44,640 bases of DNA from an uncultured Acidobacteriota bacterium (GTDB lineage Bacteria > Acidobacteriota > HRBIN11 > JAKEFK01). Of the stretch, positions 1-44,640 are shown in pieces. A program made the position numbers and the translations under genes. The notes beneath the pieces were generated by a model. That model was not told the DNA's origin, made no database searches, and saw nothing but the letters and a program-made list of their open reading frames with translations. How positions within the stretch are numbered: position 1 is the stretch's first letter; each line of letters opens with the position of its first letter. The stretch lies in NCBI GenBank assembly GCA_964504105.1, contig CAZDDB010000003.1, positions 1 to 44,640 of the forward strand, read 5' to 3'.

Positions 1-97
1 AAAAAACAACGATTTGGTGTACAGTACTACAAAGCTACGGAATTTTTCTCTAATTCTTTTTCTCTTCCTTTCCGTGTATTCCGTGCTTAAGAGCGTT

Positions 98-1003
98 ATG
101 AAGACGGATGAATTGGAACAGCGAATCCGCAGACTCAGACTGACCGCGAGACGCCTGATCCACACATTCGGGGAAGGCAGTTTTCGTACATTGTTTCACG
201 GACGCGGAATTGAGTTTGCAACGCTGCGCGAATATGTGCCCGGTGACGACATCCGCCGTATTGAATGGAATACTACGGCGCGGCGCGGCACCCCTTTCGT
301 AAAGACGTTCATCGAGGAACGGGACCTCTCCGTGATGCTCGTGATCGATCTGAGCTCTTCCATGGAAATCAAGATGGAAGCGTTGTCGCAGATCGTTGCA
401 GTCTTGACAACACTTGCAAACTTTCTTGATGACCGGATCGGCTGTCTGGGGTTTTCCGATAAAGTGGAGTTCTATCTACCGCCAGTACGAAATGAGATGC
501 AGCCCGAACGACTGCTCCATCAACTGTTGCAGCACAAATCGCGAAGCCGGAAAACATCCATCGCCGCAGCTCTCGGATTCTTGAGGCGTGTTTTGAAAAA
601 ACATACAATCCTTTTTCTGATCTCCGACTTCCTGGACCGGAACTTTGAAATTCCTCTTCTTGCCATTTCAAAGAAGCACGAAGTTGTCGGACTTCAACTC
701 TATGATTCCTCGGAAGCAAGCCTGCGGCCTTCGGTGGTCATTGATGGAATCGATCCCGAAACAGGACGCCGGTTTTTGATGGACGGTTACGATGCGAAAA
801 CGCGTCACGCATACCGCGAGTTCTTTCATCAGCAAAAGAAGCTGATACTCAAAGCGTTTCAGCGAGCAGGTGCGGATTTGCTCTCGCTGCCCTGCGGAAC
901 TGGTGTGGAGCTCCAGTTGATTGAATTTCTACGGCGAAGGCAGAGTTCCCGCGGCCCGCTCCATCAAGTTCCGGAGGGGCGGGCCTCCGTGCCCGCCACG
1001 TAG
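98..1003 (+). CDS. DUF58 family (VWA-like) protein, MoxR/Bat-type operon member
   Basis: ORF 14..1003. DUF58 signature LREYVPGDDIRRIEWNTTARRGTPFVKTFIEERD, then VMLVIDLSSSM. ATG 98 preferred over TTG 14, but the frame stays open to the window edge, so the start is uncertain. The last codons (EGRASVPAT) are encoded by the REP-like motif at 976..997. Confidence 0.85.
   Translation: MKTDELEQRIRRLRLTARRLIHTFGEGSFRTLFHGRGIEFATLREYVPGDDIRRIEWNTTARRGTPFVKTFIEERDLSVMLVIDLSSSMEIKMEALSQIVAVLTTLANFLDDRIGCLGFSDKVEFYLPPVRNEMQPERLLHQLLQHKSRSRKTSIAAALGFLRRVLKKHTILFLISDFLDRNFEIPLLAISKKHEVVGLQLYDSSEASLRPSVVIDGIDPETGRRFLMDGYDAKTRHAYREFFHQQKKLILKAFQRAGADLLSLPCGTGVELQLIEFLRRRQSSRGPLHQVPEGRASVPAT
976..997 (+). 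repeat. REP-like motif family A (GGGGCGGGCCTCCGTGCCCGCC), single copy
   Basis: Same core as 13927..13947 (+) and, reverse-complemented, 13984..14004 and 19920..19940. Lies in the 3' end of the DUF58 CDS. Confidence 0.7.
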
Positions 1004-1017
1004 GGAAATGCCGGGTC

Positions 1018-1422
1018 CTAGTGGCCGTTACCGTGGCTGTTCGAATTCTTCTTCTTCGAAACCAATTCCACTTGATCCGAAAGCGTAGCGGCGTGTTCAC
1101 CCGCTCCTAAGCTAACGGAAATGTTCACTACCTGTCCCGCTTCCACGTCACCGAGTGTGGCCAGAACTTCGCTTTTCCTGAAGAAAGCCTTCACCTTGTG
1201 GGCACTTGCCTTTACTTTCAGGGGTTCGATACCGTTCATCCGGATGTTGGAAGCCTCAAAGGTCTTTCCATCCACATTCAGAATCTCTGCTTTCACCCTG
1301 CCTTTGCCCTTCCCATTGATATTCCACGAATGAGGAAGAATGCGAAGCTCTGCTTCGGCACTCGCATAAGCGGCCGATACGAGAATGAACAAAACAAACA
1401 GAGAAATAATTTTTCTTTTCAT
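1018..1422 (-). CDS. small secreted protein, unknown function
   Basis: 134-aa ORF with signal peptide MKRKIISLFVLFILVSAAYASA. AGGAG lies 6 nt upstream of the ATG on the minus strand. Opposite orientation to the flanking Bat-type genes. Confidence 0.6.
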   Translation of the reverse strand: MKRKIISLFVLFILVSAAYASAEAELRILPHSWNINGKGKGRVKAEILNVDGKTFEASNIRMNGIEPLKVKASAHKVKAFFRKSEVLATLGDVEAGQVVNISVSLGAGEHAATLSDQVELVSKKKNSNSHGNGH

Positions 1423-1433
1423 CGAAAGCTCCT

Positions 1434-2285
1434 ATGAAAGTAATTTATAATACAGGCGTGCGGTTTGCAAGGGAAATCTTTCTTTTTCTGTCACTGATTA
1501 TGCTACAGAATGTGGGTATCGCAGAGCCGCAGATCCATCAGTTTTTCCCCGCACGTACAGTCCTGCTAGGTCAACCACTTTTCTGGACCATCAAAATACA
1601 TTATCCACTCTGGGAGTCGTACACGCTCCAGGTGCAGCCTTGCGCGGGAGCGCGCATCGAGATTGCGGATCAACGGATCGCGGAAGAACAGGGCGAAATT
1701 GCATCGACCTACAGATTGAAAATCGTTCCTGAAGATCTGAAGGTAACGGGAACGCCGTCCGTTCTGATCACCGGTCGAAACGGACAGAGCATCGTGCTAA
1801 ATGGAAAACCTGTCGTGGTGGGGAATATCAGCGGATCATCGCTCGAGATCCGGAATGCTTCGGCGCCACATTTCAAACAGATCAGAATCGCGGGAAGCAG
1901 CGCAACATTCTATCTTACGATTTTTCTTGGTGCGGCAGGATTGACGACGCTGTTCTGGCTCCGGCGTCGCGCACGGACCCCCAGACAGGTTCTGTTGTGT
2001 GAATTCGGACGGTCTCAACTGGAAATGCAAAAGCAGCATCTTCCTTTCGCATTGTGGAGTCATTTGCGATCGGAACTGCTGTGGGGCTTTTCGGCGGAAG
2101 CCTGTACGGCGCATCAGCTCAAAGAGGCGGCAGGATCGAACGCGCGTCTTGTCCTGGTTGCGGAGGCGCTTCAAATCATGGAACAGATGAGGTACTCGGG
2201 GGAAAAATCGTTTCGCCCGGATCCTGTCATCCGGAAGGCCGTCACGGCGGCGGTCGAACTGGCGCAAAAAGGAGGCAGACGATGA
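1434..2285 (+). CDS. membrane protein of the Bat-like operon (signal peptide, Ig-like ectodomain, one TM, cytoplasmic tail; BatD/DUF4381-like position)
   Basis: 283-aa ORF. Hydrophobic N-terminus FAREIFLFLSLIMLQNVGIA, TM FYLTIFLGAAGLTTLFWL followed by RRRAR. Stop overlaps the batA-like ATG (ATGA at 2282..2285). No SD before ATG 1434, so the start is uncertain. Confidence 0.55.
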   Translation: MKVIYNTGVRFAREIFLFLSLIMLQNVGIAEPQIHQFFPARTVLLGQPLFWTIKIHYPLWESYTLQVQPCAGARIEIADQRIAEEQGEIASTYRLKIVPEDLKVTGTPSVLITGRNGQSIVLNGKPVVVGNISGSSLEIRNASAPHFKQIRIAGSSATFYLTIFLGAAGLTTLFWLRRRARTPRQVLLCEFGRSQLEMQKQHLPFALWSHLRSELLWGFSAEACTAHQLKEAAGSNARLVLVAEALQIMEQMRYSGEKSFRPDPVIRKAVTAAVELAQKGGRR

Positions 2286-3268
2286 GCTTTCTGCGCCCCT
2301 GGATCTTCTGGCTTCTGCCGCTGTATCTTGGGCTGGAGGCGCTGCTCTACTATAGAATTAGAAGCCATTCGTTGAGTCTTCCCACAGCGGGGTTTGTGGG
2401 AGCGAGGGAAACCTGGCGCACGCGTATACTTCGCCGGATGCGCTTGCTGCCTGTCCTGGCAGGCGCGTTGATCCTGGCTTCTCTTTCCGGACCACAACAG
2501 GTGGAAACCCGCCAGGAGACGCTTCCGTCGGGAATTGACATCCTGGTGGCGCTCGATGTTTCCGGATCGATGGCGGCGGAGGATTTTCAACCGCTCAACC
2601 GGCTCGAAGTGGCGAAGGATGTATTGCGCGATTTTATCCGCGGACGTCCTTCCGACCGCATCGGTCTGACGGTGTTTGCAGGCAAGAGCATCACACGATG
2701 CCCGCTGACGCTGGAACACGAGCCTCTGATCCGTACCGTGGAAACTTTGCGGATGGGGGATTTACCGGAAGGAACAGCAATCGGGTCCGCGATCATGAGC
2801 GGATTCAACCGCCTTACACAGCAGGCTGCCTCCTCCACCGGTGACCGGATCCTGCTGCTGATTACGGATGGCCGCAGCAACGCCGGTGAAATCCATCCAC
2901 GGGACGCACTCGCGCTCGCAGTCCAGCAAAAGATCAAGATCTATACAATCGGAGTGGGGAGCTACGGAAAGGTTCCATTCCCGGTCGCCATGCCTGACGG
3001 AAAGAAAAGCTACCGGTACGAAACTGTCGACATTGACGAAACTCTGTTGCGCGAAATCGCAGACCGCTCCGGAGGAAAATACTTTCGCGCAACGGACCCG
3101 AAATCGCTCCAGTTCCTTTTTGAACAAATCAATCAGCTCGAAGCATCCGAGCCAAAGGTGATCGAAACACGAACGACCCAGGATCGCGCCTCGCGTTTCG
3201 CAGTACCTGCGATGGTTCTTGTGTTCTGTTATACATTACTTACTACATTTATAGTACGATTACCATGA
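2282..3268 (+). CDS. batA: VWA domain membrane protein, BatA-like
   Basis: Inner ATG of ORF 2054..3268 (MSFLRPWIFWLLPLYLGL). MIDAS-type DILVALDVSGSM, then GTAIGSAI and LLLITDGRSNAG. C-terminal TM. ATGA overlaps at both ends. Confidence 0.85.
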   Translation: MSFLRPWIFWLLPLYLGLEALLYYRIRSHSLSLPTAGFVGARETWRTRILRRMRLLPVLAGALILASLSGPQQVETRQETLPSGIDILVALDVSGSMAAEDFQPLNRLEVAKDVLRDFIRGRPSDRIGLTVFAGKSITRCPLTLEHEPLIRTVETLRMGDLPEGTAIGSAIMSGFNRLTQQAASSTGDRILLLITDGRSNAGEIHPRDALALAVQQKIKIYTIGVGSYGKVPFPVAMPDGKKSYRYETVDIDETLLREIADRSGGKYFRATDPKSLQFLFEQINQLEASEPKVIETRTTQDRASRFAVPAMVLVFCYTLLTTFIVRLP

Positions 3269-4620
3269 ATTTTCAATTTCCCTGGCTGCTTTTGGGGCTC
3301 TTGCCGCTGGCCGTTTTTTGGTGGACCCATGCAAGAAGGAGTGTCTCGCCGCAAGAGAAGGCGCGCTTCCCGTTGCTGATCGCGTCTCTTGTTTGTCTGG
3401 TTGTAACCCTGGCGAACCCTTACTGGAGCACGGTCCCGGAGAAGCGCTTGGTGAAAGGGGTGGACCTGGTCCTTCTGGTGGATGTTTCGCAAAGCATGTT
3501 TTGTCCCGTGGAAGGCTCGCAACGCAGAATCGATCAGGTGCGGAGTTTTACCCGGAGTATCCTTCCGCAATTTAGCGGGAGTCAGGCCGCTCTCGTTTAT
3601 TTTGCGGGGGATGCGCAGATCGGATGTCCGTTTACAGCGGACCTCAATGCCGTAATCCTGTTTATGGATTCTATTTCCCCGAACATGACTTCAAAACCGG
3701 GGACACAATCCGCTCCGTTGCGGGAAGTGCTCAACGGGATGATCCATCCTTCCGCCATGGAACCAAAACAGACACTGGCGCTGCTTTTTAGCGACGGTGA
3801 ATTCTTTGATTCCACAGAGGCCCTCCAAAGCTGGGGGAAGGAGCAAGAGCGTTTCTCGCTGTTCACGTTCCTTTGCGGCAAGGGAAAAGCAGCCGTGCCC
3901 GAATACAATAATCTCTCCAAAACGCATCCCAATGCTGTCAGCGCAGTGCGGCCGGAAACACTTCAGTCACTTTCACCGGAACACTCCTATGATCTGAACC
4001 AGGCGCCATCGGAAGCTCTGGCACGCGCTGTGGCCGGTACCGTGCGCGAAATGCTTACGCGCGGGCGGCAGGTTCCGCAATACCGCCAGACTCCGTTTCT
4101 AATTCTGGCCGTGCTCCTGCTCCTTGCCTATCAGGCTTTTCCCGCGCTCCGTTTTCGAAGAAACACGCTGACTGCCGCGCTGGCAACATCTCTACTGGTG
4201 ATGACATCCCTTTCGATGAAACCGGAAGAGAGCTTTTCGAAGGCGATCGAAAACGCCGCGCAGGGGCGTTCCAATCAGGCGCTGGAGGCGTTGAAAAAGC
4301 TCCAGCAAGAAGGGGCATCGGAAGAAGTGGAAATCGCAATCGGTAACATTCACTTTCAACAAGAGAAATTCGATGAGGCGATTCAATATTACCGGCAGGC
4401 GCTACAGCGAAACCCGGCGAACCAGACAGCCCGCTGGAACTGGGAGGTAGCGTTAAAACGGAAAACGCATCCGGAGAATCCACCGCCCAAACCGTCGCCG
4501 CAGGCTGCACCGCTACCGCAGGAAACCAGAGCTTTGCTTCGATATTTTGATCAACAAGAAAGAGAGCAGATACAACTCACCAACTCGATCAATGCAAACA
4601 ACAACACCTTCGCCTGGTAA
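3265..4620 (+). CDS. batB: VWA plus TPR membrane protein, BatB-like
   Basis: N-terminal TMs, VDLVLLVDVSQSM, an internal TM, and a C-terminal TPR (IAIGNIHFQQEKFDEAIQYYRQALQRNPANQTARWNWEVAL). Confidence 0.75.
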   Translation: MNFQFPWLLLGLLPLAVFWWTHARRSVSPQEKARFPLLIASLVCLVVTLANPYWSTVPEKRLVKGVDLVLLVDVSQSMFCPVEGSQRRIDQVRSFTRSILPQFSGSQAALVYFAGDAQIGCPFTADLNAVILFMDSISPNMTSKPGTQSAPLREVLNGMIHPSAMEPKQTLALLFSDGEFFDSTEALQSWGKEQERFSLFTFLCGKGKAAVPEYNNLSKTHPNAVSAVRPETLQSLSPEHSYDLNQAPSEALARAVAGTVREMLTRGRQVPQYRQTPFLILAVLLLLAYQAFPALRFRRNTLTAALATSLLVMTSLSMKPEESFSKAIENAAQGRSNQALEALKKLQQEGASEEVEIAIGNIHFQQEKFDEAIQYYRQALQRNPANQTARWNWEVALKRKTHPENPPPKPSPQAAPLPQETRALLRYFDQQEREQIQLTNSINANNNTFAW

Positions 4621-6241
4621 ACGCCAGCACTCCGTCTGGAGGCTCGCGTTCGCGTTGCTGCTGCTGTCCGCGCCGCTGTTTGCGGACGGATTGTTAATGA
4701 CCCTGAGCGTCGAATCATCCAGACTTGCATGGCAGGATGACTTTATTCTGACCCTGGAGATTTACGGCGCGCCCGCCGAGAATCCGCCGGACGTTACCAT
4801 CGATGGTCTGGACCAGTTCGAACTAAAGGGAATCGGCAGAAATCTCTTGCAAATTCCACGGGGCAAGACTGCAAAGTGGATTCTGACGTACAACCTCACT
4901 GCGGGCCACGGGGGCGAATTCAAGCTCGGACCGGCCGCAGCTCCCGCGAACGGGAAAATGTACCGGTCGAATACGCTGTTTGTGACCGTGGAAGGACCGC
5001 GCGCGCAGAAGCCGGACGAAAAACCAACGCAAAAACCCGCGGTTCCTGCAACGCCGCTCATTCGCTCTGCAGCAGAAATTGGAAACAAGATCCTCATCCG
5101 GATGGAAGCCTCCAAAGAAAGGGTGTATCACGGAGAGGGAATTCCCGTGACTCTACGGCTGCTGTCGCAACTGCCGGTAGAGAACCTGCGCTTTCAGGCG
5201 GAAGCAGAGTTTCCGGGTTTTGTGAAATACGACTTCCCCTTCACTACTCAACCGAAGGCCGAATGGAGACAGTACGAAAAAGCAAAGTACGCAAGTTATG
5301 ACCTCCAGAAGTTTCTTGTGTTCCCATTAAGAGACGGTCGGCTTGAAATCCAACCGGTGCGTTGTCAGTTGAAAGTACGTGTGCCTTCGGGCGCCTTTGA
5401 GGCCACTGACCTGAGATTGGATGTAGACCGGAGCTCGAATGGCTTGAAGATGCAGGTGTTTCCCCTGAGAGAGGTTTCCGTGGTCGGGAACTTTACGGCC
5501 CGAAGCACAATCGCACTGGATGCTCCTCAATCCAAGATCATCCGCCGGATTCTGGAAGGAGAAGGGCAGCTGACCACGTTCGATTTTCCAGAGCAGGATA
5601 GCGCCCAATTCCGCGCAAAGGTGCTCTCCACGAATACCAGCGCCACAATCAAAGGGGAGAAACTCCGGAGTCGCAAAGTGACCGAAGTGGAAATCACACC
5701 GTTGGATCGTACTACATCAATCATACTACCAGAACTCCGGATCCGGCAGTTTGATCCCGAGGCCAGGCACTATTCTACCCTGACGCTTCCTGCCCTACCG
5801 CTGCGGTTTACTCCACCCGGTCTTCCATCTCCTGTCCCGGTCCCGCTTCCCGATTTGCAAGGCCGTGCCGTGGATGTTGCGTTTGCAGTTCTGCTTCTTT
5901 CAACCGCAGCAGCCCTGGTTGTTTTGTTTCGCCCAAAGCAAAAGAGGCGGGTGTTACGGCTCCGGCGGTTGTTTCACCGCAAGAATCCGGGATTGCAGAT
6001 CTCACGCAACGCCGCACACATTCTGTATCAACAAATCATGCAGGAAATTTCCAGCCACGATGGCGGTGCAGTATCCCTCATTGAAACGCTGCGGGGACAT
6101 CTGCCGCAAGAAGAGTGGCTGAACTTCGAGCGCGCTTTCCGCAGATTGGAGTCGACCGCATTTTCGCAGACCAGGACACCGACGTTAACCTACTCGGAAT
6201 TGAAACGGGTGTGCGAACGCGTGGAGAGGTTCTGGCGATGA
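4592..6241 (+). CDS. batD: BatD-like (oxygen-tolerance family) membrane protein
   Basis: ORF 4547..6241. ATG 4592 gives the signal peptide RLAFALLLLSAPLFADG. Long beta-rich ectodomain, C-terminal TM VAFAVLLLSTAAALVVLF followed by a basic stretch. Start uncertain (TTG 4547 versus ATG 4592). Confidence 0.7.
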   Translation: MQTTTPSPGKRQHSVWRLAFALLLLSAPLFADGLLMTLSVESSRLAWQDDFILTLEIYGAPAENPPDVTIDGLDQFELKGIGRNLLQIPRGKTAKWILTYNLTAGHGGEFKLGPAAAPANGKMYRSNTLFVTVEGPRAQKPDEKPTQKPAVPATPLIRSAAEIGNKILIRMEASKERVYHGEGIPVTLRLLSQLPVENLRFQAEAEFPGFVKYDFPFTTQPKAEWRQYEKAKYASYDLQKFLVFPLRDGRLEIQPVRCQLKVRVPSGAFEATDLRLDVDRSSNGLKMQVFPLREVSVVGNFTARSTIALDAPQSKIIRRILEGEGQLTTFDFPEQDSAQFRAKVLSTNTSATIKGEKLRSRKVTEVEITPLDRTTSIILPELRIRQFDPEARHYSTLTLPALPLRFTPPGLPSPVPVPLPDLQGRAVDVAFAVLLLSTAAALVVLFRPKQKRRVLRLRRLFHRKNPGLQISRNAAHILYQQIMQEISSHDGGAVSLIETLRGHLPQEEWLNFERAFRRLESTAFSQTRTPTLTYSELKRVCERVERFWR

Positions 6242-6738
6242 ACATCCAGCGAAGATTGGTGATCCGGCTTGTCCTTCTACTGCCGTTCCTTTTGCTGCTG
6301 GCGCTTTCGTTTGACTCTTTGCGGCGGGGAAAGCCCGGAGCGTGGCACGACCGGTGCGTGGAATTCTGGAACAACCGGCAATGGCATGAGATCCGTGCGC
6401 TGGGAGACAATTTGCATCAGATCGGGTTCTCGGATGCCGAAACACTTTCGTTTGCCATGCTGGCTTCTGAGCAGCTGCACAGTCCGGATGACGTCACACT
6501 CTTTGCGCAGCGCCTGCTCAAGAAGAGACCTCTGAACTGGAAAATGGAAATCGAGACAGCCCGCCTCTTTCAACCCGGATCTCTTTCCGGAAAGACTGCC
6601 CTCTTCCGTACCCGGATGATCATCGGTCTTTTTGGCGTCCTGTCATTCCTTCACCTCCTCTCCCTTTCCGGCCATCGAGACTTTCTCCCCTGGATCTCGC
6701 TTCTGTCCATCGCCGGCTGCCTGCTGGTGGTCCTGTGA
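6238..6738 (+). CDS. hypothetical membrane protein, last gene of the Bat-like operon
   Basis: Inner ATG of ORF 6115..6738 overlaps the batD-like stop (ATGA). N-terminal TM LVIRLVLLLPFLLLLALSF and two C-terminal TMs. Confidence 0.55.
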   Translation: MNIQRRLVIRLVLLLPFLLLLALSFDSLRRGKPGAWHDRCVEFWNNRQWHEIRALGDNLHQIGFSDAETLSFAMLASEQLHSPDDVTLFAQRLLKKRPLNWKMEIETARLFQPGSLSGKTALFRTRMIIGLFGVLSFLHLLSLSGHRDFLPWISLLSIAGCLLVVL

Positions 6739-6750
6739 CTGCCGGCGGGA

Positions 6751-6769
6751 GGGTGGACGCCGTCCACCC
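6751..6769. repeat. GC-rich self-complementary unit GGGTGGACGCCGTCCACCC (terminator-like hairpin)
   Basis: Begins 13 nt after the stop at 6738. 8-9 bp stem with no U-tract. Same design as the other GC-rich palindromic units in the window. Confidence 0.45.
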
Positions 6770-6816
6770 CTCGTCATGATCCAGAGGGGTGGTATGATTC
6801 TGTTATGTTGCGAAAA

Positions 6817-6897
6817 GAGGATTTCTCGCAAAGACGCAAAACCGCCAAGGGAAGAAAAATTAAGCTTTGCGCCCTGGCGTCTTTGCGAGAAATCCTC
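6817..6897. repeat. REP-like hairpin family D (21-bp perfect inverted repeat)
   Basis: GAGGATTTCTCGCAAAGACGC (6817..6837) and its exact reverse complement GCGTCTTTGCGAGAAATCCTC (6877..6897). The 39-nt spacer is itself partly self-complementary. Confidence 0.8.
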
Positions 6898-6951
6898 GGG
6901 AACCTTTTGGACGGTGGAACGTTTTATTATTCGGGAGTCGGTTGACGCTAT

Positions 6952-8208
6952 ATGTCTATTTTTAGAAAGAGAAAAAAACTCTGGATTTCGTTGACTCTGG
7001 TTGTACTGGTTCTTGTTTCTGCGGCCGCTTATTTTTCCAAAAATCGTAAAAAGCTGACGGAAGTTCAGGTGGACAAGGTAAGACGGCAACAGTTGATCTC
7101 CGAGGTGAATGCCTCGGGAAAGATCGAACCCAAGAAGGATGTGGATATCAGCGCCAGCATTGCGGGCAAGATCGTAAAGCTGGCTGTAGAAGAAGGAGAC
7201 CGTGTCAGCCAGGGTGACTTTTTACTTCAGATTGATCCGGCGCCGTACGAAGCGACAGTTGCCAATTCGAAAGCGGCACTAAGCGGGGCGCGTTCGGATC
7301 TGGAATCGGCGCGCGCGAGCTTGAAACAGACCGAACAAACCTACCGCAGAAAGGAAAAGATTTGGGAGGAGAGGTCGGGATTGATTTCTCAGGACGAATA
7401 CGAGCGCAGCAAAACCGATTACGAGGTGCAGCAAACGCGAGTCAACGCGGCCCAGCACCAGATCGAACAGGCGATCGCGAACCTGGCCCGCGCTCAGGAC
7501 GATCTGAACAAGACACGCGTGACCGCTCCGATGAGTGGAATCGTTGTGCGGCGCGCCGTGGAAGAAGGCGAAGTCGCCGTGATCGGCACCATGAACAATC
7601 CGGGCACGGTTCTTCTCACCATCGCGGACCTCTCTGTCATGGAAGCGGAGCTCGAAGTAGATGAAACGGACATCGGCTCAATCGAGCTCGGCCAAAAAGT
7701 AACCGTACTGGTAGACGCATTTCCCGGAAAGAAATTTAGCGGGGAGGTCACCGAAATCGGAAACAGCCCGATCGTGAAAGGCACGGGAACGAATCAGGAA
7801 GCCACCGACTTCAAAGTCACGATCACGCTTAAGAATCCGGATGTCAAACTTCGTCCCGGCCTCACTGCGGATGGAGAGATTGTAACCGCGGTGCGCGACA
7901 GTTGTCTTACCGTTCCCATCCAGGCGCTTGTCATCCGCGATATGAGCAAGGGAGACAAAGCGAAACATCTCCCCAAAGAAGAACGCGAGAAAGAGGGTGT
8001 ATTCGCCATGGCGGGGGGCAAGGCCGTTTTCAAACCTGTGAAAACCGGAGCGATGGGGGAGATGGACATTGAAGTCATGGAGGGGCTGAAGGTGAACGAG
8101 GAAATTGTGACGGGAACTTATCAAACGTTGCGCGAACTAAAAGACGGCGATGGGATCAAGATTCAAAAAGAAGAAGACAAAGACAAAAAGGAAATGAAGC
8201 AGCCGTGA
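6952..8208 (+). CDS. HlyD/MacA-type periplasmic adaptor of a tripartite efflux system
   Basis: N-terminal TM; lipoyl/coiled-coil pattern [38 protein letters not shown]; beta-barrel C-terminus. Confidence 0.85.
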
Positions 8209-8903
8209 TCATACGAACAAAGAATCTCACAAAAGCCTACCAGATGGGCGCCGAGGAAGTGAATGCTCTCAAAGGAGTAGATCTCGAAATCCAGAAAGGC
8301 GATTACATTGCGATCATGGGTCCCTCGGGTTCAGGAAAATCAACGTTGATGAACTTGATCGGTTGCCTGGACACCCCTTCTTCCGGAGAATACTGGTTGA
8401 ACGATCGCGCAGTCAACGCAATGACGGAAGATGAGCTGGCGCGGGTGCGCAACGAGGAAGTCGGATTTGTGTTTCAGTCGTTTCATCTGCTTCCCCGCTA
8501 TACCGCACTGGAAAACGTCCAGCTCCCGCTTGTGTATTCCAACACGGACCGCGAACAGCGGCTGAAGCGCGCAAAGCAGGCGCTCGAAGCAGTCGATCTT
8601 ACCGACCGCATGGGGCATCGTCCCAACCAGCTTTCGGGCGGACAGCGTCAACGCGTCGCAATTGCAAGAGCGCTCATCAACCATCCGTCCATTCTGCTGG
8701 CGGATGAACCCACAGGAAATCTGGATACGTCAACAGGTCAGGAAATTCTTGGGCTGTTCGACAGACTTCATAAATCTGGAAACACCATCATCCTGGTCAC
8801 GCACGAATCCGATGTGGCTGCGCATGCGCGCAGGGTGATTCATCTGCGTGACGGAAAAATCGAGCGCGACCAGATCAACGGAAAGACGGTTGCAGCATCA
8901 TGA
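8205..8903 (+). CDS. ABC transporter ATP-binding protein (MacB/LolD family)
   Basis: Walker [10 protein letters not shown], signature [15 protein letters not shown], Walker [16 protein letters not shown] start overlaps the upstream stop. Confidence 0.9.
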
Positions 8904-10138
8904 ATTTCTGGGAAACATTCGGTCTCGTTTTTCACTCTTTCCGCACGAATAAACTCCGGGCGTTCCTCACGCTGCTTGGCGTGATCATCGGTGTAACAAC
9001 GGTCATCACGGTTGTCTCCATCGTTCGGGGGATGAACCGGTACGTCATCAGCACAATTACACAGGCGGGAAGTAATACGTTTCGTATTGACCGGTTTGGA
9101 ATCATTACAAGTCGAGAAGAATGGCTCGAGGCCATCAGGCGCAAGGATCTGACTACTGATGATCTGGAGGCTGTTCGGGAAAGCTGCGGGCTCTGTTCGG
9201 AAGTAGGCGGGTTCTCTATCGTTCCTTCGTTTATTAACGAGACTTTTGTCACCGTATCGGCGGGACGTGAATCGATCGAAGACCCGCGTGTGTTTGGTGT
9301 GACCGCAAACTACGTGCAAATCGCAAACAGAGAAATCACCAACGGCCGAAACCTCACCGAATCCGAGGTGCAGCATGCTGCCCCCGCGGCAGTAATCGGA
9401 TATGAGATCGCGCGAAATCTATTTCCGAATCTGGACCCGGTAGGAAAGACCCTCAGTATTAACGGGAGGCACTTCAGAATTGTCGGAGCATTGAAAAAGT
9501 ACGGGACAATATTTGGTGAGAATCAGGATACCGTGATTGGCATTCCGGTCACGGCATTTCAAAAAGTGTTTGGAAGACGCGAACCGGTTTTTATCATGGT
9601 CAAAGTGGACGATGGCGCCAGAATGAATGAAGCACAGGATCAGGCGCGCGTTGTGCTTCGGGGCCGTCATCACAGACGCACCGGAGACGATGACGGGTTT
9701 ACCATCATGTCCACCGACAACCTGATCCAGTTGTGGCGTTCCTTTTCTGCAGGGGCGTTCGCTGCCATGATCGGTATCGCATCGATTGCGCTTGTAGTCG
9801 GCGGAATCGTCATCATGAACATCATGCTCGTTTCGGTTGTCGAACGGACTTCGGAAATCGGACTGCGCAAAGCGATGGGTGCGCGTCCGCGCGATATCCG
9901 CAGGCAGTTCCTGCTGGAATCTGTGATCCTGGCGGTCACCGGTGGAATGATCGGCGTCTTGCTCGGGGCCGGTGCGGCCAAACTCGTTTCCATGCTCAGT
10001 CCGATGCCTTCCAGTCTGGAAGCAGGACCCGTAATGATGGGATTGTTGTTGGCCTCTTCCGTCGGATTGGTATCCGGGATGTGGCCGGCCATCAAGGCGG
10101 CCAAACTGGATCCGATTGTTGCATTGAGGACTGAATGA
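8900..10138 (+). CDS. ABC transporter permease, FtsX/MacB type
   Basis: 412 aa. N-terminal TM, large periplasmic domain, C-terminal FtsX block ([28 protein letters not shown]). ATGA overlaps. Confidence 0.85.
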
Positions 10139-11385
10139 GACACCATTTTTCCACGGTGTGGGAAGCTTTGCAGCAAGCATTTGTCTCGCTCCGCACAAAC
10201 AAGCTCCGTTCGTTTCTCACGACCCTTGGAATTGTGATCGGCGTGATGACCGTCATCGGAATGGTCGCCATCATCCAGGGGTTGAACGCCACGATGATCA
10301 CGCAGCTTCAATCCATGGGACCGCACCTGGTTCAGTTCCAGAAAGATGAGGCGGTAAACTTCGGACGTCCTTCTCAAGAAGTGCGGATGCGCAAGCCGCT
10401 CTACTATGAAGATGCCGTTGCCATTCGTGAGCTCTCTCCCGCCATTCTTTCGGTTTCGCCGGAAGCGTACAACTATAACACCACCATGAAGTACCGGGAT
10501 CAAGAAACAACGGAAATGGCATTTGCGGGTGTGGAACCGACATTTGACGAATGCAACAACACCTTTGTGGACTCGGGCCGCTTTCTCACGGATGCCGATG
10601 TGGAGCATGCAACGTTTGTTATCGTCATCGGTGATGACATCGCGCGCGCACTCTTTCCAGGCGGAGTGGACCCGATCGATAAAATGGTCCTGGCAAACGG
10701 ACACAAGTTCCGTGTCGTAGGAAAATTCGAAAAGAAAGGGACCAGCTTCGGGGGTGGAAGCAACGATAGGTATGTGGTCATTCCGATTCCCACATATTTC
10801 AAGCTGTTTCCCGACGTCTATCGCGAAACCGGCGTCAATATTGCCACGATTCCCAGATCCCCGGAGCTGGTGTCGGCTGCAATCGATCAGGGAACCACAG
10901 TATTGCGCCGAAGACGAGGCTTGCGGGCAGACCAGGAAAACGATTTCGGGATCCTGACCCCGGACAACATGATCGAAACGTACAATCAGATTACAGGCGC
11001 CATTTATCTCGTCATGATTGTCATCTCTTCCATCGGATTGATGGTGGGCGGAGTGGGGGTAATGAACATCATGCTGGTTTCCGTGAAAGAACGAACGCGC
11101 GAAATCGGATTGCGCAAAGCGCTGGGCGCGCGAAGCCGCGACATCCTGTGGCAGTTCTTGATTGAAGCAGTCATCCTTTGTGGAATTGGCGGTGTGCTCG
11201 GAATCGCTGTCGGCACGCTGGTTGCGATGCTTGTGAAAGCAGTATCGCCGCTGCCCGCACAGGTTTCTCCCGGAGCCGTGATTGCTGCAATCAGCGTATC
11301 CTCTGCCGTCGGTTTATTCTTTGGCCTATACCCCGCACGAAAAGCCGCGCGCCAGGATCCGATTCTCGCTCTGCACTACGAATAG
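10135..11385 (+). CDS. ABC transporter permease, FtsX/MacB type (second paralog)
   Basis: 416 aa with the same architecture (KERTREIGLRKALGARSRDILWQFLIEA). Confidence 0.85.
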   Translation: MRHHFSTVWEALQQAFVSLRTNKLRSFLTTLGIVIGVMTVIGMVAIIQGLNATMITQLQSMGPHLVQFQKDEAVNFGRPSQEVRMRKPLYYEDAVAIRELSPAILSVSPEAYNYNTTMKYRDQETTEMAFAGVEPTFDECNNTFVDSGRFLTDADVEHATFVIVIGDDIARALFPGGVDPIDKMVLANGHKFRVVGKFEKKGTSFGGGSNDRYVVIPIPTYFKLFPDVYRETGVNIATIPRSPELVSAAIDQGTTVLRRRRGLRADQENDFGILTPDNMIETYNQITGAIYLVMIVISSIGLMVGGVGVMNIMLVSVKERTREIGLRKALGARSRDILWQFLIEAVILCGIGGVLGIAVGTLVAMLVKAVSPLPAQVSPGAVIAAISVSSAVGLFFGLYPARKAARQDPILALHYE

Positions 11386-11387
11386 GA

Positions 11388-11513
11388 ATTCACCGCAGAG
11401 ACGCGGAGAACGCAGAGTTAAGAAGAAAAAGAATATTGGAACCACAGATGAACACGGATAAACTACAATTTTTCATTTCCTATCTCTGCGTACTCTGCGC
11501 CTCCGCGGTGAAT
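11388..11513. repeat. REP-like element family B (30-nt imperfect inverted arms, ~66-nt spacer)
   Basis: ATTCACCGCAGAGACGCGGAGAACGCAGAG (11388..11417) versus CTCTGCGTACTCTGCGCCTCCGCGGTGAAT (11484..11513), about 4 mismatches. Right-arm half-copy at 23133..23177. Confidence 0.75.
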
Positions 11514-11542
11514 CCTAAGTGAATCCGATACAATAGTCGCTT

Positions 11543-12805
11543 ATGGTGCGGAAACTGGCGCGAATCATAGTCACGACATTCTTTCGTGATATTACCCTGG
11601 AAGGAAGGGAGCATCTTCCGAAAGACAGACCGGTGATCTTCACACCGAATCATCCAAACGGATTGCTGGATCCAATGCTCCTTTACTGCCTTCCTTCGCT
11701 GATCCGGCTCAGATTCGTGGCGAAAGCTCCGTTGTTCAAGATTCCGGTATTTGGCGGTATTTTGCGATCCGCAGGCGCCATCCCTGTGGAACGCCGGTTT
11801 GAAGCAAGCGGCGAAGTCGATTACACCGCTTTTTTCTCAGCCTGTGTAGATGCTCTGTCACGCGGTGATTCCGTGGTGATATTTCCCGAGGGGCGGTCCC
11901 TGGCGCAAGCGTATCTTGCTCCGCTGAAAACCGGTCCTGCACGGCTCTTTTTTCTGGCGCATGAAAAGGGGATTCATCCACGGATTGTTCCCGTAGGTCT
12001 GAACTATGAACGGGGATACACGTTCCGAACTACAGTATTAGTTTCTATCGCAAAGCCGGTGGACACACAACCGTTTGAATTGCAGTATGGCATTGCCCGC
12101 AAAGAGGCGGTTCGCGATCTGACCGGTGAAATCGCAACCACACTTCAGAATCATGTGCTGCAGGCGGAAACATATCGCGACAAGGAGCTGATGGTACTGC
12201 TGGAGCGTCTTTATGGACAGAGCGAAGCGGAGGAATTTGGACCGGACCGTTTTTCGCGGCTCAAGGACTTTGAACGGGGCCTCGCCCGATTGCGGCATTC
12301 CTGTCCCAAAGAAATTGACCGGCTCCGGTTGCTGCTGGCTCGCTATCGGCGGCTTTCCGCAGCATTTGGGGCGGAAGAAGCACCTCGTAAAACGCAGCAA
12401 CGCTCCATTCTCTCTCTGCTGGCCGGCCTCACTGGATGGATCCCCGCGCTTTCTGGATGCATCCTCAACTACGTTCCTTACAAGCTGACCGACATTCTAG
12501 TCCGCTTCACGAGACGTGACGAATCGGACCTGGCCACATTTAAAGTCATTACCTCCTTGTTTCTCTTTCCCTTTTTCTACATTCTGGAGGGGCTTGGCAT
12601 TCGCCATTTCTTCGGTTCTATTCCTTTGATTCTTTTTGCGCTGCTCATTGTGCCGGTCAGCTACTTTACGGTCGGCTTTCTGGAATGGTGGGAGCGGGAA
12701 CAAAGAGGGAGTGTATCCGCGAAGGTTTCCAAACCGTTGGAACGGCTGCAAAAAAGAATCCTCGCGGAAGTCCAAACACTTGCCGCTCGCCCTGAGCTGA
12801 GGTAA
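11543..12805 (+). CDS. lysophospholipid/glycerol-3-phosphate acyltransferase (PlsC family) with C-terminal membrane region
   Basis: HX4D motif FTPNHPNGLLDP and VVIFPEGRS block. C-terminal TMs. Confidence 0.8.
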   Translation: MVRKLARIIVTTFFRDITLEGREHLPKDRPVIFTPNHPNGLLDPMLLYCLPSLIRLRFVAKAPLFKIPVFGGILRSAGAIPVERRFEASGEVDYTAFFSACVDALSRGDSVVIFPEGRSLAQAYLAPLKTGPARLFFLAHEKGIHPRIVPVGLNYERGYTFRTTVLVSIAKPVDTQPFELQYGIARKEAVRDLTGEIATTLQNHVLQAETYRDKELMVLLERLYGQSEAEEFGPDRFSRLKDFERGLARLRHSCPKEIDRLRLLLARYRRLSAAFGAEEAPRKTQQRSILSLLAGLTGWIPALSGCILNYVPYKLTDILVRFTRRDESDLATFKVITSLFLFPFFYILEGLGIRHFFGSIPLILFALLIVPVSYFTVGFLEWWEREQRGSVSAKVSKPLERLQKRILAEVQTLAARPELR

Positions 12806-12808
12806 TCC

Positions 12809-13915
12809 GTGAACGCCGGCATCTACGTGCATCTTCCCTTTTGCAAGGTGCGCTGCGCCTATTGTGATTTCCCGCTGACAACCCGGCTGTCGCTCTCGCA
12901 ACGGTATTACACAGCCTTGCTCAGGGAGATCGCTCTAAATCCGTCAACACGATGTGCAGACACACTTTATTTTGGAGGCGGCACACCTTCACTGACCCCA
13001 CCGGAAATTATTCTGGAAATTAAACGGAGGTTCCTGCTGGAGAAAGATGCAGAGGTGACACTGGAAGCGAATCCGGACGACATCGAACAGGAAATTGCGC
13101 AGACATGGAAACAGATTGGGATTACGCGCCTCAGTATCGGGGTTCAGTCCCTGGAGGAACTTGTTCTGCACGGAATGCTGCGACAGCATTCAGCGGCACG
13201 AGCGCTCGACGCATTCCGCCTGGCAAGGAACGCCGGTTTTGAGAACATCAACGTGGATTTGATTGCAGGCTATCCTCAACAAACAGTGCGCGGGTTCCTG
13301 GATGGGGTGCAGACACTGATGGAACTGCGCCCCGATCATTTTTCAATCTATCTACTGGAAACGGATCACAGGACTGCACTCGCCCGGCAACTCGATTCCG
13401 GGAAGGTGCAACTTATGCCTGAAGAGGATCAATTGCATTGCTTTGCCGAAGCGATCCGGTACCGGCAAGATACTGGATATTGCCATTACGAAGTGTCCAA
13501 CTTTGCGCTTCCGGGGCTCGAATCGCGACACAATCTCAAATACTGGTCCGATGCTCCCTACCATGCGTACGGAGCAGGAGCTTGTTCCTATGTGGAGCCA
13601 ATTCGCACAACCAACTTCAGCGGTGTCATTGAGTATGTGGAAGCGTTGGAAACCGGAAAGCTTCCTGTTCAAAGCAGTACTGTCGAAGACCGGGATACAC
13701 GAATCCGAAATGCGTTGATTTTCGGTCTGAGAAAACGCGACGGAATTCATTTGCCGGAATTTGAGAGGAGGTACGGAGTACCCGCAGTTTCTCTGTTCCC
13801 TGCCAACGCAAAGGAATTTTTCGAAACGGGTCTCCTGGAAATCCGGGGAACGCATTTGCGGCTGACCTTTTCAGGAATGATGGTTTCCAATGATATCCTC
13901 CATACCGTTTTGTAA
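12809..13915 (+). CDS. hemW: radical SAM heme chaperone HemW (coproporphyrinogen III oxidase-like)
   Basis: GTG start. IYVHLPFCKVRCAYCDF (CX3CX2C), GGGTPS, HemN_C-like tail. Confidence 0.85.
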   Translation: MNAGIYVHLPFCKVRCAYCDFPLTTRLSLSQRYYTALLREIALNPSTRCADTLYFGGGTPSLTPPEIILEIKRRFLLEKDAEVTLEANPDDIEQEIAQTWKQIGITRLSIGVQSLEELVLHGMLRQHSAARALDAFRLARNAGFENINVDLIAGYPQQTVRGFLDGVQTLMELRPDHFSIYLLETDHRTALARQLDSGKVQLMPEEDQLHCFAEAIRYRQDTGYCHYEVSNFALPGLESRHNLKYWSDAPYHAYGAGACSYVEPIRTTNFSGVIEYVEALETGKLPVQSSTVEDRDTRIRNALIFGLRKRDGIHLPEFERRYGVPAVSLFPANAKEFFETGLLEIRGTHLRLTFSGMMVSNDILHTVL

Positions 13916-13926
13916 AAAAGTGTGGT

Positions 13927-14004
13927 AGGGGGCGGGCCTCCGTGCCCACCATCTGCGACGTGGTAGAATTTCCAGACGCGGGCGGGCACGGAGGCCCGCC
14001 CCCT
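13927..14004. repeat. REP-like hairpin family A (21-bp perfect inverted repeat, 36-nt loop)
   Basis: AGGGGGCGGGCCTCCGTGCCC (13927..13947) and its exact reverse complement (13984..14004), between the hemW stop and ku. Confidence 0.85.
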
Positions 14005-14097
14005 CCAAAAAGACCAGGGGCATGCTTGCTTGTGATATGATAGTTGTCGTATTATAGCTGTGTTGGTTTGCCAGGAATTAAAAATCAGGGGGATTCT

Positions 14098-14919
14098 GTG
14101 GCTACAGCAGTCTGGACCGGAACCGTAACTTTCGGGTTGGTTTCCATACCCGTAAAGCTTTTCAGCGCGACAACTTCGCATAATGTTTCCTTCAATTTGC
14201 TCCACCGTGAGTGCAAAGGACGCATCAACCTTCAAAACTGGTGTCCGACCTGCGAAAAAGTTGTAGAACGTTCGGACCTTGTAAAGGGTTACCAGTACGA
14301 AAAAGACCAGTACGTGGTGGTGGAAGATGAAGACATAAACAGCGTTAAACCGGAAGCCAGCTCCATGATGGAGATCACCCAGTTCATCGATGCCGGCGAA
14401 GTGGATCCGATTTACTTCGAGAAGACCTATTACATTGGTCCCGACAAAGGGAGCGAGAAGACATTTGCGTTGCTGACCACAGCAATGAAAGAGACAAGCA
14501 AGGCCGCGCTGGGAAAGCTGGTAATGCGCAACCACGAGTATCTCGCATTGATCCGTCCAGCGATGGATGGTCTGGTCATGCATTTCATGCTCTATTTGGA
14601 TGAAATCCGGGAAAATGAAAACCGGGTCAGTGACGGCATTGAAATGCGTCCTAAGGAAATCCAACTGGCGAGACAGCTGATCGACAATCTCAGCGAAGCT
14701 TTTGACCCTGAAAAATTCAAGGACGACTACATCCAGAAAGTCGAAGAAATGCTGGAAGCAAAAATGAAGGGACGAAAACTGACCGTCGTCACACCAAAGG
14801 CAAAGCCCAAAGTTGTTGACTTGATGGAAGCCTTACAAAAGAGCGTCCTGCAAACCAAACGGCCCGCCGCCCGTGCCGGGGAAGGACGGGCACCCGCGCG
14901 ACTGAAAAAGGTCAAGTAA
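14098..14919 (+). CDS. ku: Ku protein (non-homologous end joining)
   Basis: Inner GTG (AGGGGG 7 nt upstream) of ORF 14044..14919. AVWTGTVTFGLVSIPVKLFSAT, DLVKGYQYEKDQYVVV, and a basic C-terminal tail. Confidence 0.9.
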   Translation: MATAVWTGTVTFGLVSIPVKLFSATTSHNVSFNLLHRECKGRINLQNWCPTCEKVVERSDLVKGYQYEKDQYVVVEDEDINSVKPEASSMMEITQFIDAGEVDPIYFEKTYYIGPDKGSEKTFALLTTAMKETSKAALGKLVMRNHEYLALIRPAMDGLVMHFMLYLDEIRENENRVSDGIEMRPKEIQLARQLIDNLSEAFDPEKFKDDYIQKVEEMLEAKMKGRKLTVVTPKAKPKVVDLMEALQKSVLQTKRPAARAGEGRAPARLKKVK

Positions 14920-14982
14920 TCTCCCTGAAAAGATTCGATTGACAGAATCCAACTAAACAAGTGATACCGTATCTATGTACGG

Positions 14983-15011
14983 TTGAAAACAAACGGGTCA
15001 ATTTATATATT
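14983..15011 (+). promoter_or_regulatory. sigma70-like promoter candidate TTGAAA-N17-TATATT
   Basis: -35 at 14983..14988 and -10 at 15006..15011. Followed by GGAGG (15021..15025) and ATG 15033. Confidence 0.5.
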
Positions 15012-15032
15012 TGCACAAATGGAGGTTCATAG

Positions 15033-15398
15033 ATGACAAAGAAGTATGCTGCAATGTTTGCCCTTCTGGCCCTTTTAGTTGCGGGCGCAGGCTTGCTGAG
15101 AGCTGCTGAAGGGGGATCAGGTTCGTGGACAGGCGAAGTGATTGATGTGGCCTGTTATGCGACCCACGGATCCAAAGGCGCGGATCATATGGAGTGCGGA
15201 GCCAAGTGTGTAAAAGCCGGTCTGCCGGTAGGGTTGCTTGTAAATGGAACAACCTATCTGTTGATCAACTCCGATCACACGCCGTTGAACGAAAAGTTGG
15301 CCGCTCATGTAGGTCACACCGTCACAGTGAACGGAACCAAACATGAGTCTCCCGGCGCCAACGTGATCGTTGTGAAAGACTGGGCAATGGCCAAATAA
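15033..15398 (+). CDS. small secreted Cys/His-containing protein, unknown function
   Basis: Signal peptide MTKKYAAMFALLALLVAGAGLLRA. Mature part contains DVACYATHGSKGADHMECGAKCVKAG. Has its own promoter candidate, a strong SD and a terminator. Confidence 0.6.
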   Translation: MTKKYAAMFALLALLVAGAGLLRAAEGGSGSWTGEVIDVACYATHGSKGADHMECGAKCVKAGLPVGLLVNGTTYLLINSDHTPLNEKLAAHVGHTVTVNGTKHESPGANVIVVKDWAMAK

Positions 15399-15418
15399 TT
15401 CTTCCGCAGTTTCACAAG

Positions 15419-15453
15419 AAGCCGCTCCTCGACCGGGGAGCGGCTTTCTTTTT
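15419..15453 (+). terminator. rho-independent terminator
   Basis: AAGCCGCTCC / GGAGCGGCTT 10-bp stem, 8-nt loop, then TCTTTTTG. Starts 21 nt after the stop at 15398. Confidence 0.8.
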
Positions 15454-15553
15454 GTAGCGCCGGGGCCTCGCACCCCGGACGAGGTTCTTGCGGTTTGATC
15501 CCGCGCTTTGCGTCGTGGCGAGAAACAGCTATCCTTATCGCTTGGAGAAAACA

Positions 15554-16480
15554 ATGGAAAAAGTCATCATCCTTGGATCCGGTTGCGCAGGTTACACCGC
15601 AGGCGTCTACGCTTCACGAGCAAACCTAAATCCCCTGATGCTGGCGGGGATCGATCTGGGCGGCCAGCTTGCGTTGACGACGGATGTGGAGAACTACCCG
15701 GGATTTCCTCAGGGTATTCTGGGGCCGAAACTGATGCAGATGATGAAGGATCAGGCGGAACGTTTCGGGACCAGAATTGTTTACGACAGGGCAACGGAAG
15801 TTGATCTCAAGCGAAAGCCGTTTCTTGTAAAGACTGCTGAAGCGCAATATGAGACGCAGACACTGATCATTTGCACCGGGGCTTCTCCGCGAAAGTTGGG
15901 AGTTCCAGGAGAACAGAAATATTCCGGTTACGGGGTTTCCTATTGCGCAACTTGTGATGGCGCCTTTTTCAAAAACCTGGAGCTGGTTGTGATTGGCGGC
16001 GGTGATACGGCGATGGAGGAATCGATCTTCCTGACACGCTACGCGAGCCGCGTGTATGTTGTGCACCGGCGCGATTCCCTGCGCGCCAGCAAGATCATGC
16101 AGGAACGCGCTCTCAAGAATCCAAAGATCGAATTTATCTGGAACAGCGCGGTGACCGAAGTCCTTGGAAATGAACAGAAATCTGTAACTGATGTGCGGAT
16201 CAAGAACCTGAAAAATAACGAAGAGATGACCCGTGCGATTGGGGGTGTATTTGTGGCGATCGGACATGATCCGAACACACAACTTTTTCGTGGCCAGTTA
16301 ACACTGGACGAAAACGGCTACATCATCGCAAATGAACGACAACACACCAACATCGAAGGCGTATACGCAGCCGGTGACGCACAGGATCACGTATATCGGC
16401 AGGCAGTCACTGCAGCCGGCACCGGATGCGCCGCAGCAATCGAAGCAGAACGATATCTATCAGAGCTAGAAAGCAGATAG
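15554..16480 (+). CDS. trxB: thioredoxin-disulfide reductase
   Basis: Inner ATG (GGAGA upstream) of ORF 15488..16480. GSGCAGYTAG, redox-active CATCDG, GGGDTAMEE. Confidence 0.92.
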   Translation: MEKVIILGSGCAGYTAGVYASRANLNPLMLAGIDLGGQLALTTDVENYPGFPQGILGPKLMQMMKDQAERFGTRIVYDRATEVDLKRKPFLVKTAEAQYETQTLIICTGASPRKLGVPGEQKYSGYGVSYCATCDGAFFKNLELVVIGGGDTAMEESIFLTRYASRVYVVHRRDSLRASKIMQERALKNPKIEFIWNSAVTEVLGNEQKSVTDVRIKNLKNNEEMTRAIGGVFVAIGHDPNTQLFRGQLTLDENGYIIANERQHTNIEGVYAAGDAQDHVYRQAVTAAGTGCAAAIEAERYLSELESR

Positions 16481-16555
16481 AAAGGATTCACCACAAAGGC
16501 AAAAACATGAGAAACGCGAGGATGGAAGATAGAGGATCTCCACGAGTTCTGGCAC

Positions 16556-17161
16556 TCATTGATTGGACTTTGCGTGGAGCTGGGCAAGGGCCTGCTTGAC
16601 CGCGTTGGCAACTTTTGGATCAGGGTCTTGCGCTGCTTCCGTCAGGGCGTCCAGAGCGCGAATATCTCGAAGCTTCCCTAGAGCGCTGGCCGCGCGCAAG
16701 CGGACCAAGTCCTCCTCATCTTTCAGAGCAGAAATCAGCGCCTCAGCGGCAGCCGGACCGCCCACTTCACCCAGCCGGACGGCCGCAATTTCTCTCAGTT
16801 CCGCACTGTTAAAACGGATCGCTTCGAGAATCGGCTCAACTGTATTCGCGCTTTTTACCATGGCGGTGAGCGCTTCCTTCTGAACTTCCCAGCTTGAATC
16901 TCTTGATGCGGAAACAAGAGCCTCTTCCACCTGTGGGTCTTTCAACTTCGCCAGACCCTGAACCGCATAAACACGCACCCCTGCGTTTTCATCTTTCAGG
17001 GCAATCAGCAACCCTGGAATACATTCCGGGGTTCCAAGTTCCTTGAGCGCTTCGGCGGCCTCCTTGCGGATCTCCACTTTTTTGTATTCCAGCGCTTTGA
17101 TCAGACCATTCCAATCGCGCTTTTCTTTCAGCCTGGCTACATTTGGCGCAAATAAAGGCAT
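16556..17161 (-). CDS. HEAT-repeat (PBS-lyase-like) protein
   Basis: Repeated units of the type ALKDENAGVRVYAVQGLAKLKDP and ALKDEEDLVRLRAASALGKLRD. The ATG directly follows the EtfBA stop (TGAATG). Confidence 0.8.
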   Translation of the reverse strand: MPLFAPNVARLKEKRDWNGLIKALEYKKVEIRKEAAEALKELGTPECIPGLLIALKDENAGVRVYAVQGLAKLKDPQVEEALVSASRDSSWEVQKEALTAMVKSANTVEPILEAIRFNSAELREIAAVRLGEVGGPAAAEALISALKDEEDLVRLRAASALGKLRDIRALDALTEAAQDPDPKVANAVKQALAQLHAKSNQ

Positions 17162-18946
17162 TCATCCCTCCAAGATTTTGATCATGGCTTTGCCAATGGA
17201 AACACAATCCCCGGTAACTCCCAGATCACAAACTTTGAAGATCTCTGCATTCGCATCGCTGTTCATCGCAATGATTGTACCGGACTTTTGAATTCCGATT
17301 GTGTGATTGAACCTGCCGCTGACACCCAGGCCGAGATACACACGCGGAGCAACAAACTTCCCCGTGAGACCGACCTGATACTGTCTTGGCATCCAGCCGC
17401 TATCCACTACCCTTCTCGTAGCGCCGGCAGCGCCTCCCAACAGTTCAGACAACCGGAATGCAAGAGGCAGATGATCCTGACCGAGTCCCATTCCTGCGCA
17501 AACAATGACCTCCGCCTGATTCATCTTTGCCGCTTCTTTTCCGGCATCCGTTTCACGGGAAAGAATATGAAAGCGCTTCGAGATTGGATAAGGAAACGTC
17601 CAGGCGATTACCGGTATTTTTCTGGCGGGCCGTGGACGGAAAAGAGGAAGCGCGCCCGGACGGATCGTCGCCATCTGCGGAAATGTGCGACTGTATATAG
17701 GAGCGACGATTGTACCTCCAAAAGCAGGTTTCCACTGCACCAACTTCCCTTCGTGATCTATTTCCAGACCGATGCAGTCACCGGTTAGTCCGAGCTGCAA
17801 ACGACCCGCGATGCGTGGGGCAATCAATTTGCCGGACGATGTTGCTGGAATCAAAACGCAATCCGGTTTCAGCGCGGAGATGCGATCACACAGCAGGGCA
17901 ACTGTTTCATCGGGATGAGGCAAAGTCGCGGTTGCCTGAAGGATCCTGCCTGCGCCATAAGAACTGAGCAACAACAGATCTTCCCTGCCGACAGGCGCCC
18001 CGATCAGAACGGCGGAAACCACTCCTCCGTGTGCGGCTGCGAGACTCGCTGCAGTGGAAAGAATTTCAAGAGACACGGGGCGAACGCGATCTTCCGCATA
18101 CTCGATCAAGCACCAGAACTGCCGATCGCTTGTGCCGGTTTTTTCAGGAACGATAGGCGGTTCAACGTTTTGTGATTTCCTGCGTATCAACTGAAGGATC
18201 GTCTGCGCTGCAATTGTTGCATCCGAACCGTCGATGATCTCCGGTCTCCGCTCAACCCGTTGTTCTTGAATGCCCGCCACCCAGGTGGGTGAACCTGACA
18301 ATCCAACCGCTTCCGGCGCCATCCCCAAATCCTCCAGCGTCCACGTCGTGATTTTTTCCGCAGGCGCAGTAGAAAGCGCAACATCTTTCACCTTAATCGG
18401 TTTGATCAGGCGCTCGGCTGTGGAAAGCACAGCAGGCAGAGGAAGTTCAAGTATCTCTATTCCGTCATCCGTTTCGCACGTAACTCGCACATTGCCCGTC
18501 GCATATTCAATTTTTCTGACGGAAACGACCGATGGTATGCCCAGCAATTCGGCAAGTTCCGGAGGAACCTGGCCTGTTTCAGAATCGGTGCTGTGTTGTC
18601 CGCAAAAGATCAAATCGAAGCCGATTTTCCGGGCGGCGGCGGCAAGGACACGCGATGTGGCAAGCGAATCGCTCCCGGCAAACCGGGTGTCTTCCAGATG
18701 CACCGCGCGGTCAGCCCCCATGATCAGGGATTCCTGCAATGCTTCGCGCGCCTGGGGAGGTCCCATTGTTGCCACAATGACTTCCCCACCGTTCTCGTTT
18801 CTGTAACGGATCGCTTCACTGATCGCCCGGCGGTCGTACGGATTGATCATGTTCTTGACTCCGGTCCGGACGATTGTCTTCTTCTCGCGATCGAAATGGA
18901 TATCGGCGGAGTCGGGAACCTGTTTGATAAAAACCAAAAACCTCAT
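17162..18946 (-). CDS. fused electron transfer flavoprotein, EtfB (N-terminal) plus EtfA (C-terminal)
   Basis: 594 aa. EtfB-like residues 1-256 (MRFLVFIKQVPD, INPYDRRAISEA, CGQHSTDSETGQVPPELAELLGIP). Linker about residues 257-276. EtfA-like C-terminus (GATRRVVDSGWMPRQYQVGLTGKFVAPRVYLGLGVSGRFNHTIGIQKSGTIIAMNSD). Confidence 0.85.
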   Translation of the reverse strand: MRFLVFIKQVPDSADIHFDREKKTIVRTGVKNMINPYDRRAISEAIRYRNENGGEVIVATMGPPQAREALQESLIMGADRAVHLEDTRFAGSDSLATSRVLAAAARKIGFDLIFCGQHSTDSETGQVPPELAELLGIPSVVSVRKIEYATGNVRVTCETDDGIEILELPLPAVLSTAERLIKPIKVKDVALSTAPAEKITTWTLEDLGMAPEAVGLSGSPTWVAGIQEQRVERRPEIIDGSDATIAAQTILQLIRRKSQNVEPPIVPEKTGTSDRQFWCLIEYAEDRVRPVSLEILSTAASLAAAHGGVVSAVLIGAPVGREDLLLLSSYGAGRILQATATLPHPDETVALLCDRISALKPDCVLIPATSSGKLIAPRIAGRLQLGLTGDCIGLEIDHEGKLVQWKPAFGGTIVAPIYSRTFPQMATIRPGALPLFRPRPARKIPVIAWTFPYPISKRFHILSRETDAGKEAAKMNQAEVIVCAGMGLGQDHLPLAFRLSELLGGAAGATRRVVDSGWMPRQYQVGLTGKFVAPRVYLGLGVSGRFNHTIGIQKSGTIIAMNSDANAEIFKVCDLGVTGDCVSIGKAMIKILEG

Positions 18947-18963
18947 AAAAAGGGTAAAATCTT

Positions 18964-19034
18964 ACCACGAAGAACACGAAGTACACGAAGAGAAAACATA
19001 TTCACGCCTTCGTGTTCTTCGTGCCCTTCGTGGT
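18964..19034. repeat. REP-like element family C (CACGAAG-rich inverted arms)
   Basis: ACCACGAAGAACACGAAGTACACGAAG (18964..18990) versus CTTCGTGTTCTTCGTGCCCTTCGTGGT (19008..19034). Contains the mazG stop codon. Possible degenerate half-copy at about 16484..16520. Confidence 0.75.
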
Positions 19035-19928
19035 TGGATTCTCGTCTTTCTTCCGTTTGATTTTTGTCCAGATCGCGTCCAATTCCAAAAGAGAAAGATC
19101 AGCAAGTGTTTTGCCCGCCCGCTCCACTTCGAGCTCCAGCAGGGCGAACCGTTTTCGAAATTTGGCGTTCGCCTCACGCAGCGCGTCCTCCGGATTGATC
19201 TTGTTTTTGCGCGCAACGTTTGTCAGTGTAAAGAGTAAGTCACCGAGCTCTTCCTGTTTCTCTTTGCGCGATCCGGCGCGGCGGAATTCCCCGGCTTCTT
19301 CATCAAATTTCTTCCAGACATCCTTCTCTGTTTTCCAGTCAAAGCCAACCCGCGCTACTTTAGACGAGATCAGGTTTGCCTGCAAGAGGGCAGGCAAATG
19401 AATCGGCACGCCCTGCAAAAGTGAACGCCTTCTTCCTTGTTCCGAAAGCTGCTTTTGCTTCATTGATTCCCAGCTTGCCAACGCGCGTTCCGGCGTCTTC
19501 GCTTTCACGTCCGCAAAAACATGCGGATGACGCGCGATCATCTTGTGAACCAGGTGTTCCATGACATCTAATAAAGTAAAAGCACGCCGCTCCTGCATCA
19601 TCTGGCAAAGAAAGACAATCTGAAACAGCAGGTCTCCCATCTCTTCTTTCATGTCCATCACGTTTTCTTCATCAAGAGCCTGCAAAAGCTCATAGGTCTC
19701 TTCCAGCAAATATTGCCGGAGGTCTTTCAGCGACTGAGCGCGATCCCATGGACAGCCATTCTCGGAACGAAGGGTGTACATGAGGTCAACGAGCTTCTCA
19801 AACTGGAGCCCTATGGCTCTCGAGTGCGGATTCTTTTTCAGTTTTTTCACTTTCGTCAATTGATTTTGGAGGGCAGGCGTCCCTGCCTGCGCAAGGCTTG
19901 CGAGAAGGCCTCCGTTGCCGGCGGGCAC
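19002..19928 (-). CDS. mazG: nucleoside triphosphate pyrophosphohydrolase MazG
   Basis: LRSENGCPWDRAQSLKDLRQYLLEETYELLQA plus a second MazG repeat. The maximal ORF starts at GTG 19928, inside REP family A. The real start is probably TTG 19859 or GTG 19850. The C-terminal tail is encoded by REP family C. Confidence 0.8.
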   Translation of the reverse strand: MPAGNGGLLASLAQAGTPALQNQLTKVKKLKKNPHSRAIGLQFEKLVDLMYTLRSENGCPWDRAQSLKDLRQYLLEETYELLQALDEENVMDMKEEMGDLLFQIVFLCQMMQERRAFTLLDVMEHLVHKMIARHPHVFADVKAKTPERALASWESMKQKQLSEQGRRRSLLQGVPIHLPALLQANLISSKVARVGFDWKTEKDVWKKFDEEAGEFRRAGSRKEKQEELGDLLFTLTNVARKNKINPEDALREANAKFRKRFALLELEVERAGKTLADLSLLELDAIWTKIKRKKDENPTTKGTKNTKA

Positions 19929-19940
19929 GGAGGCCCGCCC
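19920..19940 (-). repeat. REP-like motif family A, reverse orientation
   Basis: GGCGGGCACGGAGGCCCGCCC between the PP2C stop (19944) and the apparent mazG start. A short hairpin GGCAGG-CGTC-CCTGCC lies at 19872..19887. Confidence 0.7.
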
Positions 19941-19943
19941 TCC

Positions 19944-21737
19944 TCACAGTTGGGGCTGTACCAAACGTTTCAACAAGATGAACGTCGTGTCGTCACCCTG
20001 GGGCTGGTCCTGCCGGTGTTCCTGCAGTGCACAGACCAGGGCCTCTTTGACCGCATCCACGGATAATCCTGCATTTTCCTTCAGCACCCGGATAATTTTT
20101 TCCACACCAAACTCCTCTTCCCGGTCATCAATCATTTCGGAAACTCCGTCCGTATAAAGAATCATTGTATCCCCGGGATCCAGCTGGTAGGTGGCGGTAC
20201 GATACGCAGCATCCTTGAAGAATCCAAGAACAGTCCCGCCCGTCTCGAGACGGTCGACATTCCCATTCGTTTTCACAACAAGCGGGTAGCAGTGTCCGGC
20301 ATTCACGTAGGAAAGACGGTGCGTTTCGTGATTCAATATGCCGTAAAAAAAAGTCACATATTTGTTGGACTGGCTGTTGCAGAGAAGCTGGTTGATCTTT
20401 ACAATCGTGAGCACCGGATCCACGATTTCCATGGCAGCGATCGTCCGCAGGGAAGCCTGCAGACACGCCATGATTAGCGCCGCAGGAGTACCTTTTCCGG
20501 AAACATCGCCGATGGCAATTCCAACTTTCAGTTCTGAAATAGGAAGAAAATCAAAGTAATCTCCCGCAACGGAATAGCACGGGTGAAACACGGAAGCAAT
20601 TTCATAACCATCGATTTCCGGAGAGGCGTGAGGAAGCAATCCTACTTGAATATCGCGGGCGATCGCCAGTTCCCGTTCCATTCGCTGCTTTTCAATCATG
20701 GCCAGTTGCATTCGCGCATTTTCCTCCGAAACCAGAGCCAGGCTTGCCAGAGTCGCAATGAAATCGAAATCCTCCTGGCCAAAGGGTTTCTTGCTTCTCT
20801 TTTCACCCAGAAGGATCACACCGCGAATCTCGCCATTGAGGCTCATGGGAACAAGGAGATGCACACGAGCTTCGGCCAGAACGTCCCGCAGAATCCCGTG
20901 CAGCATTCCCTCCACGTAAACCGGAATGGTTCCCCCGGAAAAGAATGTCGCGACCGGCATCTCACCGATTGCTGCAATCGTATCCTGTTCAAGCTTGAAT
21001 CCTCTTTGAAACTTCAGCTGGAATCCGTTCGCCGAGATGGAAATGACGGAGCAACGCGAGATCATGAGTTGTCCGATCAGGGAGCTTCCCAGAATCCGGA
21101 AAATCGTTTCCGGATCCCAGACCGCATGAAAGTCTTTACTGAGTTCAAACAGCGTATTGAGTTGATAGATCTTCAAATTGAGCTGCCGATTGAGTAAACT
21201 CAACGTCTGATTGGTGCGCGCGTTGGCCAGCGCGCCCGCGCACATTTGAACAAGCGATGAAGACGTCTGCAATTCTTCCCGTGAATAGGGATGCCCCGCG
21301 CTCTTTTCGCCGAGGCCAACAACCGCAAGAACCTGGTTGCTGTGGTGGATCGGATACAATACTTGCAATTGCAGCGATTCCATTAGATCGATCCAATCTC
21401 CGCAATCTTCCCGGCTGTAGTATTCGGCAAAAGGAGGTTCTACTGTGCATTTCCAGTTGAGACAGGAGTCTTTGGAGCGATACCCTCTGGTCTCCACGAC
21501 ATCAAATCCTGATTCAGTCTGAAGGAGAAACACGGAACGCCGGGACGCAGTATGCCCCATCAAGGTCAGCACCAGAAGATGAGCGATTTCTTCCACACCG
21601 GAAATCTGATTCAAGCTTGCGGAAAAATCGAAAACCAGCATCAGGTTTGAGAGACGCTTCTCAATTTCCGGATCGGTAAGCCGTTTCGCCTTGAACGAAT
21701 CAATCATGTTCCTGTAATCAAATGAGGAGGATGTCAT
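19944..21737 (-). CDS. GAF-domain PP2C (SpoIIE/RsbU-type) serine phosphatase
   Basis: 597 aa. Two GAF-like regions, then AGDYFDFLP and AIGDVSGKGTPAALIMA, with DDTTFILLK at the C-terminus. Confidence 0.85.
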   Translation of the reverse strand: MTSSSFDYRNMIDSFKAKRLTDPEIEKRLSNLMLVFDFSASLNQISGVEEIAHLLVLTLMGHTASRRSVFLLQTESGFDVVETRGYRSKDSCLNWKCTVEPPFAEYYSREDCGDWIDLMESLQLQVLYPIHHSNQVLAVVGLGEKSAGHPYSREELQTSSSLVQMCAGALANARTNQTLSLLNRQLNLKIYQLNTLFELSKDFHAVWDPETIFRILGSSLIGQLMISRCSVISISANGFQLKFQRGFKLEQDTIAAIGEMPVATFFSGGTIPVYVEGMLHGILRDVLAEARVHLLVPMSLNGEIRGVILLGEKRSKKPFGQEDFDFIATLASLALVSEENARMQLAMIEKQRMERELAIARDIQVGLLPHASPEIDGYEIASVFHPCYSVAGDYFDFLPISELKVGIAIGDVSGKGTPAALIMACLQASLRTIAAMEIVDPVLTIVKINQLLCNSQSNKYVTFFYGILNHETHRLSYVNAGHCYPLVVKTNGNVDRLETGGTVLGFFKDAAYRTATYQLDPGDTMILYTDGVSEMIDDREEEFGVEKIIRVLKENAGLSVDAVKEALVCALQEHRQDQPQGDDTTFILLKRLVQPQL

Positions 21738-21753
21738 CGGAAATTACAAACTA

Positions 21754-21878
21754 CAAGCATCAAATTCCAAACAAATTCAAAATCACAAATTCGAATGCTC
21801 CAAACACCGAATCGAGAGACTTTGGAACATTATTATTTGGAATTTGTTTGGAGTTTGTTTTTTGAGATTTGATGCTTG
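21754..21878. repeat. AT-rich REP-like element family E (CAAGCATCAAAT / CCAAACAAATTC units, inverted)
   Basis: Left CAAGCATCAAATTCCAAACAAATTC (21754..21778). Right end ATTTGATGCTTG (21867..21878). Inner GAATTTGTTTGGA (21840..21852) is the exact reverse complement of 21766..21778. Confidence 0.7.
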
Positions 21879-21900
21879 ACCCATCTGCTGGCGCCACAGA

Positions 21901-22338
21901 CTACTTTTTCAAGTACTTAATCATACAACATTCTGACTGACGCGGACCCGTTTTGTAAGTCACTTCATCCATACATCGTTTCATGATCAATACGCCCAGG
22001 CCGCCTTTCTTCTTTTGTTTGTAGAAGTGCGAAAAATCGTCCGCTTGCGCCCCGGTCGATGTTGCGTCCTGGTCTCCGCTATGTAAAATCCGAACGCGAA
22101 AACATTCCCCTTTCATCTCGTAAATCACGTGCATCTTACGGTCGGATTTGCCGTGATAAGCATGCTCGATTACGTTTGTGAGCGCCTCCTCCACGGCGAG
22201 CGCCGCCTTCTCTGATTCACGAACGGCAAAACCCATGGATTCGGCCAGCGTCTTCGTCAACAGACCCATCGCATGCAGGTGCTTGGTCCTGCTCGGAATC
22301 TTGATCTCAACGATTTCGCCTGAATGGTTCCTTTCCAT
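21901..22338 (-). CDS. anti-sigma-factor-type serine kinase (RsbW/SpoIIAB-like, HATPase_c)
   Basis: 145 aa. N-box AVEEALTNVIEHAY and G-box KKGGLGVLIMKRCMDEV. Confidence 0.8.
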   Translation of the reverse strand: MERNHSGEIVEIKIPSRTKHLHAMGLLTKTLAESMGFAVRESEKAALAVEEALTNVIEHAYHGKSDRKMHVIYEMKGECFRVRILHSGDQDATSTGAQADDFSHFYKQKKKGGLGVLIMKRCMDEVTYKTGPRQSECCMIKYLKK

Positions 22339-22346
22339 TTGATTCC

Positions 22347-22703
22347 CTAACGGGAGGCCTCCGAAAAACTGCCGATTGCTTTCTCTTCCGATTCAAAAAT
22401 CGAATACAGTTGAGTAAACCCCAACACGTCGAAGATGTTGAAAACGGTTTCGTTCATCTGGCACATCCGGATATCCCCTTTATTTTCCCGGATCGTATCG
22501 ATGTAACCCATGATGGCGCCCAATCCGGCGCTGGCGATGTAAGCAAGCTCCCGGCAATTGATCACAATGTTGTTCTGGTTCTGATCTATTAACCGTTGGA
22601 TCGCCGTTTCAAAATCTTTTGCCGTATGCGCGTTGATATATCCGATTGGTTCGACTACAGCAACGCCTTCTTTCGAATGAACTTCAATTCTCAAATCTGT
22701 CAT
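22347..22703 (-). CDS. STAS-domain anti-sigma-factor antagonist (RsbV/SpoIIAA-like)
   Basis: Inner ATG (GAGGT 8 nt upstream) of ORF 22347..22790. LAYIASAGLGAIM contains the phosphorylatable Ser context. Confidence 0.8.
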   Translation of the reverse strand: MTDLRIEVHSKEGVAVVEPIGYINAHTAKDFETAIQRLIDQNQNNIVINCRELAYIASAGLGAIMGYIDTIRENKGDIRMCQMNETVFNIFDVLGFTQLYSIFESEEKAIGSFSEASR

Positions 22704-22778
22704 ACTGAATACCTCGGTCAAAATCCGGACCTCTATCATTATATTCACTTCAACCGGTTTCGGTGTCGGGGCACCCGC

Positions 22779-22806
22779 TTGAGTTGACAACCAGGCCTGC
22801 TATAAT
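22779..22806 (+). promoter_or_regulatory. sigma70-like promoter candidate TTGAGT-N16-TATAAT
   Basis: Perfect -10 TATAAT at 22801..22806 and -35-like TTGAGT at 22779..22784. ATG 22823 is only about 10 nt from the predicted TSS, with no SD. Confidence 0.45.
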
Positions 22807-22822
22807 AGCGCCAGGGTCAACG

Positions 22823-23113
22823 ATGTTTCGATGCCATAGGTGTCACAAGGAGGTCTCCGCCGCCTCTCCGTTGCGGCACCACGAGCTTTGCCCCTATTGT
22901 TCCACGGCTCTCCATTCTTGCTTGAACTGTCTATATTATGACGAATTCTCCCCCAATAAATGTTCCGAACCGGCAGCCGATTGGGTGCCTGACAAGGAAA
23001 AAGCGAACTTTTGCGAGTTTTTCGAACTTACGCAACCTCAGATCCTGAAGAAGCAGATGGAAGTGGACAAGGCCAAGGCGTACTGGGAATCCCTCTGGAA
23101 AAAAGCGCAATAA
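22823..23113 (+). CDS. small Cys-rich zinc-ribbon protein, unknown function
   Basis: Inner ATG of ORF 22763..23113. CHRCH...CPYC...CLNC...C...C pattern (MFRCHRCHKEV, ELCPYCSTALHSCLNCLYYDEFSPNKC, NFCEFF). Confidence 0.55.
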   Translation: MFRCHRCHKEVSAASPLRHHELCPYCSTALHSCLNCLYYDEFSPNKCSEPAADWVPDKEKANFCEFFELTQPQILKKQMEVDKAKAYWESLWKKAQ

Positions 23114-23132
23114 GACGGATTCATCTGGTGGT

Positions 23133-23177
23133 TTTATTTCCTATCTCCGCGGGCTCTGCGCCTCGGCGGTGAAATCC
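23133..23177. repeat. REP-like family B, right-arm half-copy
   Basis: TTTATTTCCTATCTCCGCGGGCTCTGCGCCTCGGCGGTGAAATCC closely resembles 11471..11515 by eye. Lies between convergent gene ends. Confidence 0.65.
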
Positions 23178-24101
23178 TTAACCTCGAAAGTAGTGGCGGG
23201 CGAATTCAACATCCCGGTGAATCTGGGATTTCAGATCCTCTACGGAAGCAAAACGGATTTCTTCACGAATCCGCACCAGGAACTGAAGTTCGATCTTCTT
23301 CCCGTAAAGATCGTCCGAAAATTGAAGTAGATGGGATTCAACTGTCCACGTTCTTCCATCGACGGTTGGCCGGAACCCGGCATTTGTAACCGAATCATAG
23401 CGTTGCGAGTCCAGCATCACTTGCGTGACGTACACGCCGTTTGCGGGCCGGATCTCATTCTCAGCACGAAGGTTCGCTGTTGGGATGCCCAGACGTGCTC
23501 CCAGTTTTTCCCCTTCGACGACAGTTCCCGCGAGAGCAAACGGCGATCCCAGGAAACGGTTGGCTTGCTCCATCTCTCCCGCAAGGATGCACTCGCGCAC
23601 AAGTGTAGAGGAAACCCTGCGCTCACCTGCCCGAACTTCCGGCACCGCTTCCACGAAAAAATCATACTCGCGTCCCATCCGGCGGAGTAACTCAATGTTC
23701 CCCCTCTTCCGGTGACCGAAAGAGAAGTGCTCTCCGACAACAAAACAACGGATCCGCAGAGCGCACACCAAAAACTCGCGGACAAAGTCTTCAGGACTTC
23801 TCTGCGCGAAATGCGAATCAAATGCTACGACAATCGTATGATCCAGATGAAGCGATTCCAGCTTGCGCAAGCGCTGCTCCAGGGTTTGAATCAAAGGCGG
23901 GGCAGCCCACGGCGCCAAAACTTTCCTGGGTACGGGATCGAAAGTTACTGCAACGGCGGGAACAGACAATTCATGGGCAGCCGCTACAACCCTGGTCAGA
24001 ATAGCCTGATGACCGATGTGAACACCGTCGTAATTTCCCAGTGAAGCAACCGCGCCGCCCTCTGAAACGGGCCATGCATCGAATCCAAAATGCACCTTCA
24101 T
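23178..24101 (-). CDS. ribF: bifunctional riboflavin kinase / FAD synthetase
   Basis: GNYDGVHIGHQAIL nucleotidyltransferase motif and a riboflavin kinase C-terminus (GIPTANL, ELQFLVRIREE). Confidence 0.9.
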   Translation of the reverse strand: MKVHFGFDAWPVSEGGAVASLGNYDGVHIGHQAILTRVVAAAHELSVPAVAVTFDPVPRKVLAPWAAPPLIQTLEQRLRKLESLHLDHTIVVAFDSHFAQRSPEDFVREFLVCALRIRCFVVGEHFSFGHRKRGNIELLRRMGREYDFFVEAVPEVRAGERRVSSTLVRECILAGEMEQANRFLGSPFALAGTVVEGEKLGARLGIPTANLRAENEIRPANGVYVTQVMLDSQRYDSVTNAGFRPTVDGRTWTVESHLLQFSDDLYGKKIELQFLVRIREEIRFASVEDLKSQIHRDVEFARHYFRG

Positions 24102-24871
24102 GGCTCTGCCATCTCAAACTTCATCCCGTCGTAGGAAAGCTGGACGTGTTCCGGCAGTTCCCCGTTGGTACGGTCATGATCAAAGTCGTGACTGATATGG
24201 GTGAAATAGGCACGTTCCGGCTGCACCCGCTCGATGATTCTCAGCGCCTCGTCCAGATTCAAATGCGTCGGGTGCGGGTCGTACCGCAGAACGCCCAGAA
24301 TCAGAACAGAGGTCCCGCGCAAAAGAGAATATGTATCGGCCGGAATCTCGCTGCAATCGGTGATGTAGCTGAGATTACCGATTCGATATCCGAAGATCGG
24401 CATTCTGCCATGCAAAATGGGCAAAGGCTGAATCGGAATGCCTCCAAATTCGAACCGTTCCCGGATTACGCGAGGCTCAATTCTCGGAATCGATCCCCCG
24501 GGTTGCGGCTGGGTGAACACGTATTTGAATGTATCGCAAATGCTTTCCAGCGTTGGCTCATTCCCAAAACAGGGGATGTGCATCTTCTGATGGAAATTAA
24601 ACGGTCGCAAATCGTCCAGACCCAGAATATGATCTGCGTGAGAATGAGTGTAAAGAACTGCGTCCACGCGGGTCAAACCTTCCCGGATCGCCTGGGCTCG
24701 AAAATCCGTGGCGGTATCTATGACCAGGTTTAACCGGGCGGCGCGGATCAGAAGTGATGGCCTGGTTCTCTTGTTCTTCGGATTGTCCGAAAGACAGACC
24801 CGGCACTCGCATCCGATCGTTGGCACACCCATGGATGTGCCGCTTCCCATAAAGATAACTTCCATATTCAC
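24098..24871 (-). CDS. MBL-fold metallo-hydrolase, PhnP-like
   Basis: HSHADHILGLDDL motif. N-terminal CECRVC cysteine cluster as in PhnP-type phosphodiesterases. ATGA overlap with ribF. Confidence 0.8.
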   Translation of the reverse strand: MNMEVIFMGSGTSMGVPTIGCECRVCLSDNPKNKRTRPSLLIRAARLNLVIDTATDFRAQAIREGLTRVDAVLYTHSHADHILGLDDLRPFNFHQKMHIPCFGNEPTLESICDTFKYVFTQPQPGGSIPRIEPRVIRERFEFGGIPIQPLPILHGRMPIFGYRIGNLSYITDCSEIPADTYSLLRGTSVLILGVLRYDPHPTHLNLDEALRIIERVQPERAYFTHISHDFDHDRTNGELPEHVQLSYDGMKFEMAEP

Positions 24872-24899
24872 CGGGGCATCAGGAATTAAAAACGAAGGA

Positions 24900-26156
24900 T
24901 CAGTTTTCCAGATTTATCACCGGAGCCACCGGTTTTGTTTTTTGCAGGACCCCCGGTTCTTGCGTCAAGGTCCTTTGAAAATGCAACCGGGGTTCCGCCT
25001 TTCCATCCGCTGTATAACCGCTCAAGGTATATGTAATCCCGTCATTGGAATAGAGGTATGGCCTGGAACGAGCGTCAGCGATATTCTCCGGGCCGAGATA
25101 GCGCGCAACTACAAGTTCTTCCAGTTTTACAGGTAGACGTCCGTTCACTTCAAAGTACATCAAGATCGCGGAGTCCACAAGCTGCAAGCGGGTTACATCC
25201 GCGCTGGAGGCAAGAATAGATTCATCTCCCTTTTGAAAGAACCTCAACCAACCAAGTTTCAATGGATCGCCAAGATTCAGGAAGAACAGAGCAGCCAGCG
25301 CAAGTCCCAGAGCCCAAAAAGCGCCCTTACCCGCGGCAGGCGCAACCACAGGAGCCTCCAGTGGAACCGGTTGAACCGCTTGCTGGCTGGAAGAGCGGGG
25401 CGTCGTAACGTATGGTTCAATGATCTTTCGTTCGAGCAGTTCATATAATGCTTTACAGGTATGAAACTCGCCCAGCTTGTTGCTGTCAATAATATCAGCC
25501 ACGGAATTTTTGCCATCCACGAGCCGGTACACCATTTCTTCTTCTTTGCTCAGCCGGATTTTCTCCGATCCATTCGAATCGCTCCGCAAATCTGAGGAAG
25601 CCAGATCGTTCGCGGCCACCAGAGGCCGGAAGATCACGTCGAAATGTGGAATCTTCTTCTGAATCAGCGGCCACTCATCAATCATGTGAATCCCTTCCAT
25701 CAAAATGCTCTCGGCACTCATGGGCGGAATGCTTTCGTCCGAGTCCGGATCCACATGGGATTTTTGGTCAAAGTAATACTCTCCGGAGTTCCATCGAAAC
25801 AGCCGGTAAATCATTTGCGTAACCTGAATTCTCAGGGCCTCTTTCAGTTCGTCCCTGGAGATATACTTCTGGTCGACCAGAATGAACCCGATTTTCTGCA
25901 AGGTCTTCTGCTGATGTTCCAGCGCATCGCGGAGCTGTTCCTGTGTGATCAGCCCCGTTTTCACAAGGACTTTGCCTATCCGATCTTCCAACTTCCTGGG
26001 ACTGTTATCAGCACCGATTACCATACCGCTGTGAAACGTGACGGTCACGGTTTCTTTAGGATTCTTCAGGGTCAAAATTCCAGTCTTGCGTTGAATTCCA
26101 ATCAACTGGAAAATATCCGCCAAACTGAAATCTTCGAGCGTTCCTTCGAGAGCCAT
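24900..26156 (-). CDS. PATAN (DUF4388) / tandem MshEN-like motif / TM / pseudopilin-like ectodomain protein
   Basis: MALEGTLEDFSLADIFQLIGIQRKTGILTL. RIGKVLVKTGLITQEQLRDALEHQ-QKTLQ-KIGFILVDQKYISRDELKEALRIQ. TM GAFWALGLALAALFFLNLG. C-terminus NGRLPVKLEELVVARYLGPENIADARSRPYLYSNDGITYTLSGYTADG. Confidence 0.75.
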   Translation of the reverse strand: MALEGTLEDFSLADIFQLIGIQRKTGILTLKNPKETVTVTFHSGMVIGADNSPRKLEDRIGKVLVKTGLITQEQLRDALEHQQKTLQKIGFILVDQKYISRDELKEALRIQVTQMIYRLFRWNSGEYYFDQKSHVDPDSDESIPPMSAESILMEGIHMIDEWPLIQKKIPHFDVIFRPLVAANDLASSDLRSDSNGSEKIRLSKEEEMVYRLVDGKNSVADIIDSNKLGEFHTCKALYELLERKIIEPYVTTPRSSSQQAVQPVPLEAPVVAPAAGKGAFWALGLALAALFFLNLGDPLKLGWLRFFQKGDESILASSADVTRLQLVDSAILMYFEVNGRLPVKLEELVVARYLGPENIADARSRPYLYSNDGITYTLSGYTADGKAEPRLHFQRTLTQEPGVLQKTKPVAPVINLEN

Positions 26157-26222
26157 AATTTCAAAAGGTTTTTCAGGGGGCAGAAACCATTATAGCAAAT
26201 TGTGGAGGCTGCACGGTGCGCC

Positions 26223-26378
26223 GGGTGCACGACAAATTTGTTGTAGGACTTGAGAAAGCGGTTTGTACCGCTGGCGTCTCGCCGGCCAAAACAGAGATTC
26301 CAGCTCGAGCTCTGCCAGCGTGACGCTGGCGTTACAAACCGTAAACATGCTTTCTTACAACAAATTTGTCGTGCACCC
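26223..26378. mobile_element. MITE-like non-autonomous element (156 bp, 23-bp perfect TIRs)
   Basis: GGGTGCACGACAAATTTGTTGTA (26223..26245) and its exact reverse complement (26356..26378). Flanked by direct repeats CGGTGCGCC (26214..26222 and 26379..26387). The interior has a second imperfect inverted repeat (CGGTTTGTA 26259..26267 / TACAAACCG 26333..26341). No ORF inside. Confidence 0.6.
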
Positions 26379-26397
26379 CGGTGCGCCCCGCAACTGT

Positions 26398-28281
26398 TCA
26401 GGATTTTGACTTCAGCAAGTGCGGGACATTAGCAAGAAGATAGACGACGGCAAGAACAAAGATCAAGAAAGGTGTGAGAATCTTCATTCCTTCGGCTGGT
26501 TCCAGGTACGAAAGGTTGGCATATTTCCAGCTAAACACGAGAAGAGCAAGGGGGAAGAGCCAGAACAACAGCAGCAAGACCCCGGATATAGTCTGATTCC
26601 CGTAAATCCCGGCAGCGCCGGGCATGACCAGCGAAGAAAGACGCACGAACAATCCCTGTCTTCTGGCATGTTGTTCGATTTCATGCATCTTTTCCTTCCT
26701 GGACACAGACGAGACACCGTCCTTTCGCACAAAAATGTGCAAACACTGGATACAAAACGGATAATCTTTGTTTGAAGGCTGACATTTTTTGCAGAAGGCC
26801 TCACCGCACTTTACACAGTCCCGGGCCGCATTCTTCCGGCTTCTGAGTCCGAAAAGCACAGCAAAAAGCAGGAATCCGACTATAAGAAGGCTGAAGGGAT
26901 CCTGAAACGGAAGCACACTCCGGCGATTCTCCTTTTTTAACTTCTGCCACACAATTTGCTCGGATGGGACGGCATCGATCAATCTTTCTTGAGGGGCTGC
27001 CTCGAAGGTCTCAACGAGTTGAAAATCCAGTTTGCGAGCAACGTCCAGATAACGCTGCGCCTCACTGAAATTGAACTTCGCTCTCTGCAGCTTGGAAAGG
27101 TTATACGAATAAATCGGGTTTCGGGAATCCAGACCTGCCGCTTTTTGAGCGAGACGAAGAGGAGTATCCGTCTCTCCTTGCAAGTAGAAAATGACTGCCA
27201 GGTTATTGTATGCCCGGGCATCGTCCGGGTGACTGATGAGATGTTTGTGAAGGATCTCGGTGGCGAATGTCATGCGCCGGTCGGTCTTGTACAGATTCGC
27301 AAGCAGAATCGATGCATCGCGTTCTGTGGGATTCTCCGCAGCATATTTTTCAAAATCCGCAATCGATTTCAATGTAGCACCTTCCGAAAAAACGGAAATG
27401 TAGCTGGCGATCGAAGGATCTTTGCTCGCCCGGGAGTTGTCAAGTACCGAGCGATACGCGGAAAAACCCACGGCTATGAGCAGAAGAATCAGGACAGATA
27501 GAATTTTTTCCGAAACACGCGCATGCACCCAAAAGATCATCATCCAGAAAGGCGCAAGCCAGAAGGGTCCGAGAAACAGTATCAGCGGAAGAAACAGGAG
27601 ACTCCATGCAAGGAAACCCGCCAGGACCGGCCGCTCTGAACGAACCCGTTCCACAACCTCATGACGAAAAACGTGATTGTATTTCGCAAACAGCACAAGC
27701 GCAAAACAGAACCCAAGCGCAAGCACCGTAACCCAGAGAATCAGAACATACTTTGAATAGAAATACATCTTGCCGGCCGGCGTTCGCAAGGGAGCAAGAA
27801 CTCCTTCCATCGAGGCAGCTGCCGCCGGGCCTATTCCCCTGATTCCCTTGGTCAAATGAACCTTTGCCTGTGAATAATATGCATATGGCAAAGAGGGATC
27901 CAGCCTTGCAGCCGTCTCAAAGAGATGTAATGCGGCATCGGGTCTTTTTCGGGAAAGCTCCTCTTTTCCATGCTGGATCAACCCAACAGCAAATTCAGTG
28001 ATCTTCGGGAGCGAGTACTGAGACCGTAAAACTAGAATTTGTTTTAGCGCCTTTTCTTCCTTTTCCGGATCACCATCCTTGAATGCCGTTTCAAAATCAC
28101 GCCATTTCTCGTAGAAGAGTTTAAATCCTTCCTGAGAAAGACGCGTCAGGTCTTCTTCCGATAGTGGACCGCCGGTTGCTTCGTCCTTCGGGGATTTCTT
28201 CTCCTCCTGAATGACAAGCACATCCTGGGCAAAGAGATGCGGCTGGAAAAGCAGGAACAGTACAAGAACAAGGAGCCTCAT
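26398..28281 (-). CDS. polytopic membrane TPR protein with embedded Cys4 zinc-ribbon
   Basis: Signal peptide MRLLVLVLFLLFQPHLFAQ, TPR blocks on both sides of a multi-TM core, CVKCGEAFCKKCQPSNKDYPFCIQCLH, and further C-terminal TMs. Confidence 0.7.
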   Translation of the reverse strand: MRLLVLVLFLLFQPHLFAQDVLVIQEEKKSPKDEATGGPLSEEDLTRLSQEGFKLFYEKWRDFETAFKDGDPEKEEKALKQILVLRSQYSLPKITEFAVGLIQHGKEELSRKRPDAALHLFETAARLDPSLPYAYYSQAKVHLTKGIRGIGPAAAASMEGVLAPLRTPAGKMYFYSKYVLILWVTVLALGFCFALVLFAKYNHVFRHEVVERVRSERPVLAGFLAWSLLFLPLILFLGPFWLAPFWMMIFWVHARVSEKILSVLILLLIAVGFSAYRSVLDNSRASKDPSIASYISVFSEGATLKSIADFEKYAAENPTERDASILLANLYKTDRRMTFATEILHKHLISHPDDARAYNNLAVIFYLQGETDTPLRLAQKAAGLDSRNPIYSYNLSKLQRAKFNFSEAQRYLDVARKLDFQLVETFEAAPQERLIDAVPSEQIVWQKLKKENRRSVLPFQDPFSLLIVGFLLFAVLFGLRSRKNAARDCVKCGEAFCKKCQPSNKDYPFCIQCLHIFVRKDGVSSVSRKEKMHEIEQHARRQGLFVRLSSLVMPGAAGIYGNQTISGVLLLLFWLFPLALLVFSWKYANLSYLEPAEGMKILTPFLIFVLAVVYLLANVPHLLKSKS

Positions 28282-28673
28282 TTTATGATGTTCGCCTTTT
28301 GCAGAAAGCGCATACGTAAATCAAAAAGAGCGCTTTCCAGGTACTTCCCTTCGTTTGAAGTCAGGTTACCCTTTGTTTTTTCCTGCATCAGATCCAGGAT
28401 ATCGATCATCTGCTGTACGCCGGGCAGGTTCTGCGAGACTGAGTTCGTAGCCGGATCAGGAAGATCGCCCAGGTAAATGAGCGCGGTATGGACATAAGTG
28501 AAGAGAACAGCTATGAGATCGAGCTTTTCAGGCGATTCGGGGAGTGGCGGTTCCGCGGCCTCATTCTGAGGAAATGTGGCTTTCTCTTCATTCTGGAGAA
28601 CTACATTTCCATCCCTGTCAAAGTGACGCTTGTCCTGAACTTTGATTTCTTCCTTTTTCGGGTTCTCTTCCAC
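28278..28673 (-). CDS. DUF1844 domain protein
   Basis: LFTYVHTALIYLGDLPDPATNSVSQNLPGVQQMIDILDLMQEKTKGNLT matches my recollection of DUF1844. ATGA overlap with the downstream gene. Confidence 0.65.
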   Translation of the reverse strand: MEENPKKEEIKVQDKRHFDRDGNVVLQNEEKATFPQNEAAEPPLPESPEKLDLIAVLFTYVHTALIYLGDLPDPATNSVSQNLPGVQQMIDILDLMQEKTKGNLTSNEGKYLESALFDLRMRFLQKANIIK

Positions 28674-28707
28674 GTAAAAAGAATATCATAAAGTACCACT
28701 GTATCCT

Positions 28708-30738
28708 TTACGGCATTTTGAGGAGTACCAGCGTTACATCATCCTGAGGCTCCTGGCGGTTGAGAAATCCATTCAGGTCCAGGAGGATGGCACTTTTGAT
28801 GTCTTCGGTAGACTTTTCTTTATTTGCAAGAATGATTGAAGAAAGTCTCGAAAGTCCATAAAGCTGGTTCGTTTCGTTCATGGCTTCCGTCAATCCATCC
28901 GTGTAGAAAACCAGAATATCTCCCGAATCCAGTTTGCGCTCAACCTCCTCCAAAGTCTTTTCAAACATCCCGTTCTTTCCCATGCCCAGCGCGATTCCGC
29001 CTGGCTGCACAATATCTACCCTGCCACCGGCAGCTGAGTAATGGAGGATTGGATTGTGTCCTGCCCTGCTGAGTTTCATGATTCGGGCAGGTTCATTGAT
29101 CAGAGCGTAGGTCATGGTAATGAAGTTACGGGAATCGAGGGTTGGGGCAAGGATAGCGTTAGCTTCGAGCAGCACTTCTCTGGGCAGGATTGTGCGCCGG
29201 CTGACGGACAGCATGACCCCTTTTACTTCGGCCATATAGAGGGCCGCGCTGGGGCCTTTTCCGGAAACATCTGCCACGATGATCGCCATTTCTTCGTCAC
29301 TTTTACGGATAATGTCGTAGTAATCGCCGCACACTTCTTGAGCAGGCAGATTGAGTGTTGCGATTTGAATGGCTCCTACCGAAGTAATCTCTCGCGGCAA
29401 CAAGTTCTGCTGCATCTGGCGCGCAATGCGCAGGGATTCCGCAAGTCTTTCTTTTTCCGAACTATCAACCAGCAGGTTCTTGATGCTCTCAGTCATGCTG
29501 TTGAAAGACATTGCCAGTTCACCCAGTTGATCCTGCGCATGCACCTTGATCTTGTAATTCAGGTCTCCCTTCTTGATTCTCTCCGTGCCTTCAAAAAGAT
29601 TGTGAACGGACGTAGTAATTGAACGGGCAAGCAGCAATCCAAAGATCACAGAGAAAAGCTCAATGATCAAGAAAAAGATTGCCACTGCAAGTATGAGACC
29701 ATAAACAAACTTCTGCAGCGCAGTGCTGCGCGCGAAGATGTGGTTATAAACACGGGAGACATTCGTGCGGACCCAGAATGCACCCAGCGGGAGATCGTCA
29801 TCAGTGTTCTCACCGGGCATGGCGTCCACCTTCTCATCAATCACCACCACGGTTTCCGGAGAACCTGTGTCTTTCTTTTTGTCCTTATCGAGCTGAAACA
29901 AGCTGATTTTCGCGCCAGTAGACCAATCGTACTGATCAGGCAGGCTCAGCCACCAGACGGGGATGTCCCACCAGACCGGCCACGCAGGCTGATTCTTCGA
30001 TGTCGCAAGCGTTTCCTGCAACTCCTTCTCCGCGCTATGCGACTCGGAAAACGGAAGATAGTGGATATCTGCGTCCGTGCGCTTCTTGACCGCCTCCAAT
30101 AACGAAGAGCTCACCGGAACAAGCATCTGAATCGACCTTTTGCTCTCCGGATCGTGATGGATGGCAGCGATCCATGGATGGGAATCGCGAATGACAAAAC
30201 CGGAAAACTCCTTCGTGTGAACCCATTCCGGCAGATCGCCGGATGAACCTCCCTGTAATTGACTACGGCCATCCGGGCCGGACAACGTAATCTCTGCCAA
30301 TTCCAGCCATTTTGCGTCCTCCGGCGCTAACTCACGGAGCCAGCGTCTGAGAGCGTGCTCCCCTCCCATCATTTCCGTCATGTGAAGCAGTTTCTGACTT
30401 TCGATTCTTGTCTGCAGGATGTAACCGTCCAAATTCGACTGGAACATCTCCGAAGTAGCCTGCCCCATAAAGATGAAAAAGCCGAGACCAACAAGAACGA
30501 ACAACAACATGACGGGAACAAAACCGATGAAAATATAGGATAGAATGAGTTTCCTGCGGATTCGCCAGAGAAACTTGCGTAAAAGTTTTCGAGTTAAGCG
30601 GAAGGCATAATAAACTGTGAGAATGAAGAGACAAGCCCGGAGGATCGTCCGGAGCGACTCCGACCAATCGCCGCCAATGATCGTAAGCAGCAGCCAGGCA
30701 GCAATCATTCCCAGGTAAATCTTGAATAAGCGGCTCAT
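28708..30738 (-). CDS. membrane sensor HAMP-PP2C (SpoIIE-type) phosphatase
   Basis: N-terminal TMs, large periplasmic loop, HAMP (ITTSVHNLFEGTERIKKGDLNYKIKVHAQDQLGELAMSFNSM), CGDYYDIIR, VADVSGKGPSAALYMA, DDVTLVLLK. Confidence 0.85.
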   Translation of the reverse strand: MSRLFKIYLGMIAAWLLLTIIGGDWSESLRTILRACLFILTVYYAFRLTRKLLRKFLWRIRRKLILSYIFIGFVPVMLLFVLVGLGFFIFMGQATSEMFQSNLDGYILQTRIESQKLLHMTEMMGGEHALRRWLRELAPEDAKWLELAEITLSGPDGRSQLQGGSSGDLPEWVHTKEFSGFVIRDSHPWIAAIHHDPESKRSIQMLVPVSSSLLEAVKKRTDADIHYLPFSESHSAEKELQETLATSKNQPAWPVWWDIPVWWLSLPDQYDWSTGAKISLFQLDKDKKKDTGSPETVVVIDEKVDAMPGENTDDDLPLGAFWVRTNVSRVYNHIFARSTALQKFVYGLILAVAIFFLIIELFSVIFGLLLARSITTSVHNLFEGTERIKKGDLNYKIKVHAQDQLGELAMSFNSMTESIKNLLVDSSEKERLAESLRIARQMQQNLLPREITSVGAIQIATLNLPAQEVCGDYYDIIRKSDEEMAIIVADVSGKGPSAALYMAEVKGVMLSVSRRTILPREVLLEANAILAPTLDSRNFITMTYALINEPARIMKLSRAGHNPILHYSAAGGRVDIVQPGGIALGMGKNGMFEKTLEEVERKLDSGDILVFYTDGLTEAMNETNQLYGLSRLSSIILANKEKSTEDIKSAILLDLNGFLNRQEPQDDVTLVLLKMP

Positions 30739-30777
30739 CTGATTTTAGATTCCAGATTTCTGATTTCAGAATTTAGG
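30739..30777. repeat. short tandem GATTTCAGA-like units (family E-related)
   Basis: CTGATTTTAGATTCCAGATTTCTGATTTCAGAATTTAGG, immediately upstream of the HAMP-PP2C start in a divergent intergenic region. Confidence 0.5.
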
Positions 30778-31035
30778 ACGTCCAAACCATTATGCATGAA
30801 TTTCAATATTATTTTCAGACCACATTTCCGTAGCCGTAATCGGCGCCTTCCGGCACCCGGCTAAAATCGGCTGGGAGATATTCACAACATCATAAGATAC
30901 GAGTTGCAGGGAAAACTGTTTCCGTCGCGTAGATCCTCGCGAGAGGTGTTTTTGACATTTCGGAACTCGTAAGCTATGATCAAACGATTTCTCGCCTCCA
31001 CTGGCGAAACTTTCAAGCAAGAGGTATTGCAAGAG

Positions 31036-31569
31036 ATGAAAAAACTCCTCGCATTTGCGTGCATTTTTGCGATTCTTTCTATTGCCGCGTGCAAAAAATC
31101 AGAAGAAAAAGCGGCAACTGAGCCTAAGGCGTCCACTCAACCGCAACAACCGGCAAAACCAAAACCCGGGGCGAAGAAAAGACCCCCGGCAAAAGCACTG
31201 GAGATCTACAACGAAAAGGCGCTGGTCGTGAGTGTCCCATTTGCCGATTACGCTTCTCTTGCAACCGGCAAGATCAAGATCGGCAACGCCAACGTCAGCG
31301 CTATCCTGCTAAAGGATTTGCTTGCCAAATACAAGATTCAGGGAAAGAATGTGATTATGGGCGGGCCGGCGCGCGCTGTTCCGATTACCTGGGAACAGGC
31401 GAACACAGACGGGCTTTATATCTATATGACTCCCAGGAACGCTTTCATGATCTCGGCGCCGAAGTCGCTGGAGAATATTAATTTCCCGGGTCGCATCGTG
31501 CGAATTACCGTGAGCGCAAGTGCGGATGTTGCGGCGAAACAGGCCCAAAACAAGAAACCGCCGAAGTAG
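31036..31569 (+). CDS. lipoprotein, unknown function
   Basis: Inner ATG of ORF 30976..31569. Lipobox in MKKLLAFACIFAILSIAAC, followed by a Pro/Lys-rich linker. Confidence 0.6.
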   Translation: MKKLLAFACIFAILSIAACKKSEEKAATEPKASTQPQQPAKPKPGAKKRPPAKALEIYNEKALVVSVPFADYASLATGKIKIGNANVSAILLKDLLAKYKIQGKNVIMGGPARAVPITWEQANTDGLYIYMTPRNAFMISAPKSLENINFPGRIVRITVSASADVAAKQAQNKKPPK

Positions 31570-31581
31570 ACGTTCGCTCTT

Positions 31582-32616
31582 GTGAAGATCCTCGTTGCCA
31601 CATCGGATGTCCCTTTTGTAGAAGGGGGACACCGGGTGATTGCAAGAGCGCTGGCAAGCGCCTTTCGGGAAGCCGGACACGAGGCTGAGATTCTCACCAC
31701 GCCGCAAAACCGCTTTGGCCGTCAGTTTTCGGCATATCTTGCGACCAGACTCACCGATGTTGAACTGACGGGGACTGCGAAACAGGTCGACCGGCTGATC
31801 TCTCTCCGCTATCCGTCCTATGTTTTGAAACATCCCCACCACACCTGCTGGTTGAACCACAGGATGCGCGAATACTACGATCTCTGGAACCAATGGACCC
31901 CACAATTGAGTTGGAAAGGAAAAATCAAAGAATCGGTGCGCCGCAGTTTGATCCGCCACGCCGATAACTATTATCTCAGACACAACGTGCGGCGGCTCCT
32001 TGCGCAGTCAAAAACAGTTCAGAAGTCGTTGCTGCAATGGGGAAATATTCAAAGCCTGGTCCTTTATCCGCCCCCTCCACAACGTGAGTATCGAACCGAT
32101 GGATATGATGATTTTATTCTCTCTCCTGCCCGGCTCACTCCGCTGAAACGGATTCCGTTACTGATCGAAGCGTTGGCCCGGACAGGCGCAGGTCGCGCTG
32201 TTATCATAGGAGATGGCCCCGAAAAGGAAAAGATTGATGCATTGATCCGGCAACATAAATTAGAAAACCGGATCGAAATGCCCGGCCATGTAACCGAGGA
32301 CCAAATGGTGGATCTTTATGCCCGCTGCCGGGCAGTTTACTATGCCCCTCTAAACGAAGATTACGGACTGGTAACCCTCGAAGCCTTTCGCTCTAGAAAA
32401 CCGGTTCTCACTGCGATCGATAGCGGCGGCCCTGCCGAACTCGTTCAGGATGGAGTCAACGGTTGTGTCTTCCTTCCCGAACCTTCCGAGCTCGCCTCCC
32501 GAATTGAAAGGCTGTTTGATAACAATTCGCTCGCCGAATCAATGGGTTCGGCCGGCTACGAATCCTCAAGAGCCGCCACCTGGCCGCAAACCGTTTCGAA
32601 ACTTCTTGAAGAGTAA
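31582..32616 (+). CDS. glycosyltransferase family 4 (GT-B)
   Basis: GTG start. MKILVATSDVPFVEGGHRVIARALA N-terminus. C-terminal EDYGLVTLEAFRSRKPVLTAIDSGGPAELV (EX7E-type block). Confidence 0.8.
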   Translation: MKILVATSDVPFVEGGHRVIARALASAFREAGHEAEILTTPQNRFGRQFSAYLATRLTDVELTGTAKQVDRLISLRYPSYVLKHPHHTCWLNHRMREYYDLWNQWTPQLSWKGKIKESVRRSLIRHADNYYLRHNVRRLLAQSKTVQKSLLQWGNIQSLVLYPPPPQREYRTDGYDDFILSPARLTPLKRIPLLIEALARTGAGRAVIIGDGPEKEKIDALIRQHKLENRIEMPGHVTEDQMVDLYARCRAVYYAPLNEDYGLVTLEAFRSRKPVLTAIDSGGPAELVQDGVNGCVFLPEPSELASRIERLFDNNSLAESMGSAGYESSRAATWPQTVSKLLEE

Positions 32617-32671
32617 GGCCCGTGCCTGTGACCTACAGAACTGGTTTCGGCACCTGAGTCTCGAGGAGAAA

Positions 32672-32701
32672 TTGACAGAAATAGCTGAAAAAAGGTATAC
32701 T
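32672..32701 (+). promoter_or_regulatory. sigma70-like promoter candidate TTGACA-N18-TATACT upstream of the crp-family gene
   Basis: TTGACA at 32672..32677 and TATACT at 32696..32701. Confidence 0.55.
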
Positions 32702-32718
32702 GACACGCTTTTTTCAGC
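32684..32718. promoter_or_regulatory. 11-bp perfect inverted repeat bracketing the -10 (candidate operator)
   Basis: GCTGAAAAAAG (32684..32694) and CTTTTTTCAGC (32708..32718), separated by 13 nt. Confidence 0.5.
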
Positions 32719-32760
32719 AATCCCAAGCCGAAACGCGTACCTATCGGGGAGTATCGAAAA

Positions 32761-33435
32761 ATGAAATCTTGGACCCATGAACAGTGTCAAGCGCTAACCG
32801 GTTTTATCATTGATCAGGCTGGAGGCTTCGAATACGCTTTTTTTACCAAGAGAATTAAAAGAAACCAGATTATCTACTTGATGGGGGATCCGGCAAATGA
32901 ACTTTTCTGGATCCAGAAGGGACGAGTGCGGGTTTCTGTGATCAGTCTCGACGGAAAAGAGAAAACCGTCGAGATGATCCGCCAGGGAGGATTTTTCGGT
33001 GAGCTTTGTCTGTGTGAGAGTGGACGCAGAAAAGATCAGGCGATCGCCTTCGAAGAAACCATCGTCGCCTCCATCAAAGCACGCATGTTCTTCGAACTGC
33101 TCTATAGCAAGCCCGAAGTTGTCGGTTATTTCCTCAGCTTCTTTTGCAGAAGACTTTCTCAGGCAAAGGAACAATTGGAAGTGCTTTCCTCGAATCATGA
33201 ATCGCAGCGGTTTGCCAAGCTGCTCCTGAAGTTAGGGAAAAAGAACGGAGACAAAAACGGAAAGAGCCGGACCAGTCTCACCCTCTCTCAGGAAGAATTA
33301 GCGCGGCTGCTTTCTACAGATCGTCCAGCGGTAAATGCCCTCATCGGGCGCTTCAAACGAGAAGGCTTGATCGATTACAAACGACAGCAGCTCACGATCG
33401 ACGAATCCAAGCTCATCCAGTTCCTGCTGCAGTAG
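32761..33435 (+). CDS. Crp/Fnr family transcriptional regulator
   Basis: cNMP-binding domain (IYLMGDPANELFWIQKGRVRVSV, GGFFGELCL) and a C-terminal HTH (LTLSQEELARLLSTDRPAVNALIGRFKREGLI). Confidence 0.85.
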   Translation: MKSWTHEQCQALTGFIIDQAGGFEYAFFTKRIKRNQIIYLMGDPANELFWIQKGRVRVSVISLDGKEKTVEMIRQGGFFGELCLCESGRRKDQAIAFEETIVASIKARMFFELLYSKPEVVGYFLSFFCRRLSQAKEQLEVLSSNHESQRFAKLLLKLGKKNGDKNGKSRTSLTLSQEELARLLSTDRPAVNALIGRFKREGLIDYKRQQLTIDESKLIQFLLQ

Positions 33436-33546
33436 GATCTGCCTCGTTCGTGCCCCTCTCGCTTGCGGCGCTTACGCGCTTACGGCAGTTTCATTGACCC
33501 ATTTCGGTTTGAGAATTATAATACACGGGTCTTTTCCTTTATTCTC

Positions 33547-35103
33547 ATGAATTTCCGCGCCTTTTTCTTGCTTCTGATTGTGTCCTTCGCGGTGTCTATT
33601 CCGCTGCCTGCCGATCCTGTACACACGGACCAGGAATTGGATTCTGTGATCATACAGGCGAATAATCTCTTTCTCGATGCCAGATTTGACGAGGGAATTG
33701 AGCTCCTACAACAGATGGAGAAAAGACACCCGAACAATCCTGCCGTTTCCTTCTTTACCGCAAATGGATACTGGTGGAAAATCTTCCGCGCTTATATCTA
33801 TGACAAAGATGCGAAGAATACCGAGTTCGACAAGAACTTCGACAATTATCTGAAACAAACCATCAGCAGATCGGAAGATCTTCTTGACAAAAACAAGAGG
33901 GACGCTCAAGGGTTGTTTTATCTGGGAAATGCCTACAGCCTGCGTTCCCGTGTCAAGGGACTTCGCAGCAGTTATTTCTCCGCGGGGCGGGATGCGGCCA
34001 AGGGAAAGTTCTATCTGGAAGAAGTCCTGAAGATCTATCCGAAACAATACGACGCCTATTACAACCTCGGGGTCTATCATTATTTTGCCTCTACCCTTCC
34101 AGGGTTCGCAAAAGTTCTGAAAGCGCTTCTGTTTCTCCCGGGCGGCAGCCGTGAGAAAGGGTTGTCTCTGTTGACGGAAGCGGGACAAAAATCGCTCTAT
34201 TTTGGCGACGAATCACAACTGATCCTCGCCCGTTTTTATGCTGATTTTGAAGAAGAGCCTTACGACGCGCTCCGGATTGTCGAAACCTATCACAAAAAAC
34301 ACCCGGACAACGCCTGGTTTCACTTCTGGATGGGCACACTCTACTCGGATGAAATCAACGACTACTACCAGGCCGCTGATATTTATCGGGAAATTCTGGA
34401 GAAATGTAACCAATCGGTTACGAATTACACGGAAGAGGTCAAGACCCAGGCGTGGTTGAAGCTGGCCCGCTCATACATCAAGCAACTGGATCCGGATCGA
34501 GGTATCGAGGAAATCCAAAAACTCATCGCCACCAAACCCACAGCCCCATCATGGATCCTTCCACGGACGTATCTGGAGCTGGGAAACGCTTACGACCAGA
34601 TCGGAATGAGGAAAGAGGCCACAAGCGCGTACCATCAGGTGCTCTCCTATCCTGATTACCGCGATTACCACAGTCAGGCCGAGAAACTCTTACACTTGAA
34701 TTACAATCAGGCCTCCGCGATGATCTATCGTGCCAACCTGGAAGGAAGACGTCTGACCGCAGCAGGAAACTATGCGGAAGCAGAAGATGCTTTTCAAAAA
34801 GTCCTGGAGCAGTATCCCAACAATGAGCAGTCTTTGCTTGCGATGGCGGAGATGAATTACGCAAAGGGAAGCTACAAAGAAGCCACTGATCTACTCAACC
34901 AGATTCTGGCCCGGCGTCCCGATGAACCGAAGTGGATTCTGGCAAGCGTTTACGTTCGGCTTGGCCAGGTTTCCGAAGCGCGAAAACAGGTTGCCGCAGC
35001 TCGCAATCTATATGAGAAGGCATTGGATACGAAATTTCTTGCATCCGACGACCGCAATATCGCGAAGCGTGCGTTGAAACAGATCGCCCAGAAGAGTAGT
35101 TAA
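33547..35103 (+). CDS. secreted TPR-repeat protein
   Basis: Inner ATG of ORF 33463..35103. Signal peptide MNFRAFFLLLIVSFAVSIPLPA. TPR units throughout (for example AEDAFQKVLEQYPNNEQSLLAMAEMNYAKGSYKEA). Confidence 0.7.
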   Translation: MNFRAFFLLLIVSFAVSIPLPADPVHTDQELDSVIIQANNLFLDARFDEGIELLQQMEKRHPNNPAVSFFTANGYWWKIFRAYIYDKDAKNTEFDKNFDNYLKQTISRSEDLLDKNKRDAQGLFYLGNAYSLRSRVKGLRSSYFSAGRDAAKGKFYLEEVLKIYPKQYDAYYNLGVYHYFASTLPGFAKVLKALLFLPGGSREKGLSLLTEAGQKSLYFGDESQLILARFYADFEEEPYDALRIVETYHKKHPDNAWFHFWMGTLYSDEINDYYQAADIYREILEKCNQSVTNYTEEVKTQAWLKLARSYIKQLDPDRGIEEIQKLIATKPTAPSWILPRTYLELGNAYDQIGMRKEATSAYHQVLSYPDYRDYHSQAEKLLHLNYNQASAMIYRANLEGRRLTAAGNYAEAEDAFQKVLEQYPNNEQSLLAMAEMNYAKGSYKEATDLLNQILARRPDEPKWILASVYVRLGQVSEARKQVAAARNLYEKALDTKFLASDDRNIAKRALKQIAQKSS

Positions 35104-35109
35104 CGAACC

Positions 35110-36714
35110 ATGCAGTCGCCCACACGTGGATCGTTGACCGCAATCAGCCTGATTGAGCTTCTTAAAGACGCTGCCGATTCCGGTCTGACCGGAATGCTTC
35201 GTGTGGAACCCGGACCATTTGTTAAAGTTGTATATTTTCAGGACGGTACGATTGCGTTTGCCTCTTCCAATGAAAAATCGGACCGTCTTACAGAGGTGCT
35301 GCGGCTCGCAGGAAAACTTACGCCGGAACAGGTTGAAGATGCCCAGGCGCGTCTAAAACCAAATGTTTCGTTGGGAAAAACCCTCGTAGAGCTTGGTTAC
35401 CTCAGCCCGCGTGATCTCCTGTGGGGCGCAAGAGCGCAGGTTGAGGGGATTTGCCACCGTCTTTTGCTTCTGACTGACGGGAACTATCAGGTTCTGGAAG
35501 GCAGTTTGCCGAAAGAAATCATCAAGCTGAATCTTCCCGTTCCGCAGGTGATCTTTGAGGGCATTCTGAAGAGCCAGGACCGCGCGTGGGTTCTGCAACA
35601 TATTGAATCTCCTGAGGCGACTTACGGACTGTCATCCGATTTTCATGAAAAGTACGTTCGTTACGGGCTGAGGGCTGACGCGGTAGTTTCGCGTATGGAT
35701 GGAAAGCGATCGCTGGATGAGATAGCACACCTTGCCGGAATCGACACGTTCGAGATTTGCAAAATGGCCGTTGCCTTACAGTACCTGGGTCTGGCTCGGC
35801 GGGCCCCTCTTCAAATGGCTTTGCTCGAACCGAAATTGGAACCACAATTGGAACCAGCAGTGAAACAAGAGCCGCAGAAGGCCGGCGAACCGGAGCAAGA
35901 AACTCCCGTTCCGGACAAAACACCCGCTTACGAGGAGAGAGTTTCACTGGGTGAAGTAGTGCAAATTCCAACGGTGGAAGATTTGCACAAGGAGCCTGAA
36001 GAAGAGCCGCATCCACAGGAAATTACGAGCGCGACGGTTCTCGATGCCGAAGGCCCTGCTGAACCTGAGAGCGCTGAACCCGTACCTGCGATACCACTCA
36101 AGCCGATCCCGGTACCTTTTTCTCGTGGATTATTAACAGAAGAGGAAGAGATTGCCGAGGTGAAACCACGGTGGGAAGTCTCCCGGCGTTCCATATCCGC
36201 GATCGCCGTTCTGGTTCTCATTTGCGCTTCCGCCGCCTATTACTGGTTCGGAGTCAAAACCAAACATTCAAGTGGCATCCCGGACGTGCCAAATACCGTT
36301 TTACCTTCCAAGAAACCCGAAACCCAAACATCCGTCGAAACAACTACTCAAACATCTTCCACCGATTCTCAGGGTGAACCATCAGCAGCCATGACCCTGC
36401 TCCAATCGGGACGGATTCCGCAAGCTGCATTTGCATGGAAGCAGGAAACTGCGAACAGGAAATCAAAATTTACAATTCAACTATTGATCGCCTGTCAGGA
36501 AAAAACGGTGCTGGAATCACTGCAGGCCGTGCCTGATGCGAAAGACTTTTTGATTTTACCCTTGCAGTACAAGGGACAATCCTGCTACCGTGTCCTCTAC
36601 GGGCTGTACGAAACCGAGCGAGAAGCGCAGTCTGCAGCAACGCGTCTGCCCCCAGTATTTCTACAACAGGCCTCTCCGGCCCGGGCGGTCCCTTTGCAAA
36701 AGATCTGGCAATAA
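35110..36714 (+). CDS. PATAN (DUF4388) / MshEN-like / Pro-Glu linker / TM / SPOR-like protein
   Basis: ISLIELLKDAADSGLTGMLRV. RLTEVLRLAGKLTPEQVEDAQARL-KPNV-SLGKTLVELGYLSPRDLLWGARAQ. TM ISAIAVLVLICASAAYYWFGV. C-terminal SPOR-like FTIQLLIACQEK...YRVLYGLYETEREAQSAATRLP. Confidence 0.7.
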   Translation: MQSPTRGSLTAISLIELLKDAADSGLTGMLRVEPGPFVKVVYFQDGTIAFASSNEKSDRLTEVLRLAGKLTPEQVEDAQARLKPNVSLGKTLVELGYLSPRDLLWGARAQVEGICHRLLLLTDGNYQVLEGSLPKEIIKLNLPVPQVIFEGILKSQDRAWVLQHIESPEATYGLSSDFHEKYVRYGLRADAVVSRMDGKRSLDEIAHLAGIDTFEICKMAVALQYLGLARRAPLQMALLEPKLEPQLEPAVKQEPQKAGEPEQETPVPDKTPAYEERVSLGEVVQIPTVEDLHKEPEEEPHPQEITSATVLDAEGPAEPESAEPVPAIPLKPIPVPFSRGLLTEEEEIAEVKPRWEVSRRSISAIAVLVLICASAAYYWFGVKTKHSSGIPDVPNTVLPSKKPETQTSVETTTQTSSTDSQGEPSAAMTLLQSGRIPQAAFAWKQETANRKSKFTIQLLIACQEKTVLESLQAVPDAKDFLILPLQYKGQSCYRVLYGLYETEREAQSAATRLPPVFLQQASPARAVPLQKIWQ

Positions 36715-36715
36715 C

Positions 36716-38098
36716 ATGAAAACGCGATTTGTAAGGACCGCCGCGATCATGCTTACCTTTTGGATCGGGGGGCAAGTGCACGCGGACATCGTCCATCTGA
36801 GAAATGGAAAACAGATCGAGTGCGATTCCGCGTGGGAGGAAGGAAAAGAAGTCAAATACAAGATCGGAAAAGGAATCATCGGAATGCCGAAATCGATGGT
36901 GGCAAGAATCGAGAAAACGGCGACAGCGAAAAAAGAAGAACCGGAGATCCCGGAATCCTTGCAGAAACAGGGCGAAAAAAGTGCGCCCCTTTCCCCGGAA
37001 GAAATCGCCCTCCTTGAAAAAAAGAGCCGGACCGATGCTGCGGCAAAGGTGGCGCTCTCCGATTCATACACTGGAAAAGGTTTCGAAGCTGTTCAAAAAA
37101 AGGACTTTTCTGCAGCACTGGAATACTTCAAAAAGGCCCACAAACTCGCGCCGGGCCGGAAGACGGAGCTGAACCTCGCGGAGATCTATTTCGTGCTTCA
37201 GGATGACTGGAACGCGGAGTTTTATTTCAATGAAGTCTTGAAACAGGCTCCAAACGAAACGGAAGCGCTCAATTTTCTAGGAGAGATTGCATGGCGGAAG
37301 GAGGATTTGTCTGAAGCGCAGGCCTATTGGCGAAAATCCTATTCGATTCATGCGGACCCCGTGATCAAAGAAAAACTCGACCGGCTCAACAAGGAAACTA
37401 CTGCCTCCAGCGAATACGAAAACACGTCGAGCCGCCATTTCCTGATCCGTTACGACGGCGGCACGGTCGATGCGCTGCTTGTAAACGAGATTTCCAGCTT
37501 CCTGGAAGAAACCTATCAACAACTTGGTAGTCGATTTGAAGCCTATCCGTCAGCCCCTTTTATTGTGGTCTTCTATCCGAGGCAGCAGTTTTTCCGTGTA
37601 ACCGACATGCCTTACTGGGCCGGAGGCGTAAATGACGGCAAGATCCGACTTCCTATGAAGGGCATCGAAACGATCACAAATGATCTTCGCGAAGTCCTGA
37701 TCCACGAGCTTGCTCACTCCTTTGTCCGCTTTAAGACTTCGGAGAATTGTCCCGTCTGGCTGCAAGAAGGTCTGGCACAGATTTCGGAGGGAAAAACGCT
37801 TGGCCCGAAAGAGATGGAAGCGCTTTCCCAATTGATTCTTCGGAAACAGCTTCCATCAATCAAGAGCCTTGGGGGGAGTTTTACCGGCGCAAATTCCGCA
37901 GTGGCAGGCATCCTTTATGCGCAGTCGCTTTCCTTTACTGAATTTCTGATGAACCGCTACCCGCCTTACCAGTTGAACGAATTGCTCGAAAACCTGGGAA
38001 AAGAAATGGACTTTGAGGAAGCGTTTCAGAATGCGTACGGCGTTTCGCTGAGCGAAATGGATTCACAATGGCGAAACGAACTTGGGGACGAAGAATAA
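36716..38098 (+). CDS. secreted TPR protein with MA-clan (gluzincin) peptidase-like domain
   Basis: Inner ATG of ORF 36590..38098, starting 2 nt after the upstream stop. Signal peptide MKTRFVRTAAIMLTFWIGGQVHA. HEXXH in EVLIHELAHSF, with WLQEGLAQ downstream (Peptidase_MA_2-like). Confidence 0.7.
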   Translation: MKTRFVRTAAIMLTFWIGGQVHADIVHLRNGKQIECDSAWEEGKEVKYKIGKGIIGMPKSMVARIEKTATAKKEEPEIPESLQKQGEKSAPLSPEEIALLEKKSRTDAAAKVALSDSYTGKGFEAVQKKDFSAALEYFKKAHKLAPGRKTELNLAEIYFVLQDDWNAEFYFNEVLKQAPNETEALNFLGEIAWRKEDLSEAQAYWRKSYSIHADPVIKEKLDRLNKETTASSEYENTSSRHFLIRYDGGTVDALLVNEISSFLEETYQQLGSRFEAYPSAPFIVVFYPRQQFFRVTDMPYWAGGVNDGKIRLPMKGIETITNDLREVLIHELAHSFVRFKTSENCPVWLQEGLAQISEGKTLGPKEMEALSQLILRKQLPSIKSLGGSFTGANSAVAGILYAQSLSFTEFLMNRYPPYQLNELLENLGKEMDFEEAFQNAYGVSLSEMDSQWRNELGDEE

Positions 38099-38228
38099 GA
38101 TCAAATATGCAGCGCCTCTATTTTTAGGCGGTTTTCACTCCCGCCACTTGAGTCGTTTGCAGAACGGATTCTTCAACAATCTGTTTTCGAAAAAGAGTGA
38201 GTTATTCCCGGCACGGCGTAATCCCCGG

Positions 38229-38660
38229 CTATCTGATCCCCGTGTCAATTTCAATCGTCAGTATTGTGGTCACTCCTGACTCGACTTGAAATGGTTTCGG
38301 CTCGGACTTGACGATTCCGATATCGTTTGGAGAAAGTTCAGCCAGATAGGATCCGGGCTGAAGATCCGTACGAAAATTTCCTTTGGAGTCGAACGGTACT
38401 TCCTTGACCGTCATCCGTTGTGAATCCAGAATCGCAAGACGATGGGCTGCATATACGATCGCATCCATTTCACATGGCTCATTCACTCTTTCTACCGGAC
38501 AATTCGGCCCGATCAGAACCTGCCCTTCCACAAAACCCGTCTCAGCGCCCGCGAGCCTCTCGTTCGATGGAATAGCTGGGTTTCCATTCCCATCTCCGCA
38601 TGCTGTGAAAAGAAATGGAAAAGACATTACAACAATCAATAACGCAATTCTCTTTAACAT
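38229..38660 (-). CDS. lipoprotein, unknown function
   Basis: Lipobox in MLKRIALLIVVMSFPFLFTAC. Beta-rich mature part. Confidence 0.6.
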   Translation of the reverse strand: MLKRIALLIVVMSFPFLFTACGDGNGNPAIPSNERLAGAETGFVEGQVLIGPNCPVERVNEPCEMDAIVYAAHRLAILDSQRMTVKEVPFDSKGNFRTDLQPGSYLAELSPNDIGIVKSEPKPFQVESGVTTILTIEIDTGIR

Positions 38661-38685
38661 TGGTTTCTCCTAATAGTTTATGCAC

Positions 38686-38892
38686 TCACGTTACAATTTG
38701 CATGCCATCGAGGATATCGTCGACAGTTCCGCCCCATAACCGTCGAATCCTGAGATACTCCTCAGTTTCTTGATAGCCGTCTTCCCACACGCGGACCTTT
38801 TGAGAGTCAAATTGATTCTTCTCTTCTTGGAGACGATCTATTTCTTCACCCAAAGTCTGCCCCACATATCCGGAAGAGGAATGGCTATGCAT
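38686..38892 (-). CDS. small acidic hypothetical protein
   Basis: 68-aa ORF directly downstream of the LytTR regulator. No clear SD and no recognisable motif. Confidence 0.35.
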   Translation of the reverse strand: MHSHSSSGYVGQTLGEEIDRLQEEKNQFDSQKVRVWEDGYQETEEYLRIRRLWGGTVDDILDGMQIVT

Positions 38893-38911
38893 GCGCCAAA
38901 AGGGAATCGGA

Positions 38912-39685
38912 CTATTTCACCGGCTTCTTCAGCATCGAAGAAAGTCTCTGCTTAAATCTTCGGCTCATGGGAATCACGGTACCGTTCTGCAACAGGACGC
39001 GGCTGGTGCGATGAAACCAGGGTTGCAGTTCTTGAATGCGATCCAGATTTACAATCGCGGTTCGATGAATGCGAAGAAACTTTTCAGGATCGAGTTGATC
39101 TTCCAGGTTTCTGAGGGACTCACGAAGAAGGTAGGATTCGCTGCCACGATGGAGTCGAACATAATTATCTTCGGCCTGAAACCAATCGACTTCATTCACC
39201 TTTACCAAAAGCGCTCTTCCATCTTTGGGAATTACCAGGCGGTTTAGAAAGGAACGGTCCCGGTTCAGGTTCTCCAGCAGCGCCAAAGTCCGTTCTGCCA
39301 GGCCCGTACTCTTTTCCCTGGAAAACTGATCTTTGAAACGGTTCAGAGCCTCTTCAAAACGTTTCCGCTTGAACGGTTTTAACAGGTAATCCAAAGCGTG
39401 AACCTCGAATGCCTTCACGGCGTATTGATCGTATGCGGTGACAAAAATCACACCGGGGATCCGACCCGTTTCCAGTTGTCTGAGGACGCCGAAACCGTCG
39501 ACTCGAGGCATCTGAACATCAAGAAAGAGCAGATCAGGACGAAGTCTTCGAATGGCAGCCACTGCTTCGCTGCCGCTGCCGCACTCTCCAACAACCTCGA
39601 ACTCCGGATCTCGCTTCAGCATTTGACGGATCCTTTCTCTCGCAAGAGGTTCGTCATCCACGATAAGAGTTCGTATCTGCAGCAT
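38912..39685 (-). CDS. LytR/AlgR family response regulator (REC plus LytTR)
   Basis: Inner ATG (AGGAGA upstream) of ORF 38912..39787. MLQIRTLIVDDEPLARERI, DLLFLDVQMP, and a LytTR C-terminus (FLRIHRTAIVNLDRIQEL). Confidence 0.88.
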   Translation of the reverse strand: MLQIRTLIVDDEPLARERIRQMLKRDPEFEVVGECGSGSEAVAAIRRLRPDLLFLDVQMPRVDGFGVLRQLETGRIPGVIFVTAYDQYAVKAFEVHALDYLLKPFKRKRFEEALNRFKDQFSREKSTGLAERTLALLENLNRDRSFLNRLVIPKDGRALLVKVNEVDWFQAEDNYVRLHRGSESYLLRESLRNLEDQLDPEKFLRIHRTAIVNLDRIQELQPWFHRTSRVLLQNGTVIPMSRRFKQRLSSMLKKPVK

Positions 39686-40853
39686 GGGAATTCTCCTGTG
39701 CAACGCTGTCGGATTTGAGAAATGGTATATCCACTGTAACCAAAAGCCCTCCCGCGGGAGTGTTCTCCAAAGAGAAGTGATGGTCATTCCCGTAATGATG
39801 ATTCAACCTGGCCCGTGTATTACGAAGTCCAATACCTTGACTGGCGACGGCGTCGGATCCGCTTGCCAATCCCGGGCCGTCATCTTCGATCGTTATCCGA
39901 AGCTTTCCATCATGACGCTTTGTTCGAATTTCAATGTGACCAAGATCGGTACGTTCGGCAATACCATGCTTGATGGCATTTTCGATGATCGGCTGAAACA
40001 ACATGTTGGGCACCATAGCATCCAGCGTTTCCGAATCAAGCTCAAAGCTCGCAATCAGGCGATCATGAAACCGGATCTGCTCGATTTCCAGGTAGCATTT
40101 TAGAAACTCCATCTCCTTTTCAAGGCGAATTTCTTCCGCCCCGGAATTCTTCAAGGTCAAACGCAGGAAATCTCCGAGACTCCCCACCATTTCATCGGCG
40201 GATTCCGGATCTTTGTGGAGCAAAGCGGAAATGGAATTCAGAGTATTAAAAAGAAAATGAGGATGGATTTGCATCTTCAGGGCCTGCAATTGTGCTTTCG
40301 TCAGCTCCAACTGCAGTTGCGCGGCGTTTCGGTAGAACCGAATGGTAAGCAGCGAAACAAGGATTAGCCAGTAAACAAAGATGCCCAGATGAAAGTCGAG
40401 AGGAAACGCGTACTTGAAGACTTGAAAGGGTTCGAAGATATCGAGCGAAGACAGTTGAGTAAGAAATGGCTCTTTCGATTGTGCTGCGCGAATCAGGCTT
40501 GTAATCAACCAGTATGTCAGGCTGAACAGTACTATGTGGACAAAGGAAATCAGGATGCTGAGGAAGAGGTGTTTGGAGATTTTCGAAACGAGGCGGGGTG
40601 TCTGGATTGGATGAACCCGCACAAGCCGAACGATCCAGGGAGTAAGAGCGGCCCAGAGGCACCAGCGTGTCATCTCCCATTGCAGAACGTAAGACAAGGT
40701 GGTTTTCCGCCCGGTGTTCATGGCAAACAGATAAAGTTGACTCGCGAAAACGAACCCGATCAGCGTCCATATCCCAAGAAGACAGACAATTCGAATCCAC
40801 CTTCGCTGCCAGAGCATATCGAAGTAAAGGCGATCAAGCTTCATCCTGTTCAT
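39654..40853 (-). CDS. LytS/YehU-type sensor histidine kinase
   Basis: Multi-TM N-terminus, IHPHFLFNTLNSISALL, ENAIKHG, DDGPGL, GIGLRNT. ATG 40853 chosen (TTG 40880 and ATG 40844 are also possible). The 3' end overlaps the regulator start by 32 nt. Confidence 0.85.
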   Translation of the reverse strand: MNRMKLDRLYFDMLWQRRWIRIVCLLGIWTLIGFVFASQLYLFAMNTGRKTTLSYVLQWEMTRWCLWAALTPWIVRLVRVHPIQTPRLVSKISKHLFLSILISFVHIVLFSLTYWLITSLIRAAQSKEPFLTQLSSLDIFEPFQVFKYAFPLDFHLGIFVYWLILVSLLTIRFYRNAAQLQLELTKAQLQALKMQIHPHFLFNTLNSISALLHKDPESADEMVGSLGDFLRLTLKNSGAEEIRLEKEMEFLKCYLEIEQIRFHDRLIASFELDSETLDAMVPNMLFQPIIENAIKHGIAERTDLGHIEIRTKRHDGKLRITIEDDGPGLASGSDAVASQGIGLRNTRARLNHHYGNDHHFSLENTPAGGLLVTVDIPFLKSDSVAQENSHAADTNSYRG

Positions 40854-41075
40854 TTTCTTCCGGTATACGGTTTTTCTCAACCATTCAGTGGCGAACCAGC
40901 CCTAAACGAAGATAAACGGCCTCATTTTGGCGTGACCAGTCGCCCGGGTAATGCCGTTCACCCTGATAAGTGGATCTCTTCCGACATTATTGTCCCATCT
41001 GTCACAAACTCGTTCATCTCCTTATCAAGGATCTGTCTTAATAAACCGACACGCAGTTGTTTTGGAGGTAAAAAA

Positions 41076-41888
41076 ATGAAGCACTGGCAACGTATCGTTT
41101 TCCTTTTGGTCTCCTGGTCTGTGGTGGTGTGGGCGAATTCCGCCGGGGCGCCGCCAATAGTAATTCAGGCTGTCGAGCAGATTCGTAAAGCCGACTATGA
41201 AGGCGACCGCACTGCTCTGAAGCAGCTTTACGGACAGTTATCGCCTTACGCAGACGACAAAGATTTCGGGTCGCGCGTGCGGTATTGGCGTGCATTTGCC
41301 TTATGGAGGCGTGCGATTAACGGATTTAACGAAACCGTTGAGCCGAAGGAATTGGAACAGGACATTGTGCAGGCGATTGAAGAGTTTCAAAAGGCTGTTG
41401 CGCAAGATCCCGGCTTTGTGGACGCGAAAATCGGTAGGCTTTCCTGCATGGGCTATCTGGCTTACATCAACAGGGAAAACAAAGAGCGCGTTCAGGAATT
41501 ATTAGTCCCGGCGTCCGAATCCAAAAAGGAAGTTATGGCGGAGGCCCCGGACAATCCCCGGTTGATCTGGGTGATGGGCCCATGGCTCTGGAACACTCCG
41601 GTGGAACGGGGTGGCGGCCAGGCGAATGCAATAGCAAGTTACGAAAAAGGGCTTGAATCGATCAGGAATCGCAAAAACACCGGGAACGATCCGCTGGAAC
41701 CCTCCTGGGGCGAGCCGGAATTGTTGATGAGCCTGGCTTGGTCCCATCTGAACCGAACGGAACCGGACCTGAACGCGGCAGAAAAGAATGCCATTGCCGC
41801 ACTGGCGCTAGTCCCGTATTGGCATTACGTGCGCGACATTCTGATGCCTCAGATTCGCGACGCGAAGTCGAAGGACGCGCCTAAGTAA
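41076..41888 (+). CDS. secreted helical (TPR-like) hypothetical protein
   Basis: Real start inside ORF 40389..41888. GGAGG sits 8 nt upstream of ATG 41076. Signal peptide MKHWQRIVFLLVSWSVVVWANSA. Confidence 0.6.
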   Translation: MKHWQRIVFLLVSWSVVVWANSAGAPPIVIQAVEQIRKADYEGDRTALKQLYGQLSPYADDKDFGSRVRYWRAFALWRRAINGFNETVEPKELEQDIVQAIEEFQKAVAQDPGFVDAKIGRLSCMGYLAYINRENKERVQELLVPASESKKEVMAEAPDNPRLIWVMGPWLWNTPVERGGGQANAIASYEKGLESIRNRKNTGNDPLEPSWGEPELLMSLAWSHLNRTEPDLNAAEKNAIAALALVPYWHYVRDILMPQIRDAKSKDAPK

Positions 41889-41896
41889 GAATAGAA

Positions 41897-41929
41897 CAGG
41901 GCTAACTCCATTGGATTGGGTTAGCCCTG
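41897..41929 (+). terminator. stem-loop after the secreted-protein gene (10-bp perfect stem, no U-tract)
   Basis: CAGGGCTAAC (41897..41906) pairs with GTTAGCCCTG (41920..41929), 13-nt loop. Confidence 0.4.
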
Positions 41930-42034
41930 AACTGCTTCTCCCACGAACAAAATCCTTCACAACACCTCTTTTCTTAGTAGAACGCTATCGTGAATTGGCG
42001 CTCTCTTCGAATCCGTAAACTCTGCTTGATAAGT

Positions 42035-42052
42035 GTTGTCATATATGACAAC
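42035..42052. promoter_or_regulatory. 18-bp perfect palindrome GTTGTCATATATGACAAC, candidate TA operator
   Basis: Lies 35 nt upstream of the toxin ATG, in an AT-rich stretch containing TTGATA and TATAGT hexamers. Confidence 0.5.
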
Positions 42053-42086
42053 ATATAGTATTAGCGGTATGAAGTAGCGGACAGCA

Positions 42087-42434
42087 ATGACCCGGAAAAC
42101 ACGGCCCGTTTCGTGGATCAGGGCGGCACTAAAGGAATTCGAGGCGTTCCCGGAAGGAGCCCGAGCCATGTGTCTTACTGCCTTGACGATCGCCGCCGAG
42201 GACGGTAAGGCCGACATTGCAAAACCGATGCACGGCTTGGGGTCGGGCGTCTTCGAGATTGCACTGCCGTTCCGGGGCGATGCGTTCCGGGTGGTCTATG
42301 CTGTGCAGTTGGCCGAGGAAATCTGGGTCATTCACGCGTTTCAGAAGAAATCGACGCAGGGCATCAAGACGCCGAAGCGCGAGGTCGATCTGATCAAAAA
42401 CCGTTTGAAAAGACTGAAGGAGATGTTGCGATGA
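42087..42434 (+). CDS. type II toxin, RelE/ParE superfamily (Gp49/HigB-like)
   Basis: KEFEAFPEGARAMCLTALTIAAEDGKADIAKPMHGLGSGVFEIALPFRGDAFRVVYAVQLAEEIWVIHAFQKKS is typical of Gp49-like toxins. The toxin gene comes first, as in higBA. Confidence 0.8.
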   Translation: MTRKTRPVSWIRAALKEFEAFPEGARAMCLTALTIAAEDGKADIAKPMHGLGSGVFEIALPFRGDAFRVVYAVQLAEEIWVIHAFQKKSTQGIKTPKREVDLIKNRLKRLKEMLR

Positions 42435-42763
42435 AAAACGAAAAGCTGGAAGTGGTGCGGGGAAGCGGAAATGTTTTTCGCGACCTCGGGCACAAGAATG
42501 CGGATGCCGAACAGTTCAAGGCCATCCTGGCCGCCGAAATTATCAAGGTGCTCGATCGAGAGGGTCTGAGCGTGCGCGGTGCGCATAGCCGCACTGGGAT
42601 TGCCGCGGCCGACTTCTCGCGCATCCGCAATGCTGCCCTCGGTAGGTTCACTGTCGATCGCCTCATGTCGATCATCAATCGACTCGGGTCGCGAGTAGAG
42701 GTGAAAGTGAGGATACGGCGCGCAGGAACAGCCGCGCAAGCCGCGCACGAGGCGACGGCATGA
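42431..42763 (+). CDS. XRE-family HTH antitoxin (HigA-like)
   Basis: ATGA overlap with the toxin gene. VVRGSGNVFRDLGHKNADAEQFKAILAAEI...GLSVRGAHSRTGIAAADFSRIRNAALGRFTVDRLMSIINRLG. Confidence 0.8.
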   Translation: MKNEKLEVVRGSGNVFRDLGHKNADAEQFKAILAAEIIKVLDREGLSVRGAHSRTGIAAADFSRIRNAALGRFTVDRLMSIINRLGSRVEVKVRIRRAGTAAQAAHEATA

Positions 42764-43164
42764 GCCACTGACCAGTGGCAGTTGTCCCGCTCGAACCGTG
42801 GTTCGACAAGAGCTACCCTCCGGGCGAAATCGTGCTGGTCAAGTGAACAAACCATCGGCTACAACAAGCTCTTCCGGCTTCCTTCCAAACTTTGTGTGTT
42901 GGAGTGACGATCTTTCCTGTTCGCTCGAATGGTTCAAACACTTCACGCATTTTCGGTTACCGATGTACTCATTTGGGAAAGAGCAGTGTCAAAGTCCCAC
43001 GAAGCTTCCATTTGGGACCGCCGTCCGGTTGGTCGATGAAGGATCCTGTGCCGACACCTACACTGATCGGACGCCGCCCAGCGCACCAATCAAGACAGCA
43101 CAGATCAAAAATCTAATTGTGTATTTCATGTTTGTTTTGTCCTTCGTTCATTGTTCAATCTATC

Positions 43165-43644
43165 TTATTGTGGATTGCGAAAGATCCGATTCGATGTCCC
43201 TCTGGCCAATGCGTACGGTATAGTAATGAGGATCGGACCTAAAATCAGAGCCGGAACAATATGCACAATTCCGAACAGGATGTACTGAAAGACAATATCC
43301 GCTAGAATCCCGAGGATGAGCATGATGCTGATCGTGTCGAATCCGTCCTTCAGCGTTTCTTTCCAACCCGCCTCGCGATAAACGATGCTCCACAAATAGG
43401 GTGGACGACCTGCAGTCGCATCCTTTTTACCGCCGATCATTCCGAGAAGAATGGCTACTGTGGGTTGAATCAGGAAACGAAATCTGCCCGGCCCAATAAA
43501 GCGAGAGACCAAATCATTCCAAAACTGTTTCGAAAACAGGTAGATATCACCGGTTTTGGTCCACTCCCTTATGACAGAAGGAAGGGCTGCCGCCAGCAGA
43601 AAGACAGTGACAATCAGAAGAATTTTTCGAATGATTAGTTTCAC
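43165..43644 (-). CDS. hypothetical membrane protein
   Basis: GTG start, 159 aa, about 4 predicted TM segments (ILLIVTVFLLAAAL, LIQPTVAILLGMIGG, ISIMLILGILADIVFQYILFGIVHIVPALILGPILI). Confidence 0.55.
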   Translation of the reverse strand: MKLIIRKILLIVTVFLLAAALPSVIREWTKTGDIYLFSKQFWNDLVSRFIGPGRFRFLIQPTVAILLGMIGGKKDATAGRPPYLWSIVYREAGWKETLKDGFDTISIMLILGILADIVFQYILFGIVHIVPALILGPILITIPYALARGTSNRIFRNPQ

Positions 43645-43757
43645 AGGTCAACTATCCTTTGTTTTCAGATTTTAGAGCAACCACTTAAACAAAGAGGAGA
43701 ACCCTCAGCGGTTGGCGCACACGCCAAGCGCTACAACCACCAGCTTAAATCCACTCG

Positions 43758-43967
43758 TCATATCAAGTCCTGATAGTTTCGTGCGTCGTGAATGATGCGG
43801 TGAATGAAGACGGTCCGGCCTCGAATCGTATACAAAATCAAATGGTCCGAGACGATGAGATAGCGGTAACCAAGTCTCGACGAGATCCTCCGCAGTTGCT
43901 CTTGAAGCTCTGCAATTGTTTGCCCAGGGTCATTCCCGGCAGGTTTCGTATTTTCCATGGACTTCAA
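43758..43967 (-). pseudogene. 5'-truncated ParE/RelE-family toxin remnant
   Basis: C-terminal half YRYLIVSDHLILYTIRGRTVFIHRIIHDARN matches the ParE core. The frame is closed by a TGA 12 codons upstream of the TTG start. No antitoxin ORF is adjacent. Confidence 0.5.
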
Positions 43968-44125
43968 GAGTATACCAATTCGAATATTTTTGAATCAAAT
44001 GGAACGGAGGACGTATGGAAACCGAGAACTTCAACATCGCATCAGCAAGTAAGCCAGTTTACCTTCTCATGCCGTGCAGAACAAGAATCGGGTAAGTACC
44101 GGGTGACTGGTATAATTGCCGGCTA

Positions 44126-44401
44126 ATGCTTCTGCAAAACGTCCTGGACATAGCCATTCCAGCTATAACCTTCTTCCTGATGACGTTAGTGGGAATGGAC
44201 TTGACCGCCCAAGGGCTACCCTTGCCGGGTTTGGATGTAAATGCGGCCCTTCGAAGCATTTTGGAGGGAACCGCTACTGAGACGGGTGAGCGATTCTTCC
44301 AGGCACTGGTGAAAAACCTGGCAAAGGTGCTGAATGGAGTAAAATTACTGATGGAGGAACACTATGAACAGTCATCTGAATCAAAAAGTTGCTCAGCTTG
44401 A
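44126..44401 (+). pseudogene. mosaic ORF made of unrelated gene fragments (transporter N-terminus plus sensor-domain fragment)
   Basis: LDIAIPAITFFLMTLVGMDLT resembles the first TM of BASS/AEC-type transporters. LEGTATETGERFFQALVKNLAKVL resembles the start of sensor PAS/GAF modules. Overlaps the start of the next gene. Confidence 0.3.
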
Positions 44402-44640
44402 AAGTAAATTGAAAGGGCAGGTACTGCTCCCTGCTCATGCGGACTATGATGAGATTCGCAAGGTATGGAATGCGATGATCGATCGGCGCCCGGCAGTCAT
44501 TGTTCGGTGTGCGGATTCCCGCGACGTTCAATCTGCGATCGCATTTGCGCATGAGAATGGACTCGAGCTATCTGTTCGAGGCGCAGGACATAACATTGCT
44601 GGAAGCGCTCTAGTAGATAACGGCCTGATGGTCGATCTTT
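44364..44640 (+). CDS. FAD-binding (VAO/PCMH-type, FAD_binding_4) oxidoreductase, 5' partial
   Basis: Not in the ORF track because it runs off the window. GGAGGA at 44353..44358 and ATG 44364. My translation MNSHLNQKVAQLESKLKGQVLLPAHADYDEIRKVWNAMIDRRPAVIVRCADSRDVQSAIAFAHENGLELSVRGAGHNIAGSAL is typical of the N-terminus of FAD-linked oxidases. Confidence 0.75.
   Translation, partial: MNSHLNQKVAQLESKLKGQVLLPAHADYDEIRKVWNAMIDRRPAVIVRCADSRDVQSAIAFAHENGLELSVRGAGHNIAGSALVDNGLMVDL

Follow-up and report, generated by a model that had tools for sequence, protein, structure and literature searches.

A conserved PATAN protein of uncultured Acidobacteriota with an MshEN_N-type insertion and a leaderless GspG-like domain, a candidate membrane-spanning c-di-GMP receptor

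The window, i.e., the whole 44.6-kb stretch of DNA that was analysed, contains a gene of 418 codons plus stop exactly where a previous reading of the sequence alone (the sequence-only reading) had located it, preceded on the same strand by genes for a TPR/Cys-rich membrane protein and for a small DUF1844 protein (Table 1). From the N- to the C-terminus, its deduced product, designated here the focal protein, comprises a PATAN domain with an MshEN_N insert, a winged-helix-like domain, a linker, a TM helix and a GspG-like domain. The N-terminus (MALEGTL...) is invariant across homologs, indicating that the start codon is right. The four modules proposed in the sequence-only reading (PATAN, a tandem MshEN-type motif, one TM helix and a leaderless GspG-like C-terminus) withstood profile and structure tests, and its interpretation is overall supported, with corrections on the placement of the motif, the location of the C-terminus and the family context. 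As it had also anticipated, this architecture has no characterised precedent: literature searches did not retrieve any characterised protein matching it, nor is there a match in Supplementary Table 4 of Wang et al. Foldseek comparisons of the full-length model against the PDB gave nothing at E<0.1 and produced local domain matches only; those to actin/MreB were dismissed as noise (rmsd ~10 Å, probability <=0.3).

Table 1. Features of the focal gene and its surroundings; coordinates are those of the window.
Feature	Coordinates	Strand	Basis
Triad gene 1: DUF1844 protein, 131 aa	28278..28673	(-)	PF08899, E=5.6e-20
TPR/Cys-rich polytopic membrane protein, 627 aa, upstream partner	26398..28281	(-)	TPR Pfam matches
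Palindromic element, ~170 nt, in the gap from TPR to focal gene	26215..26386	(-)	Nested inverted repeats
Focal CDS, 418 aa + stop	24900..26156	(-)	ORF listing
PATAN/DUF4388 core, N-terminal half, residues 4-49	26010..26147	(-)	PF14332 model positions 1-46, E=9e-13 (fragment scan)
MshEN_N-type tandem motif in PATAN, residues 59-111	25824..25982	(-)	NF053729
Motif I, residues 59-82	25911..25982	(-)	
Motif II, residues 88-111	25824..25895	(-)	
PATAN/DUF4388 core, C-terminal half, residues ~113-162	25671..25820	(-)	PF14332 model positions 76-121, E=9.4e-8 (fragment scan)
Winged-helix-like alpha/beta domain, residues ~200-250	25407..25559	(-)	Model: three helices + flanking strands, pLDDT ~85
Pro/Ala-rich disordered linker, residues ~251-275	25332..25406	(-)	pLDDT <50 for residues 252-275
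Single hydrophobic TM helix, residues ~276-297	25266..25331	(-)	Kyte-Doolittle
GspG/EpsG-like pseudopilin globular domain, residues ~309-396	24969..25232	(-)	Long helix + three-stranded sheet
Conserved C-terminal tail VINLEN-COOH, family pattern [IVL]x[LFIV][EQVIL][NDEPQ]	24903..24920	(-)	

In 85 of 85 loci, the focal gene is immediately preceded by a co-oriented TPR gene, whose stop codon is a median of 3 nt from the focal start, and the DUF1844 gene, which overlaps the start of the TPR gene by 4 nt, occurs upstream and on the same strand in 69 of the 73 loci with enough flanking sequence. These two are the only syntenic genes across the 85 loci, and the DUF1844-TPR-PATAN triad persists at ~25% partner identity and in a distant lineage. 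The gap between the TPR and focal genes in the window (241 nt) is atypical due to the insertion of the palindromic element, which forms a hairpin with a dG of -95 kcal/mol (z=-10.8) and is absent from all 85 related loci. The possibility of a structured RNA or riboswitch upstream of the focal gene was discarded, with no match in Rfam, also for the palindromic element, and a scan for promoters and terminators gave results at chance level.

The TPR protein has a hydrophobic N-terminus, putatively a signal peptide, followed by TPR repeats arranged in blocks between several TM segments, and a Cys-rich loop with three CxxC motifs. Residues C489, C492, C497, C500 and C510 are invariant, as are H207 and E211, and C513 is nearly so. 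Searches for a characterised homolog or a solved structure of this protein returned generic TPR matches only, and the sources name it TPR repeat protein; likewise, DUF1844 has no relative in the PDB and effectively no literature. A role of the locus in defence was also considered and rejected, with no PADLOC match for the focal, TPR or DUF1844 proteins. From their synteny, the focal protein may be in physical contact with the TPR protein and with DUF1844.

A phyletic survey identified relatives of the focal protein in at least 431 species-representative genomes and in more than 2,200 database proteins. The best 80 genome loci encode full-length proteins and are almost all from Acidobacteriota MAGs, and the full-length architecture is kept both in them and in the best 120 listed homologs. 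The gene is real and codes for a widely conserved, unstudied membrane protein of uncultured Acidobacteriota-type bacteria; far from being an isolated oddity, it belongs to a large family encoded in a conserved operon.

The Pfam profile for DUF4388/PATAN (PF14332) matched the focal protein with E=2.9e-34 (118 bits, with a cutoff of 25), and the N-terminal half of the domain is the best-conserved region of the protein, with ~70% identity between distant clades. The PATAN identity proposed for the N-terminus was thus correct, but the tandem MshEN_N-type motif does not lie downstream of the domain: it splits its core, being an insertion inside PATAN and not a following domain. In the Pfam DUF4388 model, positions 51-75 represent one hairpin, and both copies of the motif matched there in the fragment scan. 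PATAN is described in the literature as a protein-interaction output domain acting on the T4P motor at the inner membrane, with interactions with PilB/PilC known only for Synechocystis proteins. The focal protein shares the PATAN core and an alpha-helical insertion at the same site with PATAN regulators such as PixE, PixG and PatA; unlike them, it is anchored by its own TM helix and is devoid of a REC domain, since Pfam gave no Response_reg match and the C-terminal REC domain typical of PatA is absent.

The insertion consists of two copies, 5 residues apart, of a 24-mer with the strict sequence RLGxx(L/V/I)(L/V/I)xxG(L/V/I)(L/V/I)xxxxLxxxLxxQ, and both its boundaries and its spacer (QKTLQ) were correctly identified from sequence. 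Motif I was said to fit every fixed position, which holds if L, I or V is permitted at position 2 but not literally, as it starts with RIG instead of RLG. The claim that motif II is altered only at the central G is valid under the relaxed pattern of Wang et al., whereas strictly it shows the changes R1->K, L2->I and G10->K; G10 of motif II is kept in 19 of 42 homologs. The lack of the central Gly and the presence of Lys for Arg at position 1 of motif II, in this clade, count against a sensor function. The NCBIfam profile NF053729 matched the focal protein along its full length (positions 1-53 of 53) with 58 bits, over a cutoff of 38 (E=5.8e-16), and the motif match is hence far beyond chance. 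This cutoff was also exceeded in the other seven proteins, of the eight with the same architecture that were tested, with 48-58 bits. Moreover, among 42 homologs, both motifs show little or no variation at the c-di-GMP contact positions R/K1, G3, L17, L/I21 and Q24, and this conservation extends across clades that are only ~40% identical overall. In the AlphaFold model, the insert folds into helices 56-67, 72-85, 89-95 and 101-119 and overlays the structure of MshE with c-di-GMP (5HTL) with an rmsd of 0.7 Å over 54 columns (Foldseek against 5HTL_B, probability 0.99); PilF GSPII-B was also matched.

The T2SSE_N profile (PF05157) did not match the focal protein; this silence is to be expected because, according to the supplement of Wang et al., the Pfam model leaves out the first three MshEN_N helices. 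Since there is no PF05157 match and the second half of PATAN directly follows the motif, the alpha-beta subdomain MshEN_C/T2SSE_N1 is lacking and the focal protein falls in the MshEN_N-only class and not in full MshEN. MshE/PilB-type ATPases sense c-di-GMP through MshEN_N, and modules of 53-62 residues, when isolated, are enough to bind it with sub-micromolar affinity (Wang et al., 2016; PMC5013675). The focal protein has the same 53-residue arrangement of tandem 24-mers with a 5-residue spacer as the known MshEN and MshEN_N receptors (Vibrio cholerae MshE, 5HTL; NfrB, Methylobacillus EpsG and Bd2402), together with a predicted four-helix bundle and the conserved contact residues. Unlike in these receptors, its module sits inside PATAN and shares its polypeptide with a TM helix and an ectodomain resembling a pseudopilin, two arrangements absent from the architecture table of Wang et al., and the protein lacks an ATPase, glycosyltransferase, REC or any other enzymatic output. 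Also against a sensor function, no GGDEF or EAL gene was found among the annotated ORFs of the window.

The MshEN-like hairpins could, on the other hand, be an ordinary structural insertion of PATAN that does not bind c-di-GMP, in which case the protein would be a ligand-independent membrane scaffold or anchor. The presence of one such hairpin in the Pfam model is consistent with this possibility, as are the two-hairpin insertion found at the same position in a soluble PATAN protein from T. roseum, which gives no NF053729 score, and the second PATAN protein of the window, with just 26 bits, below the cutoff; additionally, degenerate MshEN domains that do not bind the ligand exist, such as that of XpsE, as reported in PMC5013675. 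However, conservation in the focal family goes beyond the hydrophobic pattern and includes the ligand-contact residues, and the NF053729 cutoff was exceeded in all eight members tested. The signature is thus complete in the focal insertion and not in the other examined PATAN proteins, and this contrast indicates that there is selection for it in the focal family. We consider a purely structural role quite unlikely, c-di-GMP being the predicted ligand of the insert. The T. roseum protein also weakens the more general idea that all PATAN insertions bind c-di-GMP.

The winged-helix-like domain showed weak TrmB/PqqD-type matches in homologs and is 51% identical across clades, whereas the linker retains 10% identity. 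By eye, PATAN is followed by this unit in two other proteins as well, the one from T. roseum and the second PATAN protein of the window. As proposed, there is one TM helix, the sole segment above the threshold (19-residue Kyte-Doolittle mean hydropathy >1.6); one such segment, of 19-22 residues, occurs in 42 of 42 homologs, and its sequence is 10% identical between clades. The residue directly after it, Pro298, is invariant. In the largest clade, the N-terminal flank of the helix contains 0 K/R and 3-5 D/E and the C-terminal flank contains 1-3 K/R, which is the reverse of the positive-inside expectation and favours an "inside" position of the C-terminal side. This, together with the poor conservation of the TM sequence, would fit a cytoplasmic GspG-like domain, with the hydrophobic segment being monotopic or re-entrant or making helix-helix contacts with the partner within the membrane, and thus without trans-membrane signalling. 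Nevertheless, the constant presence of a single hydrophobic helix of 19-22 residues in all 42 homologs speaks against this alternative, and the N-terminal 275 residues lack a signal peptide and carry a predicted nucleotide-binding module, which would place them in the cytoplasm and leave C-out as the sole spanning topology. Genuine pseudopilins also possess a K/R-rich periplasmic stretch just past the TM helix, and the EpsG segment agrees with this. A cytoplasmic C-terminus appears therefore very unlikely, and we favour an N-in/C-out topology with a probably periplasmic C-terminal domain. Across clades, the predicted cytoplasmic modules are 51-70% identical and the ectodomain 29%, a stronger constraint on the N-terminal modules that would be expected if the sensor is cytoplasmic.

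The model of the C-terminal domain, with a core pLDDT of 90-97, matched the EpsG structures 4LW9 and 3GN9 using Foldseek (TM 0.57-0.58, rmsd 3.6 Å, 105 columns, probability ~0.9), in agreement with the pseudopilin-like fold that had been predicted. Sequence profiles were positive for the family and not for the focal protein itself: its own C-terminus had no Pfam match, including the T2SSG profile (PF08334), which did detect 13 of 25 homolog C-termini (best E=2.6e-7) and scored 27 bits in homolog P0099, with a cutoff of 21. Likewise, hhalign aligned the family profile with EpsG (94%, E=1.3e-7); it superseded a profile HMM search of the C-terminal domain against PDB sequences, in which GspG ranked first but at no better than E=0.19-0.5. 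These comparisons indicate that, at the family level, the domain is a homolog of the globular region of GspG/EpsG (PF08334, TIGR01710; 4LW9, 3GN9, 3FU1, 2KEP), with which it shares the long alpha1C helix and the three-stranded sheet. Most members of the family retain the DPWG.PY.Y region of GspG/EpsG; the clade of the focal protein carries DARSRPY, a decayed form of the DPWG motif. As in a pilin, the globular domain comes after a hydrophobic helix; unlike in GspG/EpsG, there is no short basic leader, Gly(-1) cleavage site or E5, the leader being replaced by the predicted cytoplasmic domain of 275 residues. The absence of a prepilin leader noticed from sequence extends to the family: none is present or conserved before the hydrophobic helix and, in 42 homologs, neither a Gly nor a Glu is conserved where a G|F-x-x-x-E site would need them. 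A cryptic prepilin-peptidase site, GKG|AFW, was discarded since close relatives do not keep its Gly. To recover true prepilins, 1.84 billion representative proteins were searched using the profile of the C-terminal domain; the 150 matches listed were mostly fragments of family members, and also included non-pilin proteins with GspG-like domains, and the leader was absent from 24 of 24 sequences examined among them. The C-terminal tail pattern closes 33 of 42 homologs, after a non-conserved spacer. C-terminal peptides are classic ligands of TPR domains, and the occurrence of this tail on the focal protein, with a TPR protein encoded upstream, is an observation in favour of a partnership.

The nature of these modules also suggests a c-di-GMP-gated regulator of T4P or T2SS, acting as an uncleavable mimic of a pseudopilin: in the cytoplasm, PATAN would bind the assembly ATPase, PilB/GspE, or the platform protein PilC and, in the periplasm, the membrane-tethered GspG-like domain would dock at the site of pseudopilin entry into the platform, priming or blocking filament assembly. 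PATAN, MshEN_N and GspG-like modules all come from the T4P/T2SS world, the major pseudopilin being a homolog of the C-terminal domain. In homolog P0081, moreover, a weak TIGR01710 match starts within the TM helix at model position 8, and the TM helix plus globular domain would thus be collinear with a leaderless GspG; an invariant Pro ~20-22 residues past the start of the hydrophobic stretch is reminiscent of P22 of pilins. Conversely, pil and gsp genes are missing both from the window and from the flanks, as annotated with Pfam, of three diverse loci (L001, L002 and L083). Unlike that of GspG/EpsG, the focal gene is outside any gsp or pil operon, and synteny is limited to the TPR and DUF1844 genes. 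The conserved operon, with no pilus or T2SS genes nearby, makes a partner in the pilus machinery less likely. The absence of the cleavage site and of E5 points in the same direction, and GspG-like globular domains are also found in non-pilin secreted proteins, so the fold alone does not imply a role in pili. For these reasons, direct control of a pilus or secretion system is possible but rather unlikely.

Instead, we favour a reading of the focal protein as a single-pass inner-membrane c-di-GMP receptor, subunit of a three-protein module, that would operate by inside-out signalling; taken as a whole, we give it about an even chance of being right. The N-terminal 250 residues, predicted to be cytoplasmic, would form a sensor made of PATAN with an intact MshEN_N four-helix c-di-GMP module, followed by the winged-helix-like domain, and the flexible linker and the TM helix would join this sensor to a periplasmic, leaderless GspG-like domain with its conserved tail. 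The other two subunits would be the small DUF1844 protein and the TPR/Cys-rich polytopic membrane protein, co-translated with it. Once c-di-GMP is bound at the insert, the PATAN/winged-helix unit would undergo a change, in conformation or in oligomeric state, that would be passed on to the partner, to the pseudopilin-like domain beyond the membrane, or to both; the direction of signalling in this scheme is one that we infer.

Two known systems are comparable to this arrangement. The LapD/LapG system of Pseudomonas fluorescens is a case of inside-out c-di-GMP signalling, from a cytoplasmic sensor to a periplasmic protein-binding output. The focal protein would share with LapD the logic of a c-di-GMP module joined through the membrane to a periplasmic output, as a functional analogy only: no degenerate GGDEF/EAL, HAMP or LapG-binding domain was detected in it, it has one TM helix instead of two, and no LapG-like protease or adhesin is encoded near its gene. 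GspL and PilM-PilN are bitopic assembly-platform proteins in which a single TM helix joins a cytoplasmic domain, of a type that binds the ATPase for secretion or pili, to a periplasmic one in contact with pseudopilins. Their layout of a cytoplasmic domain, one TM and a periplasmic domain is that proposed here for the focal protein, but the analogy is architectural, since its cytoplasmic domain is PATAN and not actin-like, and neither sequence nor profile similarity was detected.

The position of the motif inside PATAN, the extent of the family, the synteny with TPR and DUF1844 genes and the absence of linked pilus or T2SS genes are new findings of this work. A wider reading, which we regard as unlikely as a whole, is that leaderless pseudopilins behind a PATAN-MshEN_N sensor are a new class of trans-membrane c-di-GMP effector, constituting with the TPR/Cys-rich partner and DUF1844 either a novel envelope machine or a novel point of control over pilus or secretion assembly in Acidobacteriota, and that the PATAN insertion is, more broadly, an often degenerate MshEN_N, with a subset of PATAN regulators being direct c-di-GMP receptors. 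The focal family also offers a reinterpretation of the unexplained alpha-helical insertion of PATAN domains. In this family, three elements of the pilus and secretion world, namely PATAN, MshEN_N and the pseudopilin fold, are joined in one polypeptide, and the class of MshEN_N receptors would extend to a membrane-spanning protein with an extracytoplasmic output. If inside-out signalling occurs, it would be a second mechanistic route, after LapD, for the passage of c-di-GMP information across the inner membrane. The operon likewise offers a first functional context for two orphan partners, DUF1844 and the TPR/Cys-rich membrane protein. Acidobacteriota are abundant in soil and their c-di-GMP effectors are little known; the family described here provides a specific receptor candidate in hundreds of species.

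The 418-residue protein read from the focal ORF is as the sequence-only reading had quoted it, and its start codon is settled, since the N-terminus MALEGTL... is invariant among homologs. The DUF4388/PATAN call (now PatA_N in Pfam) was borne out with E = 2.9e-34. When fragments were scanned separately, PF14332 positions 1–46 aligned to residues 4–49 and positions 76–121 to residues ~113–162, with each 24-mer motif falling on positions 51–75. On these scans the PATAN core is split in two, which makes the MshEN_N module an insertion within PATAN and not a separate domain after a PATAN start. The module occupies the site of the "alpha-helical insertion" of PATAN, a term from the title of Makarova et al. 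(2006). An AlphaFold model (42-sequence alignment, mean pLDDT 75) has four helices across residues 56–119, a second alpha/beta unit of winged-helix-like look (~175–250), a disordered Pro/Ala-rich linker (252–275), the TM helix, a long helix (309–338) and three strands. The one TM helix noticed earlier is the sole hydrophobic segment (~276–297).

NF053729, the curated NCBIfam model "cyclic di-GMP-binding domain, MshE-related", aligned end to end (positions 1–53 of 53) to residues 59–111 with E = 5.8e-16 and 58 bits, where the cutoff is 38; nt 25824..25982, assigned to the tandem motif beforehand, encode exactly these residues. Motif I, RIGKVLVKTGLITQEQLRDALEHQ, said to satisfy all fixed positions, does match the strict pattern in a regex check, with the qualification that position 2 is Ile. 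Motif II, KIGFILVDQKYISRDELKEALRIQ, follows after five residues (QKTLQ) and was thought to lack only the central Gly; Lys is indeed at position 10, but the motif also differs at K1 and I2, and position 10 is its sole failure against the relaxed pattern of Wang et al. (2016; PMC5013675). Apart from such small details of motif II, the earlier description is accurate, far beyond chance. In Foldseek, the insert model superposed on 5HTL_B (MshE with c-di-GMP) at 0.7 Å over 54 columns (30% identity, probability 0.99), and PilF GSPII-B/c-di-GMP structures were also matched. In an alignment of 42 homologs, the positions that contact c-di-GMP (R/K1, G3, L17, L/I21 and Q24) show little or no variation in either motif, and 19 of the homologs also retain the central Gly of motif II; that the insert is a non-binding structural insertion is improbable in our judgement. 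The binding signature is selectively maintained in this family, since all eight same-architecture proteins tested exceeded the NF053729 cutoff, whereas the second PATAN protein of the window reached only 26 bits (cutoff 38) and a soluble PATAN protein from Thermomicrobium roseum gave no score, despite having two hairpins inserted at the corresponding site.

The C-terminus had been read as pseudopilin-like and leaderless, and family-level comparisons agree. It has no Pfam match of its own, but T2SSG (PF08334) was matched by 13 of 25 homolog C-termini (best E = 2.6e-7), and the homologs P0099 and P0103 passed its gathering score (27 bits vs 21). GspG structures ranked first, though weakly, in a PDB search with the C-terminal profile, and hhalign of that profile against a Vibrio cholerae EpsG sequence, two segments of which agreed with the PDB search output, gave 94% probability (E = 1.3e-7) over 61 columns including the DPWG.PY.Y region. 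The isolated-domain model (pLDDT 82, core 90–97) fitted best on EpsG structures 4LW9 and 3GN9 (TM 0.57–0.58, rmsd 3.6 Å over 105 columns, probability ~0.9). In homolog P0081 a weak TIGR01710 match starts at model position 8, within the TM helix; TM helix and globular domain are therefore collinear with a leaderless pseudopilin. The Gly(-1)/Glu+5 prepilin signature is neither present in the focal protein nor conserved among homologs, and is absent from all relatives retrieved from 1.84 billion representative proteins. The protein thus has a pseudopilin-like domain and is no pseudopilin. Three database matches outside the window (P0139, P0153 and P0184) carry 3–11 tandem GspG-like globular domains, so the fold is reused outside pili; P0139 and P0153, whose sequences were fetched, begin with a hydrophobic, signal-peptide-like N-terminus without a prepilin leader.

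In the largest clade the TM helix has an acidic flank on its N-terminal side (0 K/R, 3–5 D/E) and a basic one on its C-terminal side, which runs against the positive-inside rule for an N-in/C-out protein. Genuine pseudopilins have a basic periplasmic stretch after the TM helix. N-in/C-out is nevertheless predicted as the sole plausible spanning topology, because the 275-residue N-terminal region lacks a signal peptide and carries the predicted nucleotide-binding module; a cytoplasmic C-terminus, as the flank charges would have it, seems very unlikely. The protein ends in a conserved tail, [IVL]x[LFIV][EQVIL][NDEPQ]-COOH in 33 of 42 homologs (e.g., VINLEN or GGITLVE), after a non-conserved spacer.

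The focal gene is the last of a three-gene set with DUF1844 and TPR/Cys-rich membrane protein genes. The TPR gene lies directly upstream in all 85 related loci (median gap from TPR stop to PATAN start, 3 nt) and DUF1844 is present in 69 of the 73 with enough flank; the triad is kept where partner identity is ~25%, and a distant lineage (P0186/L083) has it too. Downstream genes differ between loci. The partner starts with a hydrophobic, putative signal-peptide-like stretch; it also has TPR blocks and several hydrophobic segments, and its CxxC-x4-CxxC-x9-CxxC loop is invariant. Searches found no characterised homolog of it, and for DUF1844 no structure and effectively no literature. The conserved tail could be a peptide ligand of the partner's TPR repeats.

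Features of the window discussed in the text
Feature	Position	Strand	Remarks
Bat-like (aerotolerance-type) cluster	14..6241	+	DUF58, two VWA, VWA-TPR, BatD-like
MacAB-type HlyD/ABC/FtsX set	6952..11385		after Bat-like cluster
ETF ORF	17162..18946	-	594 aa; two ETF domains, ETF_alpha FAD-binding domain
GAF-SpoIIE phosphatase	19944..21737	-	
Anti-sigma-type HATPase_c_2 kinase	21901..22338	-	
STAS	22347..22790	-	
Focal CDS	24900..26156	-	418 aa; ORF listing
Conserved extreme C-terminal motif	24903..24920	-	residues 413–418; homolog alignment
Palindrome	26215..26386		arms 26223-26248/26353-26378, 26259-26286/26314-26341
TPR membrane protein	26398..28281	-	627 aa; upstream of focal gene, same strand
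DUF1844 protein	28278..28673	-	4-nt overlap with TPR gene start
HAMP-SpoIIE phosphatase	28708..30738	-	
Neighbour of second PATAN gene	33463..35103	+	TPR protein
Second PATAN/DUF4388 protein	35110..36714	+	534 aa
Neighbour of second PATAN gene	36590..38098	+	TPR-Peptidase_MA_2

Between the TPR and focal genes lies a near-perfect, nested palindrome of ~170 nt that folds as one hairpin (-95 kcal/mol, z = -10.8) and is unique in the window. Rfam gave no match, and the element is missing from all 85 related loci. It resembles a MITE- or REP-like insertion specific to this lineage that splits an otherwise translationally coupled pair. Partner-switching signalling genes flank the triad on both sides (19944..22790 and 28708..30738). 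HAMP-SpoIIE, the only one compared across loci, is syntenic in closer relatives (loci L001, L003–L007), but Thermoanaerobaculia do not share this synteny. For STAS, the kinase and GAF-SpoIIE, a matching arrangement was seen in L001 alone. The 594-aa ETF ORF is apparently a fused EtfB-EtfA, and L001 carries the same fusion.

The second PATAN protein has a degenerate MshEN-like tandem insertion (residues 59–104) at the position of the focal insert. It has one TM helix, and its C-terminus gives weak SPOR and GspA-like matches. Its gene also directly follows a TPR gene, so "TPR protein, then PATAN-TM-periplasmic domain" may be a recurrent design. The T. roseum protein (WP_012642962.1; locus L086, megaplasmid NC_011961.1, 799524..800666), PATAN plus winged-helix-like, comes from a cultured organism and adjoins exopolysaccharide-type genes (Wzz, glycosyltransferase, undecaprenyl-phosphate glucose phosphotransferase); the c-di-GMP signature is missing from its insertion, and the protein could act as a negative control in binding studies.

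More than 2,200 related database proteins, annotated only as DUF4388 or hypothetical, were found, the best 120 sharing the full architecture, and relatives are encoded in at least 431 species-representative genomes. The best 80 of these are all MAGs, with no cultured organism, from Acidobacteriota (Thermoanaerobaculia, Vicinamibacteria, "gp7"), Candidatus Fischerbacteria or unclassified bacteria; the closest locus among the matches listed is from an unclassified MAG (L003, 76% identical). Window GC is ~51%. Conservation between clades is far stronger in the cytoplasmic modules, at 51–70% identity; the TM helix reaches 10% and the GspG-like domain 29%.

The earlier statement that no characterised protein has this architecture holds for the tables of Wang et al. 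(2016) and our literature searches. Among the many MshEN and MshEN_N architectures tabulated there, none has the module inside PATAN or fused to a TM helix or pilin-like domain, and DUF4388 appears only as a separate C-terminal domain (MXAN_2809). Han et al. noted co-occurrence of DUF4388 and GspE_N annotations, nothing further, and the searches retrieved no paper on the family, its partners or c-di-GMP binding by PATAN. Every part belongs to a known kind; what is new is their combination and the operon.

A regulator of pili or the T2SS that is gated by c-di-GMP and mimics a pseudopilin, but cannot be cleaved, would fit the origin of all three modules and the reported binding of PATAN to PilB/PilC in Synechocystis. 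However, the window and three annotated loci contain no genes for pili or type II secretion, and without such a genomic link we consider this reading doubtful. The best-supported reading, which we hold with about even confidence, is that the protein crosses the membrane once as a c-di-GMP receptor and serves as the sensing subunit of an inner-membrane module of three proteins. Binding of c-di-GMP to the four-helix insert would alter the PATAN/winged-helix unit, which in turn would act on the TPR/Cys-rich partner and/or the periplasmic pseudopilin-like domain, an inside-out signalling logic like that of LapD.
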